DNA of 64,000 bases from the sequence record LR745206.1. One strand, given 5' to 3'. The number at the start of each line of letters is the position of its first letter. Position 1 is the first letter of the stretch. Below the pieces are notes generated by a model. That model was not told where the DNA came from. It saw only the letters and a program-made list of their open reading frames with translations, and did no database searches. The position numbers were made by a program, and so were the translations under genes. This document shows, piece after piece, positions 1 through 64,000 of the stretch.

Positions 1-9
1 ACAATCAAA

Positions 10-378
10 ATGAAGTTATTCAAAACACTTGTTGAGAAGATGGGTTGTCTTGAAAGACCACTTTATTTTTTAGGTAATAATGGTAATGTATTTCATATGG
101 TACCATCCAGAGAATTCTTTAGAGAATTTTATGATGATTTGAAAATAAAATTTGATTATCATGTTAACTTCTCTGTTAGTGAGGATGAGGATAATAATGA
201 TTTCAATATGGTGATAAAGCTTGATCTTGATGATGATACATTATTAGAGATGTTAATTACTATTAAGTTTTCTGGTGGTGAGATGTCTGGTAAGCTATCT
301 GCTAAGCATAAGTTTGAATTATCAGACAATTTCAATTATTTAATATCCAAGAAACAATTAGGGGAAACCGAGGAATAG
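10..378 (+). CDS. hypothetical protein
   Basis: 122-aa ORF; no recognisable motif. Confidence 0.6.
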   Translation: MKLFKTLVEKMGCLERPLYFLGNNGNVFHMVPSREFFREFYDDLKIKFDYHVNFSVSEDEDNNDFNMVIKLDLDDDTLLEMLITIKFSGGEMSGKLSAKHKFELSDNFNYLISKKQLGETEE

Positions 379-387
379 TACATTCGG

Positions 388-397
388 AAATATATAC
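388..397 (+). promoter_or_regulatory. WAATATATA motif (putative phage late-type promoter)
   Basis: AAATATATAC 20 nt before ATG 418; motif recurs before many genes. Confidence 0.45.
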
Positions 398-417
398 CTT
401 AAAATTTTTAAAATTTA

Positions 418-3400
418 ATGGGTTTAAAATCAGGATTTCCAACATATCCAAGTGGAATTAACTACGCAGTTTCTTTCAGCTTCCCAGGTCCAAGTAGTGG
501 TATATCAAAATCAGTTGGTGCTAATGGTGCTTCTGCTTTAATGGTGCCAAATGCTAATTTTTTAGTTGAATTTATAAAGGGTAATCTAGGTATATCTGAT
601 GGTATGTTGAAGAGCATGATGTTCAAGAACATGAATTCACCAGTTGCCTCATCAAATGAGATGGTTTTTAGAAGTTTTTCGGAAACTAATAAACTTAATC
701 TAGATAGTGATAGTTTAAAATATAAGAAAGGTAATAAGTTTTCTTTACCAAAAGACCAAGTTAAATTGAGCCCGGAAAATGATCTTGTTGGTTTGAAAGG
801 ACTTGAAGTTACAACATTAAAATCAATATTTGAAACACAGAAGCCATATATGGAGGTGGCTAAATTGGTAATTGGTAATTTAGCTAAGATGGAGGATATT
901 TGCGCCAGAGTAATGCCATTACTTGGAGTACCACTTACAACAAAATCCAAAAAACCAAAGGGTAACCCCAATGCTATTGGTTATCAAGGAGGAGCTGTAT
1001 TAAAAAGTGAATTAGCTAGAATAGAAGCTATACGTAAAAAGGGCGGGGAAACTAAATTTGGACCTGGTTTGAATGGTGGTGTTATTAGAACAAAAAATTC
1101 AGGTGAAGATGATGGAACATCAACATCTAATGGTAATGGTAATAATGGTCCTGTTTCCACCTATGGTGATTGGAAAGTAATATCAACAGTTTATTCAACT
1201 GGTTTGTTCGATCCAAATAGTGACTACCTTTATAAATATATTAATTTACCACCTGATGATGAGTTAGGTAAAGATAAATCAGATTTAGATTTAGAATTGG
1301 ATGCGGAAGCTGATCCATATATGAAATATAAACCAAAAACAATAATATTTGGTATTTTTGATTCGAGAGGAAATCCATTAAATCCATTATCAAAGGTTAA
1401 GGGTATTGATAATCTTGGTGATAAGGTTGATACGAATCATAATAAAGCTGGGTGGATATTAAATTCACCTAAGTGGGTATTTAGACCAAATGTATTTCAA
1501 TGGCCAGTTTTTGCTGGAGCTCAATATTATGGATTAGATAGTGAAGGTAATGCTATAAAATATGGAGAGGGACAAACCAATGTACTCAATGGTGAAAGGG
1601 CTATACCAGGAACACCAATAGTAACTGGGTTTAATACAGTTGAGGAAACTGAGTATAAAGAATTTTTTTCCGATCTAATAAATATTAAAATGTTACAAGT
1701 TGATGATTTATCTAATTCTGAAAAAAATGATATATCGAATGAAATAAACTCTTCTTTCAATAGGAGTGTTGGTAGAAATGGTAAAGTTACATACCCAATA
1801 AAATCACATTTGGAGAATGTTTTTAATTGGGGTCAAGCTAAGTCATCATATTATCAGAGGATAGGAATACCAAGTGCATATCTACAAAAAAATGGATTAT
1901 CATTTCAAGATGATCCTTATCCAGAGAATTTAAAAAAATCTTTCAAACCATTGAAAATATACTCAAATGAAGCATCTGGTGATGAGAAGTTAAAAGCTTA
2001 TGCTAGATCAAAAGGAAGACCTGAGTCTGATGCAGGTTGGATATGGATTGATCCAGAAGCAGATTATATAACTAAAGTAATAAGAGTAGATCCTACTACG
2101 AAGATAAAATATCAGTACCAACAAGGTGAACCAGAAATAGAAAGTGAGATAAAATCTTTTGTTAAAAATGTTGCTGTTTTTGAATTATCCGATAATAGAG
2201 AATTTAATATAGAAGTTTATAGAAGAATAGGATCAACTACTGATGAATACACAGAATTTGAAATATCAAATAATGTTACTAGTTATAATTTGGAAAATTG
2301 GAATTATGTCGATAATGATGGTATCATATCACAATTTGGTGTTGTTAATGAAGAACCAATTATAAACAATTCAAATTCATACAAAATAACTATGTGGGGT
2401 GATACACCAACAGAATATTATAATAATGGTGATAACTTTTTTTTATCAACTGATGTGGTTGGTAATGCCCTTCAAATAGATGAGGTTAGGAAGGTAGATG
2501 ATAAGTGGTCATTTTATAAATCAGAAGTTGATTTAACAAATGCTCCAAATGGTGTTGAATTACTAACCTCATCTGAGTTGGTAACACTATTCAATAACTA
2601 TACAATCAATAGTGGTTATGTTTTGACACTAACGGTTCCTACCACAACCGGTACAGGTTCATCAGCCTCGACATCAAACACTATTTATACAATAGTAGCA
2701 TCAGCAGTATTCTCAAATAGACAAAATATAACACAAGATGGAAAACAAAGATTGATTGATAAGTCATTAGTAGAGGTTGAGAATGGGTTTATAACTAAAT
2801 GGTATTACATGACACCGAGTGATGATAATAGTGACTACGGTAATGGTAATTGGAACGGTGGTTTACCAAATAATGGTATAAGAAGAAGTATAGTAGTTGA
2901 TGTGAATACAATTGGTGGTAATGTAAATACACCAACAGACTCATCCAGTGATACTAATATTCCACAATTTCAAATAAGAGTTAGAGATGATGATTCTACT
3001 GGTCGAATTATAGATCCATCTAAAATATTAAATACAGAATTGACAAAAGAAGATGCTTTTTCTGATGATAAATATGGACATGGTTCACTTGATGACCAAC
3101 AAAGAATAGATGTTATAAAAAGATATATGTTAACAGAACTTGATACTGAGTCTTATTATATAATTGAAGGTATATTACCGGAATTTGCAGATGATGCTGG
3201 TAGATTTAAATTTCCAGGTAATTCCCAAAATGGAAATCAACCAGCTGGTGGAGGTGGTGGAGGTTATTATAAACTACCACATGCTATTGGTGCTATGAAA
3301 GTTTTTATGAGTATAATTACTGATATATTCTCTAAACTAATACCATTAATTAAAAAGATAATATCTATGTTTAAAAATCCAGCAAGTTTTGTTACTGAGA

Positions 3401-4893
3401 TAATATCAGAACAAATGGGTAAGGGATTTGCTTTTGCTTTATCTGAATCTAAGCAAGCATTTTCTAGTGGGAAGCAATTTAATGTTTCTGGTGGTGATAA
3501 GAGAGAAAAGAAACAAAAAGTTAGAGTCTTACAAGATCACTTTAAGGCTTCTAGTTTATCAAACTTTGTTTTTGTAAAAGATGATGGTAAATTTGCAAGT
3601 GTATTAGATGGTGTCGCTAGTATACCATTTAGTATTTTTGGTAAAAGTTTAACTTTTGGTATGGAGATGAATTTTGGTAACCTACCAAGTTCACCTATAA
3701 AACTATCATATGCGACTAATAGTTTGAATAGTAAAAGTTTACAATCATTTATTTCACCTGAATCATTTGATAGTACAAACGCTTCAAATTTAACATCACA
3801 ATTAGGTGGTATTAATAATAATACATCAACCAATAATCAATATCCATTTAATCCAAATAATTTAGGTGATGATAAAAATAATGGTAATAATACAGACGAT
3901 TATATTAATAAGACAAAGATTGAATTTGAAGATGGGACATCTATATTTATTGAGAATAATGAATTGAGTAGTTTTGTTGTTGATAATAGTAGTAAATATG
4001 ATTTTATTTATGTAACAGAGGATGTTAAAAATAAAATAAACGAAGCTGATAGTCTAATAGAGACTGGTGATGAGGACAATTTACTAAAAGCTCAAAGTAT
4101 TCTAGATGATGTTTCTAAAAAAGATCCAAATAATAAAGCTATAGATGAGAGAAAGTCTGATGTTAAAAATAAACTTGGTAGGATACAGGGTGGTGATCAA
4201 CCATTATTGAAAATGCTACTTGGTCTAGTTACACTTCCTATAAAAATATTAGGTGGTATACTTGAGTGGATAATGGATTTTTTCAAAAGTTTAACAAATC
4301 CATTAACATTACCATCAAAGATAAAGGAGTTTTTGTCATTTTCATGGATAACACAATTCTTCTCACCAACTGGTCTATTAGAGATGATTGGTATAAAATT
4401 TGACCCTAGTAAGATAACTTCTTTAGATTTAAGTCAATTTTTAAGTGTTGCCTTTGGAGCTAAATTACCAACATTTACAAAGGAACAGTTTGCTGCTATT
4501 GATCCAAAGATGGGATTAAGATTTATGACAGCTTTATTTTGCTTTGTTGAGAATTTAATAAATGCGATAATAGATTTTATTTGGTCAACATTGGGTATTG
4601 AGGCTGTTATACCACCACCTCATATAAAACTATGTTCTGATACTGATATTGGATCAATGAAACCAGAAGATATAGCTAAGATTCTGAGTGGTGAAATACC
4701 AAGTGGACAAACAAAAAATTATGTTGATGTTGATGGTGATGGTGTTGCGGATGTAATAGAAGATGATGTATTTAAAGGATTTATATATGAGGTTAAGTTG
4801 CCAAGTGGTGAGAAAAAAGAATTCCTTAATAGGGAAGCATTGGATGAATTTATTGGCGAACACAAGGATTTAAATTATGACTTTGAATTCTAA
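418..4893 (+). CDS. large hypothetical protein, possibly virion-associated
   Basis: 1491-aa ORF; N/G/T-rich linkers and two amphipathic helical blocks in the C-terminal third; function not recognised. Confidence 0.6.
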   Translation: MGLKSGFPTYPSGINYAVSFSFPGPSSGISKSVGANGASALMVPNANFLVEFIKGNLGISDGMLKSMMFKNMNSPVASSNEMVFRSFSETNKLNLDSDSLKYKKGNKFSLPKDQVKLSPENDLVGLKGLEVTTLKSIFETQKPYMEVAKLVIGNLAKMEDICARVMPLLGVPLTTKSKKPKGNPNAIGYQGGAVLKSELARIEAIRKKGGETKFGPGLNGGVIRTKNSGEDDGTSTSNGNGNNGPVSTYGDWKVISTVYSTGLFDPNSDYLYKYINLPPDDELGKDKSDLDLELDAEADPYMKYKPKTIIFGIFDSRGNPLNPLSKVKGIDNLGDKVDTNHNKAGWILNSPKWVFRPNVFQWPVFAGAQYYGLDSEGNAIKYGEGQTNVLNGERAIPGTPIVTGFNTVEETEYKEFFSDLINIKMLQVDDLSNSEKNDISNEINSSFNRSVGRNGKVTYPIKSHLENVFNWGQAKSSYYQRIGIPSAYLQKNGLSFQDDPYPENLKKSFKPLKIYSNEASGDEKLKAYARSKGRPESDAGWIWIDPEADYITKVIRVDPTTKIKYQYQQGEPEIESEIKSFVKNVAVFELSDNREFNIEVYRRIGSTTDEYTEFEISNNVTSYNLENWNYVDNDGIISQFGVVNEEPIINNSNSYKITMWGDTPTEYYNNGDNFFLSTDVVGNALQIDEVRKVDDKWSFYKSEVDLTNAPNGVELLTSSELVTLFNNYTINSGYVLTLTVPTTTGTGSSASTSNTIYTIVASAVFSNRQNITQDGKQRLIDKSLVEVENGFITKWYYMTPSDDNSDYGNGNWNGGLPNNGIRRSIVVDVNTIGGNVNTPTDSSSDTNIPQFQIRVRDDDSTGRIIDPSKILNTELTKEDAFSDDKYGHGSLDDQQRIDVIKRYMLTELDTESYYIIEGILPEFADDAGRFKFPGNSQNGNQPAGGGGGGYYKLPHAIGAMKVFMSIITDIFSKLIPLIKKIISMFKNPASFVTEIISEQMGKGFAFALSESKQAFSSGKQFNVSGGDKREKKQKVRVLQDHFKASSLSNFVFVKDDGKFASVLDGVASIPFSIFGKSLTFGMEMNFGNLPSSPIKLSYATNSLNSKSLQSFISPESFDSTNASNLTSQLGGINNNTSTNNQYPFNPNNLGDDKNNGNNTDDYINKTKIEFEDGTSIFIENNELSSFVVDNSSKYDFIYVTEDVKNKINEADSLIETGDEDNLLKAQSILDDVSKKDPNNKAIDERKSDVKNKLGRIQGGDQPLLKMLLGLVTLPIKILGGILEWIMDFFKSLTNPLTLPSKIKEFLSFSWITQFFSPTGLLEMIGIKFDPSKITSLDLSQFLSVAFGAKLPTFTKEQFAAIDPKMGLRFMTALFCFVENLINAIIDFIWSTLGIEAVIPPPHIKLCSDTDIGSMKPEDIAKILSGEIPSGQTKNYVDVDGDGVADVIEDDVFKGFIYEVKLPSGEKKEFLNREALDEFIGEHKDLNYDFEF

Positions 4894-4953
4894 ACTTATT
4901 ATAAATAACAATGTATAAATACAAATATAAATAAAAATCTAAATATTTTAATT

Positions 4954-5175
4954 ATGCCAAAATCAAAAAACAGAAAAGACCACAAAAAGAAAGTCGCTGC
5001 TCGTAATCAAAAAATCAACGATAATAAAAAAAGAATGGAGAAAGCTAAACGAGAGTTTATAATGAACCTTATTAAGCAGGAACAAGAAAAAGGATTGTTT
5101 GAGAATAATCCAACAATAGAACCTATATCTCCTGATTTGCCTACTATTGATACGATAGAAGGTCCTTCTATTTAA
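4954..5175 (+). CDS. small basic hypothetical protein
   Basis: 73 aa, K/R-rich N-terminus MPKSKNRKDHKKK. Confidence 0.6.
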   Translation: MPKSKNRKDHKKKVAARNQKINDNKKRMEKAKREFIMNLIKQEQEKGLFENNPTIEPISPDLPTIDTIEGPSI

Positions 5176-5414
5176 AATAGGATAAAAAAGAAGCTCTTGT
5201 TGATCGATTCTTTCTCTCAACAAGAGCCTTGTTTATTCTCGTAGTTAAATACTTTCTAGCAATATTGACACTATCACAATCTACACCATTTGATTTCTTA
5301 CAATTAATAAGATACCAATTGGCTAGTAATATTGATTCGATATCAGGTTTATTCATACTATAACAACTTTTTAATATAAGCTTATATATAAAATATAAAA
5401 AATAATTTTTTATT

Positions 5415-6482
5415 GTGGTAAAAACAAAGATTAACATCAATATAAACAAAGATGATTCTGAATTAAATGATTTCTTACATTGTTGGGGAAAATTTGGATC
5501 AAGACCTAATAAAATAATAATGTATAATTCTTTCTCAAAGGAAGAGTTTATAACAATTATAAAGGAATATACAAGTGAGAAAAATGTATTCACAGAGATT
5601 ATTCCAGCAGAGGAATCACATATTATAAACGATAAGGTAATAGTAATGATAAATGAGAATTTATATCTATCTTATTTATTACTTGATAGTCATAATGAAA
5701 AATCATTAATACATGAAATAACATTCCTATTCAAAGAATATGAAAAGGAATTACCACTAATTGATGAAATAGTTAAAAAATTAGAAGAGTGTGTTATTGA
5801 TTTTTGTGATGATGAAGATGTTAAATTAAATACTGTTACTATTGGACAATCTGGTTTGGAAATTGAACCAATCGAATTAAGAAATATAGATTCTGAGAAT
5901 ATAGAATTATATTATAGCTCAACAACATTTAAGAGTGTTGAGAAGATAACTAAATTAATAAAAAAATCAGAAAAAGGTCTTAGTATATTCTATGGACCAA
6001 GAGGAACTGGTAAGACAAGTATAATTGATTATATTTCTGATAAGTTAGATAGAATAGTTATTTTTATACCAAACAATCTTATAGAGGTGACAATAAATAA
6101 CCCAGAGTTTAAAAGATTTTTAATGAAACATCCTAGACCAATTTTGGTAATAGATGATTGTGAAGTCTTGTTGAATGACTATTTCAATAAATCAAATATT
6201 ATAACAAATAATATACTACAATTAGTAGATGGATTTTTATCTGATAGTATTGGTGTTAACATAATAACAATATTTAATATAGATGATGAGGAAGAAATTG
6301 ATCATTCTTTATTAGATTGTAACAATCTAGTTGATATTATAGAGTTTGAGCTTTTGGATGAAGATGAGTCAAATGAATTATCTAAACAAATTGGTAGTAA
6401 AAAGAAATATAAAAACAAAACAAGACTTATTGATATAATAAGGAAGAAACCTTGTGTGGAAAATAAAAAGATTGGATTCTAA
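5415..6482 (+). CDS. AAA+ family ATPase
   Basis: Walker A GPRGTGKT, Walker B ILVIDDCE, NILQLVDG motif. Confidence 0.85.
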   Translation: MVKTKINININKDDSELNDFLHCWGKFGSRPNKIIMYNSFSKEEFITIIKEYTSEKNVFTEIIPAEESHIINDKVIVMINENLYLSYLLLDSHNEKSLIHEITFLFKEYEKELPLIDEIVKKLEECVIDFCDDEDVKLNTVTIGQSGLEIEPIELRNIDSENIELYYSSTTFKSVEKITKLIKKSEKGLSIFYGPRGTGKTSIIDYISDKLDRIVIFIPNNLIEVTINNPEFKRFLMKHPRPILVIDDCEVLLNDYFNKSNIITNNILQLVDGFLSDSIGVNIITIFNIDDEEEIDHSLLDCNNLVDIIEFELLDEDESNELSKQIGSKKKYKNKTRLIDIIRKKPCVENKKIGF

Positions 6483-6488
6483 ATATAT

Positions 6489-6827
6489 ATGAGTATGATA
6501 TCAGAACTTAAAGACGAAGAAATAATGGATTTTCTTATGACATCTGACTTTGAAGATGATTATAATCCAGATGAATTAAAGTATCTTTTAATTAAATGGA
6601 GATATTTTTATAGATTAGCTCATGGTAAGCATGAGTTGTTAAAAACAGATACAACCTTTGAAATTAATAAATTAGAGAGTGAAATTAAATCTAAAGAATT
6701 AAGAGTAAATGAATTACTGACTGAGATAGCGAATGGTCAAAATATTATAGATAGTTTAAAGAATAGAAAATTAACATTAAAAGAAAGATTTTCTGGAAAA
6801 ATTATTACAAAAGAGGATGAAGATTAG
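6489..6827 (+). CDS. hypothetical coiled-coil protein
   Basis: 112-aa ORF, heptad-like C-terminal half. Confidence 0.6.
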   Translation: MSMISELKDEEIMDFLMTSDFEDDYNPDELKYLLIKWRYFYRLAHGKHELLKTDTTFEINKLESEIKSKELRVNELLTEIANGQNIIDSLKNRKLTLKERFSGKIITKEDED

Positions 6828-7953
6828 TGAGTTTAAAAAACTAGAGCAGAAGATAACAGGACAAAACTTTGGAGAGAGTTACAAAGGAATAAATGTCATG
6901 ATGACTATCTTATCATACCTTGGTAATTTAGGATCTATATTCTTGGCATATTTCTTTATGTCTAAGGTTATTGGTTCCGCTATGGTTGATAGCCCAGTTG
7001 CTGTATTCATATCATCTGTTGTTATATTAGCTGGTATAGAATTATTAAAGAGAGATATCTTTGATAAATTCTCTATTTCCTTTTTAAAGGAAAAAAGTTT
7101 AGCAAAAGCAACTCTACCACTTTTCCTATTTAGTATATTGTTAATATCCGCTTCCTTTTATTCATCACTTAATGGTGCTAAAGAATTTTCATCTAAATCT
7201 GCACAAATGGATGAGAATAAGAATAATATAGTGCAAGTTTATTCCGATAGTATAACTGGTGTCTATGAAACAAAGATTTTATTAGTGGAAGAAGAAATAA
7301 AGAATTATAAATTAAAAATAGATGAGAAAGATGTTGAGCAAGCATTGATAAATAAATCCTTACAAGATAAGGGTTACTTAGGTAGATCCGAGAAGGAAAG
7401 AAACAATCAATTAACAGAAGAAAAGAAATATTTGGATGAAAAAGTAGGTGAATCTGAAACTAAAGTTGATAAACTTAAAGAAGAAAGAGATTTGGATATA
7501 TCCGAATATGAGAAAGAATTGACTGCTAAAACAGAAGATAATAAAGAAGATAATAGTAAAAATTCATTCATATTTATAATAATATCTACTATCATAGAAT
7601 TTATAATACTCGGTGGTGTATTCTTTAATGAATATTATAAGTTTAGATCTTATAAAGAATTCAGAAACAAAATTGATAGAGATCCAAATTATCAAAAATG
7701 GATGCTTTATGAGCAAATATTAAATATAATTTATACAGAGGATACTAAAACTAGTGAGAAATTACCATCCAATAAAGCGATGGTTGATATGTGTAAGTTA
7801 AATGATCTAATAGTCCTACCAAAAGATATGTCAGGATTCCTAAAGGTTATAAATAGCCTTGGTATTATTAAGACAAGTGGGTCTTCTCGATATGTTAATA
7901 AACAAAGAGATTTATCATTTGAAGTGTTAAAGAAACATTTTAATATTGATTAA
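6817..7953 (+). CDS. membrane protein with long coiled coil
   Basis: about 3 N-terminal hydrophobic helices, charged coiled coil, further TM segment (FIFIIISTIIEFIILGGVFF), soluble C-terminal domain. Confidence 0.7.
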   Translation: MKISEFKKLEQKITGQNFGESYKGINVMMTILSYLGNLGSIFLAYFFMSKVIGSAMVDSPVAVFISSVVILAGIELLKRDIFDKFSISFLKEKSLAKATLPLFLFSILLISASFYSSLNGAKEFSSKSAQMDENKNNIVQVYSDSITGVYETKILLVEEEIKNYKLKIDEKDVEQALINKSLQDKGYLGRSEKERNNQLTEEKKYLDEKVGESETKVDKLKEERDLDISEYEKELTAKTEDNKEDNSKNSFIFIIISTIIEFIILGGVFFNEYYKFRSYKEFRNKIDRDPNYQKWMLYEQILNIIYTEDTKTSEKLPSNKAMVDMCKLNDLIVLPKDMSGFLKVINSLGIIKTSGSSRYVNKQRDLSFEVLKKHFNID

Positions 7954-8810
7954 TGATAGAAACACCATTCAACTATACCGGTTCAAAATTCAAACTACTT
8001 GGTCAGATATTACCAGAGCTTGATTACACAAAACCATATTTTGTGGATTTATTTTCTGGTGGTGGATCAGTTTATACTAATGTATTGGATAAATATGAAA
8101 GAATTATTTCTAATGATATAATCGGTGATCTTATAGGTGTACATAGTTCTTTATTAGAGTCAGATGATATCATTGGTGAGACTAAAGGTATATCACCAGG
8201 TAAATCCAACCCAGATGGATTTGGAGCTCTTAGGAGTGATTATAATGAAAATCCAACACCAGCAAAATTGTGGGCTTTGATGTTATCATCTACGAATAAT
8301 ATGATGAGATTCAATCAAAAATTCAAATATAATCAAACTTATGGTAATCGTGGTTGGAACTCTAATACTGACAAAAAAGTAGAGTCATTTATTAATCATA
8401 TTAGAAAATATAAAGATAAGATAAATTTCACATCAAAAACATTTGATGAGATAGGAATACCACCAACACTTGGTAAATCAAATAAATTCATGTTTTATTG
8501 TGATCCACCTTATGGAAGAATTAAGAATGTGGATGGTACAATGGCTAAGAAGCAGATATCCGAAGCTGGTTATAATGCTTTTTGGAAGAAAGATGATGAT
8601 TTGAGACTATATGATTATTTAAAATCAATTGATGAGATGGGATCATCTTTCATGGTATCTGGTGTTTTAGAACATAATGGGGAAACTTGTTGGATGCTTG
8701 ATAAGCTTATAGATAATGGTTATAATTATACGGTTTTATCTTTTGATTATAATAAAGTATCACGTAAAGGAGACAAGGAAACAAAAGAAATAATAATCAA
8801 AAACTATTAA
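7953..8810 (+). CDS. dam: DNA adenine methyltransferase (Dam/D12 class), orphan
   Basis: FNYTGSK, FVDLFSGGGSV (motif I), DPPY (motif IV). Confidence 0.9.
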   Translation: MIETPFNYTGSKFKLLGQILPELDYTKPYFVDLFSGGGSVYTNVLDKYERIISNDIIGDLIGVHSSLLESDDIIGETKGISPGKSNPDGFGALRSDYNENPTPAKLWALMLSSTNNMMRFNQKFKYNQTYGNRGWNSNTDKKVESFINHIRKYKDKINFTSKTFDEIGIPPTLGKSNKFMFYCDPPYGRIKNVDGTMAKKQISEAGYNAFWKKDDDLRLYDYLKSIDEMGSSFMVSGVLEHNGETCWMLDKLIDNGYNYTVLSFDYNKVSRKGDKETKEIIIKNY

Positions 8811-9271
8811 CTCTTTAGTATCTGACAAGAGCAAAATTTAATATTTTCTATATCAATATAACCATTCTTCTTAGATAATGTTTTTAGATGTAGATGTGTT
8901 TTACTTAAAACATCATCCTTGTTAATTTCGGATAAATTATATATCTTATTAGTTATCACTAATGTATATTCACCATCACTTACAATAACTCTACACTTAA
9001 TATTATTAACACCACAAATGTCTATGAATCTTATTAATTCCTCATTTATATCATACAAATTAAAAAGTCCAATAGATTGTCCATCTAATGTATAACCACT
9101 ATCACCTTTCTTATATATGATAAACTCATCAGAAAAATTATAACTATCTGGTGATAAATGAAGAACTTCATAACCATCATCTTTCAATTCTAAAAATATA
9201 TCTTCGATATCTACAATTGTCTTTTTAGTTTCAAAAATAGAATGTTCTTTATACAATTTCAAATATTTCAC
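8807..9271 (-). CDS. hypothetical protein with CTS-like N-terminus (DIFxELxDDG family)
   Basis: start re-assigned to GTG 9271 giving MKYLKLYKEHSIFE; TAATATATAC at 9275-9284 just upstream. Confidence 0.7.
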   Translation of the reverse strand: MKYLKLYKEHSIFETKKTIVDIEDIFLELKDDGYEVLHLSPDSYNFSDEFIIYKKGDSGYTLDGQSIGLFNLYDINEELIRFIDICGVNNIKCRVIVSDGEYTLVITNKIYNLSEINKDDVLSKTHLHLKTLSKKNGYIDIENIKFCSCQILKS

Positions 9272-9351
9272 ACTGTATATATTATATAAAATCCTCAAAA
9301 ATCAAGGAAAACGTCATTTTGAAATATATACACTAAAAATAATTAAAAAAT

Positions 9352-9567
9352 ATGGAATACTTAGACAAATATGATTCCTTACTAAAGCTTATGACCGAGG
9401 AGGTTGAGATAGATGGTAAGAAGTTCAATTTAAAAGATGATTTCGAAAAGTTTTTCGTGCGTGGAAATAAAACTGCTGGAACACGTATTCGAAAGATGAT
9501 GCAAGAGATTAAAAAACTTTCACAGGAAATAAGAACAGATGTTCAAGGATATAAAGAAAAAATTTAA
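9352..9567 (+). CDS. histone H1-like small DNA-binding protein (Bacteroidota type)
   Basis: FEKFFVRGNKTAGTRIRKMMQEIKKLSQEIR matches the recalled family pattern KF..KGNKAAGTRxRK.LQE.K. Confidence 0.65.
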   Translation: MEYLDKYDSLLKLMTEEVEIDGKKFNLKDDFEKFFVRGNKTAGTRIRKMMQEIKKLSQEIRTDVQGYKEKI

Positions 9568-9584
9568 TATTTAAATATCTAACC

Positions 9585-9614
9585 AAAAAAACCGAGAAAT
9601 TTTCTCGGTTTTTT
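9585..9614. terminator. bidirectional intrinsic terminator
   Basis: A-tract ACCGAGAA/TTCTCGGT T-tract between convergent genes. Confidence 0.85.
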
Positions 9615-10173
9615 ATTTATAATAAACCCAATTACTTCTATAATCTTTTTTACTAGAACAATAGACAGCATATTCATTTATAATTTCCTTACCCGTATTG
9701 TATTTACCACAGACAATAGACCAATTACCATATCTTTCATAAGATCGACTGAGTATCTTCATACTCAACATAACATTCAATTCAATATTATTCCTCAAAT
9801 CATCATTTGTTATTTTATCATCAAATCCCATAATTTTATTATAGATACTTCTACCAGTGGATGGCATTATTTGCATTGGTCCTAATGCACCAGCATAAGA
9901 ACCCTGTTCTGGGACATAATCCCAATGAAAAGGTCCTTTATATCGAGTCTCTCTATAAGCTACATTATAAGCTATGTATTTTGGAACATTATAGATATCA
10001 GAATATTTTTCTATCATCTCATACATAATTATAGACTTTGGAACACTTGGTGATCCATCTAACATAGTAAGTTCTGTTGTTGACCTTTCTGTTTCTTTAT
10101 TCCTTATATCACAAGTCACCACTATCATAATTGATATGATAATTGTTACATATGTTATAATCTTACTTATCAT
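9613..10173 (-). CDS. lytic transglycosylase (SLT domain) with N-terminal anchor
   Basis: RETRY catalytic Glu, GPMQIMPSTG, YNTG; hydrophobic N-terminus from ATG 10173. Confidence 0.85.
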   Translation of the reverse strand: MISKIITYVTIIISIMIVVTCDIRNKETERSTTELTMLDGSPSVPKSIIMYEMIEKYSDIYNVPKYIAYNVAYRETRYKGPFHWDYVPEQGSYAGALGPMQIMPSTGRSIYNKIMGFDDKITNDDLRNNIELNVMLSMKILSRSYERYGNWSIVCGKYNTGKEIINEYAVYCSSKKDYRSNWVYYK

Positions 10174-10492
10174 CCTGTGAATTGTGATCAGTCCATATAT
10201 TTCTAGCGTATAGTTTAAATATGGTATGTCCAATAGAATCCTGGTATATTGTGTAGTTACCTGTTTTATTATCTATGATAATTAAATGATTATTTTCATC
10301 AACAGCTATATTTACTTGTTCTTTTTCAATCTTAACAACATTTATCTCCTCATTTAATGATTTATAGTGTTCAGTGAATCTACCAAGGAAGAAGGATGAT
10401 ATAATTGCTACTCCAATAACACAATACATAATAGTCTTATTTAGTATTGGTTTGATAACTGTTATTGCTTTTTTCATTTTTTCATTTTTCAT
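10163..10492 (-). CDS. single-TM hypothetical protein
   Basis: TM segment IMYCVIGVAIISSFFLG; overlaps SLT gene start. Confidence 0.65.
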   Translation of the reverse strand: MKNEKMKKAITVIKPILNKTIMYCVIGVAIISSFFLGRFTEHYKSLNEEINVVKIEKEQVNIAVDENNHLIIIDNKTGNYTIYQDSIGHTIFKLYARNIWTDHNSQDDK

Positions 10493-10541
10493 AATTGTGT
10501 AATCAGTTTTTAATATATATGATAAATTGTATCAGTTTAAT

Positions 10542-11096
10542 ATGAAAAAGTTTAGTAAAATAACAAATCAAAAGGTTAACGAGGAGCCTAAAATTGATGT
10601 TAGGATTGATGAAGCAAAGGTTATCAAATATAAGATGATCGATTTGATGGATAGATTTCTTTCAGTTACTACATATGGACCAATCGATAGATATCAAAGA
10701 GCTGGTCTAATTAAAATATCTGGGAAAGAGATGTTAGCTGAGGCTATTGCTGATATGTTAGCTGATGTTTCAACTAAAGAGAAAACAATTCTATTAGAGT
10801 CATTAAAATCTAAAATAGGAGACTGGGAAGAGATCGATAATCAAATTGAATCTTTGAATAAAGAAAAGATATTAATCACAAATAAAAGCAAAATGTCTAA
10901 ATTATTAGAAATGTATGGTGATGATGAAGAGATGTTAATAACATTGGTTGAAGCTAAATCAAAAAAGATTACAGACAAAAAAACATTAATTGACTACAAT
11001 ACATTAATATCAGAGAATAAAACATTAAATGATGAGACTAAAGCTAGAATGGTGGAAATATATACCGAAAGAATTAAACAAATAGAGGCTATTTGA
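10542..11096 (+). CDS. hypothetical protein
   Basis: ATG 10542 in frame with ORF 10527; TAATATATAT at 10511-10520. Confidence 0.65.
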   Translation: MKKFSKITNQKVNEEPKIDVRIDEAKVIKYKMIDLMDRFLSVTTYGPIDRYQRAGLIKISGKEMLAEAIADMLADVSTKEKTILLESLKSKIGDWEEIDNQIESLNKEKILITNKSKMSKLLEMYGDDEEMLITLVEAKSKKITDKKTLIDYNTLISENKTLNDETKARMVEIYTERIKQIEAI

Positions 11097-11617
11097 ATAA
11101 AACCTTTATGGATTTAAAAATAGATTGGTATCCTACTCAAGAGGATTTATTTAGTGACATCATATACAATAGTGATAACCCTGTTGTTATCAAAACCGAG
11201 AAAATATTCAAAGAGGGTGATAAAGTTAAAAAGGTTTTAATAACCGAAAAATTTGAACTTACATCCAATGATTTTCTTTCTGAATTAAGAAAGGGTAAAA
11301 CTGAGACAATTGAATTCAAACAAAGAGGATTTCTTAAACTATTTCGTAAATATAATTTAAAGTACTTAGAGAATAGATTATCGGGAATTGATACATCAGT
11401 TTATAATTGGATTATTATGAATTCTAAAGTAAGAGAGTCTTTAATAGGTTCTAAATTATTATTTTGTAGTGGATTCGAAGGTAGTAATCTAATATTGGAT
11501 GATAGATTGGGTGATGAAATCATATTTGGATCTAGACTATCAAAATGTATTGTTAATAAAAAAACAGGTGAGTATTATATTGATACTAAAGAGGTAACAA
11601 TATTATCTTTAGTTTAA
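11093..11617 (+). CDS. hypothetical protein
   Basis: 174-aa ORF coupled to the upstream stop. Confidence 0.6.
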   Translation: MNKTFMDLKIDWYPTQEDLFSDIIYNSDNPVVIKTEKIFKEGDKVKKVLITEKFELTSNDFLSELRKGKTETIEFKQRGFLKLFRKYNLKYLENRLSGIDTSVYNWIIMNSKVRESLIGSKLLFCSGFEGSNLILDDRLGDEIIFGSRLSKCIVNKKTGEYYIDTKEVTILSLV

Positions 11618-11931
11618 GCTTTTTTGAACCATTTGTCTTTTGATCCACTAATTAGCATAAATAATTCACTTTCTGATATATCTGGTGTGTAATCCTCCGA
11701 CTCTTTATAATGTTTTTTATAATCACCTTGTAATATTAATTGGTATTTTTCACTACCATCTATTGTGAAATTTATCATTAGTGTAAATGGGTTAATAAGC
11801 TTACAAGATGGGTTGGTAATAACTTTATATTTACCCTTTTCCATCATTTTAGATCCCCAAGATTTTATACGCTTACCAATTTTATATCTAATTCGATTAC
11901 CACCTACTTTTAATACTGAATTTTCTATCAT
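11614..11931 (-). CDS. hypothetical protein
   Basis: 105-aa ORF in minus-strand run. Confidence 0.55.
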   Translation of the reverse strand: MIENSVLKVGGNRIRYKIGKRIKSWGSKMMEKGKYKVITNPSCKLINPFTLMINFTIDGSEKYQLILQGDYKKHYKESEDYTPDISESELFMLISGSKDKWFKKA

Positions 11932-11945
11932 ACTTTATATATTTT

Positions 11946-12404
11946 TTATTCTATACCAAGTTTTCTAAGTTTAGCATCTCTTTTCATTGATTCATCTACA
12001 ACCAATTCTATATCCTTTTTCGATATCCACTTTTTTTGCATAAATTGTATTATACCACTTTTGTTTTTTGGATCCCTTCCAACTTTATCATTTGGTGTAA
12101 AGTCAACAGCATTAACTTTAACCTTATCAACAGAAACATCAATTATTTCTACTTCATATGTTACTTTAAAGCTTTCATTGCTCTCAGTGTAAATGAGTGA
12201 ATAATCAGGAATGATGGCTCTATCACCAACATCAATTGAAAGAATCTCTTCACTATCATATTTGGTTTTATCCAACTCCACTTTAAGTTTGTTATTCTTA
12301 TTTATTAACAAACAATTATTTGAATACATATGTTTAATTACTGATAAGCTAATAATTAAACCGATAAGTAATAAACCAATTACTATTATATAGAATATTT
12401 CCAT
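11946..12404 (-). CDS. TM hypothetical protein with C-terminal RDxKL tag
   Basis: N-terminal TM; ends RDAKLRKLGIE. Confidence 0.7.
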   Translation of the reverse strand: MEIFYIIVIGLLLIGLIISLSVIKHMYSNNCLLINKNNKLKVELDKTKYDSEEILSIDVGDRAIIPDYSLIYTESNESFKVTYEVEIIDVSVDKVKVNAVDFTPNDKVGRDPKNKSGIIQFMQKKWISKKDIELVVDESMKRDAKLRKLGIE

Positions 12405-12405
12405 T

Positions 12406-12681
12406 TTATACCTCGTAATATAACTCTGAATAAATTGGAGATCTTCTTATAATTTCTCTTATTAGTTCAAGTCCTATATCTTGTAAAGCTATTTTGACAA
12501 CATCATCATCAAAATTCTTTTCTAAAATATCACCACTTGTTAGTTTTTTCATATCAGATTTAGTGATATAAATGTTAGTGCTTCCGTATTGTGAACCACC
12601 CTTTGGCCACTGGTGTGTCAGTGATCCAGATTTACAAAGATTTGTAAATGTTGTTTCTGTTAATAAAATTCTACTTTCCAT
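12406..12681 (-). CDS. hypothetical protein
   Basis: 91-aa ORF. Confidence 0.6.
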   Translation of the reverse strand: MESRILLTETTFTNLCKSGSLTHQWPKGGSQYGSTNIYITKSDMKKLTSGDILEKNFDDDVVKIALQDIGLELIREIIRRSPIYSELYYEV

Positions 12682-12691
12682 ATTGTATTTA

Positions 12692-12904
12692 TCATTTTTT
12701 TGAATTAAGTTTAGATCCTAAACAGATATTATCTTCATTAATTTCTGATTCATATCCCCAAACATCTTTGGTTATCATGTGACAGGCATGTTCACCATCT
12801 TTAATCTTATTAATACTATCTAATGATTTGACATAATTCGGCCAATTTTTACTATGTTGGTCGTTTTTAGTCCATGGACATTCACTACAAGGCTTTCTAC
12901 ACAT
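12692..12904 (-). CDS. Cys-rich small protein, likely metal-binding
   Basis: CRKPCSECPW...HACH...C. Confidence 0.65.
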   Translation of the reverse strand: MCRKPCSECPWTKNDQHSKNWPNYVKSLDSINKIKDGEHACHMITKDVWGYESEINEDNICLGSKLNSKK

Positions 12905-12924
12905 GAGTTTGGTTACTTTTTATA

Positions 12925-12932
12925 CAAAAATA
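12925..12932 (-). promoter_or_regulatory. Bacteroidota-type -7 promoter element
   Basis: TATTTTTG (TAnnTTTG) 20 nt upstream of ATG 12904. Confidence 0.55.
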
Positions 12933-13046
12933 GTCAAAATAATTGTATTTTCTAAACTTTTTTCTAAACTTTTTAAAACATAAGCCAGGCTTATGTATGT
13001 AAGAAACATACGTTAAAAGACGTAATAAAAAAAATACATAGACGGC

Positions 13047-13319
13047 ATGAATAAAGCAGAACTAGTTAGCTCAATTTCTGAAAAAACAGGTCTTACGAAA
13101 ACTAAATCAAATGAAGTGATTGATGCTCTTTTATCTTCGATTAAAGAGTCACTAAGTGATGGCGAAAAGGTTACTTTGGTTGGTTTCGGTACATTTACAA
13201 CATCTAAAAGAGATGCACGTAAAGGTAGAAATCCTAAGACTGGCGAATCTATTGACATCCCCGCTAAAACGGTAGCCCGTTTCAAAGCTGGTTCGGACTT
13301 GTCAAAGAGTGTTAATTAA
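13047..13319 (+). CDS. hup: HU family DNA-binding protein
   Basis: MNKAELV...VTLVGFGTF...RKGRNPKTGE...F signature. Confidence 0.95.
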   Translation: MNKAELVSSISEKTGLTKTKSNEVIDALLSSIKESLSDGEKVTLVGFGTFTTSKRDARKGRNPKTGESIDIPAKTVARFKAGSDLSKSVN

Positions 13320-13338
13320 TTTTAACAGACAGAAATTT

Positions 13339-13371
13339 AAAAACCCACTAATATAATTAGTGGGTTTTTTT
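13339..13371. terminator. bidirectional intrinsic terminator
   Basis: AAAAACCCACTAAT-ATA-ATTAGTGGGTTTTT perfect stem. Confidence 0.85.
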
Positions 13372-13539
13372 ATTATAATCCCAGGGACAATTCAGACACC
13401 CAGATTTACAACATGATGGTCTAACCATTAGTAAATATTCTTTAGTGAATACTCTTAGATTAACACCATTTATCTCCTTCCAATAAAAATCAACTCCTTC
13501 TATTAAATCACTAGCTTTTAGTCTTTTGTTATCACACAT
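13357..13539 (-). CDS. small Cys-rich protein (DUF5522-like)
   Basis: FTKEYLL..RPSCCKSGCLNCPW. Confidence 0.65.
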   Translation of the reverse strand: MCDNKRLKASDLIEGVDFYWKEINGVNLRVFTKEYLLMVRPSCCKSGCLNCPWDYNKKTH

Positions 13540-13550
13540 AAAACTATATA

Positions 13551-14561
13551 TTAAAAAATATCATATAAGTTATCTTTCCACTCTGGTACAAAATCTAATA
13601 CTTCTTCATCCAATATCCTATCTATCTTTAAATCTCGATTCGTAGCAACTCCAGGCTTAACCTCCAACCAACCCCTGCTGTTCAATTTACCAATTCTGTG
13701 AATTATTCTATTATATGAATACATTTTTGCAGTATTATTAACTATAAAGATATTATTCTTACAATGAGATACAGCATTTTCATAATTTTCATATAGTTTA
13801 TGACCATCATAAGATAGACCACAGCAACTAATATCAACATTTCTGATTAAATCAATGAATGATTTTTTATATATCTCTTCTTTTAAATCTGATTTTATAT
13901 GACCGATTGCTGGTCTTATTAATTGAACTATCTTATCTCCCTTAACCCAACTATGTGGTTCATTTATGACTTTTATATCATTATAAATACTAGATAAGTC
14001 TTTTGGTGTTAGTGATTCGATATATTTGTATTCGTTTTGTGATAGTATATTTTCCACATAATCAATTGATCCAGAACCTAATATGATATCCACATCATGT
14101 ATTTCTCTATCTGAAATAGCATCTCTTACAGCACCTCCAAATATCCTAACGAGTGAGTTTATCGGAAATAATTCATCAGAATTAAACCCAAGGTATTTAT
14201 TAATTTCTTTTCTAACCTTATCACCAAGAGTTACACCAAGACTTCTTATCTTTTGATTTCTACTCTCTGATACATAATCATCTATTGTTATGCTTATTGA
14301 TTTTGATATTTCCTCAACCTTACCAGGCACAAATGATGATTTAATTTTCATATTATACACAACCCATATACTAGGATCAGAAAATTCACCATCTATTAAT
14401 TCTTTACTAGGTTTGTATTTAATAGTGATTATATCAAATGGTATTAGTTTGGAGCAAAAGATCCGTCTATTAAATTCTGGAGCAGTTACGGACTCTATAT
14501 ATTTATGCACTATTCTTTTTATAACATCAGGATCTATTGATGAGTCTTCTAATTTTAACAT
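13551..14561 (-). CDS. nucleotidyltransferase, CCA-adding/poly(A) polymerase head-domain like
   Basis: IFGGAVRDAI..REIHDVDII motif; N-terminal ~110-aa extension ending RNQKIRSLGV. Confidence 0.75.
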   Translation of the reverse strand: MLKLEDSSIDPDVIKRIVHKYIESVTAPEFNRRIFCSKLIPFDIITIKYKPSKELIDGEFSDPSIWVVYNMKIKSSFVPGKVEEISKSISITIDDYVSESRNQKIRSLGVTLGDKVRKEINKYLGFNSDELFPINSLVRIFGGAVRDAISDREIHDVDIILGSGSIDYVENILSQNEYKYIESLTPKDLSSIYNDIKVINEPHSWVKGDKIVQLIRPAIGHIKSDLKEEIYKKSFIDLIRNVDISCCGLSYDGHKLYENYENAVSHCKNNIFIVNNTAKMYSYNRIIHRIGKLNSRGWLEVKPGVATNRDLKIDRILDEEVLDFVPEWKDNLYDIF

Positions 14562-14802
14562 TTCTAATTTCTATTTTAAAGTGGTGTTCTATACTACCAG
14601 GGATTTTCCTATAAAGTATTTTTAATAGTTCATCATCTGATAGAGATTTTCTATCTACTTTATAGTTTATGGTTCTCTTTTTCCTTTTAGTTAGAATATT
14701 TATATGTAAAGTGTCATTAGTTAGTTTATAACTTATGATTTCTTTCGATTCTACTTTACGATTTAGAATTTCTTTTATCTTGGTTTTACTAAAAAGGTTC
14801 AT
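14527..14802 (-). CDS. basic hypothetical protein with C-terminal tag
   Basis: ends RNVKIRRLINRS. Confidence 0.6.
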   Translation of the reverse strand: MNLFSKTKIKEILNRKVESKEIISYKLTNDTLHINILTKRKKRTINYKVDRKSLSDDELLKILYRKIPGSIEHHFKIEIRNVKIRRLINRS

Positions 14803-14806
14803 TTCA

Positions 14807-14814
14807 CAAAAATA
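14807..14814 (-). promoter_or_regulatory. Bacteroidota-type -7 promoter element
   Basis: TATTTTTG just upstream of ATG 14802. Confidence 0.5.
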
Positions 14815-14888
14815 GTTATTTTTTTCCTCATAGAAAAGTTTTTGACTAAATAGTTTTAATATATATGTTATTAAATAATATAAATAAT

Positions 14889-16559
14889 ATGAGATGGATC
14901 AAAAATAGAGACAAGTTTATTAGCGAAGCTAAGATTCGTGATGTTATATTCCCAAGACAGGCAAAGGAAATTAGTAGAAATTGGGGAGAGAAATATCTTG
15001 ATTATGAAGAGGTTGTACCAACTAATAAAATCAAACAAGGTAAGTGGAAATTATCAGAAGAAGATAAACTAAATGTTCTTGGTAAATTCTTTGATTGTGA
15101 TATGGGTAGAGTTTATGAAATATTTACCAATTTACCAGACAAATTAGCTGATATTCTATTTAAGTCAATTGATACTAGTTTACTTGGTAGAAATAAGGAA
15201 AAATATGAAATAATATTAAAAGATTTTAATGTTAAATCACCAACAGTAGATCAAATTGTTGTGCTATATGATAACATCTTTAGAAAATTGTCAGTAAATG
15301 ATACTAAAGGAACGGAGATGTTACAGAGAGATGAGAATGGTAGACCTATTCGTGACGGAGAAGGTAATATGATTAAGATATCTAAAGAGGAAGGAGATCC
15401 TATTTTTTCAAGTAATTTAGTTAATATTAACTCATTTATATCAGATTATAACAATTGTTATCCAGATGCTTCTGTTACAAGAGGAGTATTTGATAGTAGA
15501 GATATATCAAATTTAAGAAACTTAGCAAAGGAAAATCATAATAGTGATTATAAAGTAGATTTTGAAATATTTAACAGAGATGTTTATTTACAGATAAATC
15601 ACAACCCAAAAGATATATTAAATATATCTATATCACAATTCTTTTCATCTTGTCAACATCTATATAGTGGTAGTTATAGAAATCAATTATTAGGAAATGT
15701 TTTTGACCCTAATAGTATTCCAGCATTTTTATTATTTGAAACTCCTATTACTTGGGGCGAAGAAAAAATATCAGAATTTTTACCACTTTCTAGAATGTTT
15801 ATTAGAAATATAGAGTCATTTGATGATTCATCAACTACTAAAATATTCTTTGATAGAGCTTACCCAGATAGAATGAAAGATGTTTTTGGTGAAATGGTGG
15901 AAAAATATAGTGATAATAAAGAAATGGATGAAAGTCCATCATATTACTATTATACACCTGATGTTGAACTTGATGATACTAAGATTAGAGATCCTTATAT
16001 GGATAGACTAAATCTTAGAAAAATGCCTTATATAGGTGTTAATACTAAGTCACTTTATCTGAGTAGAAATTATGATTGGAGTAATGTTAAAGTATCACCT
16101 AATGCTAAGATTAAAGAATTAGTTATCGAAACAACTGATATACCAGAAAACCTGCTAAAAATTAAAATAGAATTGGAATGGGTTAAATTTAGATATTTGA
16201 AAATAAATACATTAAAGAATTTTGAAAATGTTAAAGCAGACGCAATTGCTTTTGATAAATGTAAATTGGATAATAAGATTTTAGAAGATATTAATACCAT
16301 TAATAATAATATAAAGAAATTACAAATTGTTAGTTGTGATATCAGTAATTTTGATGTTTCTATGTTTGCTAATTTGGAAGAATTACAAATGATATACACA
16401 TTAGATTCAATAGAAGATTTAGAAAATGTATTGAAAAATACAAAATTAGAAAAATTAGTAATATCAGGTGATTTGATTAAAAACAAAGACTCAAAAGCTT
16501 TTGTTAACTCATTGAAATCTAAGATGAAAGTGGAAATTGTAGGCCCCGTAGTAATATGA
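14889..16559 (+). CDS. large hypothetical protein, CTS-like N-terminus, LRR-like C-terminus
   Basis: ATG 14889 gives MRWIKNRDKFISEA; LxxLxI periodicity at C-terminus; TAATATATAT at 14857. Confidence 0.7.
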   Translation: MRWIKNRDKFISEAKIRDVIFPRQAKEISRNWGEKYLDYEEVVPTNKIKQGKWKLSEEDKLNVLGKFFDCDMGRVYEIFTNLPDKLADILFKSIDTSLLGRNKEKYEIILKDFNVKSPTVDQIVVLYDNIFRKLSVNDTKGTEMLQRDENGRPIRDGEGNMIKISKEEGDPIFSSNLVNINSFISDYNNCYPDASVTRGVFDSRDISNLRNLAKENHNSDYKVDFEIFNRDVYLQINHNPKDILNISISQFFSSCQHLYSGSYRNQLLGNVFDPNSIPAFLLFETPITWGEEKISEFLPLSRMFIRNIESFDDSSTTKIFFDRAYPDRMKDVFGEMVEKYSDNKEMDESPSYYYYTPDVELDDTKIRDPYMDRLNLRKMPYIGVNTKSLYLSRNYDWSNVKVSPNAKIKELVIETTDIPENLLKIKIELEWVKFRYLKINTLKNFENVKADAIAFDKCKLDNKILEDINTINNNIKKLQIVSCDISNFDVSMFANLEELQMIYTLDSIEDLENVLKNTKLEKLVISGDLIKNKDSKAFVNSLKSKMKVEIVGPVVI

Positions 16560-18187
16560 AAGATTTAAAACACATAAAGTTATTCGAAGCATTCGAATCA
16601 TCAATTTTACCGAAAACACTTGGTTATATAAATCCATCAAGTAGAAGTACTTTTATGCAATATATCAAGAAGATATGTAATGTTATTGATTTCCCAATCT
16701 CTGAATTATCTGATGATTATCTTGAATATTTACCATTCAGTGCAGCTCTAAAAAAAGCTGATATAATAACAGATGAACCTTGTGATGCTACAAGTGGTCA
16801 AGCTTTCCCTGAATATGAAGTTAAAGGTGAGGTTTGTAATAAAGGATCATTGAAAAGAAAATGGGGAACTAGAGTTAGATCAGTAACTTGTCCTGTTTGT
16901 GGTGGTACTGGTGTTAAACCAAAAGTTGGAGAACCTAAATTAATAAAATTTTGGTTTACTAGTGAAGGTGATTATGTTGATACTACTTGTGTTGATGGTG
17001 TTATAAGACCTTCTGGTAGAGAAGGTACTACTGTTAATAGGTTATCAGAAAAAGACTCTGATTATGTTGTTGTTAAAACACTAAATCATAACGAGGTAAG
17101 AAGATTACAAACCGGTAGTTTTGTCAAGATAACACTTGGTGATAGAAATGATACAACATATGCTTATATCTTAAATAGAGGTGGAAATGTATTCGCTATA
17201 CAAAATGTAGCTGAAGGTAGTGGACCATCTCGTTATAATGGTATAGCTAGATATAGTTGGTCAATAGGTAATGGTGAGTATAGAAATGCTATATTAGTTA
17301 ATAGAGTAACTGAGGAAGATAAAACAAGTGTTCCAGATCCATATGATTGGAATACTGGATTTCAGTTTGGTCATAGAGGTATGGTAGCTAGATCAACAAA
17401 TATTGAACCAAATATAAAAAGAGCACACTTTGCTATTGTTATGGATTTTTCCAAATTGAAAAAATCTGAATATAATAAAGCGAAAGATATAAAAACTAAT
17501 AGAGTAGAAGCAAAAGAAGGAACTTTAGCATTTATGTCTGATGAATCTATCAGAAAAGCAAATGTTAATCGATATATTACTAAAATAGCTGCTGGTTTAG
17601 ATGTGAGTGATATTACTAATCTAAATAAAATAGTTAAAAGAATATTAGGGGTTAACTCAACTATCTTTAATATAAGAAGTGGTTATGCAAAGGATTATAT
17701 ATCTAACATAATTGGTTCATATATTGAGATATTTAAAGCTTCTGATGATAGAAAAAATCTTTATATTGAAGAGTTAAACTCTAATATAAAGGAGTATTTT
17801 AAAACTATGAGTGCTAGAAACTCAAATATAAACACAAATGTCTTAGAAATTAAGAAGAAATTATCAAGTAGTGGTAAAAAAGATGAATTAAAAATAATCA
17901 ATTTATTAGAAGAACTGAATAAATCATCATATGATATATTAACTGGTATTAACATTGAAACAATAGAAGATCTAGAAGTTATTTATCAAAAGTTATTAGC
18001 AATTAAAAATATAATAACAGTACGTAGATATGGTCTTGATAGACTTAGTAATGTTATGGATTATATGAATAGAAATGATGAACGTAATTCTTATCAATAT
18101 TTAACTGATCATTATTATGTTGGTGATTATAAAGAAGCAATAATATCGGGATTGGAAACAGCTAATAAAATAGTTAAAAAATTATAA
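16556..18187 (+). CDS. hypothetical protein, CTS-like N-terminus, zinc-ribbon motif
   Basis: MKDLKHIKLFEAFES; CPVCGGTG. Confidence 0.7.
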   Translation: MKDLKHIKLFEAFESSILPKTLGYINPSSRSTFMQYIKKICNVIDFPISELSDDYLEYLPFSAALKKADIITDEPCDATSGQAFPEYEVKGEVCNKGSLKRKWGTRVRSVTCPVCGGTGVKPKVGEPKLIKFWFTSEGDYVDTTCVDGVIRPSGREGTTVNRLSEKDSDYVVVKTLNHNEVRRLQTGSFVKITLGDRNDTTYAYILNRGGNVFAIQNVAEGSGPSRYNGIARYSWSIGNGEYRNAILVNRVTEEDKTSVPDPYDWNTGFQFGHRGMVARSTNIEPNIKRAHFAIVMDFSKLKKSEYNKAKDIKTNRVEAKEGTLAFMSDESIRKANVNRYITKIAAGLDVSDITNLNKIVKRILGVNSTIFNIRSGYAKDYISNIIGSYIEIFKASDDRKNLYIEELNSNIKEYFKTMSARNSNINTNVLEIKKKLSSSGKKDELKIINLLEELNKSSYDILTGINIETIEDLEVIYQKLLAIKNIITVRRYGLDRLSNVMDYMNRNDERNSYQYLTDHYYVGDYKEAIISGLETANKIVKKL

Positions 18188-18193
18188 TAGATT

Positions 18194-18673
18194 ATGAATT
18201 ATAGAGATAACACACCAACTTATAATGTAAATAGACGAGTAGTTAACTTCGGTGACTATTGTAATGACTTTGAGAAGGAAAAAGAAGACTTAAAAAAAGT
18301 TAAGAGATCAATCACACCTAACAGCGATGAGAGACAAAAGTTTCCAAAAAACTCTAGATATAAATTTAACACAATTACTAGAAAGATGGATGATTTAACA
18401 CCAGATATCATTGATGATAAATTAAAATCTATGGAGGAAGTGGATGAGTCTAAAATAAATGAATCATCTATCGATTTTGATGTTTTACATAAGATTACAC
18501 AATTACCAGGATTCAGTAAATTAAAAGAAGATTTCAGAAAGTGTATTGATGAGTTTAATACTGAGTTAAATTCTGCTGCTAGTGAAATTGGTTATGATGA
18601 GGGTGATAGTGATCACAGCTTAGCTTATAATGCTGCAATACAAGAAGCAATAGATGAAATAGTTGGGTGGTAA
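18194..18673 (+). CDS. hypothetical protein
   Basis: 159-aa ORF. Confidence 0.6.
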   Translation: MNYRDNTPTYNVNRRVVNFGDYCNDFEKEKEDLKKVKRSITPNSDERQKFPKNSRYKFNTITRKMDDLTPDIIDDKLKSMEEVDESKINESSIDFDVLHKITQLPGFSKLKEDFRKCIDEFNTELNSAASEIGYDEGDSDHSLAYNAAIQEAIDEIVGW

Positions 18674-19224
18674 TGAAGCACTTAAAAGCATTTGAAGAAT
18701 ATGAATTCCCAAAGAATAAGTGGGAAATTGTTTCATCTAATCCTGTTAAAAAGATAGAAGGTAAAACACTAATAGAATTGGTTGATACTGCATATAAATC
18801 AACACCACTTGGATCTTTTGTTAAAACAATACAAGACGTAGTTAAAAGTGATTGGTTAGTCATCGATTATAATGAAGAATCTGGTGTTGATGCTTGTATA
18901 TTTTACAGAGAGCCTAGAACTAATGAAAATTGGATAGGCAAAAAGATACAAGGTATTGGACATGATGGTGTAAAAGATTCTAAGAAATTGATTATACAAA
19001 AAATGATTGATATTCTAAATAAAGATGGATTTTGGATAGAAGCATCAGATAAGATGGAAGAGGTTCTAGAGAAAAGTTGTGATAGAGTTACTGATGTTAA
19101 TATATTAAAAAAGTTATTCCCAGAATCTAAATTTAGAATCTTAGAAAATGGTCAATATGAGAGAACAATAGAAAGTGGTGAATTTGTTAAAGAATCCGTA
19201 TTTGGAAAACCAAAATTAAAATAA
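18673..19224 (+). CDS. hypothetical protein with CTS-like N-terminus
   Basis: ATG 18673 overlaps upstream stop (TAATG); MKHLKAFEE. Confidence 0.7.
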   Translation: MKHLKAFEEYEFPKNKWEIVSSNPVKKIEGKTLIELVDTAYKSTPLGSFVKTIQDVVKSDWLVIDYNEESGVDACIFYREPRTNENWIGKKIQGIGHDGVKDSKKLIIQKMIDILNKDGFWIEASDKMEEVLEKSCDRVTDVNILKKLFPESKFRILENGQYERTIESGEFVKESVFGKPKLK

Positions 19225-19242
19225 TTTTAGTATATTTATATT

Positions 19243-19734
19243 ATGAAAGTTTTATATATTCACGGATATCAAGCAAGTCCATCAAAACAAAAGGTGGATA
19301 TTCTAAGTAAATATTTTGATAGTGTAACCGCACCACTTATTGATTGGGATGATGAAGAAGATAGAAAACATTTATTTTCGGATCTTATTAAGATAATCAA
19401 AAGAAAAGGAATAACTCATATAATAGGTAGTTCAATGGGTGGTCAAATGGCTTTCTATTTAATAACATATCTAAACAAGACCGGATTATGTTTCAATCCG
19501 TCTTTTAATGGTCGATACAAAGATTATAACTTCGAAGTTAACAGATACTTCAATAAGAAAGTTTTGATTGATCTGGGTAAACATGACAATGTTGTATCAC
19601 CACAAAAAACCATTAAATTTTTACAAGAATCTGAATTCAGTAAAAGTAATATAGTTATAAACTATATAGATAGCGGACACACAATAAACCTTAAAATCTT
19701 TGAGGATTCAATTCAAAAACTAATTAACTTATAA
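19243..19734 (+). CDS. alpha/beta hydrolase, YqiA/UPF0227-like esterase
   Basis: LYIHGY, nucleophile elbow GSSMGG, FNP, D..V, GH. Confidence 0.8.
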   Translation: MKVLYIHGYQASPSKQKVDILSKYFDSVTAPLIDWDDEEDRKHLFSDLIKIIKRKGITHIIGSSMGGQMAFYLITYLNKTGLCFNPSFNGRYKDYNFEVNRYFNKKVLIDLGKHDNVVSPQKTIKFLQESEFSKSNIVINYIDSGHTINLKIFEDSIQKLINL

Positions 19735-19752
19735 CTTATTCACTTCATAACT

Positions 19753-19762
19753 TAATATATAA
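19753..19762 (+). promoter_or_regulatory. WAATATATA motif (putative late-type promoter)
   Basis: TAATATATAA 3 nt before ATG 19766. Confidence 0.5.
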
Positions 19763-19765
19763 GAT

Positions 19766-20290
19766 ATGAAGTATTTAAAGAAATACAAAGCTTTTGAGTT
19801 AAAGTCTTCGACTTACCTATCTGCTGCTGATAAATTATCTAAAAATCATCCAGAAAGATCTAAAAAATTGAGACAATGGGTTGATAACTCTGGTGATGTT
19901 GATATTAACTATCTTGATCCAAGACCATTATACTCAAAGGATAATGTTTATTACATAACAAAGGTTTATGTTCAACCAGATGATACGTTTGGTGGTCTTG
20001 GTAATAATATAGAAGTAACATTAGAGTCTGCTAGTGATATTTACACACTCTGGATATATAATTGGTTATCGGATGGTCAACATCTTACATCAGTAACTAA
20101 TACAATAGAAACTTATGGTACTCCTTGGGCATCACCAGGATATACAAGAAAAGATGATCAACCTATTATGTCTTTTCCAGATAAATTCTATCTAGATGAT
20201 AGAAAATCAGCTAGAATATTTATGGAAATAGTTGAAAAGGAAGCTGGTGAAAAGTTATTATTCTCACTTAATGATATTTATAAAAGCTAA
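19766..20290 (+). CDS. hypothetical protein with CTS-like N-terminus
   Basis: MKYLKKYKAFEL. Confidence 0.7.
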   Translation: MKYLKKYKAFELKSSTYLSAADKLSKNHPERSKKLRQWVDNSGDVDINYLDPRPLYSKDNVYYITKVYVQPDDTFGGLGNNIEVTLESASDIYTLWIYNWLSDGQHLTSVTNTIETYGTPWASPGYTRKDDQPIMSFPDKFYLDDRKSARIFMEIVEKEAGEKLLFSLNDIYKS

Positions 20291-20778
20291 TGAAATACTT
20301 AAAAACATTTGAATCAATTGATGAACTAAGAAGGGAATCTAAGATAAAATCATATATCAGTGAAATAATGCAACCATTAAAGGATGATGGTTGGGTTACT
20401 AAAATAGAAACCAATTGGAACAAAAAGAATGCCGGGCAAGTAATAAACATAGGAACCGATATTAATAGAGATAAAGATAATATTGTGAGATTTGAATATA
20501 GGTTTAAAATAGTTCTTGGTAAAAGAGAAATGAATGAAAATGATAATAACAATCTTTTGGATTGTGTTTACCAAATGTTATCATTTTTGAATTCGGATAA
20601 CGAATATGAATTCGCATTAACACTATTCGCTTATGCTGATATTTGGTCAAAAAAAGATGGAACATCAGCAACCACATTATTAGATACCCAATTATTTATA
20701 AATAATGAGTCTGATATTAATTCAATAGAATTACCAAAGGAATCAGATATATTAGTTTGTGATTTATTTGTTAAATAA
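20290..20778 (+). CDS. hypothetical protein with CTS-like N-terminus (DIFxELxDDG family)
   Basis: MKYLKTFES; EIMQPLKDDG. Confidence 0.7.
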   Translation: MKYLKTFESIDELRRESKIKSYISEIMQPLKDDGWVTKIETNWNKKNAGQVINIGTDINRDKDNIVRFEYRFKIVLGKREMNENDNNNLLDCVYQMLSFLNSDNEYEFALTLFAYADIWSKKDGTSATTLLDTQLFINNESDINSIELPKESDILVCDLFVK

Positions 20779-20807
20779 AAAGAGAGTTGATTGTTCAACT
20801 CTCTTTT
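20778..20807. terminator. bidirectional intrinsic terminator
   Basis: AAAAGAGAGTTGA-TTGT-TCAACTCTCTTTT between convergent genes. Confidence 0.85.
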
Positions 20808-20810
20808 CTT

Positions 20811-23800
20811 TTATTTAAGTACTGTTACGTGACCTCTGACTTGTTTTCTAACATTATTGAATGTTGTTACATCTACTGTCCAGACATAAACATCATTTTT
20901 AACAATACTTCCTTTATAAGTACCATCCCAACCAACTTCCGAATTATATGATTCGAATAATATCTCACCCCATCTATCAAAGATAGTTAAGTGATATTTT
21001 TGTGGATCGTGACCAGAAACAATCGGTAAAAACACATTGTTAAATGCGTCACCGTCTGGTGTAAAAGCATTTGGTACGAATAGGAAGAACTCTTGATTTA
21101 TAACTACCATTCCATATGCAGTATCACTACAACCAAAATCATTTATAACTATAAGTTCTATTTGATAATGTCCAGTATCTTGATAAGAATGTGAATCGTG
21201 GAAATTATTTGAGATATCACCATCACCAAATGACCATTGGAATTGATTACCACCAATAGAATTATTAATGAAATTAATAGTATTATTAGTAATAGTTCCT
21301 TCATTAGGATCCCAAGTAAACTGAGCTATTGGTTCAGGATAGACTTGAAAAGCATTTGTTATAGTAGTATCCATTGTACAACCATCAAGTGATGTCATTG
21401 ATAATGTAACACTATAATACCCAGAGTTAAAATAAATATCACTGATTGATCCACAACCTGTATAATTTAATAGTGTTCCAGGTCCACTTACTATCCAATT
21501 ACATCCAGTACCAGCAGCATTGTTTGTCATTGTTATATCTAATGGCGAGCAACCATTAGGTGTAAATGTTATATCCATTGGTGGTACATTATAAATATTA
21601 ACTGTTGTGGTTATGATTGAATCACAACCGTTAGACGTTAATAAATTACTTATATACACAACATTACTATTGATATTAGTTTGAGTTGTGCCATCCGGGA
21701 ATGTAAAGTTTAGACCAGGACATTGGTTATAAGACTCTGTTAGATTATAAACAGGATTTATTGATATATTCTCAGTTACTAAGCTATCACAACCATCAAC
21801 CGATGTTAATGTACTTACATAACTTGTTGGTGCTGTAATATTAGTTTGTGAAGAACCATCAGCAAATGTATAATTATCACCACTACATATTGTTATATTT
21901 GTTGTTGATGTGTATGAAGCGAATACAGAAACATTTGTTGTTATGATTGAATCACAACCAACATTAGTTAATAAATTACTAACATGAACTGTTGGTGCAA
22001 CTATACCAGCTTGTACAAATCCATCTGGGTATGTATAAGAAGAACCACTACAAACACTAACATTTTCTACTATATTATAAACAGGATCTATTGAGACATT
22101 TGTCGTTATGATTGAATCACAACCATTTGTTGTTAATAAATTACTTACTTGTGTTACCGGAACTATAATACCAGATTGTATTGATCCATCTGGGAATGTA
22201 TAATTATCACCACTACAAACACTAACATTCTGAATAACATTATAAATAGGGTTTAATGAAACATTTGTTGTTACTATTGAATCACATCCATTTGTTGTTA
22301 ATAAATTACTTACTTGTGTTACTGGAGCCACAATACCAGATTGTATTGATCCATCTGGGAATGTATAATTATCACCTTCACATATAGTAACATTTTGAGT
22401 TATGTTATAAACAGGATTAACGGAAATATTTGTTGTTACTATTGAATCACATCCATTTGAAGCCGCTCCGGTAAGTGTACTTACTTGTGAAGTTGGTACA
22501 ATAACATTTGGATTAACACTTCCATCTGGGAATGTGTACGAATCACCACTACAAACAACAGTATTAACCACTGATGTTGGATTTGGTAATAGTGAAACAT
22601 TTGTTGTAACTATTGAATCACAACCAGCAACAGATGCACCAACAAGGGTACTTACTTGTGAAACTGGTCCACTTATAACTTGTGTTGATCCATCTGGGAA
22701 TGTAACAGTTGTTCCGTTACAAACAGATATATTCTGAGTAGATGTTACAGATGGTACAATAGAAACATTTGTTGTAATTATAGAGTCGCAACCATTTGAA
22801 GCAGCACCAACAAGTGTGCTAATTTGTGAAGTTGCTGCTACCACTACCTGACTTGATCCATCTGGAAAAACAACAGTTGTTCCACTACAAACAGATATGT
22901 TTTGTGTAGATGTTGGATTAGGTAGTAAAGTAACATTTGTTGTGATAACTGAATCACAACCATTAAATGCGCCACCAACAAGTGTACTCACTTGTGTAAC
23001 TGCACCACCTATAACTTGTGTTGATCCATCTGGGAATGTAACAGTACTACCGTTACAAGCTGATATGTTTTGTGTAGATGTTGATGGTAATGGTGTATAA
23101 TCAACATAAACTGAATCAGTTGTACTACATCCACCACCAGTAACAGTAACATAATACCAAGAACTTGTTGTTGGACAAGCCGTTTGTGTGCTATCATTAA
23201 TAGGTGTTAAAAAAGGACCTACCCAGTTCCAAACATAAACTGGTGGAGCTGTTCCGCAGTTTGCGGTTGTTGTGAATACATTTCCAGTAGCTGGATTTGG
23301 ACCACCATTGAATATAGGAATAGCAAGTGGATTATATAAAGTATAAGTATTCTCTCCTTCCCAAGAACCGGATGTATAGTTCAAGGTGAATGTTTGTCCA
23401 TCTTGAACACAAAAAGTTATTATACTACCACTACCAGCGGCAGAGAATGGTCCTAATGTTGGACCAGCAGTTACATTCACTGTTAATGAACCACCATTCC
23501 AACCATCACCGAATGAATCCTGCATATCTAATGTATAACAACAAGAATCAGGTGGTATAGATGAAAGACCAGCATCTAATTGTGTACAACCACCACAAGT
23601 AGTTATTGTTGGTGGGGTAGCTGTAACATTAACAATAGGGAATAAAACATTAACTGTTACACTTGAGTAACAGGTATCATTTATACCATTTGTATATAAT
23701 ACATTGTATGTTGTAGTTGATGTTGGACAAACTGTTCCACCTGATGCTGGATTTGGGGATCCTGGTAAATGCGACCAATCATAATAATATCCACAATCAT

Positions 23801-24428
23801 TTGCTAAAATAGTAACATTATCAATACCCCAGTGATCATTAAGATTACTTGACGTAGCTGTTTGACTCCATTGAAACATAGTACTTGGTGACCAAGCACC
23901 AGGCGGTAAAGTAAAACAATAATTATTCCAAGTTGTCATAATAGGATCAAATCCTGTTCCTGGATTGAAATAGTTTATTGTTATCCAAGTCACACCACCA
24001 TTAATTGAATATTGAAAGTAAATACCTTCTGTTGGTAAATCCGGACCCTCACAAGGAGAAGCACCGCCTTGTTGAGCCATTCTAAAATCAAAACAAACTT
24101 GACCACCACAACTCATATCGAATGCGTTTGTGGTTAATATTCTCGGTGCTGGTGAAGCTGAACCCATCCACATATAAGTACCACCTGGTCCCGGACCACA
24201 TGGGTTAGTATATGTTGCTGCTGTAGTTGAAGACCAACCAGGTCCAGCAACTCCAGTATTAAAATCATTATTCATAACAAGTGTGCCTTGAATACCAATA
24301 GCATTCAAATCAGCACATTGACCACAAACAACTTGATTCACTGATGCTGTTGTGGTTACTGAGCATTGTGATATCACATTTGATGTGAATCCAAGTAATG
24401 TAATAAATAGAAATATTAGTTTTTTCAT
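20811..24428 (-). CDS. T9SS type-B sorting domain (gliding motility-associated CTD) surface protein with reelin-like, tandem-repeat and PKD domains
   Basis: Sec signal MKKLIFLFITLLGF; QYSINGGVTW/DHWGIDNV; PKD motifs AQFTWDP and QWSFGDG; C-terminal VPNAFTPDGD..NNVF...IFDRWG...WDGTYKG. Confidence 0.9.
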   Translation of the reverse strand: MKKLIFLFITLLGFTSNVISQCSVTTTASVNQVVCGQCADLNAIGIQGTLVMNNDFNTGVAGPGWSSTTAATYTNPCGPGPGGTYMWMGSASPAPRILTTNAFDMSCGGQVCFDFRMAQQGGASPCEGPDLPTEGIYFQYSINGGVTWITINYFNPGTGFDPIMTTWNNYCFTLPPGAWSPSTMFQWSQTATSSNLNDHWGIDNVTILANDCGYYYDWSHLPGSPNPASGGTVCPTSTTTYNVLYTNGINDTCYSSVTVNVLFPIVNVTATPPTITTCGGCTQLDAGLSSIPPDSCCYTLDMQDSFGDGWNGGSLTVNVTAGPTLGPFSAAGSGSIITFCVQDGQTFTLNYTSGSWEGENTYTLYNPLAIPIFNGGPNPATGNVFTTTANCGTAPPVYVWNWVGPFLTPINDSTQTACPTTSSWYYVTVTGGGCSTTDSVYVDYTPLPSTSTQNISACNGSTVTFPDGSTQVIGGAVTQVSTLVGGAFNGCDSVITTNVTLLPNPTSTQNISVCSGTTVVFPDGSSQVVVAATSQISTLVGAASNGCDSIITTNVSIVPSVTSTQNISVCNGTTVTFPDGSTQVISGPVSQVSTLVGASVAGCDSIVTTNVSLLPNPTSVVNTVVCSGDSYTFPDGSVNPNVIVPTSQVSTLTGAASNGCDSIVTTNISVNPVYNITQNVTICEGDNYTFPDGSIQSGIVAPVTQVSNLLTTNGCDSIVTTNVSLNPIYNVIQNVSVCSGDNYTFPDGSIQSGIIVPVTQVSNLLTTNGCDSIITTNVSIDPVYNIVENVSVCSGSSYTYPDGFVQAGIVAPTVHVSNLLTNVGCDSIITTNVSVFASYTSTTNITICSGDNYTFADGSSQTNITAPTSYVSTLTSVDGCDSLVTENISINPVYNLTESYNQCPGLNFTFPDGTTQTNINSNVVYISNLLTSNGCDSIITTTVNIYNVPPMDITFTPNGCSPLDITMTNNAAGTGCNWIVSGPGTLLNYTGCGSISDIYFNSGYYSVTLSMTSLDGCTMDTTITNAFQVYPEPIAQFTWDPNEGTITNNTINFINNSIGGNQFQWSFGDGDISNNFHDSHSYQDTGHYQIELIVINDFGCSDTAYGMVVINQEFFLFVPNAFTPDGDAFNNVFLPIVSGHDPQKYHLTIFDRWGEILFESYNSEVGWDGTYKGSIVKNDVYVWTVDVTTFNNVRKQVRGHVTVLK
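21590..23085 (-). repeat. nine tandem ~55-57-aa repeats (CxGxxxTFPDGS...GCDSIxTTN)
   Basis: nine units read directly in the translation; boundaries approximate. Confidence 0.85.
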
Positions 24429-24429
24429 C

Positions 24430-24825
24430 TTAGTTTAGGTTTATTTGTATAGTAAATCCATTTATTTTAGTTTCTGATAAAATAATACCAGATCCATTAG
24501 GTAAGAACCTATGGAACAAACTCAATTGTTGATTAGCAACACCAGTTATGGATTCACCTGGGTTTATTGTTAAAGTTGGTTGTGATTCAGTGTCATAAAC
24601 TTGACCATTTATGATAATTTTATAAGAGAATTCTATAATAGAATTGGTTGTATTTGTAAATTTGAATATATGAAATTCTTGATGAACATCATATTGGTTG
24701 TCATGATATTCTTGTAAGCTTTGCTCAATAAGTATACCACTTTGTGTATCTATTTGTTTCCAATTTTGTGAAAAGGAAAATAATGTTGTTAACATAAACA
24801 ACATCAATAATTTTAGTTTCTTCAT
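24430..24825 (-). CDS. secreted hypothetical protein
   Basis: ATG 24825 gives signal peptide MKKLKLLMLFMLTTLFSFSQ, with Gln after the predicted cleavage site as is common in Bacteroidota. Confidence 0.7.
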   Translation of the reverse strand: MKKLKLLMLFMLTTLFSFSQNWKQIDTQSGILIEQSLQEYHDNQYDVHQEFHIFKFTNTTNSIIEFSYKIIINGQVYDTESQPTLTINPGESITGVANQQLSLFHRFLPNGSGIILSETKINGFTIQINLN

Positions 24826-24866
24826 TTTTAGTTTTAGATTTATAATTTGATTAACATATATATAGT

Positions 24867-25169
24867 TTATATAATACCGATTTTTTGCAATTTTTCGTCT
24901 CTTTCCCATTGTTTTTCAGTTACAAACCAACCTACCCAAGACTCCGAGACACCAACTTGACCAAACCACCAATTAAGATTTAAATCATCTTTTATACAAA
25001 TATCATCTTCAAATCCATCTCTAGTATGCACGATTTCATATCGTTTACCGTAAGTTAGATCTTCCATATCTTCCAATATACAGACAAGAATATTACCTTT
25101 TTTAAGTCTCACTATTATACATTTTAAAGACGAGTATGGATTTAAATGGTTGTTAGATACCCAAATCAT
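24867..25169 (-). CDS. hypothetical protein with C-terminal tag
   Basis: ends RDEKLQKIGII; true start uncertain. Confidence 0.65.
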   Translation of the reverse strand: MIWVSNNHLNPYSSLKCIIVRLKKGNILVCILEDMEDLTYGKRYEIVHTRDGFEDDICIKDDLNLNWWFGQVGVSESWVGWFVTEKQWERDEKLQKIGII

Positions 25170-25449
25170 TTATTTTTTTACCTCTGGATTCTCTGATATA
25201 CCAATCATAAACAACTTGGTAATAATCATCATGATCAAAATAAACATAACTTGTGCCACTAGATTTATTATCAATAAATAAATGTTCTCCTGTTATTAAT
25301 AAGCATTTAACATAGTTGGTTGGATTACCTCTTGGTACATCCTTTACCTCCAAATGCGTTATTAGTGTGTAAGTTTGATCATTAAATGAATTTTCCTTTA
25401 TTAGATTAATTAGGTAATCACTTTCTAACTTTGATATTTCTATTCTCAT
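25153..25449 (-). CDS. hypothetical protein with C-terminal tag
   Basis: ends RGKKINDLGI. Confidence 0.65.
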   Translation of the reverse strand: MRIEISKLESDYLINLIKENSFNDQTYTLITHLEVKDVPRGNPTNYVKCLLITGEHLFIDNKSSGTSYVYFDHDDYYQVVYDWYIRESRGKKINDLGI

Positions 25450-25769
25450 ATACCAATTAAATTTAATTTAATCTCTCTAAGAATTGGTATTAATAATTTT
25501 TTTAGATTCTCCTCTGACATTTTGAAATGTTCATGTTTATATAATTCGTTTATGTTGTAAATCTCATAACGATTATCACCTAAAAAACTATGCTCAACTT
25601 TTATGGAAAATTCAACCTTACCAATCATACCAGTCTTGTGTATAATTGGTATATAACATACAAAAAAATTATCGGAAGAATACTCACTACTTATATGTAG
25701 TGGTGTATCTGATGATTTACCATCAAGGTATAATCCAACTATAATATCCCAAAGATATTTATTAGTCAT
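25446..25769 (-). CDS. hypothetical protein with C-terminal tag
   Basis: ends REIKLNLIGI. Confidence 0.65.
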   Translation of the reverse strand: MTNKYLWDIIVGLYLDGKSSDTPLHISSEYSSDNFFVCYIPIIHKTGMIGKVEFSIKVEHSFLGDNRYEIYNINELYKHEHFKMSEENLKKLLIPILREIKLNLIGI

Positions 25770-25983
25770 TTTTTAATTTAACTATTTCCCTTTTTAGAGA
25801 AAAGATTTGAGAATTCTTTTGATTTTTATATTCATTCATTAATGAATCAACATTTAGCTTACCACTATGAAATTTTCTATTACGATAGTCTAGATCATAC
25901 CAATAACTAGAAATATTTCTTTTGATATTTCTAATCTTTCTAACTATTGATAGTATTTTATAAAATGTAATCATCTTCTTCAT
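25762..25983 (-). CDS. basic hypothetical protein
   Basis: 73-aa ORF overlapping next start. Confidence 0.5.
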   Translation of the reverse strand: MKKMITFYKILSIVRKIRNIKRNISSYWYDLDYRNRKFHSGKLNVDSLMNEYKNQKNSQIFSLKREIVKLKND

Positions 25984-26121
25984 TAATAAAGTATATATAT
26001 TTTTTTCATCTTGGTTTTGATATTGTTTATCGAAAGTTATATTAATTTTTTGTTATTAATTTACCCTTGTGAAAAACATATAATACAAATTTACTATAAT
26101 TAATATAATTATACAAATAAA

Positions 26122-26556
26122 ATGAAAGATAAAGATGTTTACTTTAATGTAATGAAAAATTACAAAACGATGTTATCAAACCTAACAGCAGATATCGTTG
26201 CTTATGATAATTGGTCAGATGAATTTTCAAGAAGTGAGATAAATAAACTTTATAAACTTTTAATTAAGGAGTTTGATGATATTGACTTCACACAATTTAC
26301 ACCAGAAGAATTAAAAACATTTGATTTTAGGTACTGGGATGAAGATTTGTTATGTATACCACCATGGGCTATAGATTGTCTACCAGATGGTATTATACTA
26401 TCATCCATTGATGGGAAAGAGTTTGTATTTAAGAAACCAATTGAAAAGAATTCGATGAAGGATAGTAGAGGTGGAGTAACCGCTTATGGATTTACAAAAG
26501 CTATGTTAAGAGATAATAAATTAAATTCTATATTAGAAGATGGGCAAAAGGATTAG
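26122..26556 (+). CDS. hypothetical protein with C-terminal tag
   Basis: RDNKLNSILED near C-terminus. Confidence 0.7.
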   Translation: MKDKDVYFNVMKNYKTMLSNLTADIVAYDNWSDEFSRSEINKLYKLLIKEFDDIDFTQFTPEELKTFDFRYWDEDLLCIPPWAIDCLPDGIILSSIDGKEFVFKKPIEKNSMKDSRGGVTAYGFTKAMLRDNKLNSILEDGQKD

Positions 26557-26767
26557 CTTACAAGAAATGGAAAATAATATTGTATTTAATGATCAACACC
26601 AAGTAATTTATAAAGGTGTTAATCTTGGTATAACTAGAGAAAGTATAACAGATTATCAGATACAAACAGGATTTGATCCAGTTGAATGGGTTGACCATTT
26701 ATATAACAATTCACTATTGGTTATCCGCGATAAGAAAATAAGTAAGATACTTGATGAACTCACTTGA
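26540..26767 (+). CDS. hypothetical protein with C-terminal tag
   Basis: RDKKISKILDE. Confidence 0.65.
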   Translation: MGKRISLQEMENNIVFNDQHQVIYKGVNLGITRESITDYQIQTGFDPVEWVDHLYNNSLLVIRDKKISKILDELT

Positions 26768-26987
26768 GATAGAAGAGATGTTTGATAATAAATTTTTGAT
26801 TGAATCATACTCGCTTAAAAATGGTGGCGTATTAAATGTGATGATACATAATACATTAGACAACACATTACATTACATCACACATGAAATAGTGGGTGGT
26901 GATTGTACTAGCTTGGTAGTGGCATTTATCGAAAGTATAATAAGAGATAGGAGGACCAATTCAATAAATAAGTTAATAGATGGATGA
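26751..26987 (+). CDS. hypothetical protein with tag variant
   Basis: ends RDRRTNSINKLIDG. Confidence 0.6.
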   Translation: MMNSLEIEEMFDNKFLIESYSLKNGGVLNVMIHNTLDNTLHYITHEIVGGDCTSLVVAFIESIIRDRRTNSINKLIDG

Positions 26988-27195
26988 TATTAGGTTACGT
27001 AAAATTGGAACAGAAAAGGTAAAAGTATTTGAGAAATGCTTTGATAAAGTTTATGATTACTACAAACAAAAAGCAGAAGATTCTGGTTATTGGGGTGAAC
27101 TCAAATTCATAAAAGAAAAAGGTAAAATAATAGTTTATACTGTTATTGAATTACCTCCTTTAGATGATGATGATTTAATTATCCGTGTTTCTTAA
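26980..27195 (+). CDS. hypothetical protein
   Basis: 71-aa ORF. Confidence 0.55.
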   Translation: MDDIRLRKIGTEKVKVFEKCFDKVYDYYKQKAEDSGYWGELKFIKEKGKIIVYTVIELPPLDDDDLIIRVS

Positions 27196-27660
27196 TCTTT
27201 TCCTCATTTCCATATAGTCAATTGGTATTCTCCAATTTAACCCAACATGAGAACATTCTTTATTAGATAGATTTTCTAATTTATCTAAGGTCGTAAACAA
27301 TGTATTATCTTTATGCTTACCACCACCAATACTTATTTTTGTTGTGAATATTGGTTGTATTAAATATGAATATCTTTTTAGGTAATCATCAGCTCTAAAT
27401 ATAACATCACTTATATCACCTAATTTAAATGTTGGTAAATAAAAACTTTCAACATCTCGATCACCAACAATACCATTTATCTCAATATTAATACTATCAC
27501 CAATTACTTTACCCATCCTTTTTGATTCAACAACAACTTCTATATCCTCATCACGAATCTCATTGAATATATCATTTAGATCATTGATGATTATTATTTC
27601 TTCCTCTTTTGTTATGGGAGAAGAACTTTCGAATAATTTATACTTTTTCAGGTATTTCAT
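27175..27660 (-). CDS. CTS-like N-terminus, DIFxELxDDG family
   Basis: MKYLKKYKLFES; LNDIFNEIRDED. Confidence 0.75.
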   Translation of the reverse strand: MKYLKKYKLFESSSPITKEEEIIIINDLNDIFNEIRDEDIEVVVESKRMGKVIGDSINIEINGIVGDRDVESFYLPTFKLGDISDVIFRADDYLKRYSYLIQPIFTTKISIGGGKHKDNTLFTTLDKLENLSNKECSHVGLNWRIPIDYMEMRKRLRNTDN

Positions 27661-28609
27661 TTATAAATACTATTTCTATTTCTCTTATAACTGGTCTAAC
27701 ATCAGTTTCTATATCTTTCTCATCTATTGATATTTCTAAATCATCAAATTGCATTTCTGATTTGAATTTATATTCACCATCTTGCTTCCCAACATATGAA
27801 AATTCTTCTAACCACTCATTCATACCATATTCCAATATTTGGAATTCTACTTCATGTAAAGTTGTATCTTCTAATCCTTGTTTTATACTAAAATCATCTA
27901 GTGTTTTGAATTTTCTATTAAATGTATGGTGTGTACCATTAACCAAAGATAATCGAAGTGTAACACTTTCCAATTTATAATTGATTATATCAGTTATTTG
28001 TTTTATTCTATAATCAATATCCTCAATCATAATACTATTTTGTCCTTTTCTATAAAGTGATATTTGTATAGTATCTGTTTTTAATCCTGCTGAGGGCATA
28101 CTTCGTTTAACGCTAGATACTACATGATATCCATATCCCAAATCCTCCATATCATACATCATCGATTCAACATGGTCTCTATCATCACTAAGAGATTCAT
28201 TAACACCATACCTAGATTTATAGTAGTTTGGACCTCTATAATCTGTTATTTTAATGTTTATATTCCAAACATCTTCACCCATAAACATTTGCATATCATT
28301 GCCGGATAATTGATATTCTCTTGTACCACTCATAATAACATTGAACGTACAGAAAGACCAACCAAGTCTAGCAGAGTATTCGGCAATTCTTGCTGTAGCG
28401 TCTGATATTTCTTGTGTTATTTTAAATTTATTGGTGAATCTTCCTTGTTCATCCATTGTAACATCAGCAAATATTCTTTCATTCTTTTCATCAGGTAAAA
28501 ACCGAACAAATAATCCCAAATCTTCTATCTCAAGTATAATATCTTTTAGACCTTGTGATAACTCTTCGAAATTATTTTCAAATAACTTATATGTTTTTAA
28601 ATATATCAT
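27638..28609 (-). CDS. CTS-like N-terminus, two DIFxELxDDG-family domains
   Basis: MIYLKTYKLFEN; LKDIILEIEDLG and VESMMYDMEDLG. Confidence 0.75.
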   Translation of the reverse strand: MIYLKTYKLFENNFEELSQGLKDIILEIEDLGLFVRFLPDEKNERIFADVTMDEQGRFTNKFKITQEISDATARIAEYSARLGWSFCTFNVIMSGTREYQLSGNDMQMFMGEDVWNINIKITDYRGPNYYKSRYGVNESLSDDRDHVESMMYDMEDLGYGYHVVSSVKRSMPSAGLKTDTIQISLYRKGQNSIMIEDIDYRIKQITDIINYKLESVTLRLSLVNGTHHTFNRKFKTLDDFSIKQGLEDTTLHEVEFQILEYGMNEWLEEFSYVGKQDGEYKFKSEMQFDDLEISIDEKDIETDVRPVIREIEIVFINEIPEKV

Positions 28610-29061
28610 ATGTCAATTTTAACCATTATATCGAAAGATAATTGACTTTCATAATCAACGTTCATTATAACCTCAGTACTAATAAATTCTAAATCCTTTA
28701 TTGTTTCATTTATCTGTAAAAGTTCTAACATAACTTTAGAACCTCTTTCTTGGTCAGTGGATTTAACAAAGACTGGGGCTGAAAAATTACCTCTACCAAC
28801 ACTTATACCTGGTATATTCGAATGTATGATAACAAATGCACCATCTCCTTCGCCACCAAGTGATGCTTTTTCTTTCATCCTTTCGAATAATAAACTTAAT
28901 GCTTCTTTATCATCCGCAGATGCTTTCAAATTTGATACTTCTTCTAACCTAGAACCAATAAAAATACCTAGTGTATATTGAACAACAACTCCAGAATCTT
29001 CCAGTTCTAAAAATAAATCTCTTATTTTAAGAAATTTACGTTGAATTTTATTAAAATTTAT
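28606..29061 (-). pseudogene. 5'-truncated DIFxELxDDG-family gene
   Basis: frame of ORF 28606-28929 stays open up to 29061 and includes IRDLFLELEDSG; in-frame TAA at 29062-29064; family N-terminus missing. Confidence 0.55.
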
Positions 29062-29082
29062 TTAGTTCATTATCAAGTATTT

Positions 29083-29114
29083 AAGTCGAGAATATAGTTT
29101 TCTCGACTTTTTTT
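29083..29114 (+). terminator. intrinsic terminator-like hairpin
   Basis: AAGTCGAGAA-TATAGTT-TTCTCGACTT followed by T-tract. Confidence 0.6.
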
Positions 29115-29118
29115 ATGT

Positions 29119-29230
29119 AAAAAATAAAAGGTCTAACCTAAGCTAGACCCTTTAGTGATCGCCTTCTACAGTCAACTTAAAGGATAAGTTCTGCGGCAAT
29201 AGACTCGCGAAAACGCTTAGTCAAATCACA
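29119..29230 (-). ncRNA. unclassified structured RNA candidate (3-way junction plus terminator)
   Basis: P1 GTGATT/GATCAC; P2 GACT..GCG-TTTT-CGC..AGTC; P3 GCC.GCAG.AACTTA/TAAGTT.CTGT.GGC; then GGTCTAG/TTAGACC and U-tract; G-U pairs favour the minus strand. Confidence 0.45.
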
Positions 29231-29380
29231 TTTGATAAAATTAATTAAAATTATTTAATGAAAACATTTTTTTGTATTACTTTTTTTACTAATTTTACGA
29301 AATAATTTATAAGAGCCAACTTATAATGAAGATTTTTAAATAGCAAATTACTACTTTCATATATAATAATTTGATCCCTT

Positions 29381-29421
29381 AAAAACCCTGAATTGTCGGT
29401 TGGCTCCGGTTCAGGGTTTTT
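29381..29421 (+). promoter_or_regulatory. hairpin immediately upstream of HTH/Rep-like gene
   Basis: AAAAACCCTGAA...TTCAGGGTTTTT 12-bp stem ending 2 nt before ATG 29424. Confidence 0.5.
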
Positions 29422-29423
29422 TT

Positions 29424-30380
29424 ATGCAACAAACTTATATCAAATACTTTTATAATTCCTACCCTCAAGCAAAGAGGTTGAAATTAGATAGGGAGTATTT
29501 GTTTTATTTGAAACTAAAGGCATTTCAAACAGGAATGCTTCATAAAGGTACTATCATAAAAGATATACAATCAATTACAACTTACTCTCCAGGGTCTATT
29601 AGTCTTTATATACAGAGGCTTATTAAATGCGGCTTTATCACCCCTTTTAAAAAGAAAGGTAAGATAGTAGGTTATAGAGTTATATCTTATAAAAAAGCAT
29701 TAAAGTTATTAAAAGTTAAAATACGCTTTACCGGTGATAATCTAAATATAGCCAAAGAGCATAGATTTAACAGAATCCTTTTTGAAAATCTAAAAGATAA
29801 TAAACTCTTTAAGAATTATATAGAATTACAGGATATCTATAATAATAGAAAAAAACAGGTATATAAAGAGAAAAACAATATTGTAAAAAAAATAAAGTAT
29901 CATAAAGATACACTAAAAGATAAAATAGGAGAAGTAGAAATATTAAAAAGAAAAACATTTACTAATGAAGATAGAAAAAAAAGAAATGAAATATTAAAAG
30001 AAATAGAAAATAAGGAAAGTAAAATAAATCAATTAAAAGGCGAACTCAAGTCTGTTTTGACAAAAGAGAGTGAATCATTTAAACTTAGTTGTAAACGCTT
30101 TTCTAATCTAATGGGATATAAATCTATACAACAAGGATCTTTACTTGAGAGACGAGGTGAAAAACATGGTTTTTTAAGTATAAAAAGATCCCTTGAGGTA
30201 ATAGAAAGAGGTGTTAAATATGTAGATTTTATTTCTATGAAATCAATAGAGTCATCCTTATATTGGATGTTTGGTAATGTAGTGGATAATAAATGTAATA
30301 AATTACTCTTTACTGATTTCTTTTTTTCTTTTTTTGAGTCTAATAAACAAAATCAATTGAACCCTATACCTACGATATAG
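29424..30380 (+). CDS. basic winged-HTH protein, possible replication initiator
   Basis: SPGSISLYIQRLIKCGFI resembles a wHTH; very K-rich; central coiled coil; followed by an AT-rich gap. Confidence 0.45.
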   Translation: MQQTYIKYFYNSYPQAKRLKLDREYLFYLKLKAFQTGMLHKGTIIKDIQSITTYSPGSISLYIQRLIKCGFITPFKKKGKIVGYRVISYKKALKLLKVKIRFTGDNLNIAKEHRFNRILFENLKDNKLFKNYIELQDIYNNRKKQVYKEKNNIVKKIKYHKDTLKDKIGEVEILKRKTFTNEDRKKRNEILKEIENKESKINQLKGELKSVLTKESESFKLSCKRFSNLMGYKSIQQGSLLERRGEKHGFLSIKRSLEVIERGVKYVDFISMKSIESSLYWMFGNVVDNKCNKLLFTDFFFSFFESNKQNQLNPIPTI

Positions 30381-30631
30381 ATTCAATTTTTAAAACTATG
30401 ACAAATCATATTTTAATTTTGTTTATTATCATAATAATTATTCTAATTATTAGAGAATAAATTCTCTTTTTTATTTCAAATGATAGTATTAAAAAAATAT
30501 CAAATAAATCTTTCTATCTAATAATGAATAAGTTACATAAAAAGTATAAATAAAATTTTTTTATATGAATAATGTTTCTTACTTTTACCTCATGATTTAG
30601 CAACTAAGCCACTTCTTTAAAACTTGTAAAT

Positions 30632-30890
30632 ATGAAAACTCCAAATTTTAAACTTGAAAACGGATACGCACTTGTAACAGTAGATAACGTAGATAACAAT
30701 GAAGTCGTTATTGAAAATATAAAAGTGTATGAGCAACGCAAAGGAACGGGTCGTCAACTTATCGAAATGGTTAAGGATTATGCAAGAGAGTTAGGCTTGC
30801 CAATCGGATTATATGCAGAGCCATCACGGAATTTCCTACGAAGAACAGAACCTTTTTGTTTTATTTTTGTGGGATAGCAAATTAATTTTG
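30632..30890 (+). pseudogene. GNAT acetyltransferase, frameshifted
   Basis: IENIKV..QRKGTGRQLIE...LYAEP; expected FY..CG continuation appears only in another frame (LFYFCG). Confidence 0.6.
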
Positions 30891-30911
30891 AAAAAATTAA
30901 AAATAACATAT

Positions 30912-31472
30912 ATGAAAAATCAAGAACAAGAATTTAGAAAAAAATGTAAGGAATGTTTACCAGAAAATATAATGGTAGATGGTATAAAATATAAATTATC
31001 AGCAGAAATGTTGATGGGTGGTAAAACCTTCCGAATTAGTTACGGAGAATTTGATGGAGATACTTTTAATTGGGATAATAAACATTTGGATATATTTTAT
31101 GCCATTTGTGAAATTATACCTGAAAAAAAGGAATACAAACAAGGAGAATTACATGATGGAACTATTTATCTGACGAATTTAGATGATGCAATTAGTGATT
31201 GTACTAAAAAACTAAACGAGGTTAGATATGAGCAACTTGACGAAATAGTAACAAGAGAAACAGAATTTAATAGAGAACTAACATCATTGTTGAATAGATA
31301 CAGTAAAGAAAATGGAAGTGATACACCAGATTTTATACTCACAAATTACTTGATTGGTTGTTTGAGAATATTCAACTACACTCAAAATGCAAGAGAAAAA
31401 TGGTATGGCAGAGAAAAGGAAGTTGTTACTGATTTATTGAGGATGGAAAAAAATAAAACAAAAAAGATTTAA
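30912..31472 (+). CDS. hypothetical phage protein (C-terminal ENGSDTPDFIL domain)
   Basis: ATG 30912; LLNRYSKENGSDTPDFILTNYL..CL; followed by attC-like site 1. Confidence 0.7.
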   Translation: MKNQEQEFRKKCKECLPENIMVDGIKYKLSAEMLMGGKTFRISYGEFDGDTFNWDNKHLDIFYAICEIIPEKKEYKQGELHDGTIYLTNLDDAISDCTKKLNEVRYEQLDEIVTRETEFNRELTSLLNRYSKENGSDTPDFILTNYLIGCLRIFNYTQNAREKWYGREKEVVTDLLRMEKNKTKKI

Positions 31473-31500
31473 CCGATGAACTTTACTACGAAGCACGAAG

Positions 31501-31645
31501 GCATTGCTACTAACGTTTTGCACCTATGCGAAGACAGGGTTTAAAAAGCACTTACCTGTCGGCTCGCACAAACTTAATTAAGTGTTTCAAACTTTCGGCT
31601 ACCACTACACCCCTGCTTTTGCATAGGTGCTGTTATAAGCCGTTT
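31501..31645 (+). repeat. attC-like site 1
   Basis: TAAC 31511-31514, GTTTT spacer, GCACCTATGC/GCATAGGTGC perfect 10-bp stem, T, GTTA 31632-31635. Confidence 0.8.
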
Positions 31646-31659
31646 TTATTCTAATTATT

Positions 31660-32034
31660 ATGACAAAAAAATATAGTATATCAGTAGTCGGAAAAGATTT
31701 ATTTCCACAAAGAATGCACTTAGAAAAAGAGATAGGTGAGGTTTTTTATGAGCAAATTATTACAGTATTGGAATTGACTGGAGAAGAAGTTAGCGATGGT
31801 GGAATTACCGATTACAGATTAGGCGTTTATTTGGATTCAAAAAATGGGGGAACACGAAAATTCAATCTTGAAGAAAAGATATTTGATAAAATAATTGAAA
31901 ACTTTGGTCACAAATTTTATGACAAGCTAAAAGGCTATTCTAAACGTGAGCAAAAGAAAGGTAGTGAGATTTTATTTCAACTTCATCAAGGAAATATAAC
32001 TTTAAAGGATTTTGATGATAGGCTTGGCTATTAA
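31660..32034 (+). CDS. cassette A hypothetical protein
   Basis: 124-aa ORF; stop codon abuts the inverse core site. Confidence 0.7.
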   Translation: MTKKYSISVVGKDLFPQRMHLEKEIGEVFYEQIITVLELTGEEVSDGGITDYRLGVYLDSKNGGTRKFNLEEKIFDKIIENFGHKFYDKLKGYSKREQKKGSEILFQLHQGNITLKDFDDRLGY

Positions 32035-32142
32035 ATGGCTTATAACGGTTTGCGTATAAGAGATGTGGCACTTATACGAATGTTTAAATCAAGGCATAAA
32101 GCCCAATGTGCCATATCTTTTATACGCTGTTATGTGCTTGGC
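32033..32142 (+). repeat. attC-like site 2
   Basis: TAAC 32043-32046, GGTTT, 20-bp stem GCGTATAAGAGATGTGGCAC/GTGCCATATCTTTTATACGC (with G-T pairs), T, GTTA 32129-32132. Confidence 0.8.
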
Positions 32143-32176
32143 GGTTTATCAGCACTAAATTTAATTTGAAAACGAA

Positions 32177-32395
32177 ATGACAAAAGACGAAATTATCAAA
32201 CAACGCTATCCTTTTTACAACCCTGACATTGCACAAAAGGATATTGAAATTAACGCAGAAGCAGTTAAAGAACTGATGGAAGCATATTGGATTGACCAAT
32301 TAAAAGGGTTGGTTGAAGATTTAGGACAAGTGCATCCTGAATATATTATTGAACGTATAAAGGATGAAATTTCGTCTTTGGAACACGGAATATAG
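32177..32395 (+). CDS. cassette B hypothetical protein
   Basis: 72-aa ORF; stop codon abuts the inverse core site. Confidence 0.65.
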   Translation: MTKDEIIKQRYPFYNPDIAQKDIEINAEAVKELMEAYWIDQLKGLVEDLGQVHPEYIIERIKDEISSLEHGI

Positions 32396-32463
32396 CCTTG
32401 CATATAACGGTCGGGTATAAACCATCGTTTTAATGTGGTTTATGCCTTGTTACCTGCTGGTGC
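32395..32463 (+). repeat. attC-like site 3
   Basis: TAAC 32405-32408, GGTCG, GGTATAAACCA/TGGTTTATGCC, loop TCGTTTTAATG, GTTA 32449-32452. Confidence 0.8.
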
Positions 32464-32522
32464 GGTTTATTTAGCAGGATGTTGATTTGAAAACGAATAG
32501 AAAATTTAAAAAGTTTTAGAGT

Positions 32523-33248
32523 ATGAGATATACAGGAAATAAAAGTAGAATAGCCAAACACATTTTACCTATAATATTAAATGGTAGAAAACCTAATCAG
32601 TGGTTTGTTGAACCCTTTGTAGGTGGTGCAAATATTACGGATAAAGTTGAAGGGTTAAGACTTGCTTCAGACTACAATAAACATTTGATTGAATTTTATA
32701 AAGCATTGCAAGATGGTTGGACACCACCATTAAGAATAAGTAAAAATGAATATGACGATATAAAACAAAATCAAGAACGAGATAGTAAAATGACTGTGTG
32801 GGCAGGAATATGTTGTAGTTATGGTGGAAGATGGTTTGGTGGGTTTTTGAGTGACTATCAAGAATCAAAAAGATTAAAAAACGGAAGATTACCTAATCAT
32901 CAAGACGAGGCAAGGCGTAGTTTGATAACTCAAATACCTAATTTAATATCAGTTCATTTTATTTACTCTGATTATAAGAATTTAGAAATACCACCTAATT
33001 CAATTATTTATTGTGACCCACCATACGAAGGAACTGTTAAATATAAAAACGGAATAAACCACAACGAATTTTGGAATTGGTGTAGAGAAAAAGCAAATCA
33101 AGGACATACAATTTTTATAAGTGAATACAATGCACCTACTGACTTTGAATGTATTTGGCAAATGGAATTAAGCAATACGTTAAGTAAACAGAATAATTTT
33201 AAGAGCGTGGAAAAACTTTTTAAATTTTCTCCCACAAATGTTCAATAG
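32523..33248 (+). CDS. cassette C: DNA adenine methyltransferase (D12 class)
   Basis: MRYTGNKSR, FVEPFVGGAN, YCDPPY, FISEY. Confidence 0.9.
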   Translation: MRYTGNKSRIAKHILPIILNGRKPNQWFVEPFVGGANITDKVEGLRLASDYNKHLIEFYKALQDGWTPPLRISKNEYDDIKQNQERDSKMTVWAGICCSYGGRWFGGFLSDYQESKRLKNGRLPNHQDEARRSLITQIPNLISVHFIYSDYKNLEIPPNSIIYCDPPYEGTVKYKNGINHNEFWNWCREKANQGHTIFISEYNAPTDFECIWQMELSNTLSKQNNFKSVEKLFKFSPTNVQ

Positions 33249-33261
33249 TAGCAGTATCGTA

Positions 33262-33329
33262 GCACTTGCAGGTAACGGACGGTGCTATACGCTCGTTTTA
33301 ATGGCGTATAGCACGTGTTACAGGTAGTA
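33262..33329 (+). repeat. attC-like site 4
   Basis: TAAC 33273-33276, GGACG, GTGCTATACGC/GCGTATAGCAC perfect stem, loop TCGTTTTAATG identical to site 3, GTTA 33317-33320. Confidence 0.8.
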
Positions 33330-33382
33330 TGGATTTATACCGCAAAACTTAATTAGAAGTACAAACTAAAAAGAATTTAAAA

Positions 33383-34291
33383 ATGAGCGTAGGCAAAAAA
33401 GAAAAAATAAACGTATTATCCTATTTTGATGGCATTAGCTGCGGACAGATAGCGTTAGAACGTGCTGGATTAGAAATTGAAAATTACTTTGCTTGTGAGA
33501 TAAAACCACACGCAATTGAAACTACATTGATAAATTACCCGAACACAAAACACTTAGGTAGTGTTACGGAAGTAGATTTGGATAATTTACCATTTATAGA
33601 TTTATTTATTGGGGGTTCTCCGTGTAAAGGGATTTCAAGATTGAATAAAAATCAAGAAGGACTTGAACATTCTGAAAGTAAATTATTTTGGGTTTATGTT
33701 GATACGCTTGAAAAATTGAGAGTTAATAACCCAAACATTATATTCTTATTGGAGAACACTCACGGAAATAAAGAAGCAACAAATACTATTACAGAGGTTT
33801 TAGGAGTTAAACCAATTTCGATAAATAGCAAACTTGTTTCAGCACAAAATAGACCACGCTATTATTGGACTAACATACCAAACATTACTCAACCAATTGA
33901 TAAAGGAATTACGACAAAAGATGTGTTTGATTATAGTGGTGAATTAGCACACGAATGTAGAGTGAAATGGCTTACAAACGAAAGCGGAATTAAAAGTGTT
34001 GCAAATGGATATACAAGAGTAAATCCATTTCCTAAAAGCGGATGCTTAACAGCTAATGGACATAGAAAATGGAATGAAAACTATTTATTGAAAGATGGTG
34101 TTTATCGCTACCTTTCGCAAACAGAAATTGAAAAGTTGCAGACTTTACCAATAGGATATACAAGTAATTTATCATTTGATGATGCTTATGATGTTATCGG
34201 AGATGGATGGACAGTAGATGTAATTGCTCATATTTTTTCTTTTTTAAAGGAGGGAAAATTTTTAAATTCTTTTTCAGACGAAAATGTTTAA
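33383..34291 (+). CDS. dcm: cassette D: C5 cytosine DNA methyltransferase
   Basis: VLSYFDGISCG (motif I), GGSPC (IV), LLEN (VI), QNRPRYYW (VIII), IGDGWT (X). Confidence 0.9.
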   Translation: MSVGKKEKINVLSYFDGISCGQIALERAGLEIENYFACEIKPHAIETTLINYPNTKHLGSVTEVDLDNLPFIDLFIGGSPCKGISRLNKNQEGLEHSESKLFWVYVDTLEKLRVNNPNIIFLLENTHGNKEATNTITEVLGVKPISINSKLVSAQNRPRYYWTNIPNITQPIDKGITTKDVFDYSGELAHECRVKWLTNESGIKSVANGYTRVNPFPKSGCLTANGHRKWNENYLLKDGVYRYLSQTEIEKLQTLPIGYTSNLSFDDAYDVIGDGWTVDVIAHIFSFLKEGKFLNSFSDENV

Positions 34292-34304
34292 TCGAAGCAC
34301 CCCC

Positions 34305-34317
34305 TATTACCTGTAAC
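34305..34317 (+). repeat. terminal attC-like half-site (inverse core only)
   Basis: TATTACCTGTAAC, complementary to the cassette D start GTTACAGGTAGTA; no hairpin follows. Confidence 0.7.
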
Positions 34318-34319
34318 TT

Positions 34320-34680
34320 ATGATTAAAGAAGAAGTAAAATATTCGGAATTTCAAGAAAATATCTTCAACGCAGTAATGGTTACTAATAAGAATATAGTA
34401 GTAAAAGCGACTGCAGGGTCAGGTAAAACATTTACTACTATTGAGATATCTAAATTAATACCCCCTAATAAGAGTTGTATTTTTGTAGCTTTTAATAAAT
34501 CTATTGTTGAAGAATTACAATTAAAATTATCTCCTAATATAGAATGTTCTACAGTACATTCAAAAGGTATGAGTGTACTTACTTCATTTTTTAAATCTCG
34601 TTTAGTTTTAAATGAATTTAAAACTTTCAGATTTGCAGAAAAATACTTAAAAGATCTGGATAGAAAAGAGAAGTTTATTA
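34320..34680 (+). pseudogene. N-terminal fragment of a UvrD/Rep (SF1) helicase
   Basis: SEFQ, ATAGSGKT (Walker A), VAFNKSIV (Ia), STVHS (Ib); after ~120 aa the ORF becomes antisense of the neighbouring gene; no Walker B. Confidence 0.75.
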
Positions 34681-37600
34681 AGATCCTACGACCAAGTGGT
34701 TTAGAAATTGGCTTAGGTTCTTCAACTGGTTTCTGTGGATCATACTCATCCTTCAATGATTTTATTAGTTCTTTTAAGAAATCTTTGAAAGTGGTTTCCA
34801 TCTCTCTTTCTTTACCCTTCTCAGCTTTTGATCTATCAAAACTAATACGGCTCAAAAAATCAAATGAATCTTTTAACTCTGGTTTATTCATTCTAAGGGA
34901 TCTAGGAGCTTCCGCTTTTCTGTAACTAAATACCTTTTCAACTAAAGTTTTGAACTCATCAAGTTTATTAGTAGATCCTAAATAGGATAAAATATATTTA
35001 AATGCTAATAATCTAATAGTTTTAGGTTTCTTAACATCTTCCTTCGTTTTAGAATCTCTACCCCAATATGAAGTATTATCCTTTATAGTACCAATTGAGT
35101 TAACATATTTTTCAAATTTTACTTTATCATATAGATAATAACAAACTTGTAAATTATACTGAACCCATTGCTCACTTTCATCAACATGCTTTAGTGTCCA
35201 TTCATATAAAGATTTTAAGTTATCATCAGTAAGTTCTAACTCTTTAAAATCTCTACTTGATCTAGATATTACTTTAGCTATTGTGTGTAATAAACTACTA
35301 TCAAATGTTGCTCCTCTACCTTTAAAATCCCACTCAGATATTTTATCAGCATCCGATTCTGTTTCACCTTTCCCTACTTTTAACTTATCTAAATTAGTTA
35401 AAATCATCAACACCATTAAATCATATTCACCTTTATCATATCTAAATACGGATAAACCATCAACATAATCTTTGAAATAAGTATCATACCATTTCTTTGG
35501 TGTAATACGACTTGAATATCCATAACCAGATTTACTAGAAGCATTTTTTAAGTCACTTAATAACTTATATTGATATTCCTTCTTCTTAGCAAAAGATATG
35601 GCTTCCTCTAGTTTATCTTCAAAACCACTACCTTTAAACAGTGTTCTATAAGATGTTGTTGAATACTCACGCATTTCATTTTTACTTCTAACTATTGCTA
35701 TTAAATGAGTATAGGCATTTTCTAAATCTAACTTTCTTTCAACCAAGGTCTTGTAGTATTCTTCTGAATAGGTTATTGTCTCTTCACCTTCTCTATTAGT
35801 GTGTCTGGATTTGGCACCCTTTAATGATTCCCTAATTATATCAATTTCCTCATCCTTACCTATCGTGTATCCTAATCCAGTTAAATATTCAATTATTTTA
35901 TTTATATCACTTGGATACCTAGTATCATGAAACATTTTTTTAACAACCTTAGACATTGTTCCTATTTCATCATAATCTTTTTTAGTAAATCCTAATTCAT
36001 TGGCATATTTAATAGTTGTACTAACATCAAAGTCACTATATGATCTCTTATCTTTCTCACTAGCCGTTCTTAACTCACCTAAACCCTTTATAGATATAGC
36101 TTTCTTAACCTTTTCTTTTATTATATTCCAAATATCTGGAACCCTACTCATACCATTCTTAGTAGAAATAAATGACCAAAAGTCAACATATAAATTAATT
36201 GATGTTTTGTCCTTTATAGTATATTGTTCCCATCTCTCATCCGCCATATAAGTTGGTTTTACCCTCTCCTCAATGATATTATTTACCTTATCACTAATAT
36301 AATCTGTCAATAATTTATGAGCATTCTTATCAACCAATTTCAACAATTCATTAAAACTTGATAACTTAGCATATGATTTAATATCATCCATACTACCATT
36401 ACCATATATACCAAATATATTAATAAATACATTTAAACTCTCTTTATCAATTATTTTATAACCAATTTTATATAATGAATCAATTACTGACTTATTTAAT
36501 GGTAACTTTTCTCTAAATATATCACTTAATGTTACTATATTACTCCTAGTTTTTGCTAACTTTTTACTTGCTATTTTTCTACCTCCACTATCTTGTGGTA
36601 ATGGTTCTTTTGGTAACAATTGAACTAATTCCGGACCAATATCAAAAAATAACATTGAGTTAAGTCTAAATAAAGATTTACCACTATCAGAATTACGATC
36701 TATTCCTAATTTTTCCCAATCATCACTCCAAAATGTAGCAGTCAATCTATTACGAATGGAAATTTTATCTGGATAGTCCTTAAATAAATCTATCATCAAT
36801 TTTGTTTCTCTATCTAATGCTGATGAATAACTCTTAACTATTTCCTCTTTGGTAAATCCAACAGAAAATAAATTATCTATTTTTAGATTTGATGATTGTT
36901 TTATTATACCAGTTTTAATCAATTCATCCTTTGTGAAATATGATAATGAAGCAGGATCTATATTTGTATATTTGTATAATTTATTATCAATTACTTCCTC
37001 TTTAGTTAATTTTAATATAACAAATAGGTTAGATAAATTTGTTCTATTATCCAATCTTTGAATACATTTTTTAGATAAAATAGTTTCGTTATCCAATTCC
37101 TTTAGTTGATCCCAACTCAATTCAGTTTTTGATAAAATATCCAATTTATCTTTCTCTTCTTTGGTAAAATATTCTGTATCATTTTTCTTTGGTCGCATTC
37201 TATAACCATATCTATCCTTGTTTTTAAAAACCAACTTCTTGTTTATAATATCATCTTTGGATATACCATAATCTAAGAGTATGCTAACTGGTATATCATT
37301 CCAGTCTGTCATTGCTTTCAAAGTATCAATTGACACATATAAATCTCTAAGTAAAACTCCCCTTTCCTTTAGAATATTTTCAATTTTATCCTTACTTACT
37401 GACCCATCATATTTATCATGTGCTGTTGTGTAATCAAAATGTGTTGTTAAACCTATCTTGGACATTTTATCATTCTTACCAAAATTATCAACTAAGAATA
37501 TAACCCATTGTAGCCCACCATTAGCATATGAATCAAACGTAGAAGATGAACGAACAATACACCAAGATGTATCACCACCCAATTTCTTTATCTGATTATA

Positions 37601-38206
37601 GTTTACTTGACATATTATAATATCATGTTCATCATCAGCAACTTTTATATAAGCTCCTGTATCTTCCACTTGTTTTAATAACTTACCAAAGTTACTATCT
37701 AATTGTGATTGTAATAATCGTTTAGCCGCTTCGACCAAAGTTTTTTTATCCCTGAAAGAAGATATCTTTCTTATCAACGAAGGTAAGGATTTATTCTTAC
37801 CCAATTGGTTTAATAATATTAAATCATTCTCATCTGTTAATGAGAAAAATGCTTTCTGGTGTGATGGGAATTGATTGATTACTTTCTTAGCACTTGATTT
37901 AATTTTAGCTTGTTCAACTTGGTCCCAAAATTGTTCAACTGATTCTAAATCAACAATAGATTTAGTGAAATAAGTTATTAAACCACTCTTATCTTTAGCA
38001 ATCTCCCAGATGTTTTTTAACTCATCCATTGGTTGCTTATCAACATATCTTAACTTGGTGAACCACTGAGTATATCCATCGTTACCTTTAAGCATATCTC
38101 GAATAGCTAGATAATCAGTATCGGTTTGTTCTATTCCTAATTTTTTAAGTATAGCTTTAGCACCAATAACGTTTTCGTTTAAATGGAATCTTGAGATATA
38201 TTTCAT
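34352..38206 (-). CDS. very large protein with CTS-like N-terminus; natural 3' end probably lost
   Basis: MKYISRFHLNEN; TAATATATAC at 38211-38220; last ~110 codons (below ~34680) are antisense of the helicase fragment. Confidence 0.7.
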   Translation of the reverse strand: MKYISRFHLNENVIGAKAILKKLGIEQTDTDYLAIRDMLKGNDGYTQWFTKLRYVDKQPMDELKNIWEIAKDKSGLITYFTKSIVDLESVEQFWDQVEQAKIKSSAKKVINQFPSHQKAFFSLTDENDLILLNQLGKNKSLPSLIRKISSFRDKKTLVEAAKRLLQSQLDSNFGKLLKQVEDTGAYIKVADDEHDIIICQVNYNQIKKLGGDTSWCIVRSSSTFDSYANGGLQWVIFLVDNFGKNDKMSKIGLTTHFDYTTAHDKYDGSVSKDKIENILKERGVLLRDLYVSIDTLKAMTDWNDIPVSILLDYGISKDDIINKKLVFKNKDRYGYRMRPKKNDTEYFTKEEKDKLDILSKTELSWDQLKELDNETILSKKCIQRLDNRTNLSNLFVILKLTKEEVIDNKLYKYTNIDPASLSYFTKDELIKTGIIKQSSNLKIDNLFSVGFTKEEIVKSYSSALDRETKLMIDLFKDYPDKISIRNRLTATFWSDDWEKLGIDRNSDSGKSLFRLNSMLFFDIGPELVQLLPKEPLPQDSGGRKIASKKLAKTRSNIVTLSDIFREKLPLNKSVIDSLYKIGYKIIDKESLNVFINIFGIYGNGSMDDIKSYAKLSSFNELLKLVDKNAHKLLTDYISDKVNNIIEERVKPTYMADERWEQYTIKDKTSINLYVDFWSFISTKNGMSRVPDIWNIIKEKVKKAISIKGLGELRTASEKDKRSYSDFDVSTTIKYANELGFTKKDYDEIGTMSKVVKKMFHDTRYPSDINKIIEYLTGLGYTIGKDEEIDIIRESLKGAKSRHTNREGEETITYSEEYYKTLVERKLDLENAYTHLIAIVRSKNEMREYSTTSYRTLFKGSGFEDKLEEAISFAKKKEYQYKLLSDLKNASSKSGYGYSSRITPKKWYDTYFKDYVDGLSVFRYDKGEYDLMVLMILTNLDKLKVGKGETESDADKISEWDFKGRGATFDSSLLHTIAKVISRSSRDFKELELTDDNLKSLYEWTLKHVDESEQWVQYNLQVCYYLYDKVKFEKYVNSIGTIKDNTSYWGRDSKTKEDVKKPKTIRLLAFKYILSYLGSTNKLDEFKTLVEKVFSYRKAEAPRSLRMNKPELKDSFDFLSRISFDRSKAEKGKEREMETTFKDFLKELIKSLKDEYDPQKPVEEPKPISKPLGRRILINFSFLSRSFKYFSANLKVLNSFKTKRDLKNEVSTLIPFECTVEHSILGDNFNCNSSTIDLLKATKIQLLLGGINLDISIVVNVLPDPAVAFTTIFLLVTITALKIFS

Positions 38207-38244
38207 GAAGGTATATATTAATACCTTGATTTAGAAATATAGAT

Positions 38245-38655
38245 TTAGGAATTTTTATTAAAATTTATAGACATAATAACGAAGTTTCCTGTCTCATGAT
38301 TATTAACCAATCCAATAAAGTTTTCATACTTTATTTTATATTCTCTAGTAGCTCCCATCATTTGAGGCCATTTTACATTCTCCATTGTGAATTCAACCTC
38401 AACATTATAATCATATGACAACATCATATAATCATAACAACGTTCAATATATTCCAAAGTGTCCATGACATCAAACCTACCAAATTTCTCACTAGTTCCC
38501 TTTATCTTTACTGATAAACCACCATAACTCGGAGCAAATAATATACCGTCATCTATCCAAATATTGAATCCATCATCTTTTAATTCCTGAAAGATGTCTA
38601 ATATTTCATCTTTATTATAATCTTTGGATTCATTAAATTTCCTTAAATATTTCAT
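38245..38655 (-). CDS. CTS-like N-terminus, DIFxELxDDG family
   Basis: MKYLRKFNES; ILDIFQELKDDG. Confidence 0.75.
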   Translation of the reverse strand: MKYLRKFNESKDYNKDEILDIFQELKDDGFNIWIDDGILFAPSYGGLSVKIKGTSEKFGRFDVMDTLEYIERCYDYMMLSYDYNVEVEFTMENVKWPQMMGATREYKIKYENFIGLVNNHETGNFVIMSINFNKNS

Positions 38656-39203
38656 AAAACAAATTCAATTTTAAGATGTCTTAGTCTATCACCTTTATCT
38701 AATATAAAATCAGTTAATAAATCTGTTGAATATGCGCCTTTAGTAGGCTTGTGAATAGGACCAGTATTCCCATCTGGTCTAAACCCCTTTTCTAAATAAC
38801 CAGGACCAATACTTTGATTACCACTTTGTCCAAATTCACCAGCATTTACCCATTTAACCCCAGCTCTACCTATTTTTAATTCAGTATATCCCTCACACCT
38901 TATGATAGCATCAACCAACTCTTTTGTTATTTCATCACCATTGATAACCTGTCTATATCTAACACCTGATTCTGTTTGTTTTGAAAGATTTATAGGAACA
39001 ACACTAGCGTCAAGATTAACAACAACAGTTATTTTATCAAATTCTATATCTTTCTTTGAATAATTAGTATATCCTTTAACAATTTTAACATGAGTAAGGT
39101 CACTAACAGTAATGAAGCAATCTTTAACATCTTCAAACTTTGAAGATATTATCTCACTAACTTCTGATTCGAGAGATTCGTTAAAACTTTTTAAGTATTT
39201 CAT
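38652..39203 (-). CDS. CTS-like N-terminus, DIFxELxDDG family
   Basis: MKYLKSFNES; TAATATATAT at 39212-39221. Confidence 0.75.
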   Translation of the reverse strand: MKYLKSFNESLESEVSEIISSKFEDVKDCFITVSDLTHVKIVKGYTNYSKKDIEFDKITVVVNLDASVVPINLSKQTESGVRYRQVINGDEITKELVDAIIRCEGYTELKIGRAGVKWVNAGEFGQSGNQSIGPGYLEKGFRPDGNTGPIHKPTKGAYSTDLLTDFILDKGDRLRHLKIEFVL

Positions 39204-39240
39204 ATATAAAGATATATATTAATCTGCTAAATTCATTCCA

Positions 39241-39891
39241 ATGATTAAACGCATTCTCGAACAAGTTGATCAAAACAAATCGACACCAGTAATGGCAACT
39301 TGTCACATCAATAACCCAAAATATAATACACTTAGAATTAAAAAAGATTTAATTCAGATAGACTTCAATAGTTTATACCCAAATGTTTTAATTAAAATGT
39401 ATGATGAAGGACTTCTTCCACTTGAAAAGGATAATATAGATAATATACGATATTTAATCGAGAATAGAGAAGAAATAAAAAAGGATGATGATAAATATTA
39501 TCAACTAAAAGTAACTGTTAATTCTTATTGGGCTAAATTATACAGGAGAGATCCAAGTAAAGCTAACATAGCAGTAGAATACCTAACACATTTTTATAAT
39601 GAACTCCTATACAAACACAATGATAATATAATTTATATTGATGCTGATATGATTATCATTGAAAAACTTGATAATATAATTGAAGATATAGAAGAGTTAG
39701 ATATACCATATACTATAAAAGATATTAATTATTTCTACTTGATGAGTAAAAAAAGATATGCTTATATTGATAAAGGTAAACTAATAATAAAAGGATATTC
39801 ACCATCAAGAGATCATAAAACAATTCAAGATTTAGAATTAATGATGAAAACTCATATAAGAGAAGATAAATTAATTGAATTGGGTATATGA
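39241..39891 (+). CDS. miniature family-B DNA polymerase-like protein with C-terminal tag
   Basis: IDFNSLYPN (motif A), KVTVNSYW (B), YIDADM (C variant), KKRYAY; ends REDKLIELGI. Confidence 0.7.
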   Translation: MIKRILEQVDQNKSTPVMATCHINNPKYNTLRIKKDLIQIDFNSLYPNVLIKMYDEGLLPLEKDNIDNIRYLIENREEIKKDDDKYYQLKVTVNSYWAKLYRRDPSKANIAVEYLTHFYNELLYKHNDNIIYIDADMIIIEKLDNIIEDIEELDIPYTIKDINYFYLMSKKRYAYIDKGKLIIKGYSPSRDHKTIQDLELMMKTHIREDKLIELGI

Positions 39892-40046
39892 TTAATTGGT
39901 TATTTAGAAGAAAAAAGAGAAAACCTAATCCAATAATGTTCGATGAAACACACGAATTGATCAATAGAATAATAGAGTTTCTTAACAAACCAGAGTATGC
40001 TTTCAACAGAAAAGATAAGATAAAGAGAATATTTAGGAAGAAATAA
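39888..40046 (+). CDS. 52-aa protein with tag variant (not in ORF track)
   Basis: ATGA-coupled; ends RKDKIKRIFRKK. Confidence 0.5.
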   Translation: MINWLFRRKKRKPNPIMFDETHELINRIIEFLNKPEYAFNRKDKIKRIFRKK

Positions 40047-40081
40047 TTATTTGATATATAATTAAAATAAAAAATAATTAT

Positions 40082-40645
40082 ATGAGTAATAATTTATTGA
40101 AAACCAGAATATCAAACATACTAACCGATATAAATGAGGTTGATATGGATGAGAAAGACATCTTGGAATTAAAAAACAAGATGAAAGAGATCGAGAAGAA
40201 GATCAAAGAGAAGAATAAGCCTAAAACAATCACCATCTCTGGTAAAGACCACTCTATCATAAAGGAATATTGCACCACATTAAATCTAAACATCGGTGAT
40301 TGGACAGCTAAAGTTCTACTTGATAAGATAGAAGCTGATAAATGTTATATTAGTCTGGAAGATGATGAATATGATGAAATTGAAAAGGAAGAAATAACCA
40401 AAAGATATATCGATAATCAAAAACACCAAACTCTATATAAGTTTGATAAATTAATAATCAATAAAGATTTTCACTTCAAAGGATATTCTATAATAGATAG
40501 TAATCCACTTTATAAGTGTGATAATTTCAATAACAACACAAAAACTTTATTGGATAGTAATGGTATAACTTGTAAGTTAACCTCTGAAAGAGAATTGGGT
40601 AAGAGAATACTAGAGAATATGGAACTAGAAATTGAAATAATATAA
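40082..40645 (+). CDS. hypothetical protein, possible ribbon-helix-helix segment
   Basis: coiled coil then KTITISGKDHSIIKEYC..LNLNIGDW. Confidence 0.6.
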   Translation: MSNNLLKTRISNILTDINEVDMDEKDILELKNKMKEIEKKIKEKNKPKTITISGKDHSIIKEYCTTLNLNIGDWTAKVLLDKIEADKCYISLEDDEYDEIEKEEITKRYIDNQKHQTLYKFDKLIINKDFHFKGYSIIDSNPLYKCDNFNNNTKTLLDSNGITCKLTSERELGKRILENMELEIEII

Positions 40646-40758
40646 TGAGTAATTATAATTCAAAAAATTGGAATATATCAAACATGTTTCTAGCTCTAAT
40701 CAGAAAGAATAAAATACGAAAAATATTTAAACTAGATGAAGAAAAAGTACCATTTTGA
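40645..40758 (+). CDS. 37-aa peptide with tag variant (not in ORF track)
   Basis: TAATG-coupled; IRKNKIRKIF. Confidence 0.4.
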   Translation: MSNYNSKNWNISNMFLALIRKNKIRKIFKLDEEKVPF

Positions 40759-40981
40759 AGTTAATGATCCGGTTATTATAAATATCAAATGGGGACACCA
40801 TTTTAATGATATTTCTATTAAATATGGTATAATATTTCAAATCGATAAGCATCCAACACTCTCAACAATGTATAGAGTGAATGATAATGTTGGTGAACTA
40901 ATAGGTAGATTTTACCACCACCAATTAGAACTGAATAAAGAATTGATAAGAGATTTTAAGATAAAACAATTAGGTATATGA
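40736..40981 (+). CDS. hypothetical protein with C-terminal tag
   Basis: ends RDFKIKQLGI. Confidence 0.7.
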   Translation: MKKKYHFEVNDPVIINIKWGHHFNDISIKYGIIFQIDKHPTLSTMYRVNDNVGELIGRFYHHQLELNKELIRDFKIKQLGI

Positions 40982-41391
40982 AAAAACAAGCAATAAAAAT
41001 GGACATAACACCAAAAACATTCACCAAACAATGTGAATATGAATTTACTAATACTGATGGTGTTAAATTCAAATTGTTATTTCTAGAATACTCTCGTATT
41101 GATGGATATCCAATATTTGAAATTGATATGTCTAAAATTCCAAATAATACTATACTAGCAGATATTAAGTATCAAGGAGTAAACCCAAAGAGTTTGTATA
41201 TTATAACACCGATGGAAGATTATTTATATGATCATCATAAGGTACAATTCCAACAAAATAAAGACATCTTGGTAGATTTTCTGTTTGATATTTATGATAT
41301 TGATCTTGAGAAACTTACCACCAAAGAAGGTATGAAAGAAATAATGAGAGATGTTAAACTAATGAACATCTTAGAAAGTTCAATGAAATGA
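40978..41391 (+). CDS. hypothetical protein with C-terminal tag
   Basis: RDVKLMNILES. Confidence 0.7.
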   Translation: MKKQAIKMDITPKTFTKQCEYEFTNTDGVKFKLLFLEYSRIDGYPIFEIDMSKIPNNTILADIKYQGVNPKSLYIITPMEDYLYDHHKVQFQQNKDILVDFLFDIYDIDLEKLTTKEGMKEIMRDVKLMNILESSMK

Positions 41392-41597
41392 TAGATACTG
41401 GATGTAATAATTGTGGTAGAGATATAACAATATCTTCTACTGACCCAGATAGTTTTGATCCGACAAATGGTATGCCAATTTGTGATGATTGCTTTGATAA
41501 AGAATTTAGCAAAAGAGCACTAAGAGAAAAGAAACTACAATCAGTATTAAAACTAAGTAGATTGGTTAATAAGAAATGGTGGCAATTCTGGAAATAA
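41388..41597 (+). CDS. zinc-finger-like protein with tag
   Basis: CNNC...CDDC; REKKLQSVLK. Confidence 0.65.
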   Translation: MIDTGCNNCGRDITISSTDPDSFDPTNGMPICDDCFDKEFSKRALREKKLQSVLKLSRLVNKKWWQFWK

Positions 41598-41601
41598 TCA
41601 A

Positions 41602-42051
41602 TTAGCTATAAACTCTTACTTCAAATGATGTATTATCAAGTATATCATTCGCACTACCTCCACTATCAGTTCTAACAACAATAGTATCATTACTTTCATT
41701 AACAGCACTTATAAATTCAGATCCGTTTGATTGTCCTTGATTAATAACAACCCATGTTGAACTAATCGGAAATCCACCAGCTTCAGTTAATGTATAATTA
41801 CCACCAAATCCAGTATAACTCCAAACCGGAACAAAACCCAATGTGTTTTCTAATATAGTAGCAACTGGTGGGTTAGTGCTTGTTTGTGTTAATACCGCTG
41901 TGTAAACCTTATAAGATAAGCCTCCAATACCACTTACAGTCGCACCAGTTTTCTCAGAAAGAGAATCACCATTGAACCCAAGGTATTTATATCCTGTTTG
42001 TGGATTAGTTTGACCGTTAAGTCCGTCTTGTTTGAATATTTGCTTTCTCAT
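41602..42051 (-). CDS. putative virion fibre/decoration protein (paralogue of 55030-55473)
   Basis: GYKYLGFNGDSLSEKTGATVSGIGG; YKVYTAVLTQ..TNPPVATILENTLG; TAATATATAC at 42072-42081. Confidence 0.6.
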   Translation of the reverse strand: MRKQIFKQDGLNGQTNPQTGYKYLGFNGDSLSEKTGATVSGIGGLSYKVYTAVLTQTSTNPPVATILENTLGFVPVWSYTGFGGNYTLTEAGGFPISSTWVVINQGQSNGSEFISAVNESNDTIVVRTDSGGSANDILDNTSFEVRVYS

Positions 42052-42098
42052 GATATAACATATTTTGTAATGTATATATTATATCCGGAAAATAAAAT

Positions 42099-42299
42099 TT
42101 ACCTAATACCCAATTTCTCTAACTTATTATCTCTAATATATTGTTTGGTGAACACAGGCTCCCATATTTTTGGGTATCTTATGAACTCTCCCGTAGTACA
42201 CGGTTCAAAATCACCAACCCTTCTTCGACATCCAGGATATTCTATCAATAACCTAAATCCCTTTATATCTTTAATACTATAATTATACAACATACACAT
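42099..42299 (-). CDS. hypothetical protein with C-terminal tag
   Basis: ends RDNKLEKLGIR. Confidence 0.65.
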   Translation of the reverse strand: MCMLYNYSIKDIKGFRLLIEYPGCRRRVGDFEPCTTGEFIRYPKIWEPVFTKQYIRDNKLEKLGIR

Positions 42300-42419
42300 T
42301 TATTAAGTACATTACTAATACCAAAACCTCTAGTGATAATCCAAGTATTAATAACCATTTATTCTCCCTAAGAAGTTTCTTTATTAATTTCTTATCTTCA
42401 TTTTCATCTAATATTTCCA

Positions 42420-42836
42420 TTACTTGAATATCTTACTTAGTTTAACTGCCCTTTCGTATGATTTATCATCCAACCCAATATAATATAATGAACCATCAAA
42501 ATATATAATACTTTCACAATGTTCTTGCATCCTCCTATCAAGTGAACCAGTCATAAATTTTACAAATACACAACCAGCATTATTACATCTTTTCTTCAAT
42601 AATTCATCCTCACTAAATCTTCTTGTAACTTGATCCTTTATATCATCAATTACCCATTCACATTCTTCTTTACCCCTTCTGAATAAATTCTTACGGAATG
42701 ATGTGAAATTATAAAACGACAATTCATCAACATTATAACAAGTAGGTAAATCAATAGAAATATCATCAATATGCTCTTCTTTTGATCTAAAACCAAAGAA
42801 TTTACAAACTTTTAATATTAACTTATTCCATTTCAT
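42420..42836 (-). CDS. hypothetical protein with C-terminal tag
   Basis: ends RAVKLSKIFK. Confidence 0.65.
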   Translation of the reverse strand: MKWNKLILKVCKFFGFRSKEEHIDDISIDLPTCYNVDELSFYNFTSFRKNLFRRGKEECEWVIDDIKDQVTRRFSEDELLKKRCNNAGCVFVKFMTGSLDRRMQEHCESIIYFDGSLYYIGLDDKSYERAVKLSKIFK

Positions 42837-42837
42837 A

Positions 42838-43047
42838 TTAATCTAAATAACCTTCATCATCACCAATATACTCCTTATTATTATCTTTAGCTAATTCCTT
42901 AGCATATTCAATCGCTTCTTCCACCTCTTGAAATTCCTTTCTAGAAGCAACTGCGTAATCATTCAATTCATATCTCATGTGTTCTGATAATTCCACAATC
43001 GATATTTTATTTCTATCCCCTCTAGGGAAAATTATAAAGTAAGCCAT
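42838..43047 (-). CDS. hypothetical protein
   Basis: 69-aa ORF. Confidence 0.6.
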   Translation of the reverse strand: MAYFIIFPRGDRNKISIVELSEHMRYELNDYAVASRKEFQEVEEAIEYAKELAKDNNKEYIGDDEGYLD

Positions 43048-43053
43048 TTTTAT

Positions 43054-43482
43054 TTATCTTTTTAAGTACATTTTTGCTTTTGATACACCAGAAAATCCTT
43101 TATCTGGAACAAGCCATGATTTTAGATTAATGATTTCATCCAAATATTTATCAATCTCTCTATTAAGAAATTTAACATTTATAGAGTAAACTATACCCTT
43201 ATACCTATTTACAATTCTTTTTATATAAGCATATCTTAAATTTGGATAGTCATATGTTAATTCAATCTTAGTCGAATACCCATTATCATCCATATAAAGT
43301 TTCAGTCTATCCAATACATCCTCAACATCTTTATACCTCATTGATTTGTATTCTAGATAATAATCTGGTCTGTTAAATATTTTTATACTACCGTGCGCAG
43401 TATATTTGATAAGAGCATTGATATTCTGATCGGTTAGTTCCAAACAAATATCATTTAAATTATCTCTTATCTCTTGTTTCAT
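43054..43482 (-). CDS. DIFxELxDDG-family protein lacking the CTS-like N-terminus
   Basis: LNDICLELTDQN; VEDVLDRLKLYM. Confidence 0.65.
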   Translation of the reverse strand: MKQEIRDNLNDICLELTDQNINALIKYTAHGSIKIFNRPDYYLEYKSMRYKDVEDVLDRLKLYMDDNGYSTKIELTYDYPNLRYAYIKRIVNRYKGIVYSINVKFLNREIDKYLDEIINLKSWLVPDKGFSGVSKAKMYLKR

Positions 43483-43889
43483 TAGTTCTTCTTATTATTT
43501 CTTTTAATCTCTTCGATTATACCAGAGTTTTTAAGTTTCTCTAATTGCTCTTGAACCTTAGGTTGTCTCATGAAATCAGCAGTAGTTATATACAATGTCC
43601 CATCACCTCTAACCCTTGTTATTTGCATAGTTTCTTTATACTCAGCTATCTCCTTAATAGAACGCTTAGCATCATCCATATGAAAGTAATACGACTCTTC
43701 ACTCTCAGTAGATACTAACCAAAACCATAACACTTTCTTCTGTACAATATACCTAGTTAATCCACCATTATTACTAACAACAGTCTTTATTCGATAAGTA
43801 TCATTCTTTATTTTATATTCTTCCATATCTTTATTTAATTGGGTAATTATACCATATTCTTGCTGAAATAACATCACATATATGAACAA
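43482..43889 (-). CDS. hypothetical protein
   Basis: ORF; start uncertain. Confidence 0.55.
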   Translation of the reverse strand: MFIYVMLFQQEYGIITQLNKDMEEYKIKNDTYRIKTVVSNNGGLTRYIVQKKVLWFWLVSTESEESYYFHMDDAKRSIKEIAEYKETMQITRVRGDGTLYITTADFMRQPKVQEQLEKLKNSGIIEEIKRNNKKN

Positions 43890-44355
43890 ATGCTGCTAAC
43901 TCACCTTGTATCCTAGTATCTGGATTATAATCATTACCTTCACCGTGAACATACTCAAGCGCATTTAGATGTTCCTTGGTTAGAATAAATCCATATTCAT
44001 CTATCTTAGACTTAACAAATTCTTTACTACCAAATCTTAACAACTCAAAGTCTGAATCACTTATTACACCACCACTATATTTCCAAGGCTTTTCTAAATC
44101 ATGTAGAAATAAAACCAACAAAGCATCTGATAATGAAAATGGTAAATCACGGAATGACATCATATCATATTGCTTAATAGCTATATTCATAACCTCAATA
44201 ATATGATCCATATATCCACCTTCCCAAGCTTGATGTTTAGTATTAGATCCTTTAGATGTATCAAAGATATACTTATTATCAGTATATATTTTTAAACATA
44301 ATGAACGGTTTGGTTCATCAATCATGTTTATTAAATATTGTAATTTATCTTCCAT
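43831..44355 (-). CDS. HD-domain phosphohydrolase
   Basis: HQAWEGGYMDH, LFLHDLEK, HGEG, HICD. Confidence 0.85.
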   Translation of the reverse strand: MEDKLQYLINMIDEPNRSLCLKIYTDNKYIFDTSKGSNTKHQAWEGGYMDHIIEVMNIAIKQYDMMSFRDLPFSLSDALLVLFLHDLEKPWKYSGGVISDSDFELLRFGSKEFVKSKIDEYGFILTKEHLNALEYVHGEGNDYNPDTRIQGELAAFVHICDVISARIWYNYPIK

Positions 44356-44433
44356 TACTTTATAGTATTCAATATCTCCTTAGATACTTCTCTTAATACC
44401 AGAGTTTTTAAGTTTCTATAATCGCTCTTTAAC

Positions 44434-44661
44434 TCATGAAATCAGCAGTATAGAAATATTTTTGTTTCTCAACGATGATTTGTAATCTTTTAAATGTACC
44501 AAGAATGGTATTAAAATATCTTCATCATTTCTAATCATAATAACTAATATATCTTCAATACCATTTAAAAAATTTGATATATTTATGTAATTATCGATTT
44601 TATAGCTCAAATATCCATTATCAAGGATAATTTGATGTATTATTTCTTCATCAAATATCAT
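44434..44661 (-). CDS. hypothetical protein with tag variant
   Basis: LRNKNISILL. Confidence 0.5.
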   Translation of the reverse strand: MIFDEEIIHQIILDNGYLSYKIDNYINISNFLNGIEDILVIMIRNDEDILIPFLVHLKDYKSSLRNKNISILLIS

Positions 44662-44684
44662 ATCTAAAGTATTCGAGTATTTTC

Positions 44685-45104
44685 TTAGTATTCAAATCTA
44701 TTATCATAGTCTAATAACTCAGTGAAATCTTCCTCTGATAAATCATCAAACTCACCAATGATACTATTAACAGTCTCGGAAGCATGCTCATCATTACCAA
44801 CAGTTGATACATCACCATAATTATCTAAGACTTGTGTTAATATCTCACCAATCTCATTAATTGACTTACCAAGCAACTTTCGTTTAAGTGAATAAATATC
44901 CATCACTTCGTGTGGTCCTTTATCACCAAAACTATAACTACCGAATGATGTTAAAGCATCATCAATAGCAGACATTATCTCAATCGCTACTGGATCAATA
45001 TCAATCGAATTCATATCATCCTCTCTTCTACTATCCAACTCACTTAGTAAGATATCAGTTGGTACATCCTTTAGAAATTCTCTCCAGTTTTTTATTTCTC
45101 CCAT
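44685..45104 (-). CDS. acidic hypothetical protein
   Basis: 139-aa ORF; starts MGEIKNWREF. Confidence 0.65.
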   Translation of the reverse strand: MGEIKNWREFLKDVPTDILLSELDSRREDDMNSIDIDPVAIEIMSAIDDALTSFGSYSFGDKGPHEVMDIYSLKRKLLGKSINEIGEILTQVLDNYGDVSTVGNDEHASETVNSIIGEFDDLSEEDFTELLDYDNRFEY

Positions 45105-45270
45105 TTTTACTTCTTTTGTATTTATATTTCTTTTTATTATTCTATTTTCTTTTTATTATTTATATAGTTCTGATGTACGAAGAAAATTTTTTTGAGCCTG
45201 TCGAAGACGTTTAAAAATTTTTCCAGACGATTTTCCTGGATGCCCACCACAGTCCTAATTTACTATAAAT

Positions 45271-46746
45271 CTAGACAGGCGCATCACCGTTCCTAATCCT
45301 AGACAACTCCGCTAGATACTCCGTATAAGCACTACTAGCATATATCCTACCATTATGATTAGGTCTCTGCTCAGCAGTTATCACCACCTCAACAGCCTCC
45401 ACCTCCACCGGTTCATCACTACACACATTAACCTCATTCACCTCAAAAGTATTCGGATTATATGTAGGTGATTCAACTTGAACTTGCTCATCAACGTTCT
45501 CCACATCCTCTACCATATCATCAACCTCTATACAAACCTCACGATCATTTTCATCATACCTACCGTGATAACAATACGTACCATCTGTATGACGATACTC
45601 ACGACCACGATTAGCATACATATGCTCTCTATTAAAGTCATTAGTCAATATACCATCGACAAAATAACACATCGTATCTATATAAGGATACCTATCATGA
45701 TCCACAAACTCCAACTTGATACGAAGCTTCGGTAAGATATCACCAGCCTCATTAATTATATCCATATCAGGATACATACTCTGCTCCTTCTTATGATACC
45801 AACCATTCTTATCAGCATACTGGATGAACAACTGAACATCAGAATCCTGATTAGTATAGATTCTATCTAAAAACTTAACCATCTTACCATCAACCATAAC
45901 ATCCCAAAGAATCGCACGTCCCTTAATCTTATCAGATAGATAAGAACCATCCTCAGATAATCTACCATTATCCGAATATAAAATAACTAAACTACATTGA
46001 TTGACATTCTTTGAATATATGTCAAAAAACTCTGATGGCTTCTGACACATACAAGAATTAGATAAGATACCTCCACCAGAAACATAATTCTCCTGCTTAT
46101 ACCAAAAAGATATATCCTTACCCTTAACTATACTGAATTGCTTATCGACATCCTGTATGAAATCATAAGATGCCTTATATAAATTTACAAACTCCTCAAT
46201 CTCCTTATCAATAAACTCCACCCCACAATCCTGTAAGATAGAACTAACCATTCGACCAACCTTAATAGAGTTTCTACTTTTACTCCATAACATCATATCC
46301 TTATCAGATACTTCCTTTAAACACGCCTTATTAATAACACATGAACGAGTATTACTCCAACTATCCTGAATATAACAATATATGTTCCCACTCTTCTCAC
46401 TGATCGTCTCACTTATGATAGTAATCTTCTCACCATAACTAGGTCTCCATCCACTACCACTTATATACTTGTTATAACCTAATCGAGTAAAGATAGAATC
46501 ATTCTTATCACTCTTAGTTAAAAACCTCTCACCATTAATAACATATTCATCCGGAATAGACTCCATTATTTTCTCCACCTTATCAGATGGTGTATAAGAT
46601 GCTAAGTTCTTCGTATCACTTATATCAATATAATTAAACTTGATATCCTTACAATACCTCTGTAAGTTTAATAATTGTTTCGAGATTTTGTTATGAGATA
46701 TACGCGATAATACGTTAGTAAACTGTTCAGATAATTTTAACACCAT
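45271..46746 (-). CDS. conserved phage-type protein (SCM...GRA.LW...DRIY) with acidic tail
   Basis: LSNSCM, IKGRAILWD, FLDRIYT; E/V/D-rich C-terminus. Confidence 0.7.
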   Translation of the reverse strand: MVLKLSEQFTNVLSRISHNKISKQLLNLQRYCKDIKFNYIDISDTKNLASYTPSDKVEKIMESIPDEYVINGERFLTKSDKNDSIFTRLGYNKYISGSGWRPSYGEKITIISETISEKSGNIYCYIQDSWSNTRSCVINKACLKEVSDKDMMLWSKSRNSIKVGRMVSSILQDCGVEFIDKEIEEFVNLYKASYDFIQDVDKQFSIVKGKDISFWYKQENYVSGGGILSNSCMCQKPSEFFDIYSKNVNQCSLVILYSDNGRLSEDGSYLSDKIKGRAILWDVMVDGKMVKFLDRIYTNQDSDVQLFIQYADKNGWYHKKEQSMYPDMDIINEAGDILPKLRIKLEFVDHDRYPYIDTMCYFVDGILTNDFNREHMYANRGREYRHTDGTYCYHGRYDENDREVCIEVDDMVEDVENVDEQVQVESPTYNPNTFEVNEVNVCSDEPVEVEAVEVVITAEQRPNHNGRIYASSAYTEYLAELSRIRNGDAPV

Positions 46747-46787
46747 AAGAGTAAATTGTATATGTAAGATTTTTTATTTAATAACTA

Positions 46788-46818
46788 CAAATATAACAAA
46801 CATATACAAAACTTCAAA
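46788..46818 (-). promoter_or_regulatory. Bacteroidota sigma70-type promoter
   Basis: TTTG-N19-TATATTTG upstream of ATG 46746. Confidence 0.65.
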
Positions 46819-46840
46819 ACATTTTACAATATAAATTTAT

Positions 46841-47044
46841 ATGAATAATAATATCATTATATCAATCTTAAATAAAAGAAAAGGATTCAATGTATATAAC
46901 ATAAATAAAATTACCTTTGGAATTGACTTACATCATGTATCATTCAATGATGGTAATAACTTTACATACATAGATGAATCAGAAATTATAAAAGAAACTA
47001 TAAATATTAGAAACAACAAACTATCATCTATCGGAATACAATGA
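46841..47044 (+). CDS. hypothetical protein with C-terminal tag
   Basis: ends RNNKLSSIGIQ. Confidence 0.65.
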   Translation: MNNNIIISILNKRKGFNVYNINKITFGIDLHHVSFNDGNNFTYIDESEIIKETINIRNNKLSSIGIQ

Positions 47045-47151
47045 CTAAAGAACAAATAATAAAAATGATTAACACATCATCATTCAGTAATACATTCAAA
47101 CATCACATAAGAAAACATAAGATTAGTGTTATATTTAATATAATCAAATGA
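47041..47151 (+). CDS. 36-aa peptide with tag variant (not in ORF track)
   Basis: ATGA-coupled on both sides; IRKHKISVIF. Confidence 0.5.
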   Translation: MTKEQIIKMINTSSFSNTFKHHIRKHKISVIFNIIK

Positions 47152-47390
47152 TAATAGAAGCAGGTAAGACATACTATAAAGATAATAAAAATAACTCAGT
47201 CTATGTTAAAAGATTTACACAAGGCTTCGTGGTATATATGAACATATCAACAAGAGAAGATAGAATAGATGGGTGGTGTGCTGGTAAGATAACAAGCGAA
47301 GAAATGTTTATGAAAATATCAGAGTTTAATAAGACATACACAGACTTTGAAGGACTCAGAGATATTAAATTAAAACAATTAGGAATATGA
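47148..47390 (+). CDS. hypothetical protein with C-terminal tag
   Basis: ends RDIKLKQLGI. Confidence 0.7.
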   Translation: MIIEAGKTYYKDNKNNSVYVKRFTQGFVVYMNISTREDRIDGWCAGKITSEEMFMKISEFNKTYTDFEGLRDIKLKQLGI

Positions 47391-47551
47391 GTGATAAGAA
47401 TAAGATAGTATTAAAAGGTATCTTCCAAACATTCGAGACACAAAATAAGAATCCATCAAGACCATACAATTGGAAAGATGATATGTATATGAAGAACATG
47501 ATTAGGAAACAAATTAGAATGGGTAAGATTAAGATTATATTTAAGATATGA
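47387..47551 (+). CDS. 54-aa protein resembling a prohead protease N-terminal fragment plus tag (not in ORF track)
   Basis: IVLKGIFQTFETQNKNPSRPY; ends IRMGKIKIIFKI. Confidence 0.45.
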   Translation: MSDKNKIVLKGIFQTFETQNKNPSRPYNWKDDMYMKNMIRKQIRMGKIKIIFKI

Positions 47552-47694
47552 GTAATACAATAAAAGATATGCAAAGAATATTAGGCATCACTCAAGATGG
47601 TATAATAGGGAAACAAACAATAGAAGCAATCAAAAGAAATAAATTGGGAAGACGCCATAGACGTATGTATATAATTAGTAAGATATATGGGTAA
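47548..47694 (+). CDS. 48-aa peptidoglycan-binding-domain-like peptide (not in ORF track)
   Basis: MQRILGITQDGIIGKQTIEAI matches the PG_binding_1 pattern Q..LG...DGI.G..T..A. Confidence 0.55.
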   Translation: MSNTIKDMQRILGITQDGIIGKQTIEAIKRNKLGRRHRRMYIISKIYG

Positions 47695-48008
47695 TGATGA
47701 GAATATCTAAGAAAGAATTAGAGAAGCATATTGAGTATATGGAGAGGATAAAAAAATTCAATTCTAAACCGATTATGCGTAAATTAAAAATTAAAGGTAT
47801 TTTGAAGAAAATTGGTGATTTAGAAAAATATAGTAAAACATACAGAAATATGCACGTTTTTTTGTATGTTTTTGTGTTGATCCTATACGCTCCTCTCTGT
47901 ACCTTTCAAAGACCCTATTTAGGTACTTACGTGTATATGCAGCCATCATCTGAAAGTAGTACACCAATTGGGTTACAGACGACAGACTTTTTGACAGATA
48001 AATTTTAA
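47694..48008 (+). CDS. hypothetical protein with TM segment
   Basis: 104-aa ORF; internal RKLKIKGIL. Confidence 0.5.
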   Translation: MMRISKKELEKHIEYMERIKKFNSKPIMRKLKIKGILKKIGDLEKYSKTYRNMHVFLYVFVLILYAPLCTFQRPYLGTYVYMQPSSESSTPIGLQTTDFLTDKF

Positions 48009-48010
48009 CT

Positions 48011-48316
48011 ATGAGACAGGATATTAACATAAGGAAACATTACATGAGCGTTGAGTTTATGACGAGCTTTTACCAGAGGTCGGCTACTATCATTTTGCCT
48101 TTCAAGCCTGATGATATCATATCGGTTAGACCACTATGGACAGATTATATTCCACATCTTATGTTTATGAGTTATGGTGATGTGATTGTATTAAGATGGT
48201 TTGAGACTAGTGAGAATCCTCTGATAACGGTTGTAACGTTGCCTATCGAAGTAAATTATGTATCTAAGCAGTTGGATAGGGAAGATAAATTAAAGTTACT
48301 AGGTGTTAGTATATGA
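48011..48316 (+). CDS. hypothetical protein with C-terminal tag
   Basis: REDKLKLLGVSI. Confidence 0.65.
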   Translation: MRQDINIRKHYMSVEFMTSFYQRSATIILPFKPDDIISVRPLWTDYIPHLMFMSYGDVIVLRWFETSENPLITVVTLPIEVNYVSKQLDREDKLKLLGVSI

Positions 48317-48594
48317 TGTCAAAGAGGGAAATAATAAAGATAATAGAATTGTTTGGTTATATCAAGACTTCTCATTGTGATGAATGGGTTAGTGAGCCAT
48401 ATGATATGAAGTTTCGATATGGTTGTATATCTTTCTGTAAGGAAAAGAAGAGGAACTTCATCAAGTTTCATTATGGTGAGGCTTTACCTTTATCGGATTT
48501 TACTATTGATATATTGTTTAGTTATATGGTGGAAAAATCTCCTTATCTAAAGGATAAGGTAAGGGACTATAAGTTATCTAAGTTATTGGATTAG
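48313..48594 (+). CDS. hypothetical protein with C-terminal tag
   Basis: RDYKLSKLLD. Confidence 0.65.
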   Translation: MMSKREIIKIIELFGYIKTSHCDEWVSEPYDMKFRYGCISFCKEKKRNFIKFHYGEALPLSDFTIDILFSYMVEKSPYLKDKVRDYKLSKLLD

Positions 48595-48788
48595 ATATAT
48601 TGTCGTTCGCATTTCCAGTCTGTTTTCCAATGGTCTCCTACACCTTCTGAGTAGTCGTTCCATTTTATATACTTTTGTTTTTCATTATATGGTCTTAGCC
48701 ATATCCATTTATCTAGACTACCATATTCACCAACCCATACCCAAGTTGGAAGTATAGCATATCTTTTAATTGTTCTTTCTTTCTTCAT
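48591..48788 (-). CDS. Trp-rich small protein
   Basis: 65-aa ORF. Confidence 0.55.
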   Translation of the reverse strand: MKKERTIKRYAILPTWVWVGEYGSLDKWIWLRPYNEKQKYIKWNDYSEGVGDHWKTDWKCERQYI

Positions 48789-48815
48789 ACAAAAATTTGT
48801 GCGTAATTCTGTATT
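48789..48815. repeat. dispersed 27-bp repeat, copy 1
   Basis: ACAAAAATTTGTGCGTAATTCTGTATT; similar copies at 55477 and 57357. Confidence 0.7.
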
Positions 48816-49066
48816 TAATTCTTACATTCATCTAGAAACATATTCAAGAAATCATCTACTGTGTTTATATCTTCTAGTTTCCATTCATCACCGATTAGGT
48901 CTGATATGAAGTCTGACCAGGCATCATCTACATCATTAGGTGTTAGTCCTGTTTTATCTACTAGATAATCTTTATGTTCTTTATAGATAGATTTTATGGT
49001 ATCTATGTCGTTGAGGTATCCTGTGAAGTCTAGCTCAGGTGATAGTTTAAGTTTTATGTTGTTCAT
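48815..49066 (-). CDS. acidic hypothetical protein
   Basis: 83-aa ORF. Confidence 0.6.
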   Translation of the reverse strand: MNNIKLKLSPELDFTGYLNDIDTIKSIYKEHKDYLVDKTGLTPNDVDDAWSDFISDLIGDEWKLEDINTVDDFLNMFLDECKN

Positions 49067-49071
49067 ATAGA

Positions 49072-49302
49072 TTAGTTTTGTAATTTTCTCATATCATTCA
49101 TCCATTTACGTACATTAGCTTCCATACTATCCGGTAAGCCTTTACATTCGAATCGGAAATGTGATTCCCAGAAGCTTCTATCTTCGATTATCATTACTTT
49201 ACAATCAAAGTTAAATTCGAGTCTAGTTTTTTCTTTTTCAAGCATTTGTCTAATACTTTTTCTATATAATAGACCTGCTGTTATTTCTTGGTGGAAGTTC
49301 AT
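49072..49302 (-). CDS. hypothetical protein
   Basis: 76-aa ORF. Confidence 0.6.
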   Translation of the reverse strand: MNFHQEITAGLLYRKSIRQMLEKEKTRLEFNFDCKVMIIEDRSFWESHFRFECKGLPDSMEANVRKWMNDMRKLQN

Positions 49303-49305
49303 ATA

Positions 49306-49545
49306 TTAAAGGATTTTACCGCCTACAATATTAAGGTTTTCATCTACTTCTATTACGATATCGGCATATTCACCGTATTCAAATTTCTTGGATACTACTT
49401 CTGTGTAGAATTTATCAGATACATCATCTTCATCCATATCTGGATATTGGCTTTTGAACTTATCAAATTGTAGTTCATGGATTAGTTCCATCCAACCATC
49501 TGAGTCTTTAATGGAATTAAGAGTTATCTTTGCTGTTTTCATCAT
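49306..49545 (-). CDS. hypothetical protein
   Basis: 79-aa ORF. Confidence 0.6.
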   Translation of the reverse strand: MMKTAKITLNSIKDSDGWMELIHELQFDKFKSQYPDMDEDDVSDKFYTEVVSKKFEYGEYADIVIEVDENLNIVGGKIL

Positions 49546-49546
49546 A

Positions 49547-49578
49547 TAAAGATAAGGAAAATGTGTATAATATACAAA
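49547..49578 (-). promoter_or_regulatory. Bacteroidota-type promoter, TAnnTTTA variant
   Basis: TTTG-N20-TATCTTTA directly before ATG 49545. Confidence 0.55.
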
Positions 49579-49639
49579 AAAATGAGCGGATTATTGTATT
49601 ATATCTAGTATATGTTAATAATATTTAATATATATAAGT

Positions 49640-49921
49640 ATGAAGTATATTAAACCATACAAATTATTTGAAAGTATAGATAATCTATTGATAGCATTAT
49701 GTGATTGTTATGAAGTTGGTGAAAGTGGTTGTAATGAATTGGAAAGATTATTGAAAACAACATCAGGTAAAATAAGTGATAATGATGAATTAGTTGATAA
49801 AATATTTGATATTGTAATAACTAAAAATAAAACAGGTGGTCATAAAGGACCTCTTATGTCTGATCCACATAATAGAGTGGAAGAGATTAGAGATTTTATT
49901 AAAAAAAATGAGACATCTTAA
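49640..49921 (+). CDS. CTS-like N-terminus hypothetical protein
   Basis: MKYIKPYKLFES; TAATATATAT at 49626-49635. Confidence 0.75.
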   Translation: MKYIKPYKLFESIDNLLIALCDCYEVGESGCNELERLLKTTSGKISDNDELVDKIFDIVITKNKTGGHKGPLMSDPHNRVEEIRDFIKKNETS

Positions 49922-49922
49922 C

Positions 49923-50318
49923 TTATCCTTCTTCAAGTATATTAGTTATTAGATCTTCTCTGAATAATGATTTAAGTTCTTGTGCTACATCATCTTCTGT
50001 TCTTAATAACCTTAATAACTTCTTATTGATTTTATTTACTAGTTCTTCATATAAACTATATTCGATTGTCTCATTTTTAACTGGTATATTAAATACATCC
50101 CCATTATTTAAGCATTTATCACTTTTGTATGCTAGTCTAATAGAAGCATCTGGATCAGCATCTTCTCTCATAACAGAATTTAGTATAATAACAACATTGT
50201 TTATAATTACTTCTACTCCCCAAGAATGTACGTGTTTATCACCAGATATTATGTTAAATTTAACATTATCTAATTCAATAGCTTTACGTGTAGCATCTAT
50301 AAGTTCTTGTTTAGTCAT
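49923..50318 (-). CDS. hypothetical protein with tag variant
   Basis: REDLITNILEEG. Confidence 0.65.
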   Translation of the reverse strand: MTKQELIDATRKAIELDNVKFNIISGDKHVHSWGVEVIINNVVIILNSVMREDADPDASIRLAYKSDKCLNNGDVFNIPVKNETIEYSLYEELVNKINKKLLRLLRTEDDVAQELKSLFREDLITNILEEG

Positions 50319-50455
50319 TTACCTTTAAATATGTTATTAATTTTATTCTTTCTAATGAGGTTAACAGTTTTTTTCAAAATTATATAGTCTTCAAATCTCT
50401 TAATTACTTTCATTTCTATCCCACTTCTCAAATCCTTTCTCACATAATTCATCAT
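50315..50455 (-). CDS. 46-aa protein with tag variant (not in ORF track)
   Basis: ends IRKNKINNIFKGK; ATGA-coupled to next gene; start uncertain. Confidence 0.4.
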   Translation of the reverse strand: MMNYVRKDLRSGIEMKVIKRFEDYIILKKTVNLIRKNKINNIFKGK

Positions 50456-50572
50456 AATCGGTGATACCCCCTGGCCATAGTAAGGACCTGGATTACCTCA
50501 GCCAAGAGCTGCACCAATATAAGTCTTCCATGAACTCATACATTTCATCAAATAGTTTATTATACATTTTTA

Positions 50573-50770
50573 TTATTTACTTTTACTTAATCTTTCCTTA
50601 TCGAATATATATGGTTTGAATAGGCTTTTCTTTAGAATCATTTTCACACCGTCTCTTATAATAGTAAATGAACCATCGGTGTTATAATAACAGTGTTTGC
50701 TTACTATAAATATACAACCTGGTCTAATTTCATCCACCTTCATTGTTATTTCTATTGATTCCATATTCAC
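50573..50770 (-). CDS. hypothetical protein
   Basis: 65-aa ORF. Confidence 0.5.
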   Translation of the reverse strand: MNMESIEITMKVDEIRPGCIFIVSKHCYYNTDGSFTIIRDGVKMILKKSLFKPYIFDKERLSKSK

Positions 50771-50779
50771 TTTTCTGTG

Positions 50780-51139
50780 TTATATTAGTCCTTCACTTAT
50801 TAAGTAGTCAAGGACAGCTTTCTTTTTATCTATAAGTTTTTGTTGTGTATTGATAGCCTCTTCTACTCTTTCTTTATTATCAGAAAAATCTTTCATACTT
50901 ATTAGTATATCCATTGGGAACATGAATATCAATTTCTCAATTAGTTCATCTTCTTTATATTCTCCGGTAATTCGGTTTATTTTGAAGGATGGATGTGATA
51001 TTGGGCTTGACCAGAAGTAGTATTGTGGTTCTGTGTCGTTATATGGTGAGTCTTTATATTGAGCAGGGTTATAATGGTCGAATTTTACATCCACTATTTC
51101 GCATATCTTATCTGCTTGTATATTAGTTAATTCAATCAT
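50780..51139 (-). CDS. hypothetical protein
   Basis: 119-aa ORF; TATATTTG at 51147-51154 upstream. Confidence 0.65.
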   Translation of the reverse strand: MIELTNIQADKICEIVDVKFDHYNPAQYKDSPYNDTEPQYYFWSSPISHPSFKINRITGEYKEDELIEKLIFMFPMDILISMKDFSDNKERVEEAINTQQKLIDKKKAVLDYLISEGLI

Positions 51140-51166
51140 ATTCTTACAAATATACGGAATATAGTT

Positions 51167-51418
51167 TTATTTTCCTATATAATCATTAAGTAATCTATCT
51201 TTATCTATTACTATATCAGTCTTAACATTAAGATATGATAGTACACTAATTTGTATAGCTTTATTTAATTTCTTATCAATACTTTCTTCGGTATCTAATT
51301 CATCAATAACAATATAACCATGAGCATTAATACTATCTATGTGGTACATAATACTTCTATCAAGATATTCTATTGTATATTTAACTGGGAATTTTACATC
51401 TACTTCTTTTTCTTTCAT
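51167..51418 (-). CDS. hypothetical protein
   Basis: 83-aa ORF; TAATATATAT at 51422-51431. Confidence 0.6.
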   Translation of the reverse strand: MKEKEVDVKFPVKYTIEYLDRSIMYHIDSINAHGYIVIDELDTEESIDKKLNKAIQISVLSYLNVKTDIVIDKDRLLNDYIGK

Positions 51419-51498
51419 ATTATATATATTATATAAGCAGGTTGGAGTCTAATCTCCTATCATCTTGTGAATGCCAGCCCTTGTGTTCTTTCTTACTA

Positions 51499-51530
51499 TA
51501 AAGATAAGGAATTAATATGAATCTACCAAA
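51499..51530 (-). promoter_or_regulatory. Bacteroidota-type promoter, TAnnTTTA variant
   Basis: TTTG-N20-TATCTTTA. Confidence 0.5.
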
Positions 51531-51544
51531 TAAATATATACTTT

Positions 51545-52156
51545 ATGAAATACATAAATTCATATAAGATATTTGAAGCAGGATCAAAAGAACCAAAGGT
51601 TACTATATTAACAACAATAGATGTTGATGATTTAATTGGTGGTGTTGGTACTGATGTTGATAATCTATATTCAGGTATAATAACAAGTATTAAAGACTTT
51701 TTCAAAAAGTATAAAGATACTGATGTTGATACTGATGAGGATAAAAAGATATGGCAGTATCTTGTTCAAAAACCTGGTTTAACTAAGGCTAAAAAAGCTA
51801 CAAGTGATTGGGTATTATCTACATTAGATAAAGATATCTCAAGAATGAAATCTGATATTATTGATATAGATACCTTTTTATCATTAGATAGTGAGTTAGA
51901 CTCTATTAAAGAAGGTGATGAGGTATTAATGTTAACAACACATTCAGATGATAGAATTAAGAATTTCCCTGTTATAATAACATTTATTGTTGAGAAAATA
52001 GAATTAACTGGTATGGGTTGGTTAGGATTAGGTGCTAGTAACTCATTTTGTCCACAAATTGGTAAGAGTTGGGGTATGATTGATATAACATGGAGTCAAA
52101 AGATTGTTACTAAAGATACTTATAATAGTTTTGCTGACCCAGATAAACATCTTTAA
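51545..52156 (+). CDS. CTS-like N-terminus hypothetical protein
   Basis: MKYINSYKIFEA; AAATATATAC at 51532-51541. Confidence 0.75.
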   Translation: MKYINSYKIFEAGSKEPKVTILTTIDVDDLIGGVGTDVDNLYSGIITSIKDFFKKYKDTDVDTDEDKKIWQYLVQKPGLTKAKKATSDWVLSTLDKDISRMKSDIIDIDTFLSLDSELDSIKEGDEVLMLTTHSDDRIKNFPVIITFIVEKIELTGMGWLGLGASNSFCPQIGKSWGMIDITWSQKIVTKDTYNSFADPDKHL

Positions 52157-52160
52157 ATAG

Positions 52161-52736
52161 TTAAAATATTAAAAGTATTAACTTTCTAACATCACCCATT
52201 GATTTTATTCTTTCAATTAAATCATCATCAGTTTCGGTTAATGTATAATTACTATCACTGCTTTTATTACCAAGTAAAGAAACCTTTGTGTGGTTAACAG
52301 TAGTTCTGGATGAATATATTCTTGGTAAAGGTATGATATGTTCAACTTCAATACCTCTTATGGATAAACCTTTTTCTTTCAAATAATCACTGACAAATCT
52401 AAGATGCTCATAAACATCAATAATACTAAATGTTTGGAATGATGTTGATGGTTTCTTTTTAAGTAATCTAACATCTGTTTTTATACTAACTATAAACTTC
52501 TTACCACCCAAATCAACATCATCAGTTGAAAATAGTTGAAATATATCAAGCCTGTTTGGATGATTATTTAATACATCTCTACTACAATAATTACTCAAAT
52601 GACCCAACATTGTTCTGGTGACAACACTATTAACACGTACATCATATTTAACCTCATCGGATATATCAGCAAAAAGATATTTAATATCAAGCGTATTCAT
52701 AGATTCAAATAACTTATATGGTCTTAGGTATATCAT
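52161..52736 (-). CDS. CTS-like N-terminus, DIFxELxDDG family
   Basis: MIYLRPYKLFES; TAATATATAT at 52740-52749. Confidence 0.75.
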   Translation of the reverse strand: MIYLRPYKLFESMNTLDIKYLFADISDEVKYDVRVNSVVTRTMLGHLSNYCSRDVLNNHPNRLDIFQLFSTDDVDLGGKKFIVSIKTDVRLLKKKPSTSFQTFSIIDVYEHLRFVSDYLKEKGLSIRGIEVEHIIPLPRIYSSRTTVNHTKVSLLGNKSSDSNYTLTETDDDLIERIKSMGDVRKLILLIF

Positions 52737-52799
52737 ATGATATATATTAATTATGAAGTATTAATTTAAAACTTTACTGTATATAACCCTATAAACTAT

Positions 52800-53090
52800 A
52801 TGAGAGAAACAATTAAATTAACAAGAGAAGTATTATCCGGATTAGCAAGTTTATGTGTCGGGTCAGAAATTGAACACGAAGGTATCAAATATAAAGTTAA
52901 GAAGAGTGATGTTAGTGATTTGAATCCTTCTAAACATATCATAGTTTTCAAGAGACAAACTGATGGTAAGTATTTTAAGTTCCCTTGTTTAATAGAAGGA
53001 CCTTATACGGGCGTTAATGATGATTATAATTACAGTACTGATTTCCCTAACACAGCAACAGAGGTATTCCCAAGGATTACATTTGATTAA
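52800..53090 (+). CDS. hypothetical protein
   Basis: 96-aa ORF. Confidence 0.65.
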   Translation: MRETIKLTREVLSGLASLCVGSEIEHEGIKYKVKKSDVSDLNPSKHIIVFKRQTDGKYFKFPCLIEGPYTGVNDDYNYSTDFPNTATEVFPRITFD

Positions 53091-53093
53091 ACT

Positions 53094-53318
53094 ATGAGTA
53101 GGTTTACTTGTACATATTGTGGGACAGATCCTCATGACGAACAGGAAAAACCTGGTATGTGGGGTTATAAGTACACTTTTAAATGTGGTGGATTCTTAGA
53201 TGTAAGTTATAGTGAGGATCATGGTGGTGACTCTGAGGACTTCTATAATATAGATAACTGTGAGTCTTATAAGTTATCTTTATTACGTTCTAATAAGATA
53301 GATAGTTTATTACATTAA
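53094..53318 (+). CDS. Cys-containing small protein with tag
   Basis: CTYC...C...C; ends RSNKIDSLLH. Confidence 0.65.
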   Translation: MSRFTCTYCGTDPHDEQEKPGMWGYKYTFKCGGFLDVSYSEDHGGDSEDFYNIDNCESYKLSLLRSNKIDSLLH

Positions 53319-53539
53319 ATTGGTTCTTCTCTTGATGGATAATATTTAACAATTATACCATCACCATCAATAAACCCATTTTCTATTTCAATAGTTTCAT
53401 CACGAGAATCTACTCTATCTTTGAACGATGTTGCCTCTTCGATAGTATCAAAATCCTCATGATTGGTATAGTAATGATTATCAGCAGCGCCGGTATTATA
53501 CCAATAGCATTTAAAATTAACTCTATATTTCATTTTCAT
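53315..53539 (-). CDS. hypothetical protein
   Basis: 74-aa ORF. Confidence 0.6.
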   Translation of the reverse strand: MKMKYRVNFKCYWYNTGAADNHYYTNHEDFDTIEEATSFKDRVDSRDETIEIENGFIDGDGIIVKYYPSREEPI

Positions 53540-53911
53540 TTATTTTAATATCATATTTAACTTAGCTTCTCTTGTATGCTCTTTTTCATTATTACATAAG
53601 TCTCTAGCTTCTTCATGCATATCTTCCAAGAACTTTAATAACTCTTTGTGTTTAATTATCTTGAGATTACTATCAATGAATCCTAAAGTTCTTATTGAAC
53701 GTACTAATGGTAGATAACCCGCTGAGTTTTCTAATATACCATAACTTGAATCATCAAAGAATAAATAATCATTATTAATATCTTCCTTTAATGTTTTTAT
53801 AGCTTCATAGTTATCATTTAAGAAGAAATCAATTATATTGAGTATAGGTGTGTAATTACCATCAGGTAACTCATACTCTACTACTAATTCATATCTTCCT
53901 TTTAACTTCAT
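53540..53911 (-). CDS. hypothetical protein with C-terminal tag
   Basis: REAKLNMILK. Confidence 0.65.
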   Translation of the reverse strand: MKLKGRYELVVEYELPDGNYTPILNIIDFFLNDNYEAIKTLKEDINNDYLFFDDSSYGILENSAGYLPLVRSIRTLGFIDSNLKIIKHKELLKFLEDMHEEARDLCNNEKEHTREAKLNMILK

Positions 53912-53946
53912 TTATCCTTTAACATTACTTTTATTAAACTCACCTT

Positions 53947-54318
53947 TTATTTAATTATTTGATTCAATTTACAATCTCTCTCAAGACTCTTTATACTACT
54001 CTCGAATGTAACATCAAACATATTATCTAATTCCTTAGCATTTGGTATTGAATCATTATTCTTATAGTTGGAGATACTACTCCATGATTGTCCAGTATAT
54101 CCTTCTGGTATAGTGTTATTTATGAACTGTTCAGCAGTTATATTAATAGAATTACTTGAGTTGTCCTTATGATACATTTGTAATAAAGACCAACTACCTT
54201 CTAACCAATCTCTCCATGAACAAGATCTAATGAATATTCTATTATTAAGTGATACAAAGTATGTGGTTGAGTGTGGTCTACCCTCAAAGTAACTAGACTG
54301 TCCTTTTATTATTTCCAT
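53947..54318 (-). CDS. hypothetical protein with C-terminal tag
   Basis: RDCKLNQIIK. Confidence 0.65.
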   Translation of the reverse strand: MEIIKGQSSYFEGRPHSTTYFVSLNNRIFIRSCSWRDWLEGSWSLLQMYHKDNSSNSINITAEQFINNTIPEGYTGQSWSSISNYKNNDSIPNAKELDNMFDVTFESSIKSLERDCKLNQIIK

Positions 54319-54656
54319 TAGATATAGCTTTGTGATGTTACAATATGTTCTACTGTGAATGGTGTTGCAGTCCTTTTATAACAATCGTGTAATATATTGA
54401 TTAAGAAGTAACCACATTCATCATATATCTCTCCACGGTTTGCACCGAATGTACTTCCGAATCCTTGTTGTGTAGAGTGTTTGAATTCTTTACTACCTTG
54501 TGGGTTATTGATAACGAACTCAATTAATTCCTTACAATGTTTAATATCACGAGGATCATATTGATAGCTAGTAAATGTATCTAGTTTATCTAGGTCGTCA
54601 ATGAAGCAATAGGTGCCTCCATCTGGACTTGAGTTTTGAAATAGTATATTTTTCAT
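54318..54656 (-). CDS. hypothetical protein
   Basis: 112-aa ORF. Confidence 0.6.
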   Translation of the reverse strand: MKNILFQNSSPDGGTYCFIDDLDKLDTFTSYQYDPRDIKHCKELIEFVINNPQGSKEFKHSTQQGFGSTFGANRGEIYDECGYFLINILHDCYKRTATPFTVEHIVTSQSYI

Positions 54657-54946
54657 TTAATTACCTCATCAATTTTAGAATCTCTTATATCTGATATAAA
54701 ATATTCTTTTATAATTTTATTACTTCGTGTATGTTTCTCAAGGTATACTTTTAGATTTTGTGTATCTCCCTCCCAATAATCCTCATCTTCATCATATCCA
54801 TAAGGTGTAACTGTATGATCTTCTAATGGTTCATACTTTAACATTTCCTCATATCTACCCTTACACATTACGTTCTGTCGATAGTTACCTACTTGTTTAC
54901 CATCCTTTTCAATTCTGTATTCTACTACGTTTGCACTTGTACTCAT
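54653..54946 (-). CDS. hypothetical protein with C-terminal tag
   Basis: RDSKIDEVIK. Confidence 0.65.
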   Translation of the reverse strand: MSTSANVVEYRIEKDGKQVGNYRQNVMCKGRYEEMLKYEPLEDHTVTPYGYDEDEDYWEGDTQNLKVYLEKHTRSNKIIKEYFISDIRDSKIDEVIK

Positions 54947-54951
54947 AGTTA

Positions 54952-54983
54952 CAAAGATAATGAATATAGATGATATTTACAAA
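54952..54983 (-). promoter_or_regulatory. Bacteroidota sigma70-type promoter
   Basis: TTTG-N20-TATCTTTG, 5 nt before ATG 54946. Confidence 0.7.
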
Positions 54984-55029
54984 CAATAGTATTTCATAAT
55001 TTAATATATAATATAAAATATTTACTTAA

Positions 55030-55473
55030 ATGGCTAATAAAATAATATTAAAGGATAATGGTATAAATAATGCTGGTGATTCACCTAGTGGATATAAATA
55101 CCTTGGGTTTGATGGAGAATCTTTTTCTGAAAAATCAGGAGCAACAGTAAGTGCTATTGGTGGATCTACAGTAAGAAGATTAATAATTCGTGGGTTTAGT
55201 GGTGATGGAATACCTGGATTAGCAATCATTGAAAATACTTTAGTTGCCACTGGTGGTGGAGCTGTCACTGTTGATTTTACCGGAACAAATGCTACCACAC
55301 TAGTAGCTACACTAAGTGATACTTCTATTACAAGAAATAATACATTTTTCACTTTACATGTAGAAACACAATTAGCTTATAATACAAGTCAAAGTAGTAG
55401 TATATTAAATGGTGTAATAAATATATCTTTTAGTGATGATAGTTATTATAAAGTAATGATAGAACAAATCTAA
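55030..55473 (+). CDS. putative virion fibre/decoration protein (paralogue of 41602-42051)
   Basis: GYKYLGFDGESFSEKSGATVSAIGG; TAATATATAA at 55002-55011. Confidence 0.6.
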   Translation: MANKIILKDNGINNAGDSPSGYKYLGFDGESFSEKSGATVSAIGGSTVRRLIIRGFSGDGIPGLAIIENTLVATGGGAVTVDFTGTNATTLVATLSDTSITRNNTFFTLHVETQLAYNTSQSSSILNGVINISFSDDSYYKVMIEQI

Positions 55474-55476
55474 TTT

Positions 55477-55503
55477 ACAAAAATCTGCACGTAATTCTGT
55501 ATT
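55477..55503. repeat. dispersed 27-bp repeat, copy 2
   Basis: ACAAAAATCTGCACGTAATTCTGTATT. Confidence 0.7.
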
Positions 55504-55533
55504 GTAGTCAACATTTTTATTATATACCATATA

Positions 55534-55821
55534 ATGTATATGACTAAACAAACAATTTATAGAGTATCATTACTTATGTTAAGTACATTCGTATTATGGT
55601 ATATGGTTATATCCTTTATCGAATGGGATATGAGTTGGATTCAACATATAGTAGATGATAAACAAATGAGATATAGTTTCCTTGTTGGATTTATCATAAA
55701 GATATTACTAGACTTTTGGTTATGGTCATATATCAAAGATAAATATTTCCACACATACGTAGATGCTGATAAGAAACTTGAAGAAGAAAATCAAGAGAAA
55801 TTAAGGAAGACTTTTAATTAA
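55534..55821 (+). CDS. two-TM membrane protein
   Basis: two hydrophobic segments, charged C-tail. Confidence 0.65.
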   Translation: MYMTKQTIYRVSLLMLSTFVLWYMVISFIEWDMSWIQHIVDDKQMRYSFLVGFIIKILLDFWLWSYIKDKYFHTYVDADKKLEEENQEKLRKTFN

Positions 55822-56897
55822 GCTCTATAATATCCCACATCACCCATATGTAGATTCTTATATAAGTAATCATATATTCCATTAGCCTCTTCACTAGTCA
55901 TTGTTATATCAAGTGGTCTTATAACAACACTCAATAATACATTCTTCATATTCTCATTCATACCCAATCTCTTACTTACATGTATTGGTAAGTCTGAATA
56001 TAACCACTCACCTTTGATATTTATCTCTTCAATTATATTAGACTCTATAAGTGTTCTTATTCTATCACCTATTTGTTCTATATCAATATCATTGTCAACA
56101 GCAATTGACATATCTCTTATGATTGATGGTTGTGTAGATACCTCAACATAAGGTGATAAATCAGACATCTGCTTTTGTATCCTAGGGTTTTGACTTCTTA
56201 ATATTCTAATATCATTAATACCCTTTCTTAACATAACAGATCTATCTAACCCAATACCCATTGCTAGTCCTGACCAAACATTACTATCTAATCCAGAATC
56301 ATCTAATAACTTTGGTAGTGCTAGTCCACACTCTAATATTTCTAACCAAGTATCATTTACATAAACTTCTACCTCTATACCATCTTTTGTATAGTAGTGT
56401 GATGTTTCATTGTATCTCCATTTAACACCAGGTAATACTACATCAATAACACATTGAACCAAATCTAAAAGGTCTTCTCTATTATAAACTTTATCATTAG
56501 TTATTCTCCATATATCCATTTGATGAGGTTCACCAACATGTGTTTTATCAACAACATCCCTTCTATAAACAATACCAGGACATATCAATAATGTATCTTT
56601 ATTTACAGACTTCAATGCTGGTGGTATAGATGATGTCATTTGTGTTCTAAGTAATGTTGTATCGTTTATCCATCTGGTATACCTTGATGATTTTGTAATG
56701 GTATCTTGTGGGTAATAAAGATTATCATAGTTATTTTTAGAATCAACTATGGGTGAATCCTTAATGATACTTGGTTGTATAGTATATTTACTTTGTAATG
56801 ATTTAATGATTTCATCGGTTATAATACCAATTGCATGATTCTTATCTAATGTTAAGTCAACTACTTGTAATGATTTATTTAATTCTTCTTTATTCAT
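55818..56897 (-). CDS. single-chain PheRS-like ligase (PheS catalytic domain plus FDX-ACB)
   Basis: LLRTQMT, motif 2 YRRDVVDKTH...HQMD, WLEILECG, motif 3 GLAMGIGLDR, C-terminal PSIIRDMS...TMTSEEAN. Confidence 0.8.
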   Translation of the reverse strand: MNKEELNKSLQVVDLTLDKNHAIGIITDEIIKSLQSKYTIQPSIIKDSPIVDSKNNYDNLYYPQDTITKSSRYTRWINDTTLLRTQMTSSIPPALKSVNKDTLLICPGIVYRRDVVDKTHVGEPHQMDIWRITNDKVYNREDLLDLVQCVIDVVLPGVKWRYNETSHYYTKDGIEVEVYVNDTWLEILECGLALPKLLDDSGLDSNVWSGLAMGIGLDRSVMLRKGINDIRILRSQNPRIQKQMSDLSPYVEVSTQPSIIRDMSIAVDNDIDIEQIGDRIRTLIESNIIEEINIKGEWLYSDLPIHVSKRLGMNENMKNVLLSVVIRPLDITMTSEEANGIYDYLYKNLHMGDVGYYRA

Positions 56898-56920
56898 GAT
56901 TTCAATTTATTAATTTTTTA

Positions 56921-56956
56921 AAACAAAAAACCCTCAGATTTTTAAGTCTGAGGGTT
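56921..56956 (-). terminator. attenuator terminator (3:4 hairpin)
   Basis: AACCCTCAGA-CTTAAAAA-TCTGAGGGTT followed by TTTTGTTT, upstream of the PheRS-like ATG. Confidence 0.85.
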
Positions 56957-56979
56957 CAAAATATATAGCAATATCTTTC

Positions 56980-57030
56980 TCAGACCATTTTGTGGCTAAA
57001 AAAGAAATTAAATGTAGTATTCGTGTTCAT
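56980..57030 (-). CDS. Phe-rich leader peptide MNTNTTFNFFFSHKMV
   Basis: 4 Phe codons in a 5-codon stretch; GTCTGAG at its stop is complementary to the terminator arm CTCAGAC. Confidence 0.75.
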   Translation of the reverse strand: MNTNTTFNFFFSHKMV

Positions 57031-57063
57031 ATTAATTATATATAAATTTTACTCTTTGTTATA

Positions 57064-57071
57064 TAAAGATA
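57064..57071 (-). promoter_or_regulatory. -7 element variant driving the leader
   Basis: TATCTTTA 33 nt upstream of leader ATG; TTAG 20 nt further upstream. Confidence 0.45.
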
Positions 57072-57221
57072 AGGAATATATGTGACTTATCCTAAATTAG
57101 ATTGAATATATTATATCCTTCTTCACTATTACCTTGTACGATATAAGCATCTTCACCATCTTTCACATACTCAGTAAACATATTACCACCGGTAAATGAA
57201 ACCATTCTAACCTCTTTCACA

Positions 57222-57311
57222 TTATTTCTTTAGTTCTTTAATAACTTTCTTTGCTACTTTTCTTATGACAAGTAGTTTAACTGCTTTAAGTATAGTTTTC
57301 TTATATCCCAT
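57222..57311 (-). CDS. 29-aa basic amphipathic peptide (not in ORF track)
   Basis: MGYKKTILKAVKLLVIRKVAKKVIKELKK directly behind a consensus promoter. Confidence 0.45.
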   Translation of the reverse strand: MGYKKTILKAVKLLVIRKVAKKVIKELKK

Positions 57312-57329
57312 TTATTATTGGTTTAATCA

Positions 57330-57361
57330 CAAAGATAAGGATAATTGATATATGATACAAA
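57330..57361 (-). promoter_or_regulatory. Bacteroidota sigma70-type promoter
   Basis: TTTG-N20-TATCTTTG. Confidence 0.7.
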
Positions 57362-57383
57362 AATCCGTACATAATTCTGTATT
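57357..57383. repeat. dispersed 27-bp repeat, copy 3
   Basis: ACAAAAATCCGTACATAATTCTGTATT; contains the -33 TTTG. Confidence 0.7.
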
Positions 57384-57699
57384 AGAATTTAGATTCGAAT
57401 AATTCATATGCTCGTAGGAAATCATCTTGTTTAATGAATACATTTATCATATAGCTTTCGAATTCAATATCATATCTATTATTCATATCACCACCTACCT
57501 CAACAATAATATTTTCATAATCAAAGATAGCTTTATTATTATCTAGGTCAATGGTAAAGTTATTCAAAAGGAATCCTATGTGTTTTGATTTTTCTAAATC
57601 ATCTATGTGTATAACATCATCATATTCACCACACATGATATCATCTATGTTTCTTCTTAATGTTATATAAGTATTGAATGCAGATCTCTTTATATTCAT
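57382..57699 (-). CDS. hypothetical protein
   Basis: 105-aa ORF; TATCTTTA at 57715-57722. Confidence 0.6.
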   Translation of the reverse strand: MNIKRSAFNTYITLRRNIDDIMCGEYDDVIHIDDLEKSKHIGFLLNNFTIDLDNNKAIFDYENIIVEVGGDMNNRYDIEFESYMINVFIKQDDFLRAYELFESKF

Positions 57700-57760
57700 A
57701 AAAGTATAATTGGTTAAAGATAAGGAATAATTCTATACATTAAAAATAAATATATACATT

Positions 57761-58324
57761 ATGAATTACTTAAAACTATATGAAGGCTTCTGGGGTGATA
57801 GAAAGAAAAGGAGAAAGGCTAATAAAGCTTTAACCGAAGCTGAGAATCAAATAAATAATCATATATCAAAGTTTATTAATAAGAAGTATGGTTTCCAATA
57901 TAGTGTAGTTGTATGGAAAAGTAAGAATTCCAATTATACAGAAATAGATCATGATCAATTAACATTTAATGGTGTTGAAATAGAACCTACTTATTATAGT
58001 AATTCGGATATTGCTACCGGAGCTTTCTTCTATCTAAAATTTACTGATAAGAATAACGATGAGGTTTCTATATACTTTCCATCAGATGCAATTACACAGA
58101 ATGAAATAGATTTAGAGTATGCTAAACCTTGGGATTTATCTAAGAAGGCATTAAGAGGGGATGTTGCTGATAAAGAAGAAGATTTGGATAAAATTGATTA
58201 TGATGATCCAAATAGATATCCAAATAGAGATTCACATTTTGTATATGTTCCTAGTGAATATAAAACGATTGAATTACTTACTGAGTTAAAAGAGTTATTA
58301 CAAAGTCTAAACGAACAAATATGA
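57761..58324 (+). CDS. CTS-like N-terminus hypothetical protein
   Basis: MNYLKLYEGF; AAATATATAC at 57748-57757. Confidence 0.7.
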   Translation: MNYLKLYEGFWGDRKKRRKANKALTEAENQINNHISKFINKKYGFQYSVVVWKSKNSNYTEIDHDQLTFNGVEIEPTYYSNSDIATGAFFYLKFTDKNNDEVSIYFPSDAITQNEIDLEYAKPWDLSKKALRGDVADKEEDLDKIDYDDPNRYPNRDSHFVYVPSEYKTIELLTELKELLQSLNEQI

Positions 58325-58683
58325 GATATATTAAAACATATGAGTCATTTGTTTGTTTGGATGATTCACTTAAACTAGAAGTAGAGGATATTCTAAGAGA
58401 GTTAGAAGATGATAACATACGTGTTGACGTACATTCATGGGATGGTGTTGAAGTTTTTTTAACTAATAAATCGGAGCATAAGGTAAAAAGCTTCACAGCT
58501 CCCGATACATTTCCATATGAAGTTATAAAACCTCACATAGAACATTTAATATCCTTCTTAGGTGATAAAGGATATACTCTGAAAACTATTCATAATATAG
58601 TTGATTTAAGACCAAGGATATTTAGGCGTAATGATTTAGATGGTAGACAAATAGGTAGATTAGAATTAAGATTTACTAATTAA
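58321..58683 (+). CDS. CTS-like N-terminus, DIFxELxDDG family
   Basis: MRYIKTYESF; VEDILRELEDDN. Confidence 0.75.
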   Translation: MRYIKTYESFVCLDDSLKLEVEDILRELEDDNIRVDVHSWDGVEVFLTNKSEHKVKSFTAPDTFPYEVIKPHIEHLISFLGDKGYTLKTIHNIVDLRPRIFRRNDLDGRQIGRLELRFTN

Positions 58684-58746
58684 CTTATCAACTAAGTAAG
58701 TATATAACATATAACATTAAGTGCCAAGAATAAAATATTAATGTTC

Positions 58747-59385
58747 TCATTCAGCGTCTTTCATTAGTCTATTGAATTTTTCATCACTCATAAATCTTCT
58801 ATTAGATATTAACCAAGACCTCTCAAATTTATATCTATTATAATAATACTGAATATCAATCCTATCATCTACAATAACCGAATATACAGTTGAATCTTTC
58901 ATACCCAATACATTAATTACTTTATCATGTGCTTCTAGTACAGCCTCTCTCAATTTAGGATTCTTTATAGCTAAAAATTTTTCAGCTTCTTTATTTGTAT
59001 ATCTACCACCTTTTATAGAATAATCTATTATAACAACTGAACACCCAGGGTTTTTTTTATCTTTACTACTATTAAATATAAAGTATGAATAATCCCCTGT
59101 CTCTAATAAACTTAGTCTCTCAGCATCATTATCAGTCATGTTTGATGGGCAATCAGAAACCACAATTGAATCATGTGGTACAGATAAACTTTTACTTCTA
59201 TCAATCATAACATATGGAGTATTAACATTACTTTCGTTATTTAATACTCCTTCATAACCTAGTAAATCTTTTATATCTCTTCTAACCATATTAAAATCAT
59301 CAAATATATCTTGGTAACAATCAATGATAAGTAATATATCATCCTCCTTTGATTCAAACACTTTATATTTCTTTATATGTTTCAT
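58747..59385 (-). CDS. CTS-like N-terminus hypothetical protein
   Basis: MKHIKKYKVFES; TTATATATAC at 59390-59399. Confidence 0.75.
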   Translation of the reverse strand: MKHIKKYKVFESKEDDILLIIDCYQDIFDDFNMVRRDIKDLLGYEGVLNNESNVNTPYVMIDRSKSLSVPHDSIVVSDCPSNMTDNDAERLSLLETGDYSYFIFNSSKDKKNPGCSVVIIDYSIKGGRYTNKEAEKFLAIKNPKLREAVLEAHDKVINVLGMKDSTVYSVIVDDRIDIQYYYNRYKFERSWLISNRRFMSDEKFNRLMKDAE

Positions 59386-59402
59386 ATAGGTATATATAAA
59401 AA

Positions 59403-59433
59403 AAAGGTGGTGAATTATAAACTCACCACCTTT
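59403..59433 (-). terminator. intrinsic terminator after SPFH gene
   Basis: AAAGGTGGTGA/TCACCACCTTT stem with U-tract on the minus strand. Confidence 0.8.
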
Positions 59434-59451
59434 CTCACCTATCTACTTATA

Positions 59452-60912
59452 TTATTTTTTATCTGATTTCTTATCATCTGAATCAGCTAATGGGTTTAAG
59501 TTCTTCAACATACCCAATAAGGCTTTACCCTCGTCAGTTTGTTTCAAAGACTCAAGTAGTCCATTAATTTGTGATCCTCCTTTAGATGATAGAATATCAG
59601 AGAACTTGTTCATACCTGATTCAACATCACCACTGTTAGCAAGAATCTTTAAGTCTGCTGATGCAAGTGCCTTAGCCATTGCTTCTGCTTTCGCAACTTC
59701 AACAACTTGCTCTTTATCCACCGTCTTAACTCTAATAAGGTAATCTTGGTACCCTACGTTCTCACCAATTTCTTTCGCTAACTCTGTTTGAGCAGTTACG
59801 GATGCTAACTGACCAGCTTTCTCAGCTTCAGCCTCAGACATACCTTTAGCAGCGATTACTTTCGCTTCAGCCTCACCAACGGCTTGAACACCCTCAGCTT
59901 CTTTTTTCTTAGCGGCTAAGTGTGCATCAGCATCAGTTTCAACCTTAAACTTATCAGCTTCTGCTCCAATAGCAACAGTTCTCTTACGTTTCTCAGCGTC
60001 AATGATTTCTCTCTCTTTATCAATCTCAGCTTGTTTAATTTGAGCTACTTTGATAACTTCCATTTGTTGTAGTTTAGTTGCTCTTTCAGCTTGAGCAATA
60101 TCAGAGATAGAGTTTTGTTCTGCGATACCCGATGCTTTCATAGAGTTCGCTCTAGCAATACCAATAGCTCTTTCAGAGTCAGCTTGTGCTTCACCAGCTT
60201 CCCTTTGTGTTTCAGATCTAGTAACAGCAATGTTCTTCTCTGCTTCAAGTTCTGCTTGTTCAGCCTTACGGTTGTTAAGTGCAACTTCTGTACGAGACTC
60301 CATATCAATTGCTGACATACGTTTCGCCATAATCTGGTGAATTACTTTTGAGCCACCAGCATCTCTTACATCCATTAACTCGATGTTTTTAATTGAAGCT
60401 ACACCCCAATTAGATAAGTCAGCGTTAACTGCCTCAGTGAATTGTAAACCAAAGATAGAACGCTCCTCCATAATCTCTTCTAACTTAGACTTGGCTAGGA
60501 TTGAACGAACGGCACCTTGAACTACATTCTCAAGTTGTTTCTTTAACTCTTGGTATGATTCCACTTTTGCTGCTGCAATGTTTGTATCTGAAATGTGGAA
60601 GAATGCTTTGACATCAACGACAAATGGAACTCTGTCTTTATCATAAGCTGAATATTCTGATAAGTCAATATCAAAATTGGATACTGGTAACTCCCGAACA
60701 TCAACACCAATAACTGGTATCCATTTTGGGAATTCGTAATAAACATTTGATGTTTTACCGACACCATATGAAACGGTTTGTTTGCCTCTTTGGACAATGT
60801 GAACCACGTTAGTAGGTACAATCCTACGTAGTGATAAAATGTAAAAAAATATGATAGCTCCTACTAATGAGGGAATACCATACAGTAATAATGAAAATAA
60901 TGTTTCTGACAT
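59452..60912 (-). CDS. SPFH/flotillin-family membrane protein
   Basis: N-terminal TM, RRIVPTNVVHIV, DKDRVPFVVD, GAVRSILAK, long A/E-rich coiled coil. Confidence 0.9.
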   Translation of the reverse strand: MSETLFSLLLYGIPSLVGAIIFFYILSLRRIVPTNVVHIVQRGKQTVSYGVGKTSNVYYEFPKWIPVIGVDVRELPVSNFDIDLSEYSAYDKDRVPFVVDVKAFFHISDTNIAAAKVESYQELKKQLENVVQGAVRSILAKSKLEEIMEERSIFGLQFTEAVNADLSNWGVASIKNIELMDVRDAGGSKVIHQIMAKRMSAIDMESRTEVALNNRKAEQAELEAEKNIAVTRSETQREAGEAQADSERAIGIARANSMKASGIAEQNSISDIAQAERATKLQQMEVIKVAQIKQAEIDKEREIIDAEKRKRTVAIGAEADKFKVETDADAHLAAKKKEAEGVQAVGEAEAKVIAAKGMSEAEAEKAGQLASVTAQTELAKEIGENVGYQDYLIRVKTVDKEQVVEVAKAEAMAKALASADLKILANSGDVESGMNKFSDILSSKGGSQINGLLESLKQTDEGKALLGMLKNLNPLADSDDKKSDKK

Positions 60913-60991
60913 AATTTTTTTTTTAATAATTAATAAATAGATATAGGTAGTTTTTTTTATACAGCTACCACCCTTTGGCTGTTTACTTTTA

Positions 60992-60999
60992 CAAAGATA
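60992..60999 (-). promoter_or_regulatory. Bacteroidota-type -7 element
   Basis: TATCTTTG ~80 nt upstream of the SPFH ATG. Confidence 0.5.
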
Positions 61000-61005
61000 G
61001 GAATA

Positions 61006-61194
61006 TTATTCAATATCTTTTAAAAAATCTTCTTTTTTTCTTCTTTCTAATCTTCTTTTAAGAACTTTCATACGGGATCTAGCTTTTCTAGCATTACCAT
61101 ATCTAGCACCACGTTCTTGTTGCCATGTTGCATCTCCCCTATCTTCATTGAGTCCTTTAGTAACTCTGGTGTCTATTGATAATTTACTTTTCAT
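61006..61194 (-). CDS. very basic small protein
   Basis: 62 aa, R/K-rich. Confidence 0.55.
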   Translation of the reverse strand: MKSKLSIDTRVTKGLNEDRGDATWQQERGARYGNARKARSRMKVLKRRLERRKKEDFLKDIE

Positions 61195-61197
61195 ATT

Positions 61198-61581
61198 TTA
61201 TTGTAGTATATTACTTAATACTCTATCTCTCATTAATAACTTTGATTCATTCACTAAGCATTTAAATACCTTTATATGAGATTCTGTTCCCCAATGACTT
61301 TGTTTTCCTATTGGTAGTTTTTTATCTTCTATGAAGTAATCATCAATTATTGTCTCGATATTTATATAATCTTGAAAATTAAAAAATAACATAGACATAG
61401 TTGATAGTTTTCCATTTATAACATCACGATAAGTACCAATACCATTATAATAAGATATTCTATCTACTATATCAGTAGTAAATGGGTATTTATGACCACA
61501 CATATTACTTATATCACAACAAATACCTATAATCTCACCAGATACTTTCTTTTTTAACCACCTTTTAGCTACTTCTTCCAT
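61198..61581 (-). CDS. hypothetical protein with tag variant
   Basis: RDRVLSNILQ. Confidence 0.65.
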   Translation of the reverse strand: MEEVAKRWLKKKVSGEIIGICCDISNMCGHKYPFTTDIVDRISYYNGIGTYRDVINGKLSTMSMLFFNFQDYINIETIIDDYFIEDKKLPIGKQSHWGTESHIKVFKCLVNESKLLMRDRVLSNILQ

Positions 61582-61973
61582 TATACTAACTCACTTAATT
61601 TTTTATCTCTTCTTAGTCTATTAATCTCATTCTTAAACTTCTCAAAGTTCTCTGGGTGTCTATCAAAATATTTTAATTCTTCATATTCCCATTGTAGATT
61701 CTTCATAGCTTGATGTAACTCAGCACCTATATTATCTTTAAGTATATCATATATCTTCTCAATAGCTTTATCTATACCAACTTCATCCATAGTAACACAT
61801 TCATGTCTTATACTAAATCCATTACTGTTAATTCTAATCTCAGATGCACCTCCATAATATAGAGATTCGCAGTTATCTGGTGTTAATTCTTCTTTTGGTA
61901 TATAGGTACAAGTATATGAACCACCATTCTTACTTGTGAATTCTATAATACTTCTAATATCTTCTCTTGTCAT
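61581..61973 (-). CDS. hypothetical protein with C-terminal tag
   Basis: RDKKLSELV. Confidence 0.65.
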   Translation of the reverse strand: MTREDIRSIIEFTSKNGGSYTCTYIPKEELTPDNCESLYYGGASEIRINSNGFSIRHECVTMDEVGIDKAIEKIYDILKDNIGAELHQAMKNLQWEYEELKYFDRHPENFEKFKNEINRLRRDKKLSELV

Positions 61974-61974
61974 A

Positions 61975-62298
61975 TTAATTGGTTATAACATTCCCGTTCT
62001 TAGTATCAGCATCACCAGCAACATTCCCACAAATGATATTACCATTTTTATTGGTTACATCACCTTCAACATCACCTTTAACAACTATGTTACCATTCTT
62101 AGATGTAACATTACCACAGTTACCTTTGATTTCTAATACATCACAATGGTCTACATCAAGAGTTTCTATATTACCCTCTACGTGTATATTAATTACTTTA
62201 GCATCTTCTTGATCTACTAACTTACCATCAATATAAACTTTATTGTTTACTACTGATAAATTATTACCATTATATGTCTTTCCGTTTATTGTTACCAT
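61975..62298 (-). CDS. small beta-helix-like repeat protein
   Basis: repeated GNV/GDVxxKNGNIx units. Confidence 0.65.
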   Translation of the reverse strand: MVTINGKTYNGNNLSVVNNKVYIDGKLVDQEDAKVINIHVEGNIETLDVDHCDVLEIKGNCGNVTSKNGNIVVKGDVEGDVTNKNGNIICGNVAGDADTKNGNVITN

Positions 62299-62300
62299 AT

Positions 62301-62693
62301 TTATAAATTTATTCTCATTAAACTTCCACTTTTTATAAAATCATTCTTTTCATAGAATGTTACTAATTTATCATCACAGTTAAGTATGACTTTATAACAA
62401 TCAAACAATTTTGATTTATCAATAAGTTCTTTGATTATTAAAGAAGCATATCCTTTACCTCTTGTTGATTCATCAGTAGCAACATCTTCAATTAAACCCA
62501 TACGACTACCGTTGTGTATAAATTTATTTATAATAACAAGAGTAGCTGTTGCAACTACTTTATTATCCACTTCAAGAACATACACTGTTTTATTATCAGT
62601 ATAATTATCAAATGATACCGTTGTGCTAAAAGCTTTCTCTAGAATTCTTTTAACATCATCACAATCAGTTAGTATGTTAAATTCTCTAATCAT
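62301..62693 (-). CDS. GNAT acetyltransferase, glucosamine-6-phosphate N-acetyltransferase (GNA1)-like
   Basis: INKFIHNGSRMGLIEDVAT..TRGKGYA, CYKVILNC, FYEK. Confidence 0.8.
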   Translation of the reverse strand: MIREFNILTDCDDVKRILEKAFSTTVSFDNYTDNKTVYVLEVDNKVVATATLVIINKFIHNGSRMGLIEDVATDESTRGKGYASLIIKELIDKSKLFDCYKVILNCDDKLVTFYEKNDFIKSGSLMRINL

Positions 62694-62696
62694 TTC

Positions 62697-62945
62697 TTAT
62701 TTGTTTAGTTCATCAGCGGCATCCCAACCAAAGATTTGTTTAGTTGCGATATATGTATCATCTTCCATTCCTTTTAACCCTAGTGAGATACTCTCACCAA
62801 AACATGCTACCTTATTATCATGTACATAACAAAAGCCCGCTGATATAGGATTTAGATTTCTAAATGAAGAATGTTCAATGATTGTATGAAAGATTATAAT
62901 CTGATTATATTCTTTAAGTCTTACGTATTTTTGTTTAGTATCCAT
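62697..62945 (-). CDS. hypothetical protein
   Basis: 82-aa ORF; HS.F...PISAGFC. Confidence 0.65.
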   Translation of the reverse strand: MDTKQKYVRLKEYNQIIIFHTIIEHSSFRNLNPISAGFCYVHDNKVACFGESISLGLKGMEDDTYIATKQIFGWDAADELNK

Positions 62946-63502
62946 TATTTTAATAATTCATTTGTTTTATGAATAGCTCTTCTCATTTTACTATAATCAA
63001 ATCCGGTATTGAATGTGGTATCTATAATATGTTTCTCGTCTATGAACTCATTGATATCAAATCCACATTCATCATCTATTACTAGATATGGCTCATTCTC
63101 TACTTTATTATCTTTTAACCAATTAAGTATTTGAGTTCCTCTCTTACCGTCTCTACCAGTTTTACCTACTATCTTACATAGTATTAATCCTTTCAATACA
63201 AACAAGTCATATATCTCTTCGATTGTTCTACCACTTCTCCAGGATGATGATATAACATACTTTACGTTATGTCCTTGTTGTCTAAACATTCTTTGGTAGT
63301 AGTGTAGGTTTGATATACACTCTTGGTCAAATGGCCAATCGTCCATAGATAGACCTGGGAAGTCTAAATTCTTTTCTTTAAGTACTGCACCGAAATCTGT
63401 ATCATGAGGATCATCACCCATATAGTCTCTCCACTTTAGGTCAATCGATCTTTGAGTAGCAACTACACCATCAATATCCAAGAATACATATATGTCTTTC
63501 AT
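62945..63502 (-). CDS. HAD-domain protein of the 'Swiss Army Knife RNA repair' type
   Basis: FLDIDGV, VISSSWR, RG.QI..WL, YLVIDD. Confidence 0.8.
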   Translation of the reverse strand: MKDIYVFLDIDGVVATQRSIDLKWRDYMGDDPHDTDFGAVLKEKNLDFPGLSMDDWPFDQECISNLHYYQRMFRQQGHNVKYVISSSWRSGRTIEEIYDLFVLKGLILCKIVGKTGRDGKRGTQILNWLKDNKVENEPYLVIDDECGFDINEFIDEKHIIDTTFNTGFDYSKMRRAIHKTNELLK

Positions 63503-63628
63503 AGGTGAATTTTAAAAGCCAATTGTTGTTATTCTCCGTTACTACCTGTCTATGATTGGGAGACGTATTTTAATCTATCACTATTCTGAGTGAGTTCAGG
63601 TTCACAATTTTTTGGCTGTTATATTTTA

Positions 63629-63660
63629 TAAAGATAAGGATAAAGTATTAATAATACAAA
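63629..63660 (-). promoter_or_regulatory. Bacteroidota-type promoter, TAnnTTTA variant
   Basis: TTTG-N20-TATCTTTA. Confidence 0.5.
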
Positions 63661-63677
63661 ATCTACACATAATTTTT

Positions 63678-63998
63678 CTACCAAATATATCTTCTATCAG
63701 TTGGGTCTTTTACATCAAACCTAACCCACATAACTGGATAATTAATATGACTCTTTATTTCGGATGAATACATATCATTGGGTCTATCTATTCTAACATT
63801 ACCATTGTTCCAACTAAGTTGATTAGTATTCACAACAATTTGACCCTTATCACTTAACGATCTTATTATTCTTCTAATAGCATCATTTGCTTCTAACCAA
63901 TTATTGTGGTTGGGTAATCTTTCCCAATTGAAGTGGTTTGTTTCATCATCAAATGGTTCATATATAAATACTTTCTGATTGAACTTAACTAATACGGA
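63678..63998 (-). CDS. partial hypothetical protein (start beyond window)
   Basis: open frame from the window edge to TAG at 63678-63680. Confidence 0.55.
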   Translation of the reverse strand, partial: SVLVKFNQKVFIYEPFDDETNHFNWERLPNHNNWLEANDAIRRIIRSLSDKGQIVVNTNQLSWNNGNVRIDRPNDMYSSEIKSHINYPVMWVRFDVKDPTDRRYIW

Positions 63999-64000
63999 TA

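What the first reader, a model, noticed from the sequence alone, without database searches (positions are those of the whole stretch)
31501..34317. Integron-like cassette array with self-complementary cassette ends in a phage-like genome, no integrase in the window
Seen: four intergenic hairpins share one grammar: TAAC, a 5-nt spacer, a 10-20-bp stem, 1-2 nt, then GTTA. They lie at 31511-31635, 32043-32132, 32405-32452 and 33273-33320; sites 3 and 4 have the identical loop TCGTTTTAATG. Across each hairpin the arms diverge just outside TAAC/GTTA. However, the core at the START of each gene is complementary to the inverse core at the END of the same gene: A GTTATAAGCCGTTT vs AAATGGCTTATAAC (13/14); B GTTATGTGCTTGGC vs GCCTTGCATATAAC (11/14); C GTTACCTGCTGGTGC vs GCACTTGCAGGTAAC (13/15); D GTTACAGGTAGTA vs TATTACCTGTAAC (12/13). 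Established: this is the signature of integron cassettes (attC RYYYAAC...GTTRRRY) that excise as circles and reinsert, leaving hybrid sites. Inference: each gene plus palindrome was an independent mobile circle, shuffled by recombination at the TAAC/GTTA core. The asymmetric 5:1-2 spacer differs from textbook attC. This suggests a distinct Bacteroidota/phage cassette system that uses a recombinase in trans and delivers DNA methyltransferases.
Basis: partly seen in the sequence, partly recalled or inferred. Interest (0 to 1): 0.92.

Follow-up and report, generated by a model that had tools for sequence, protein, structure and literature searches.

The report
Integron-like gene cassette array in phage
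This stretch of a 635-kb phage genome holds four (perhaps five) small single-gene cassettes bounded by folded TAAC…GTTA sites; the same site family is common in phages of Bacteroidota, where it sits next to its own small Xer-like recombinase, so it looks like an integron-type gene-capture system that has barely been described.

Summary
Four TAAC–5 nt–stem–loop–stem–1/2 nt–GTTA hairpins lie at the stated coordinates. The 12 nt after each GTTA pair with the 12 nt before the TAAC that ends the same gene.

The window is part of LR745206.1, a 634,780-bp uncultured phage. These four sites are the only ones in that genome, and it encodes no detectable recombinase of the associated family.

The sites belong to a large family: 252 sites in 83 phage or MAG loci, mostly assigned to Bacteroidota. 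Each cassette carries one sense-strand ORF, median 93 aa. Own-cassette arms pair at 9.0 of 12 positions, against 5.9 for random pairs. Hairpin stems covary.

In related phages the array ends at a hairpin-less TAAC. A conserved 52-nt region follows, then a 250–277-aa Xer-like tyrosine recombinase. Homology between elements breaks exactly at that TAAC.

Best reading: an orphan, CALIN-like array of an integron-like phage system. It is not a canonical integron. The recombinase lacks the IntI insertion, the ORFs point toward the recombinase, and the spacer is asymmetric.

One site of this family was already called attC in Polaribacter phage P12002L (Qi et al. 2023). I found no description of the recombinase-linked system. 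Recombination itself is inferred, not shown.

The parts
30813..31514 (+). Possible fifth, degenerate cassette. It is a 219-aa ORF (30813-31472) followed by a cassette-type 3' end, CGAAGCA...GGCATTGCTAC-TAAC. No 5' hairpin or GTTA arm was found.
   Evidence: Sequence. The 3' end resembles those of cassettes C and D and of L030. The ORF has only PHROG hits of unknown function.
31511..31635 (+). Site 1, long form (125 nt): TAAC GTTTT GCACCTATGC ... GCATAGGTGC T GTTA.
   Evidence: (I6). The long form is about 125 nt in many related loci.
31515..32046 (+). Cassette A: hairpin 1, right arm TAAGCCGTTTTT, ORF 31660-32034 (124 aa, no family match), left arm TTAAATGGCTTA, then TAAC.
32043..32132 (+). 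Site 2, medium form (90 nt, 20-bp stem).
   Evidence: (I3). The same hairpin and right arm occur in L019 and L024 with a different left arm.
32047..32408 (+). Cassette B: hairpin 2, ORF 32177-32395 (72 aa, no family match), left arm, then TAAC.
32405..32452 (+). Site 3, short form (48 nt, loop TCGTTTTAATG).
   Evidence: Covariance model R1 scores it at 81.3 bits.
32409..33276 (+). Cassette C: hairpin 3, ORF 32523-33248 (D12-class N6-adenine DNA methyltransferase), left arm, then TAAC.
   Evidence: Pfam PF02086 and PHROG 56. Homology with L028 spans exactly TAAC 32405 to TAAC 33276.
33273..33320 (+). Site 4, short form (48 nt, loop TCGTTTTAATG).
   Evidence: R1 scores it at 76.6 bits.
33277..34317 (+). 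Cassette D: hairpin 4, ORF 33383-34291 (C5-cytosine DNA methyltransferase), left arm TATTACCTG, then terminal TAAC 34314-34317 with no hairpin after it. This is the end of the array.
   Evidence: Pfam PF00145. A 79%-identical protein is the last cassette next to the recombinase in L046, and its arms carry a compensatory change.
34320..34690 (+). Flank, not part of the cassette system: the 5' fragment of a helicase gene that starts 2 nt after the terminal TAAC and loses similarity at about 34,690.
   Evidence: Pfam ResIII/UvrD matches the N-terminal part only. PHROG 1967 matches residues 2-110 against profile positions 147-256 of 776. It overlaps the tail of the 1284-aa minus-strand ORF.

Best explanation
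The region is an orphan array of four intact cassettes, plus one decayed cassette, from an integron-like gene-capture system of Bacteroidota phages. No recombinase is present, which makes it CALIN-like.

Each cassette has a fixed layout: spacer, hairpin, (N)T-GTTA, a right arm of about 12 nt, its own leader, one ORF, a left arm of about 12 nt, then TAAC. The two arms of one cassette are complementary.

If a cassette were cut out at TAAC and closed into a circle, its ends would form one long imperfect hairpin on the gene-sense strand. That hairpin would have an outer helix with a conserved G.T at position 7, a TAACG/TGTTA helix, a 4-nt 5' bulge, an inner helix of variable sequence, and a loop. 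The loop is either the conserved 11-mer TCGTTTTAATG or a long insert.

In complete elements a 250-277-aa Xer-like tyrosine recombinase is encoded immediately after the array. A conserved 52-nt attI-like region separates it from the last TAAC. I infer that this enzyme cuts at or next to TAAC, excises cassettes, and inserts them at that primary site, as IntI does with attC and attI.

The huge phage has the array but not the enzyme. Its cassettes, two of which are orphan DNA methyltransferases likely to protect phage DNA from restriction, were either acquired as a block from another phage or could move only when a recombinase-encoding phage co-infects.

Shown: the anatomy, the family, the covariation, the cassette boundaries, and the linkage to the recombinase.

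Inferred: cleavage position, folding of single-stranded DNA, circular intermediates, and catalysis by this recombinase.
For: Family and structure
- A pattern that fixed only the 5' half and the loop found 30 phage loci. In 25 of them the free 11-mer pairs at 10 or more of 11 positions with the 3' arm, and 25 have GTTA next.
- In 24 short sites, 10 of 11 stem pairs show compensatory changes. The covariation score is 0.688 against 0.163 for shuffles, with 0 of 500 shuffles as high.

Cassettes
- 252 sites were found in 83 loci. The 105 clean cassettes have a median length of 393 nt, and the sense ORF is the longer one in 103 of 105.
- Own-cassette arms pair at a mean of 9.0 of 12 positions. Same-site arms score 6.0 and random pairs 5.9.

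Boundaries
- The same cassette, 95.7% identical over 460 nt, is followed in L030 by the attI-like region and recombinase and in L016 by another hairpin. Homology ends at TAAC.
- Window cassette C aligns with L028 from TAAC to TAAC.
- Nine site pairs share the hairpin and right arm but have unrelated left arms.

Recombinase
- Pfam finds Phage_int_SAM_4 plus Phage_integrase. The catalytic R, K, H, R, H and Y residues are invariant in the two-sequence alignment A1.
- Almost every locus that has a recombinase at least 40% identical to the query and has upstream DNA carries 1-10 sites directly upstream on the same strand. The exceptions were L052 and L063, which had 10 kb upstream but no site by the strict scan.
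- In 13 loci a region of exactly 52 nt follows the terminal TAAC. Conservation is 0.85 to its right and 0.5 to its left. The recombinase genes are 82-87% identical while the adjacent cassettes are unrelated.

Strand
- G.T or T.G mismatches in the arms number 120, against 6 A.C or C.A. A G.T occupies arm position 7 in 63 of 74 cassettes.

This genome
- There are no other sites and no recombinase.

Window-specific
- (see the observation check).
Against: - No circle junction, excision event or recombination has been observed. Everything rests on comparative anatomy.
- The recombinase lacks the IntI-specific insertion that, in integrons, contacts the extrahelical bases of folded attC. Recognition of single-stranded hairpins by this enzyme is therefore unproven.
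- The sense-strand G.U pattern would fit an RNA structure equally well.
- Authors of cultured relatives read the integrase as a lysogeny gene (PMC8776804).
- Window cassette D and its L046 homologue share arms but not the hairpin. The rule that the hairpin travels with the downstream gene is therefore not absolute.
- My site grammar requires a stem, so the percentage of paired positions is partly circular. The tests are not.
- Most arrays found through the hairpin pattern had no recombinase in the short stretch of DNA that was held.
Confidence: 0.7

Rival explanations
1. The hairpins and arms are regulatory RNA or DNA elements: intergenic terminators or processing sites plus a promoter for each gene, with 5'-3' pairing of each mRNA. 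Genes would then be shuffled between phages by ordinary homologous recombination at these repeated elements, as proposed for the PeSL elements of T4-type phages. On this reading the nearby tyrosine recombinase is a lysogeny or dimer-resolution enzyme that plays no part in the cassettes.
For: - The wobble pairs lie on the transcribed strand.
- Extra inner inverted repeats cover the start codon and the last codons of the same gene in 19 of 65 cassettes, against 2 of 400 controls. These look like mRNA features.
- ORFs often start inside long hairpin loops.
- Arrays exist without any recombinase in this genome and in the two P12002L array regions examined.
- Bartlau et al. treat the integrase as a marker of a temperate lifestyle.
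Against: - Homology between related elements breaks exactly at TAAC next to the recombinase gene, not at scattered points.
- The array always has the same polarity and abuts a conserved 52-nt region upstream of the recombinase.
- The hairpins lack the T-run of intrinsic terminators.
- Stem sequences vary freely while a few core bases stay fixed. That pattern is typical of a protein-recognised folded site.
- An empty cassette, arms without an ORF, exists in L021/L070.
Confidence: 0.17
2. It is an ordinary integron cassette array (CALIN). The cassettes would have been captured from bacterial integrons and would be served by a bacterial IntI.
For: - The AAC...GTT core, variable-length hairpins, single-ORF cassettes and cassette-specific end complementarity all match attC logic.
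- A site of this family, P12002L_attC1, was predicted as attC by HattCI/IntegronFinder (PMC9892861).
Against: - P12002L_attC1 was the one phage site that gave no verified IntI1 recombinants.
- The family was found only in phage contigs and small MAG contigs, never in an isolate's bacterial genome.
- It has its own recombinase, which lacks the IntI insertion.
- The ORFs point toward the primary site rather than away from it.
- The spacer is 5 nt on one side and 1-2 nt on the other, not a symmetric bubble.
Confidence: 0.07
3. The units are mobilised as single strands by an HUH (IS200/IS605-type) nuclease that recognises the hairpin and cuts next to a tetranucleotide, or they are invertible segments flanked by inverted repeats.
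For: - A conserved tetranucleotide a fixed distance 5' of a hairpin recalls IS608-type ends (from memory).
- Each gene is flanked by inverted repeats.
Against: - No recurrent neighbour other than the tyrosine recombinase and a replication (primase/helicase-type) protein emerged from clustering all ORFs of the loci. That clustering was by sequence similarity, not a dedicated HUH domain search.
- There is one hairpin per unit, not two distinct ends.
- ORF orientation is sense in 103 of 105 cassettes, so there is no sign of inversion.
Confidence: 0.03
4. The pattern is chance or an assembly artefact.
For: A truncated helicase gene abuts the array, and the island has slightly higher G+C than its flanks. 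Together these could mark a chimeric join.
Against: The same grammar recurs in more than 80 independent loci, including two cultured phages. A mis-join would affect only the question of which genome carries the array.
Confidence: 0.02

Closest known systems
Integrons (IntI tyrosine recombinase, attI, attC-bounded cassettes)
   Same: - A platform with a tyrosine recombinase gene that points away from an adjacent primary site and cassette array.
- Cassettes with one ORF each.
- Sites that are imperfect hairpins of very variable length, with only AAC...GTT strongly conserved.
- The start of each cassette pairs with its own end.
- The crossover maps to the AAC side, so in integron orientation the hairpin lies at the attI-distal end of its cassette.
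- Many orphan arrays.
   Different: - The recombinase is 250-277 aa, aligns contiguously with XerA/XerC/XerD, and lacks the IntI-specific insertion.
- The ORFs are inverted relative to integron cassettes and appear to carry their own leaders.
- There is a 4-nt one-sided bulge instead of a symmetric unpaired central spacer, and no obvious extrahelical bases.
- A G.T at arm position 7 is conserved.
- Short sites have a conserved 11-nt loop.
- Cassettes are smaller (median 393 nt).
- The carriers are phages.
CALINs / attC sites reported in phages (Qi et al. 2023, PMC9892861), especially Polaribacter phage P12002L
   Same: P12002L_attC1 (TGCTAACGGCTACGGCTAAACGGTCGTTTTAATGCCGTTTTAGCCATTGTTA) belongs to this family and has the same loop. 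P12002L carries two such arrays rich in DNA methyltransferases and, in the two regions examined, no recombinase. That matches the window.
   Different: That study treated the sites as ordinary attC sites usable by bacterial IntI1. It saw only two sites and described them as divergently oriented. It did not report the dedicated recombinase, the attI-like region or the breadth of the family. attC1 itself gave no verified IntI1 product.
PeSL (promoter-early stem-loop) modules of T4-type phages (Arbiol et al. 2010; recalled from memory, not checked here)
   Same: Repeated stem-loop elements flank small accessory genes in plastic regions of phage genomes and are proposed to mediate gene shuffling.
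   Different: PeSLs are thought to act through homologous recombination with no dedicated site-specific recombinase. Complementarity between the two ends of a cassette and a fixed AAC/GTT core are not part of their definition.
pdif modules of Acinetobacter plasmids (XerC/XerD-dependent; recalled from memory)
   Same: Discrete gene modules bounded by inversely oriented sites for a Xer-type recombinase.
   Different: pdif sites are 28-bp double-stranded sites with conserved arms and use host XerC/XerD. Here the stem sequences vary freely and structure is what is conserved.

Membership tests
Integron (canonical) | An IntI-type tyrosine recombinase carrying the IntI-specific additional domain | tested here: not met
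   No recombinase is present in the window or the whole genome. The family's recombinase hits NCBIfam integron integrase TIGR02249 only as two stretches, at 160 bits against a cutoff of 265. Its best hit is XerA_Arch, also below cutoff. Against IntI4 (2a3v), 41 aa stand where IntI4 has 89.
Integron (canonical) | attC: an imperfect hairpin with R''(RYYYAAC)/R'(GTTRRRY) and L boxes, a symmetric unpaired central spacer, extrahelical bases and a variable loop | tested here: inconclusive
   An AAC...GTT core, an inner helix and loops of 11 to more than 200 nt are present. The flanks do not follow RYYY/RRRY. The spacer is 5 nt against 1-2 nt. No extrahelical bases are evident; instead there is a conserved G.T. 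The IntegronFinder attC model was not available.
Integron (canonical) | The start of each cassette is complementary to the inverse core at its own end, and the crossover falls at the conserved AAC/GTT | tested here: met
   (arms). (breakpoint at TAAC).
Integron (canonical) | An attI primary site next to the integrase gene | tested here: not met
   Absent from the window, where the terminal TAAC is followed directly by a helicase gene fragment. In related complete elements a conserved 52-nt region lies between the terminal TAAC and the recombinase ATG. Whether it functions as attI was not tested.
Integron (canonical) | Promoterless cassettes oriented away from attI and expressed from Pc | tested here: not met
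   The ORFs point toward the primary site and the recombinase in all arrays. Promoters were not mapped.
CALIN (cluster of attC sites lacking an integrase) | At least two attC sites close together with no integron integrase nearby | tested here: inconclusive
   Four sites lie within 1.8 kb and the genome has no recombinase. Whether IntegronFinder's attC model would call them could not be tested. A sister site in P12002L was so called.
Phage TAAC-hairpin-GTTA cassette family (defined here) | The site grammar, a match to covariance model R1, cognate arm pairing, and one sense ORF per cassette | tested here: met
   R1 scores sites 3, 4 and 2 at 81.3, 76.6 and 33.8 bits. Site 1 fits the long form. 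Arms are, ORFs.
   No gathering-level hit in the window. Nothing relevant at E<=10 in 31300-34500 or at E<=1 in four related arrays.
IS200/IS605-type (HUH) elements | A TnpA/HUH nuclease and distinct left and right end hairpins | tested here: not met
   No such neighbour emerged from ORF clustering of the loci. The clustering was by similarity, not a dedicated HUH domain search. Each unit has a single hairpin type.

The most novel reading that the evidence does not exclude
Bacteroidota phages, from 37-kb Polaribacter phages to phages over 600 kb, share a previously unrecognised class of integron-like gene-capture system. Its parts are:
- a compact Xer-like recombinase without the IntI insertion;
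- its own 52-nt primary site;
- hairpin sites that fold on the sense strand;
- self-expressed single-gene cassettes, often anti-restriction methyltransferases, that move between co-infecting phages.

On this reading the window shows an orphan array deposited in a huge phage.
Probability: 0.6. Interest if true: 0.85.

Novelty: new variant of a known kind. Interest (0 to 1): 0.78.

Why it matters
Integrons are the textbook bacterial system for capturing and shuffling genes. Their integrase is thought to have gained activity on single-stranded hairpins through one specific insertion.

A parallel system in phages, run by a plain Xer-like enzyme, would bear on several questions:
- It would show a second route to cassette capture, either by hairpin recognition or by a different mechanism that produces the same anatomy.
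- It would explain how small accessory genes, especially orphan methyltransferases that defeat restriction, spread among unrelated Bacteroidota phages.
- It would change how "integrase" genes in marine flavobacterial phages are read. They are currently taken as evidence of a temperate lifestyle.
- It would offer a compact recombinase and site pair for engineering.

A cultured phage that carries the complete system, Polaribacter phage Leef_1, makes it testable.

Tried and rejected
- Rfam, at gathering and permissive thresholds, found no family for the sites.
- I looked for further sites or a recombinase in the rest of LR745206.1 and found none. This used a grammar scan, covariance model R1, tblastn, and an HMM built from 28 recombinases.
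- Synteny with the other huge phages failed because the flanks are not conserved at DNA level.
- A GAAGCA motif seemed to recur in loops and cassette ends. It is only mildly enriched and has no fixed position, so I dropped it.
- Cellulophaga phage Ingeline_1, whose integrase is 30% identical, shows no clear array.
- The strict grammar misses variants: P12002L sites with bulged stems, and Leef_1 sites with CAAC/GTTG cores. These needed the covariance model or a relaxed scan.
- Window proteins A, B, the 219-aa ORF, the 326-aa ORF and the helicase fragment have no relatives in the fetched loci.
- Literature searches for a description of the recombinase-linked phage system found only Qi et al. 2023.
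- I did not use the large protein databases, structure prediction or the metagenome scan. The questions they could answer were already settled by cheaper searches.


Full report
**What is in the window.**
Each reads TAAC, a 5-nt spacer that starts with G, a stem of at least 10 bp, 1-2 nt, then GTTA. Sites 3 and 4 are 48 nt long and share the loop TCGTTTTAATG. Sites 1 and 2 are 125 and 90 nt.

One + strand ORF lies between each pair of sites:
- A: 124 aa, no family match.
- B: 72 aa, no family match.
- C: a D12-class N6-adenine DNA methyltransferase.
- D: a C5-cytosine DNA methyltransferase.

After D the sequence reads TATTACCTG-TAAC (34305-34317). No hairpin follows. Two bases later a helicase gene fragment starts.

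**Complementarity of cassette ends.**
At a single site the left and right flanks do not pair. The 12 nt after each GTTA pair with the 12 nt before the TAAC that closes the same gene, at 10, 9, 10 and 11 of 12 positions for A to D. Non-cognate pairs score 4-9. The cognate assignment beats all 23 other permutations.

Folding with DNA parameters gives the same picture. A hairpin joined to its own cassette's end forms one continuous helix at -21 to -27 kcal/mol. The genomic junctions give -10 to -20. For every hairpin the cognate left arm is the best of five choices.

**Origin of the window.**
The window is positions 558001-622000 of LR745206.1, an uncultured phage assembly of 634,780 bp. From memory, this record belongs to the huge-phage set of Al-Shayeb et al. 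2020.

A grammar scan and a covariance model find no other site in the whole genome. The island has slightly higher G+C than its flanks, 0.32-0.35 against 0.27-0.30.

**A large family.**
I searched IMG/VR with a pattern that fixes only the 5' half and the loop: TAACGGNCG-N11-TCGTTTTAATG. It returned 30 loci. My own estimate of the chance expectation is about one or fewer.

In 25 of the 30 hits, the unconstrained 11-mer pairs at 10 or more of 11 positions with the 11 nt after the loop. The other five pair with a 1-nt bulge. In 25 hits GTTA follows. This test is unbiased, because the pattern did not require a stem.

The stems differ in sequence from site to site. Among 24 short sites, 10 of 11 stem pairs carry compensatory double changes. 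One caveat: these sites were chosen with a stem-requiring grammar, so only the diversity of pair types counts as evidence there, not the percentage paired.

Across all fetched loci I count 252 sites in 83 loci, with arrays of up to 11 sites. The 105 clean cassettes have a median length of 393 nt and a median ORF of 93 aa. The sense ORF is the longer one in 103 of 105.

Arm complementarity is a family rule. This test is independent of how the sites were found:

| Comparison | Mean pairs of 12 | Share with 10 or more |
|---|---|---|
| Own-cassette arms | 9.0 | 54% |
| Two flanks of one site | 6.0 | about 3% |
| Random right and left arms | 5.9 | about 3% |

. The low tail among own-cassette arms comes from intervals that hold two ORFs, where a site was missed.

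Cargo is very diverse. It includes many DNA methyltransferases of several classes, and by eye MazG-like, DUF3307-like, HNH and many tiny unknown proteins.

**Cassettes are discrete units that end at TAAC.**
- A 460-nt cassette is 95.7% identical in L030 and L016. Upstream of its hairpin the two loci are unrelated. Downstream the homology stops exactly at ...CTGGTAAC|. L030 continues with the recombinase region, and L016 continues with another hairpin.
- Window cassette C aligns with L028 from TAAC 32405 to TAAC 33276 and no further.
- Nine pairs of sites share the hairpin and right arm while their left arms are unrelated. The switch falls within TAAC plus the first spacer bases. The hairpin therefore normally belongs to the downstream gene.
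- Window cassette D has a 79%-identical relative in L046. There the arms carry a compensatory change: CAGGTAGTA/TATTACCTG becomes CAGGCAGTA/TATTGCCTG. The hairpin, however, is a different, long one that contains the start codon. The hairpin rule therefore has exceptions.

**A linked recombinase.**
Clustering all ORFs of the loci gave one recurrent neighbour of interest: a 250-277-aa tyrosine recombinase.
- Pfam assigns Phage_int_SAM_4 plus Phage_integrase.
- The catalytic R, K, H, R, H and Y residues are invariant in the two-sequence alignment A1.
- NCBIfam ranks it closest to archaeal XerA ("tyrosine recombinase/integron integrase"), then XerD and XerC. All are below cutoff.
- The integron-integrase model matches only in two pieces.
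- Against IntI4 (PDB 2a3v), 41 residues stand where IntI4 has 89, so the IntI-specific insertion is missing. The alignment to Pyrococcus XerC-like (4a8e) is contiguous.

Searching IMG/VR with two of these proteins gave 42 loci. Almost every locus with at least 40% identity and with upstream DNA carries 1-10 sites directly upstream, on the same strand, ending a few hundred bases before the gene. No sites lie on the opposite strand. Two loci, L052 and L063, had 10 kb upstream but no site by the strict scan.

In each case the last cassette ends with its left arm and TAAC, and no hairpin follows. In 13 loci exactly 52 nt then lead to the ATG: TAAC|TACTATATGTAAAnAnCATCTGTAAACACCAATAAACTTAACACCTAAGACT. 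A second subgroup has TAAC|TATATTATATA....

Column conservation jumps from about 0.5 left of TAAC to 0.85 right of it. The recombinase genes are 82-87% identical. The 300 nt upstream score 0.62, which equals the shuffled baseline of 0.60.

This is the anatomy of an integrase, a primary site, and a variable cassette next to it.

LR745206.1 has no such gene. tblastn finds nothing at E<0.01, and an HMM built from 28 recombinases finds nothing at E<=10.

**Geometry compared with integrons.**
Turn the element so that the recombinase points left and the array lies to its right. Each junction then reads TAAC-(1-2 nt)-stem-loop-stem-(5 nt)|GTTA. The crossover is at the GTTA side, and the hairpin sits at the distal end of its cassette. 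This is the same as R''-L''...L'-R' with G|TT in integrons.

The arm mismatches are 120 G.T or T.G against 6 A.C or C.A. A G.T occupies arm position 7 in 63 of 74 cassettes. The strand that can fold is therefore the gene-sense strand, which is the "bottom" strand in integron orientation.

The differences are:
- The ORFs are inverted. They read toward the primary site.
- The spacer is a one-sided 4-nt bulge.
- No extrahelical bases are evident.
- The enzyme lacks the IntI insertion. Escudero et al. 2016 (PMC4792948, seen but not read) tie that insertion to hairpin recombination.

**What is already known.**
Qi et al. 2023 (PMC9892861) ran IntegronFinder and HattCI on phage genomes. They reported a CALIN with two methyltransferases in the virulent Polaribacter phage P12002L.

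Their primer table shows that P12002L_attC1 is TGC-TAAC-GGCTA-CGGCTAAACGG-TCGTTTTAATG-CCGTTTTAGCC-AT-TGTTA. That is a member of this family with the same loop. It was the one site that gave no verified product with IntI1.

Their attC2 is the sequence that follows the terminal TAAC. It is repeated after both P12002L arrays.

My covariance model finds five sites in P12002L, in two arrays that carry four methyltransferases and a Mom-like gene. P12002L gp54 is 74% identical in DNA to window gene C.

I found no paper that describes the recombinase-linked system.

**Distribution and host.**
In one genome per species of bacteria and archaea, a 24-base pattern hit 29 contigs. All are MAG contigs and most are short. 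About half are labelled Bacteroidota. I read most of the rest as mis-binned phage contigs, though that is inference.

Two further huge phages carry sites. LR756500.1 has about eight. LR756502.1 has two weak ones.

The cultured Polaribacter phage Leef_1 has a complete element. It has five sites with core (C/T)AAC...GTT(G/A), cognate arms, a terminal AAAGC-TAAC|GCCCCTATATACGCACC, then integrase gp38, which is 33% identical to the query. Its authors read that integrase as a sign of a temperate lifestyle (PMC8776804).

**Interpretation.**
The best-supported reading is an orphan array of an integron-like phage cassette system. The anatomy, the boundaries and the linkage are shown. Folding of single-stranded DNA, circular intermediates and catalysis by the Xer-like enzyme are inferred by analogy.

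The main rival is that the structures act in RNA and that shuffling occurs by homologous recombination, with the recombinase serving lysogeny. The sense-strand wobble pairs fit that reading. So do the inner inverted repeats that mask start codons. It does not explain the exact TAAC breakpoints next to the recombinase gene.

How the array reached this huge phage is open. The cassette-like end left of site 1 and the truncated helicase gene right of the array suggest it was imported as a block from another phage. A mis-assembly cannot be excluded without reads.

Noticed in passing
window 34320-34925 (+) and 34352-38206 (-): A helicase gene fragment starts 2 nt after the terminal TAAC. Only about 110-123 N-terminal residues match helicase families, and the similarity ends near 34,690. 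The fragment runs head-on into the 3' end of a 1284-aa minus-strand ORF with no family match. That ORF's last 115 or so codons look like antisense read-through. This could be a recombination scar from import of the island, or an assembly join.
   Followed up: partly
window 32499-32517/33212-33230; 33368-33384/34258-34274; 33395-33409/34231-34245: Perfect inner inverted repeats of 19, 17 and 15 nt link the start-codon region of cassettes C and D with the last ~20 codons of the same gene. Family-wide, 19 of 65 cassettes have such a stretch of at least 12 nt, against 2 of 400 non-cognate controls. Function is unknown. It could be an extended recombination site or masking of the mRNA start.
   Followed up: partly
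window 33212-33253 and 34255-34299: The unrelated methyltransferase genes C and D end with similar DNA (AAAnTTTTTAAATT...AAATGTTnAAT...AGCA) and similar C-terminal tails (KLFKFSPTNVQ and KFLNSFSDENV). The conserved cassette frame therefore seems to reach into the coding sequence (D1/D17).
   Followed up: no
window 29400-31472: A + strand block sits between two minus-strand blocks. It holds a 326-aa ORF with no match, an 81-aa ORF and a 219-aa ORF that overlap in different frames, and a very AT-rich gap at 30380-30630. It may be part of the same imported island.
   Followed up: partly
L021 (oriented) 6500-6752 = L070; L030 1278-1404; L025 119-246; L046 5036-5162: In long-form sites the ORF often starts inside the loop and reads through the 3' stem, GTTA and the right arm. 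In L021 a whole ORF of about 70 aa lies inside a hairpin loop. Directly after it comes an empty cassette: arms GTTATATTCA...TGAATATAAC with no ORF.
   Followed up: partly
L037 110-3850 and 8753-9034: A block of at least nine tRNA genes lies just upstream of an 11-site cassette array. A truncated copy of the recombinase gene (93 aa, 85% identical to the L021 enzyme) lies inside one 2.3-kb cassette interval.
   Followed up: no
L084 5540-5620 and L116 5817-5890 (Polaribacter phage P12002L): Both P12002L arrays end with TAAC followed by the same ~65-nt sequence (AACGGATAAAACAAGTTTTACCAAACTAAAAATGACTTAAAATCAATTAATTAAAGTTTGATTAT). This is the attC2 that IntI1 recombined in Qi et al. 2023. It may be this phage's own terminal or primary site.
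   Followed up: partly
L117 4249-8858 (Polaribacter phage Leef_1, record 24390-28999): A cultured phage carries the complete arrangement of array, terminal TAAC and integrase gp38. Its core variant is CAAC/GTTG, which shows that only AAC/GTT is invariant across the wider family.
   Followed up: partly

What the first reader, a model, noticed from the sequence alone, without database searches (positions are those of the whole stretch)
55818..57071. Single-chain PheRS-like gene controlled by a complete phenylalanine leader-peptide attenuator
Seen (minus strand): a promoter-like TATCTTTA (57064-57071) and leader ORF 57030-56980 MNTNTTFNFFFSHKMV. Segment 1 (Phe codons to AGCCA) pairs with segment 2 (TGGTCTGAGAAAGATATT). 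Segment 2 GTCTGAG pairs perfectly with segment 3 CTCAGAC as an anti-terminator. The 3:4 terminator is AACCCTCAGA/TCTGAGGGTT plus a U-tract, followed by the gene at 56897. The protein fuses a PheS-type catalytic domain to an FDX-ACB anticodon-binding domain. Established: E. coli pheST is regulated by pheM leader attenuation, and this single-chain architecture is that of mitochondrial PheRS, unlike the bacterial (alpha-beta)2 enzyme. Inference: a virus-borne synthetase switched on only when Phe-tRNAPhe is scarce, for example under starvation or host tRNA-targeting defence. The attenuator also argues that the true substrate is Phe.
Basis: partly seen in the sequence, partly recalled or inferred. 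Interest (0 to 1): 0.78.

Follow-up and report, generated by a model that had tools for sequence, protein, structure and literature searches.

The report
Phe-sensing attenuator on megaphage PheRS-like gene
A 634-kb bacteriophage carries a one-piece phenylalanine-tRNA-synthetase-like gene behind a classic "leader peptide" switch that should turn it on only when charged phenylalanine tRNA runs short, and the same codon-matched switch design sits in front of the phage's other synthetase genes and tRNA clusters.

Summary
On the minus strand there is a 16-codon ORF (57030-56980, MNTNTTFNFFFSHKMV), a 1:2 hairpin, a GGUCUGAG/CUCAGACU antiterminator, an 11-bp terminator with a U-tract, and then a 359-aa gene.

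Chance is excluded. Of 95 terminator-like hairpins in the whole phage (LR745206.1), only this one has an upstream ORF with at least 4 Phe in 6 codons. Divergent homologues (46-87% identity) carry unrelated leader sequences that are also Phe-rich, and their antiterminators covary.

Two relatives have an HFHFHF leader before a HisRS-like + PheS-like operon. Another has an F/D leader before a tRNA-Phe/Asp array plus the gene. In this same phage, a Val leader precedes a ValRS-like gene, an Asn/Arg leader precedes AsnRS + ArgRS-like genes, and eight tRNA clusters have codon-matched leaders.

The protein folds like full-length human mitochondrial PheRS. By curated HMM, however, it belongs to the bacterial "PheS-related mystery ligase SrmL" family, and five of six Phe-contacting residues differ.

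Verdict: this is a real, conserved Phe-sensing attenuator. PheRS activity is likely but unproven.

The parts
57056..57071 (-). Promoter-like block TATCTTTATATAACAA.
   Evidence: The block is 100% conserved with locus L002, while the flanking upstream DNA is about 45% identical. TATCTTTA alone is not statistically unusual in the genome: 191 seen against 128 expected. Function is not shown.
56980..57030 (-). Leader ORF of 16 codons plus UGA: MNTNTTFNFFFSHKMV*
   Evidence: It is conserved in L002 as MNTNTTFNFFFNHFMV, with synonymous changes (ACG to ACA, TTT to TTC) and an AAA-to-TTT change that adds a fifth Phe codon.
56998..57012 (-). Regulatory Phe codon cluster, codons 7-11: UUU AAU UUC UUU UUU
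   Evidence: This is the only small ORF with at least 4 Phe in 6 codons upstream of any of the 95 terminator-like hairpins in the phage.
56993..57010 (-). Segment 1, the 5' arm of the 1:2 hairpin. It overlaps the Phe codons.
   Evidence: Minimum-free-energy and centroid structures.
56969..56987 (-). Segment 2, the 3' arm of the 1:2 hairpin. Its core GGUCUGAG (56986-56979) contains the leader stop codon UGA (56982-56980) and is the upstream strand of the antiterminator.
   Evidence: With a ribosome modelled at the stop codon the segment is covered and no antiterminator forms.
56945..56952 (-). Segment 3 core CUCAGACU. It pairs either with segment 2 (antiterminator) or with segment 4 (terminator).
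   Evidence: With the ribosome stalled at Phe codons 7-11 and RNA made up to segment 3, the model gives an 8-bp 2:3 helix enclosing an inner hairpin, at -12.1 kcal/mol.
56920..56957 (-). Intrinsic terminator: GAACCCUCAGA / UCUGAGGGUUU stem (56957-56928, 11 bp, 8-nt loop, about -16 kcal/mol) followed by UUUGUUUU.
   Evidence: The pattern CCCTCAG...CTGAGGG is unique in the window, with 0 expected by chance.
55818..56897 (-). Gene for a 359-aa single-chain PheS-like protein of the SrmL family. The class II catalytic core is aa 9-243 (56873-56169) and the FDX-ACB-type anticodon-binding domain is aa 254-349 (56138-55851).
   Evidence: Pfam. NCBIfam NF051887 scores 423 bits against a cut-off of 300. 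AlphaFold2 pLDDT is 93.4. Foldseek matches full-length human mt PheRS. It is the only PheS-type gene in the phage.

Best explanation
This is a ribosome-mediated (leader-peptide) transcription attenuator that gates a phage-encoded, monomeric PheRS-like enzyme.

Proposed mechanism:
1. Transcription starts upstream of 57030 and the 16-codon leader is translated as it is made.
2. If Phe-tRNAPhe is plentiful, the ribosome runs to the UGA that lies inside segment 2 and covers it. Segment 3 then pairs with segment 4, and RNA polymerase terminates at the U-tract (56927-56920) before the gene.
3. If Phe-tRNAPhe is scarce, the ribosome stalls on UUU/UUC codons 7-11. It covers segment 1 and leaves GGUCUGAG free to pair with CUCAGACU. 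The terminator cannot form and the 359-aa gene is transcribed.
4. With no translation at all, the 1:2 and 3:4 hairpins both form and transcription terminates.

The product most likely charges tRNAPhe with phenylalanine. The phage has two tRNAPhe(GAA) genes and no other PheS-type gene. This closes a negative feedback loop on Phe-tRNAPhe supply during infection by an AT-rich (29% GC), UUU-rich phage.

Shown by computation: the sequence elements, the mutually exclusive folds, their geometry relative to a ribosome footprint, and their conservation and covariation.
Inferred: Phe-dependent read-through in vivo, the promoter, and the enzyme's substrates.
Sub-confidences: functional Phe-sensing attenuator about 0.88; enzyme is a genuine Phe-tRNAPhe synthetase about 0.65-0.7.
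For: 1. Anatomy and energetics. The 1:2 and 3:4 hairpins are the minimum-free-energy fold, z = -4.5. The stalled-ribosome model gives a -12.1 kcal/mol antiterminator, against -1.5 kcal/mol with the ribosome at the stop codon. The terminator is about -16 kcal/mol.

2. Specificity within the phage. It is the only terminator of 95 in the phage with a Phe-cluster leader.

3. Conservation with sequence turnover. These leaders sit upstream of homologues:
- L002: MNTNTTFNFFFNHFMV
- L092: MNKYFTYFFFTSFR
- L004: MKNINNISFFFIGYPSIG
- L094: MKNQNNIQFFSPI
- L102: MNNLSFNFFSFFMGEKS
- L162 and L151: ..FRFSFTSFFF..
- L007 and L171: ..FSFFMFDFF.. and ..FGSFMFGFF..
Each is followed by a terminator. At least 4 Phe in 6 codons occurs at 6 of 10 target terminators against 0 of 73 controls.

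4. Antiterminator covariation:
- Window: GGUCUGAG / CUCAGACU
- L092: UGAUCUGAG / CUCAGAUCA
- L004: CAGUAUCGG / CCGAUACUG
- L094: GAUUUGGG / CCCGAAUC

5. Leader codons follow operon content. HFHFHF precedes the HisRS-like + PheS-like operon in L003 and L006. MFNFTDFNDFDFTDMK precedes the tRNA-Asp/Phe array plus the PheS-like gene in L117.

6. Calibration in the same phage. The Val leader MKTINLNNLVVVNVSV precedes a ValRS-like gene. The Asn/Arg leader MKTMTINNRNRLTDII precedes AsnRS (414 bits against a cut-off of 414) plus an ArgRS-like gene. Eight tRNA clusters have codon-matched leaders, and the true pairing is the best of 40,320 permutations. All show the same stall-versus-stop folding behaviour.

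7. About 20 alphaproteobacterial homologue loci (57-66% GC) carry a conserved upstream ORF ..AFRFTSFASFS.. plus a terminator.

8. tRNAPhe(GAA) genes flank the homologue in L008, L010, L117 and L149.

9. Enzyme. The model (pLDDT 93.4) matches full-length human mt PheRS at TM 0.81-0.83. The motif 2 arginines (R112/R113), motif 3 arginine (R219), Q126 and A212 are invariant in the family.
Against: - There is no experimental read-out of any kind.
- At equilibrium the terminator is more stable than the antiterminator, so the switch must be kinetic. This is also true of E. coli trp.
- The promoter is not established.
- The leader has only 4 Phe codons, and L094 has only 2.
- Not all homologues have a leader. 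The SerRS-PheS-like operons in L093 and L096 have none, and neither do the actinobacterial genes.
- No Rfam leader family reaches threshold. The best is His_leader at 23.8 bits against a gathering score of 49.
- For the enzyme, five of the six residues that hold Phe in human mt PheRS differ: H119 to Q86, S121 to T88, E159 to D128, F232 to H167, F234 to Y169.
- The curated family name is 'mystery ligase'.
- Bacteria carrying the family also have canonical PheST (general knowledge, not checked here).
Confidence: 0.7

Rival explanations
1. The attenuator is real and senses Phe-tRNAPhe, but the SrmL-type enzyme is not an ordinary PheRS. It might attach a different aromatic amino acid or a Phe analogue to tRNAPhe. 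It might be a specialised PheRS, for example stress- or inhibitor-insensitive. It might transfer activated Phe to a non-tRNA acceptor.
For: The Phe-recognition residues of mt PheRS are replaced by family-invariant H167, Y169 and D128, plus Q86 and T88. The protein fails the curated cut-offs of pheS_mito (137 against 258) and pheS (113 against 237), but passes 'mystery ligase SrmL'. The family is a second PheS-like gene in many Actinomycetota and Alphaproteobacteria.
Against: Everywhere else in this phage, the leader codons match the known specificity of the downstream synthetase or tRNAs. tRNAPhe genes are adjacent in several phages. The gene is the only PheS-type gene in a phage that carries two tRNAPhe genes. 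The substitutions keep an aromatic pocket and the catalytic arginines. The anticodon-binding domain and the overall mt-PheRS fold are retained.
Confidence: 0.2
2. The small ORF senses general translation trouble rather than Phe specifically, for example slow ribosomes or ribosome-targeting toxins. The Phe codons would then simply reflect T-rich sequence.
For: The genome is 29% GC, so UUU is a common triplet. A T-run reads as Phe in any frame.
Against: In relatives the Phe codons are interspersed in frame with other codons (HFHFHF, FNFTDFNDFDF, FRFSFTSFFF, AFRFTSFASFS), which a T-run cannot explain. Other leaders in the same phage use quite different cognate codons such as Q, K, S/R, E/Y and P/D/Q. 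No other terminator in the phage has a Phe-cluster leader.
Confidence: 0.05
3. The match is coincidental. The hairpin is only the terminator of the upstream transcription unit, the gene has its own promoter downstream of it, and the 16-codon ORF is not translated.
For: Similar AACCCTCAG...CTGAGGGTTTTTTGTT terminators occur elsewhere in related megaphages. Only 30 nt separate the terminator from the start codon. A sigma-70-like match overlaps the leader start, but such matches are no more frequent than in shuffles.
Against: See the statistics and comparative evidence above. The other copies of that terminator type are themselves preceded by codon-matched leaders and antiterminators. There is no room for a promoter between the terminator and the ATG.
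Confidence: 0.03

Closest known systems
E. coli pheST attenuator (pheM leader peptide) and pheA attenuator (pheL; Rfam Phe_leader)
   Same: A short leader ORF rich in Phe codons, 1:2 / 2:3 / 3:4 alternative hairpins, and an intrinsic terminator in front of a Phe-related gene. In pheST the controlled gene is also a PheRS. The comparison rests on my own knowledge of these systems.
   Different: There is no sequence relationship, and no Rfam leader family reaches threshold. The element is phage-borne. It controls a monomeric SrmL-type enzyme rather than the heterotetrameric PheST. It has 4 Phe codons in 16 rather than 5 of 14 or 7 of 15. The promoter context is likely Bacteroidota-type.
Human mitochondrial PheRS (FARS2; PDB 3CMQ, 3TUP)
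   Same: A single chain with a class II PheS-type catalytic core and a C-terminal ferredoxin-fold anticodon-binding domain. It is the best structural match over the full length, TM 0.81-0.83 in the closed form, and the best sequence match among solved structures at 2e-34. The motif 2 and motif 3 arginines and Gln157 are kept.
   Different: Sequence identity is only 18-20%. The window protein is about 50 residues shorter. It scores 137 bits against the TIGR00469 cut-off of 258. The Phe232/Phe234/Glu159/His119/Ser121 equivalents are His/Tyr/Asp/Gln/Thr.
NCBIfam NF051887 'PheS-related mystery ligase SrmL'
   Same: The window protein is a full-length member, at 423 bits against a cut-off of 300, covering profile positions 9-349 of 349. 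It shares 39-48% identity with homologues in Actinomycetota, Alphaproteobacteria, Longimicrobia and others.
   Different: The family has no assigned function and I found no paper on it. The phage clade is a distinct subgroup at 55-87% identity. The Phe-leader control documented here, in phages and in Alphaproteobacteria, is to my knowledge not part of the family description.
T-box riboswitches of Firmicutes and Actinomycetota
   Same: The same logic: aaRS gene expression is raised when the cognate tRNA is uncharged, through a terminator/antiterminator choice.
   Different: T-boxes bind the tRNA directly and need no translation. No T-box was found in any homologue locus. Here the sensor is a translating ribosome.
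Leader-peptide attenuators of amino-acid biosynthesis operons (trp, his, leu, thr; Bacteroid-trp motif)
   Same: The same mechanism. His_leader is the best sub-threshold Rfam alignment and spans the whole model.
   Different: The targets here are translation components (aaRS genes and, elsewhere in this phage, tRNA gene clusters), not biosynthetic enzymes.

Membership tests
Ribosome-mediated (leader-peptide) transcription attenuator | A short translatable ORF with a cluster of codons for the regulatory amino acid | tested here: met
   16 codons, with Phe at codons 7, 9, 10 and 11. The background rate of such ORFs is 0.3%.
Ribosome-mediated (leader-peptide) transcription attenuator | An intrinsic terminator between the leader and the regulated gene | tested here: met
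   An 11-bp GC-rich stem plus U-tract at 56957-56920, 30 nt before the start codon.
Ribosome-mediated (leader-peptide) transcription attenuator | A mutually exclusive antiterminator, placed so that a ribosome stalled at the regulatory codons frees segment 2 and a ribosome at the stop codon masks it | tested here: met
   Constrained folding gives -12.1 kcal/mol for the 2:3 structure with the A-site at codons 7-11, and -1.5 kcal/mol with the ribosome at the stop codon. The stop codon lies inside segment 2. This is computational only.
Ribosome-mediated (leader-peptide) transcription attenuator | Conservation of the architecture, not the sequence, upstream of orthologues | tested here: met
   At least 10 distinct low-GC loci, 2 His/Phe operon leaders, 1 Phe/Asp leader and about 20 alphaproteobacterial loci. 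The antiterminators covary.
Ribosome-mediated (leader-peptide) transcription attenuator | Amino-acid-dependent read-through in vivo or in vitro | not testable with these tools
   This needs a reporter assay or transcript-end mapping.
Rfam leader families (Phe_leader, His_leader and others) | A score at or above the family gathering threshold | tested here: not met
   The only hit is a sub-threshold His_leader match, 23.8 bits against 49, E = 0.72. Nothing reaches gathering threshold in 40 related loci.
NCBIfam NF051887 PheS-related mystery ligase SrmL | A whole-protein score at or above the curated cut-off | tested here: met
   423.4 bits against 300, with a full-length match.
Mitochondrial PheRS (TIGR00469 pheS_mito) | A whole-protein score at or above the curated cut-off | tested here: not met
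   137.3 bits against 258.35.
Mitochondrial PheRS (TIGR00469 pheS_mito) | Single-chain architecture of catalytic core plus FDX-ACB anticodon-binding domain | tested here: met
   The AlphaFold2 model has pLDDT 93.4. Foldseek gives TMq 0.81-0.83 over about 380 columns to 3CMQ, 5MGH and 8P8X.
Bacterial PheS alpha subunit (TIGR00468) | A whole-protein score at or above the curated cut-off | tested here: not met
   112.6 bits against 237.45. Bacterial PheS structures cover only the catalytic core, TMq about 0.57.
Functional phenylalanyl-tRNA synthetase | Class II catalytic residues (motif 2 and motif 3 arginines) | tested here: met
   R112, R113 and R219 are invariant in 40 homologues and align to the motif 2 and motif 3 arginines of human mt PheRS.
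Functional phenylalanyl-tRNA synthetase | The canonical Phe-recognition residues: the edge-to-face Phe232/Phe234 pair and the His119/Ser121/Gln157/Glu159 amino-group anchors of HsmtPheRS (PMC5521548) | tested here: not met
   Only Gln157 is kept, as Q126. The others are H167, Y169, Q86, T88 and D128. The changes are conservative but invariant across the family.
Functional phenylalanyl-tRNA synthetase | Phe activation and tRNAPhe charging | not testable with these tools
   This needs biochemistry or complementation.

The most novel reading that the evidence does not exclude
The window element is one node of a phage-encoded, amino-acid-by-amino-acid supply controller. In megaphage LR745206 and its relatives, each tRNA gene cluster and each synthetase operon is gated by its own leader peptide, whose codons are the very ones served by the downstream tRNAs or enzyme. 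The leaders found are:
- His/Phe/Trp
- Lys
- Ser/Arg
- Glu/Tyr
- Ile(AUA)/Gly
- Asn/Leu/Val/Thr
- Pro/Asp/Gln
- Gln
- Val, preceding a ValRS-like gene
- Asn/Arg, preceding AsnRS + ArgRS-like genes
- Phe, preceding the PheS-like gene

The phage would thus use translating ribosomes to measure which aminoacyl-tRNAs are limiting, and top up exactly those. As far as I could find, leader-peptide attenuation of tRNA genes has not been described.

As a corollary, the 'mystery ligase' SrmL family would be a true monomeric bacterial and phage PheRS, induced on Phe-tRNAPhe shortage. That would also bear on the origin of the monomeric mitochondrial enzyme.
Probability: 0.55. Interest if true: 0.92.

Novelty: new variant of a known kind. 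Interest (0 to 1): 0.82.

Why it matters
1. It gives the first functional handle on a curated but uncharacterised protein family, SrmL. In three unrelated settings its expression is wired to Phe codons: megaphages, other low-GC phage-like contigs, and Alphaproteobacteria. This makes 'it is a monomeric PheRS' a directly testable hypothesis.

2. It shows a huge phage borrowing the classic bacterial attenuation mechanism, which requires coupled transcription and translation, to run its own translation genes on demand rather than constitutively.

3. Following the lead shows that the same design controls tRNA clusters and other synthetase genes in the phage. This suggests a general, codon-resolved feedback system for phage takeover of translation. 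I found nothing like it in the searchable literature.

4. The leaders are a free annotation resource. The codons in a leader predict the specificity of the downstream tRNA or synthetase, including truncated or divergent ones such as the 212-aa HisRS-like, 443-aa ValRS-like and 392-aa ArgRS-like proteins.

Tried and rejected
- Rfam at a permissive threshold on the region, and at gathering threshold on 40 related loci, gave no leader or T-box family, only tRNAs.
- A single-protein scan of IMG/VR found no relatives. The alignment-based scan found five.
- An exact-pattern search for the window's expression platform (GTCTGAG...CCCTCAGA...TCTGAGGG) in IMG/VR returned two high-GC chance matches with no leader.
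- The blastn hit to LR756502 turned out to be terminator similarity only, with no PheS-like gene. That terminator proved to be another attenuator, in front of a tRNA cluster.
- Actinobacterial homologues have no Phe leader on any frame or with any start codon, and no conserved informative neighbours in the two loci examined.
- The SerRS + PheS-like operons in L093 and L096 have no recognisable leader.
- The sigma-70 promoter scan is uninformative: 99 hits against 100 in shuffles. The TAnnTTTG box alone is not enriched in the genome.
- I found no paper on SrmL, on phage aaRS attenuators or on tRNA-cluster attenuators.
- I did not build a phylogeny against mitochondrial PheRS, because no mitochondrial sequences could be brought in as tool objects. 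I used curated HMM cut-offs and structure comparison instead.
Full report
**What the window is.** The region is 100% identical to LR745206.1, a 634,780-bp 'uncultured phage'. It is one of the >630-kb megaphages from a subsurface sample in Japan, and it is reported to carry a SusC-like gene (PMC9723777). The window corresponds to record positions 558001-622000, is 29% GC and holds no tRNA gene.

**Checking the observation.**
- The leader ORF at 57030-56980 reads ATG AAC ACG AAT ACT ACA TTT AAT TTC TTT TTT AGC CAC AAA ATG GTC TGA.
- Folding 57060-56898 as RNA gives, as both minimum-free-energy and centroid structure, a hairpin between the Phe-codon region and ...UGGUCUGAGAAAGAUAUU, followed by an 11-bp terminator GAACCCUCAGA/UCUGAGGGUUU and a U-tract.
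- The fold energy is -34.3 kcal/mol, against -19.4 ± 3.3 for shuffles (z = -4.5). The terminator scan finds the same hairpin.
- The 359-aa ORF starts 30 nt after the stem.

**Geometry of the switch.** I modelled a ribosome footprint reaching 9 nt past the A-site codon.
- With the A-site on Phe codons 7, 9, 10 or 11, and RNA synthesised as far as segment 3, the best fold is an antiterminator of -12.1 kcal/mol. GGUCUGAG pairs with CUCAGACU around a small inner hairpin.
- With the ribosome on the UGA, which lies inside GGUCUGAG, nothing better than -1.5 kcal/mol forms and the terminator (about -16 kcal/mol) is free to fold.
- At equilibrium the terminator always wins, so the switch is kinetic, as in the classical operons.

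**Is it more than chance?**
- In the whole phage genome, read piecewise, 0.3% of 11,355 small ATG ORFs have at least 4 Phe in 6 codons.
- Of 95 terminator-like hairpins on both strands, exactly one is preceded by such an ORF: this one, in front of the only PheS-type gene of the phage.

**Homologues.** The protein has 1,797 relatives in the large protein collection. I fetched about 170 loci. Among low-GC, phage-like loci, a short Phe-rich ORF followed by a terminator lies directly upstream of the gene in the following cases:

| Locus | Protein identity | Leader |
|---|---|---|
| L002 | 87% | MNTNTTFNFFFNHFMV |
| L092/L175 | 63% (RecA, NAMPT, denV-like neighbours) | MNKYFTYFFFTSFR |
| L004 | 59% (777-kb contig) | MKNINNISFFFIGYPSIG |
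| L094 | 56% | MKNQNNIQFFSPI |
| L102 | 46% | MNNLSFNFFSFFMGEKS |
| L162, L151 | 47-48% | ..FRFSFTSFFFRKKEG.. |
| L007/L097, L171 | 48% | ..FSFFMFDFF.., ..FGSFMFGFF.. |

.
- At least 4 Phe in 6 codons is seen at 6 of 10 such terminators, against 0 of 73 other terminators in the same loci and the window.
- The leaders are not alignable with each other outside close pairs, yet each has its own antiterminator: UGAUCUGAG/CUCAGAUCA in L092, CAGUAUCGG/CCGAUACUG in L004, GAUUUGGG/CCCGAAUC in L094. Each shows the same stall-versus-stop behaviour.
- Between the window and L002, the leader shows synonymous changes plus an AAA-to-TTT change that adds a Phe codon. A 16-nt block, TATCTTTATATAACAA, is perfectly conserved in otherwise diverged upstream DNA.

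**Leader codons follow what is downstream.**
- In L003 (709-kb contig) and L006 (508-kb IMG/VR contig), the gene is the second of a two-gene operon behind a 211-212-aa HisRS-like gene. The leader upstream of the pair reads MKT(I/L)NINTHFHFHF..., alternating His and Phe codons, with a terminator and antiterminator.
- In L117/L121, the gene follows an array of 14 tRNA genes, mostly alternating tRNA-Asp and tRNA-Phe. The leader in front of the array reads MFNFTDFNDFDFTDMK.
- tRNAPhe(GAA) genes also flank the gene in L008, L010 and L149.

**The same design elsewhere in this phage.** These elements lie outside the window and were noticed while building controls. LR745206 has 59 tRNA genes.

| Leader position | Leader | Downstream genes |
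|---|---|---|
| 342380 | MTTNSTHKNFSKSHKWFSNQSF.. | tRNA His, Phe, His, Phe, Trp |
| 343136 | MKTKLKYKR | four tRNA-Lys |
| 343630 | ..SKSSSRSSS.. | tRNA-Arg, Ser |
| 365029 | ..SYESYYEEG.. | tRNA Glu/Tyr |
| 366081 | ..ISIAVIGNGAGAI.., with Ile as AUA | tRNA-Ile(UAU), Gly(UCC) |
| 387700 | MTTMNLNMTMNLTLNVVNITL.. | tRNA Asn, Leu, Val, Ile, Thr... |
| 406703 | ..APVNPQPQDQDP.. | tRNA Pro, Asp |
| 407638 | MTTTQQIQQQQINQTD | three tRNA-Gln |

.
- Scoring leader composition against downstream tRNA identity, the real pairing is the single best of all 40,320 permutations.
- Seven of the eight have a detectable terminator, the Lys leader being the exception. In those seven the modelled antiterminator is -12 to -34 kcal/mol with the ribosome stalled in the codon cluster, and at most -2.5 kcal/mol with the ribosome at the stop codon.
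- Two further units precede synthetase genes. MKTINLNNLVVVNVSV precedes a 443-aa ValRS-like protein. MKTMTINNRNRLTDII precedes an AsnRS (414 bits against a cut-off of 414; TIGR00457 gives 394 against 343) followed by an ArgRS-like protein.
- Related phages show the same thing: the SRSRSSRS and SSSRRSS leaders before tRNA-Arg/Ser in L003 and L096, and an Asn/Leu/Thr/Val leader before the matching tRNA cluster in LR756502.
- The L003 tRNA leader even ends ...AUG GUG GUC UGA G and uses an AAACCCUCAGA terminator. That is the same expression platform as the window element, with different sensor codons.
- Because leader codons match known specificity wherever specificity is known, the Phe leader is good evidence that the window enzyme serves tRNAPhe and Phe.

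**Bacterial members of the family.**
- The genome collection gave 440 relatives. The best 80 (39-45% identity) are mostly Actinomycetota, Alphaproteobacteria and Longimicrobia.
- About 20 alphaproteobacterial loci, Xanthobacteraceae-like at 57-66% GC, carry a conserved upstream ORF with ..(A/S)FRFT(S/D/N)FASFS.. followed by a terminator.
- Actinobacterial loci show no Phe leader and no T-box.

**The protein.**
- Pfam finds the PheS-type class II core (1e-33) and a sub-threshold FDX-ACB domain.
- NCBIfam places it, full length, in NF051887 'PheS-related mystery ligase SrmL' at 423 bits against a cut-off of 300. It fails pheS_mito (137 against 258) and pheS (113 against 237).
- AlphaFold2 on a 40-sequence alignment gives pLDDT 93.4 and pTM 0.89.
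- Foldseek's best matches are the closed form of human mitochondrial PheRS over both domains (TMq 0.81-0.83, about 380 columns, 18-20% identity). Bacterial PheS alpha chains cover only the core, at TMq about 0.57.
- A profile search of PDB sequences agrees: mt PheRS at 2e-34, bacterial PheS at 3e-31.
- I mapped the HsmtPheRS residues described in PMC5521548 through that alignment. The motif 2 arginines (R112/R113), Gln157 (Q126), the motif 3 arginine (R219) and the pocket alanine (A212) are invariant in the family.
- The Phe-recognition residues are not kept: His119 to Q86, Ser121 to T88, Glu159 to D128, Phe232 to H167, Phe234 to Y169. D128, H167 and Y169 are invariant in all 40 sequences.
- The pocket stays aromatic, but it is not the canonical one. 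This is the main reason I hold PheRS activity at about two-thirds rather than higher.

**Promoter and host.**
- Most leaders elsewhere in the phage are preceded by an exact TAnnTTTG box, usually TATATTTGTA (76 copies against 17 expected). Five are also preceded by an upstream GGTAGA element.
- This fits the Bacteroidota -7 consensus (my own knowledge) and the SusC-like gene.
- The window leader has only TATCTTTA inside a block conserved with L002, so its promoter is plausible but unproven.

**Literature.** I found nothing on SrmL, on leader-peptide control of phage synthetases, or on leader-peptide control of tRNA genes. The library is incomplete, so this is absence of evidence only.

**Verdict.**
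- The mechanism is the classical one, and the protein family is catalogued but uncharacterised.
- What is new is the setting (a megaphage), the target class (translation components), the functional clue for SrmL, and the evidence that this is one unit of a genome-wide, codon-matched attenuation scheme.

**One handling note.** Locus L004 contains a run of N. I did not use the sister contig L005, which the look-up tool returned on its own, to fill it. I cite only letters visible in L004 itself.

Noticed in passing
L184:45380-45475, 46136-46165, 46630-46704; L185:18529-18615, 19581-19664, 41200-41316; L186:10703-10798, 11638-11688 (LR745206.1 342380-407688, outside the window): Eight tRNA gene clusters of the same phage are each preceded by a leader ORF whose codons match the downstream tRNAs. 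The leader sets are His/Phe/Trp; Lys; Ser/Arg; Glu/Tyr; Ile-AUA/Gly; Asn/Leu/Val/Thr; Pro/Asp/Gln; and Gln. Seven of the eight also have an intrinsic terminator and a modelled antiterminator; no terminator was detected after the Lys leader. The true leader-to-cluster pairing is the best of 40,320 permutations.
   Followed up: partly
L178:35802-35852 (minus strand) with gene L178:34378-35709; L185:43875-43925 with genes L185:44022-45200 and 45220-46398: Two more synthetase attenuators occur in the same phage. The Val-rich leader MKTINLNNLVVVNVSV precedes a truncated 443-aa ValRS-like gene. The Asn/Arg leader MKTMTINNRNRLTDII precedes an AsnRS gene plus a 392-aa ArgRS-like gene.
   Followed up: yes
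L003:3194-3262 and L006:1687-1755: The leader MKT(I/L)NINTHFHFHF..., with alternating His and Phe codons, plus a terminator, sits upstream of a two-gene operon. The operon encodes a 211-212-aa HisRS-like protein (only the N-terminal part of the catalytic core; 164 bits against the hisS cut-off of 287) and the PheS-like protein.
   Followed up: yes
L117:1063-1113 (identical in L121): The leader MFNFTDFNDFDFTDMK, with alternating Phe and Asp codons, precedes an array of 14 tRNA genes, mostly tRNA-Asp and tRNA-Phe, that runs into the PheS-like gene. This phage uses Shine-Dalgarno sites and a TTGACA-type promoter, so the theme is not limited to one host group.
   Followed up: partly
L003:1832-1956; L096:4009-4118; L001:3050-3235 (minus strand): There are leaders before tRNA clusters in related megaphages. 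SRSRSSRS (codons CGT and TCN) precedes tRNA-Arg(GCG)/Ser(UGA)/Arg(UCG). SSSRRSS (codons AGT and CGY) precedes tRNA-Ser(GCU)/Arg(ACG). An Asn/Leu/Thr/Val leader with a 13-bp antiterminator precedes a tRNA Asn/Leu/Val/Ile/Thr cluster. The L003 unit shares the window's ...AUGGUCUGAG / AACCCUCAGA expression platform, which suggests a modular chassis with swapped sensor codons.
   Followed up: partly
L015:2253-2434 and about 20 other alphaproteobacterial loci (for example L027, L108, L111, L113, L118, L122, L141, L144): In Xanthobacteraceae-like genomes (57-66% GC), the SrmL homologue is preceded by a conserved 28-44-codon ORF containing ..AFRFTSFASFS.. and then a GC-rich terminator. This looks like a bacterial Phe leader for the 'mystery ligase'.
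   Followed up: partly
Leader N-termini across loci (window 57030-57013; L184, L185, L186, L003, L096): Nearly all leaders start MKT, MNT or MTT, followed by Asn- or Ile-rich codons. At least 3 Asn in 6 codons occurs at 5 of 10 target terminators against 1 of 73 controls. This may be an A-rich, unstructured initiation region suited to Shine-Dalgarno-independent translation. It is unexplained.
   Followed up: no
LR745206.1 342293, 364965, 387613, 390341, 406616 (also 405466, 420050, 522927): A two-part promoter-like motif, GGTAGA-N10-22-TAnnTTTG, occurs 11 times in the genome against about 2 expected. At least five copies lie directly upstream of the tRNA or aaRS leaders. The window's Phe leader lacks it.
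   Followed up: partly
L003:2105-2197; L149:288-363; L186:11364-11437 (LR745206.1 407364-407437); L117:1885-1959: ARAGORN calls tRNA-like genes with irregular anticodon loops (4-base 'ttaa', 'aaaa', 'gtag'; 2-base 'ga') inside phage tRNA arrays. They could be frameshift-type or otherwise unusual tRNAs, or mis-calls.
   Followed up: no
L003:799-1524; L004:908-2161; L093:715-2007; L096:1231-2496: The PheS-like gene of megaphages sits in neighbourhoods rich in other synthetase genes: a 241-aa TrpRS-like gene, and SerRS directly upstream in L093 and L096. Several are much shorter than cellular enzymes.
   Followed up: no
window 59400-59436 (minus strand): A strong 17-bp terminator lies directly after the Band_7/flotillin-like gene (59452-60912). 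It looks like an ordinary end-of-gene terminator and has no leader ORF.
   Followed up: no
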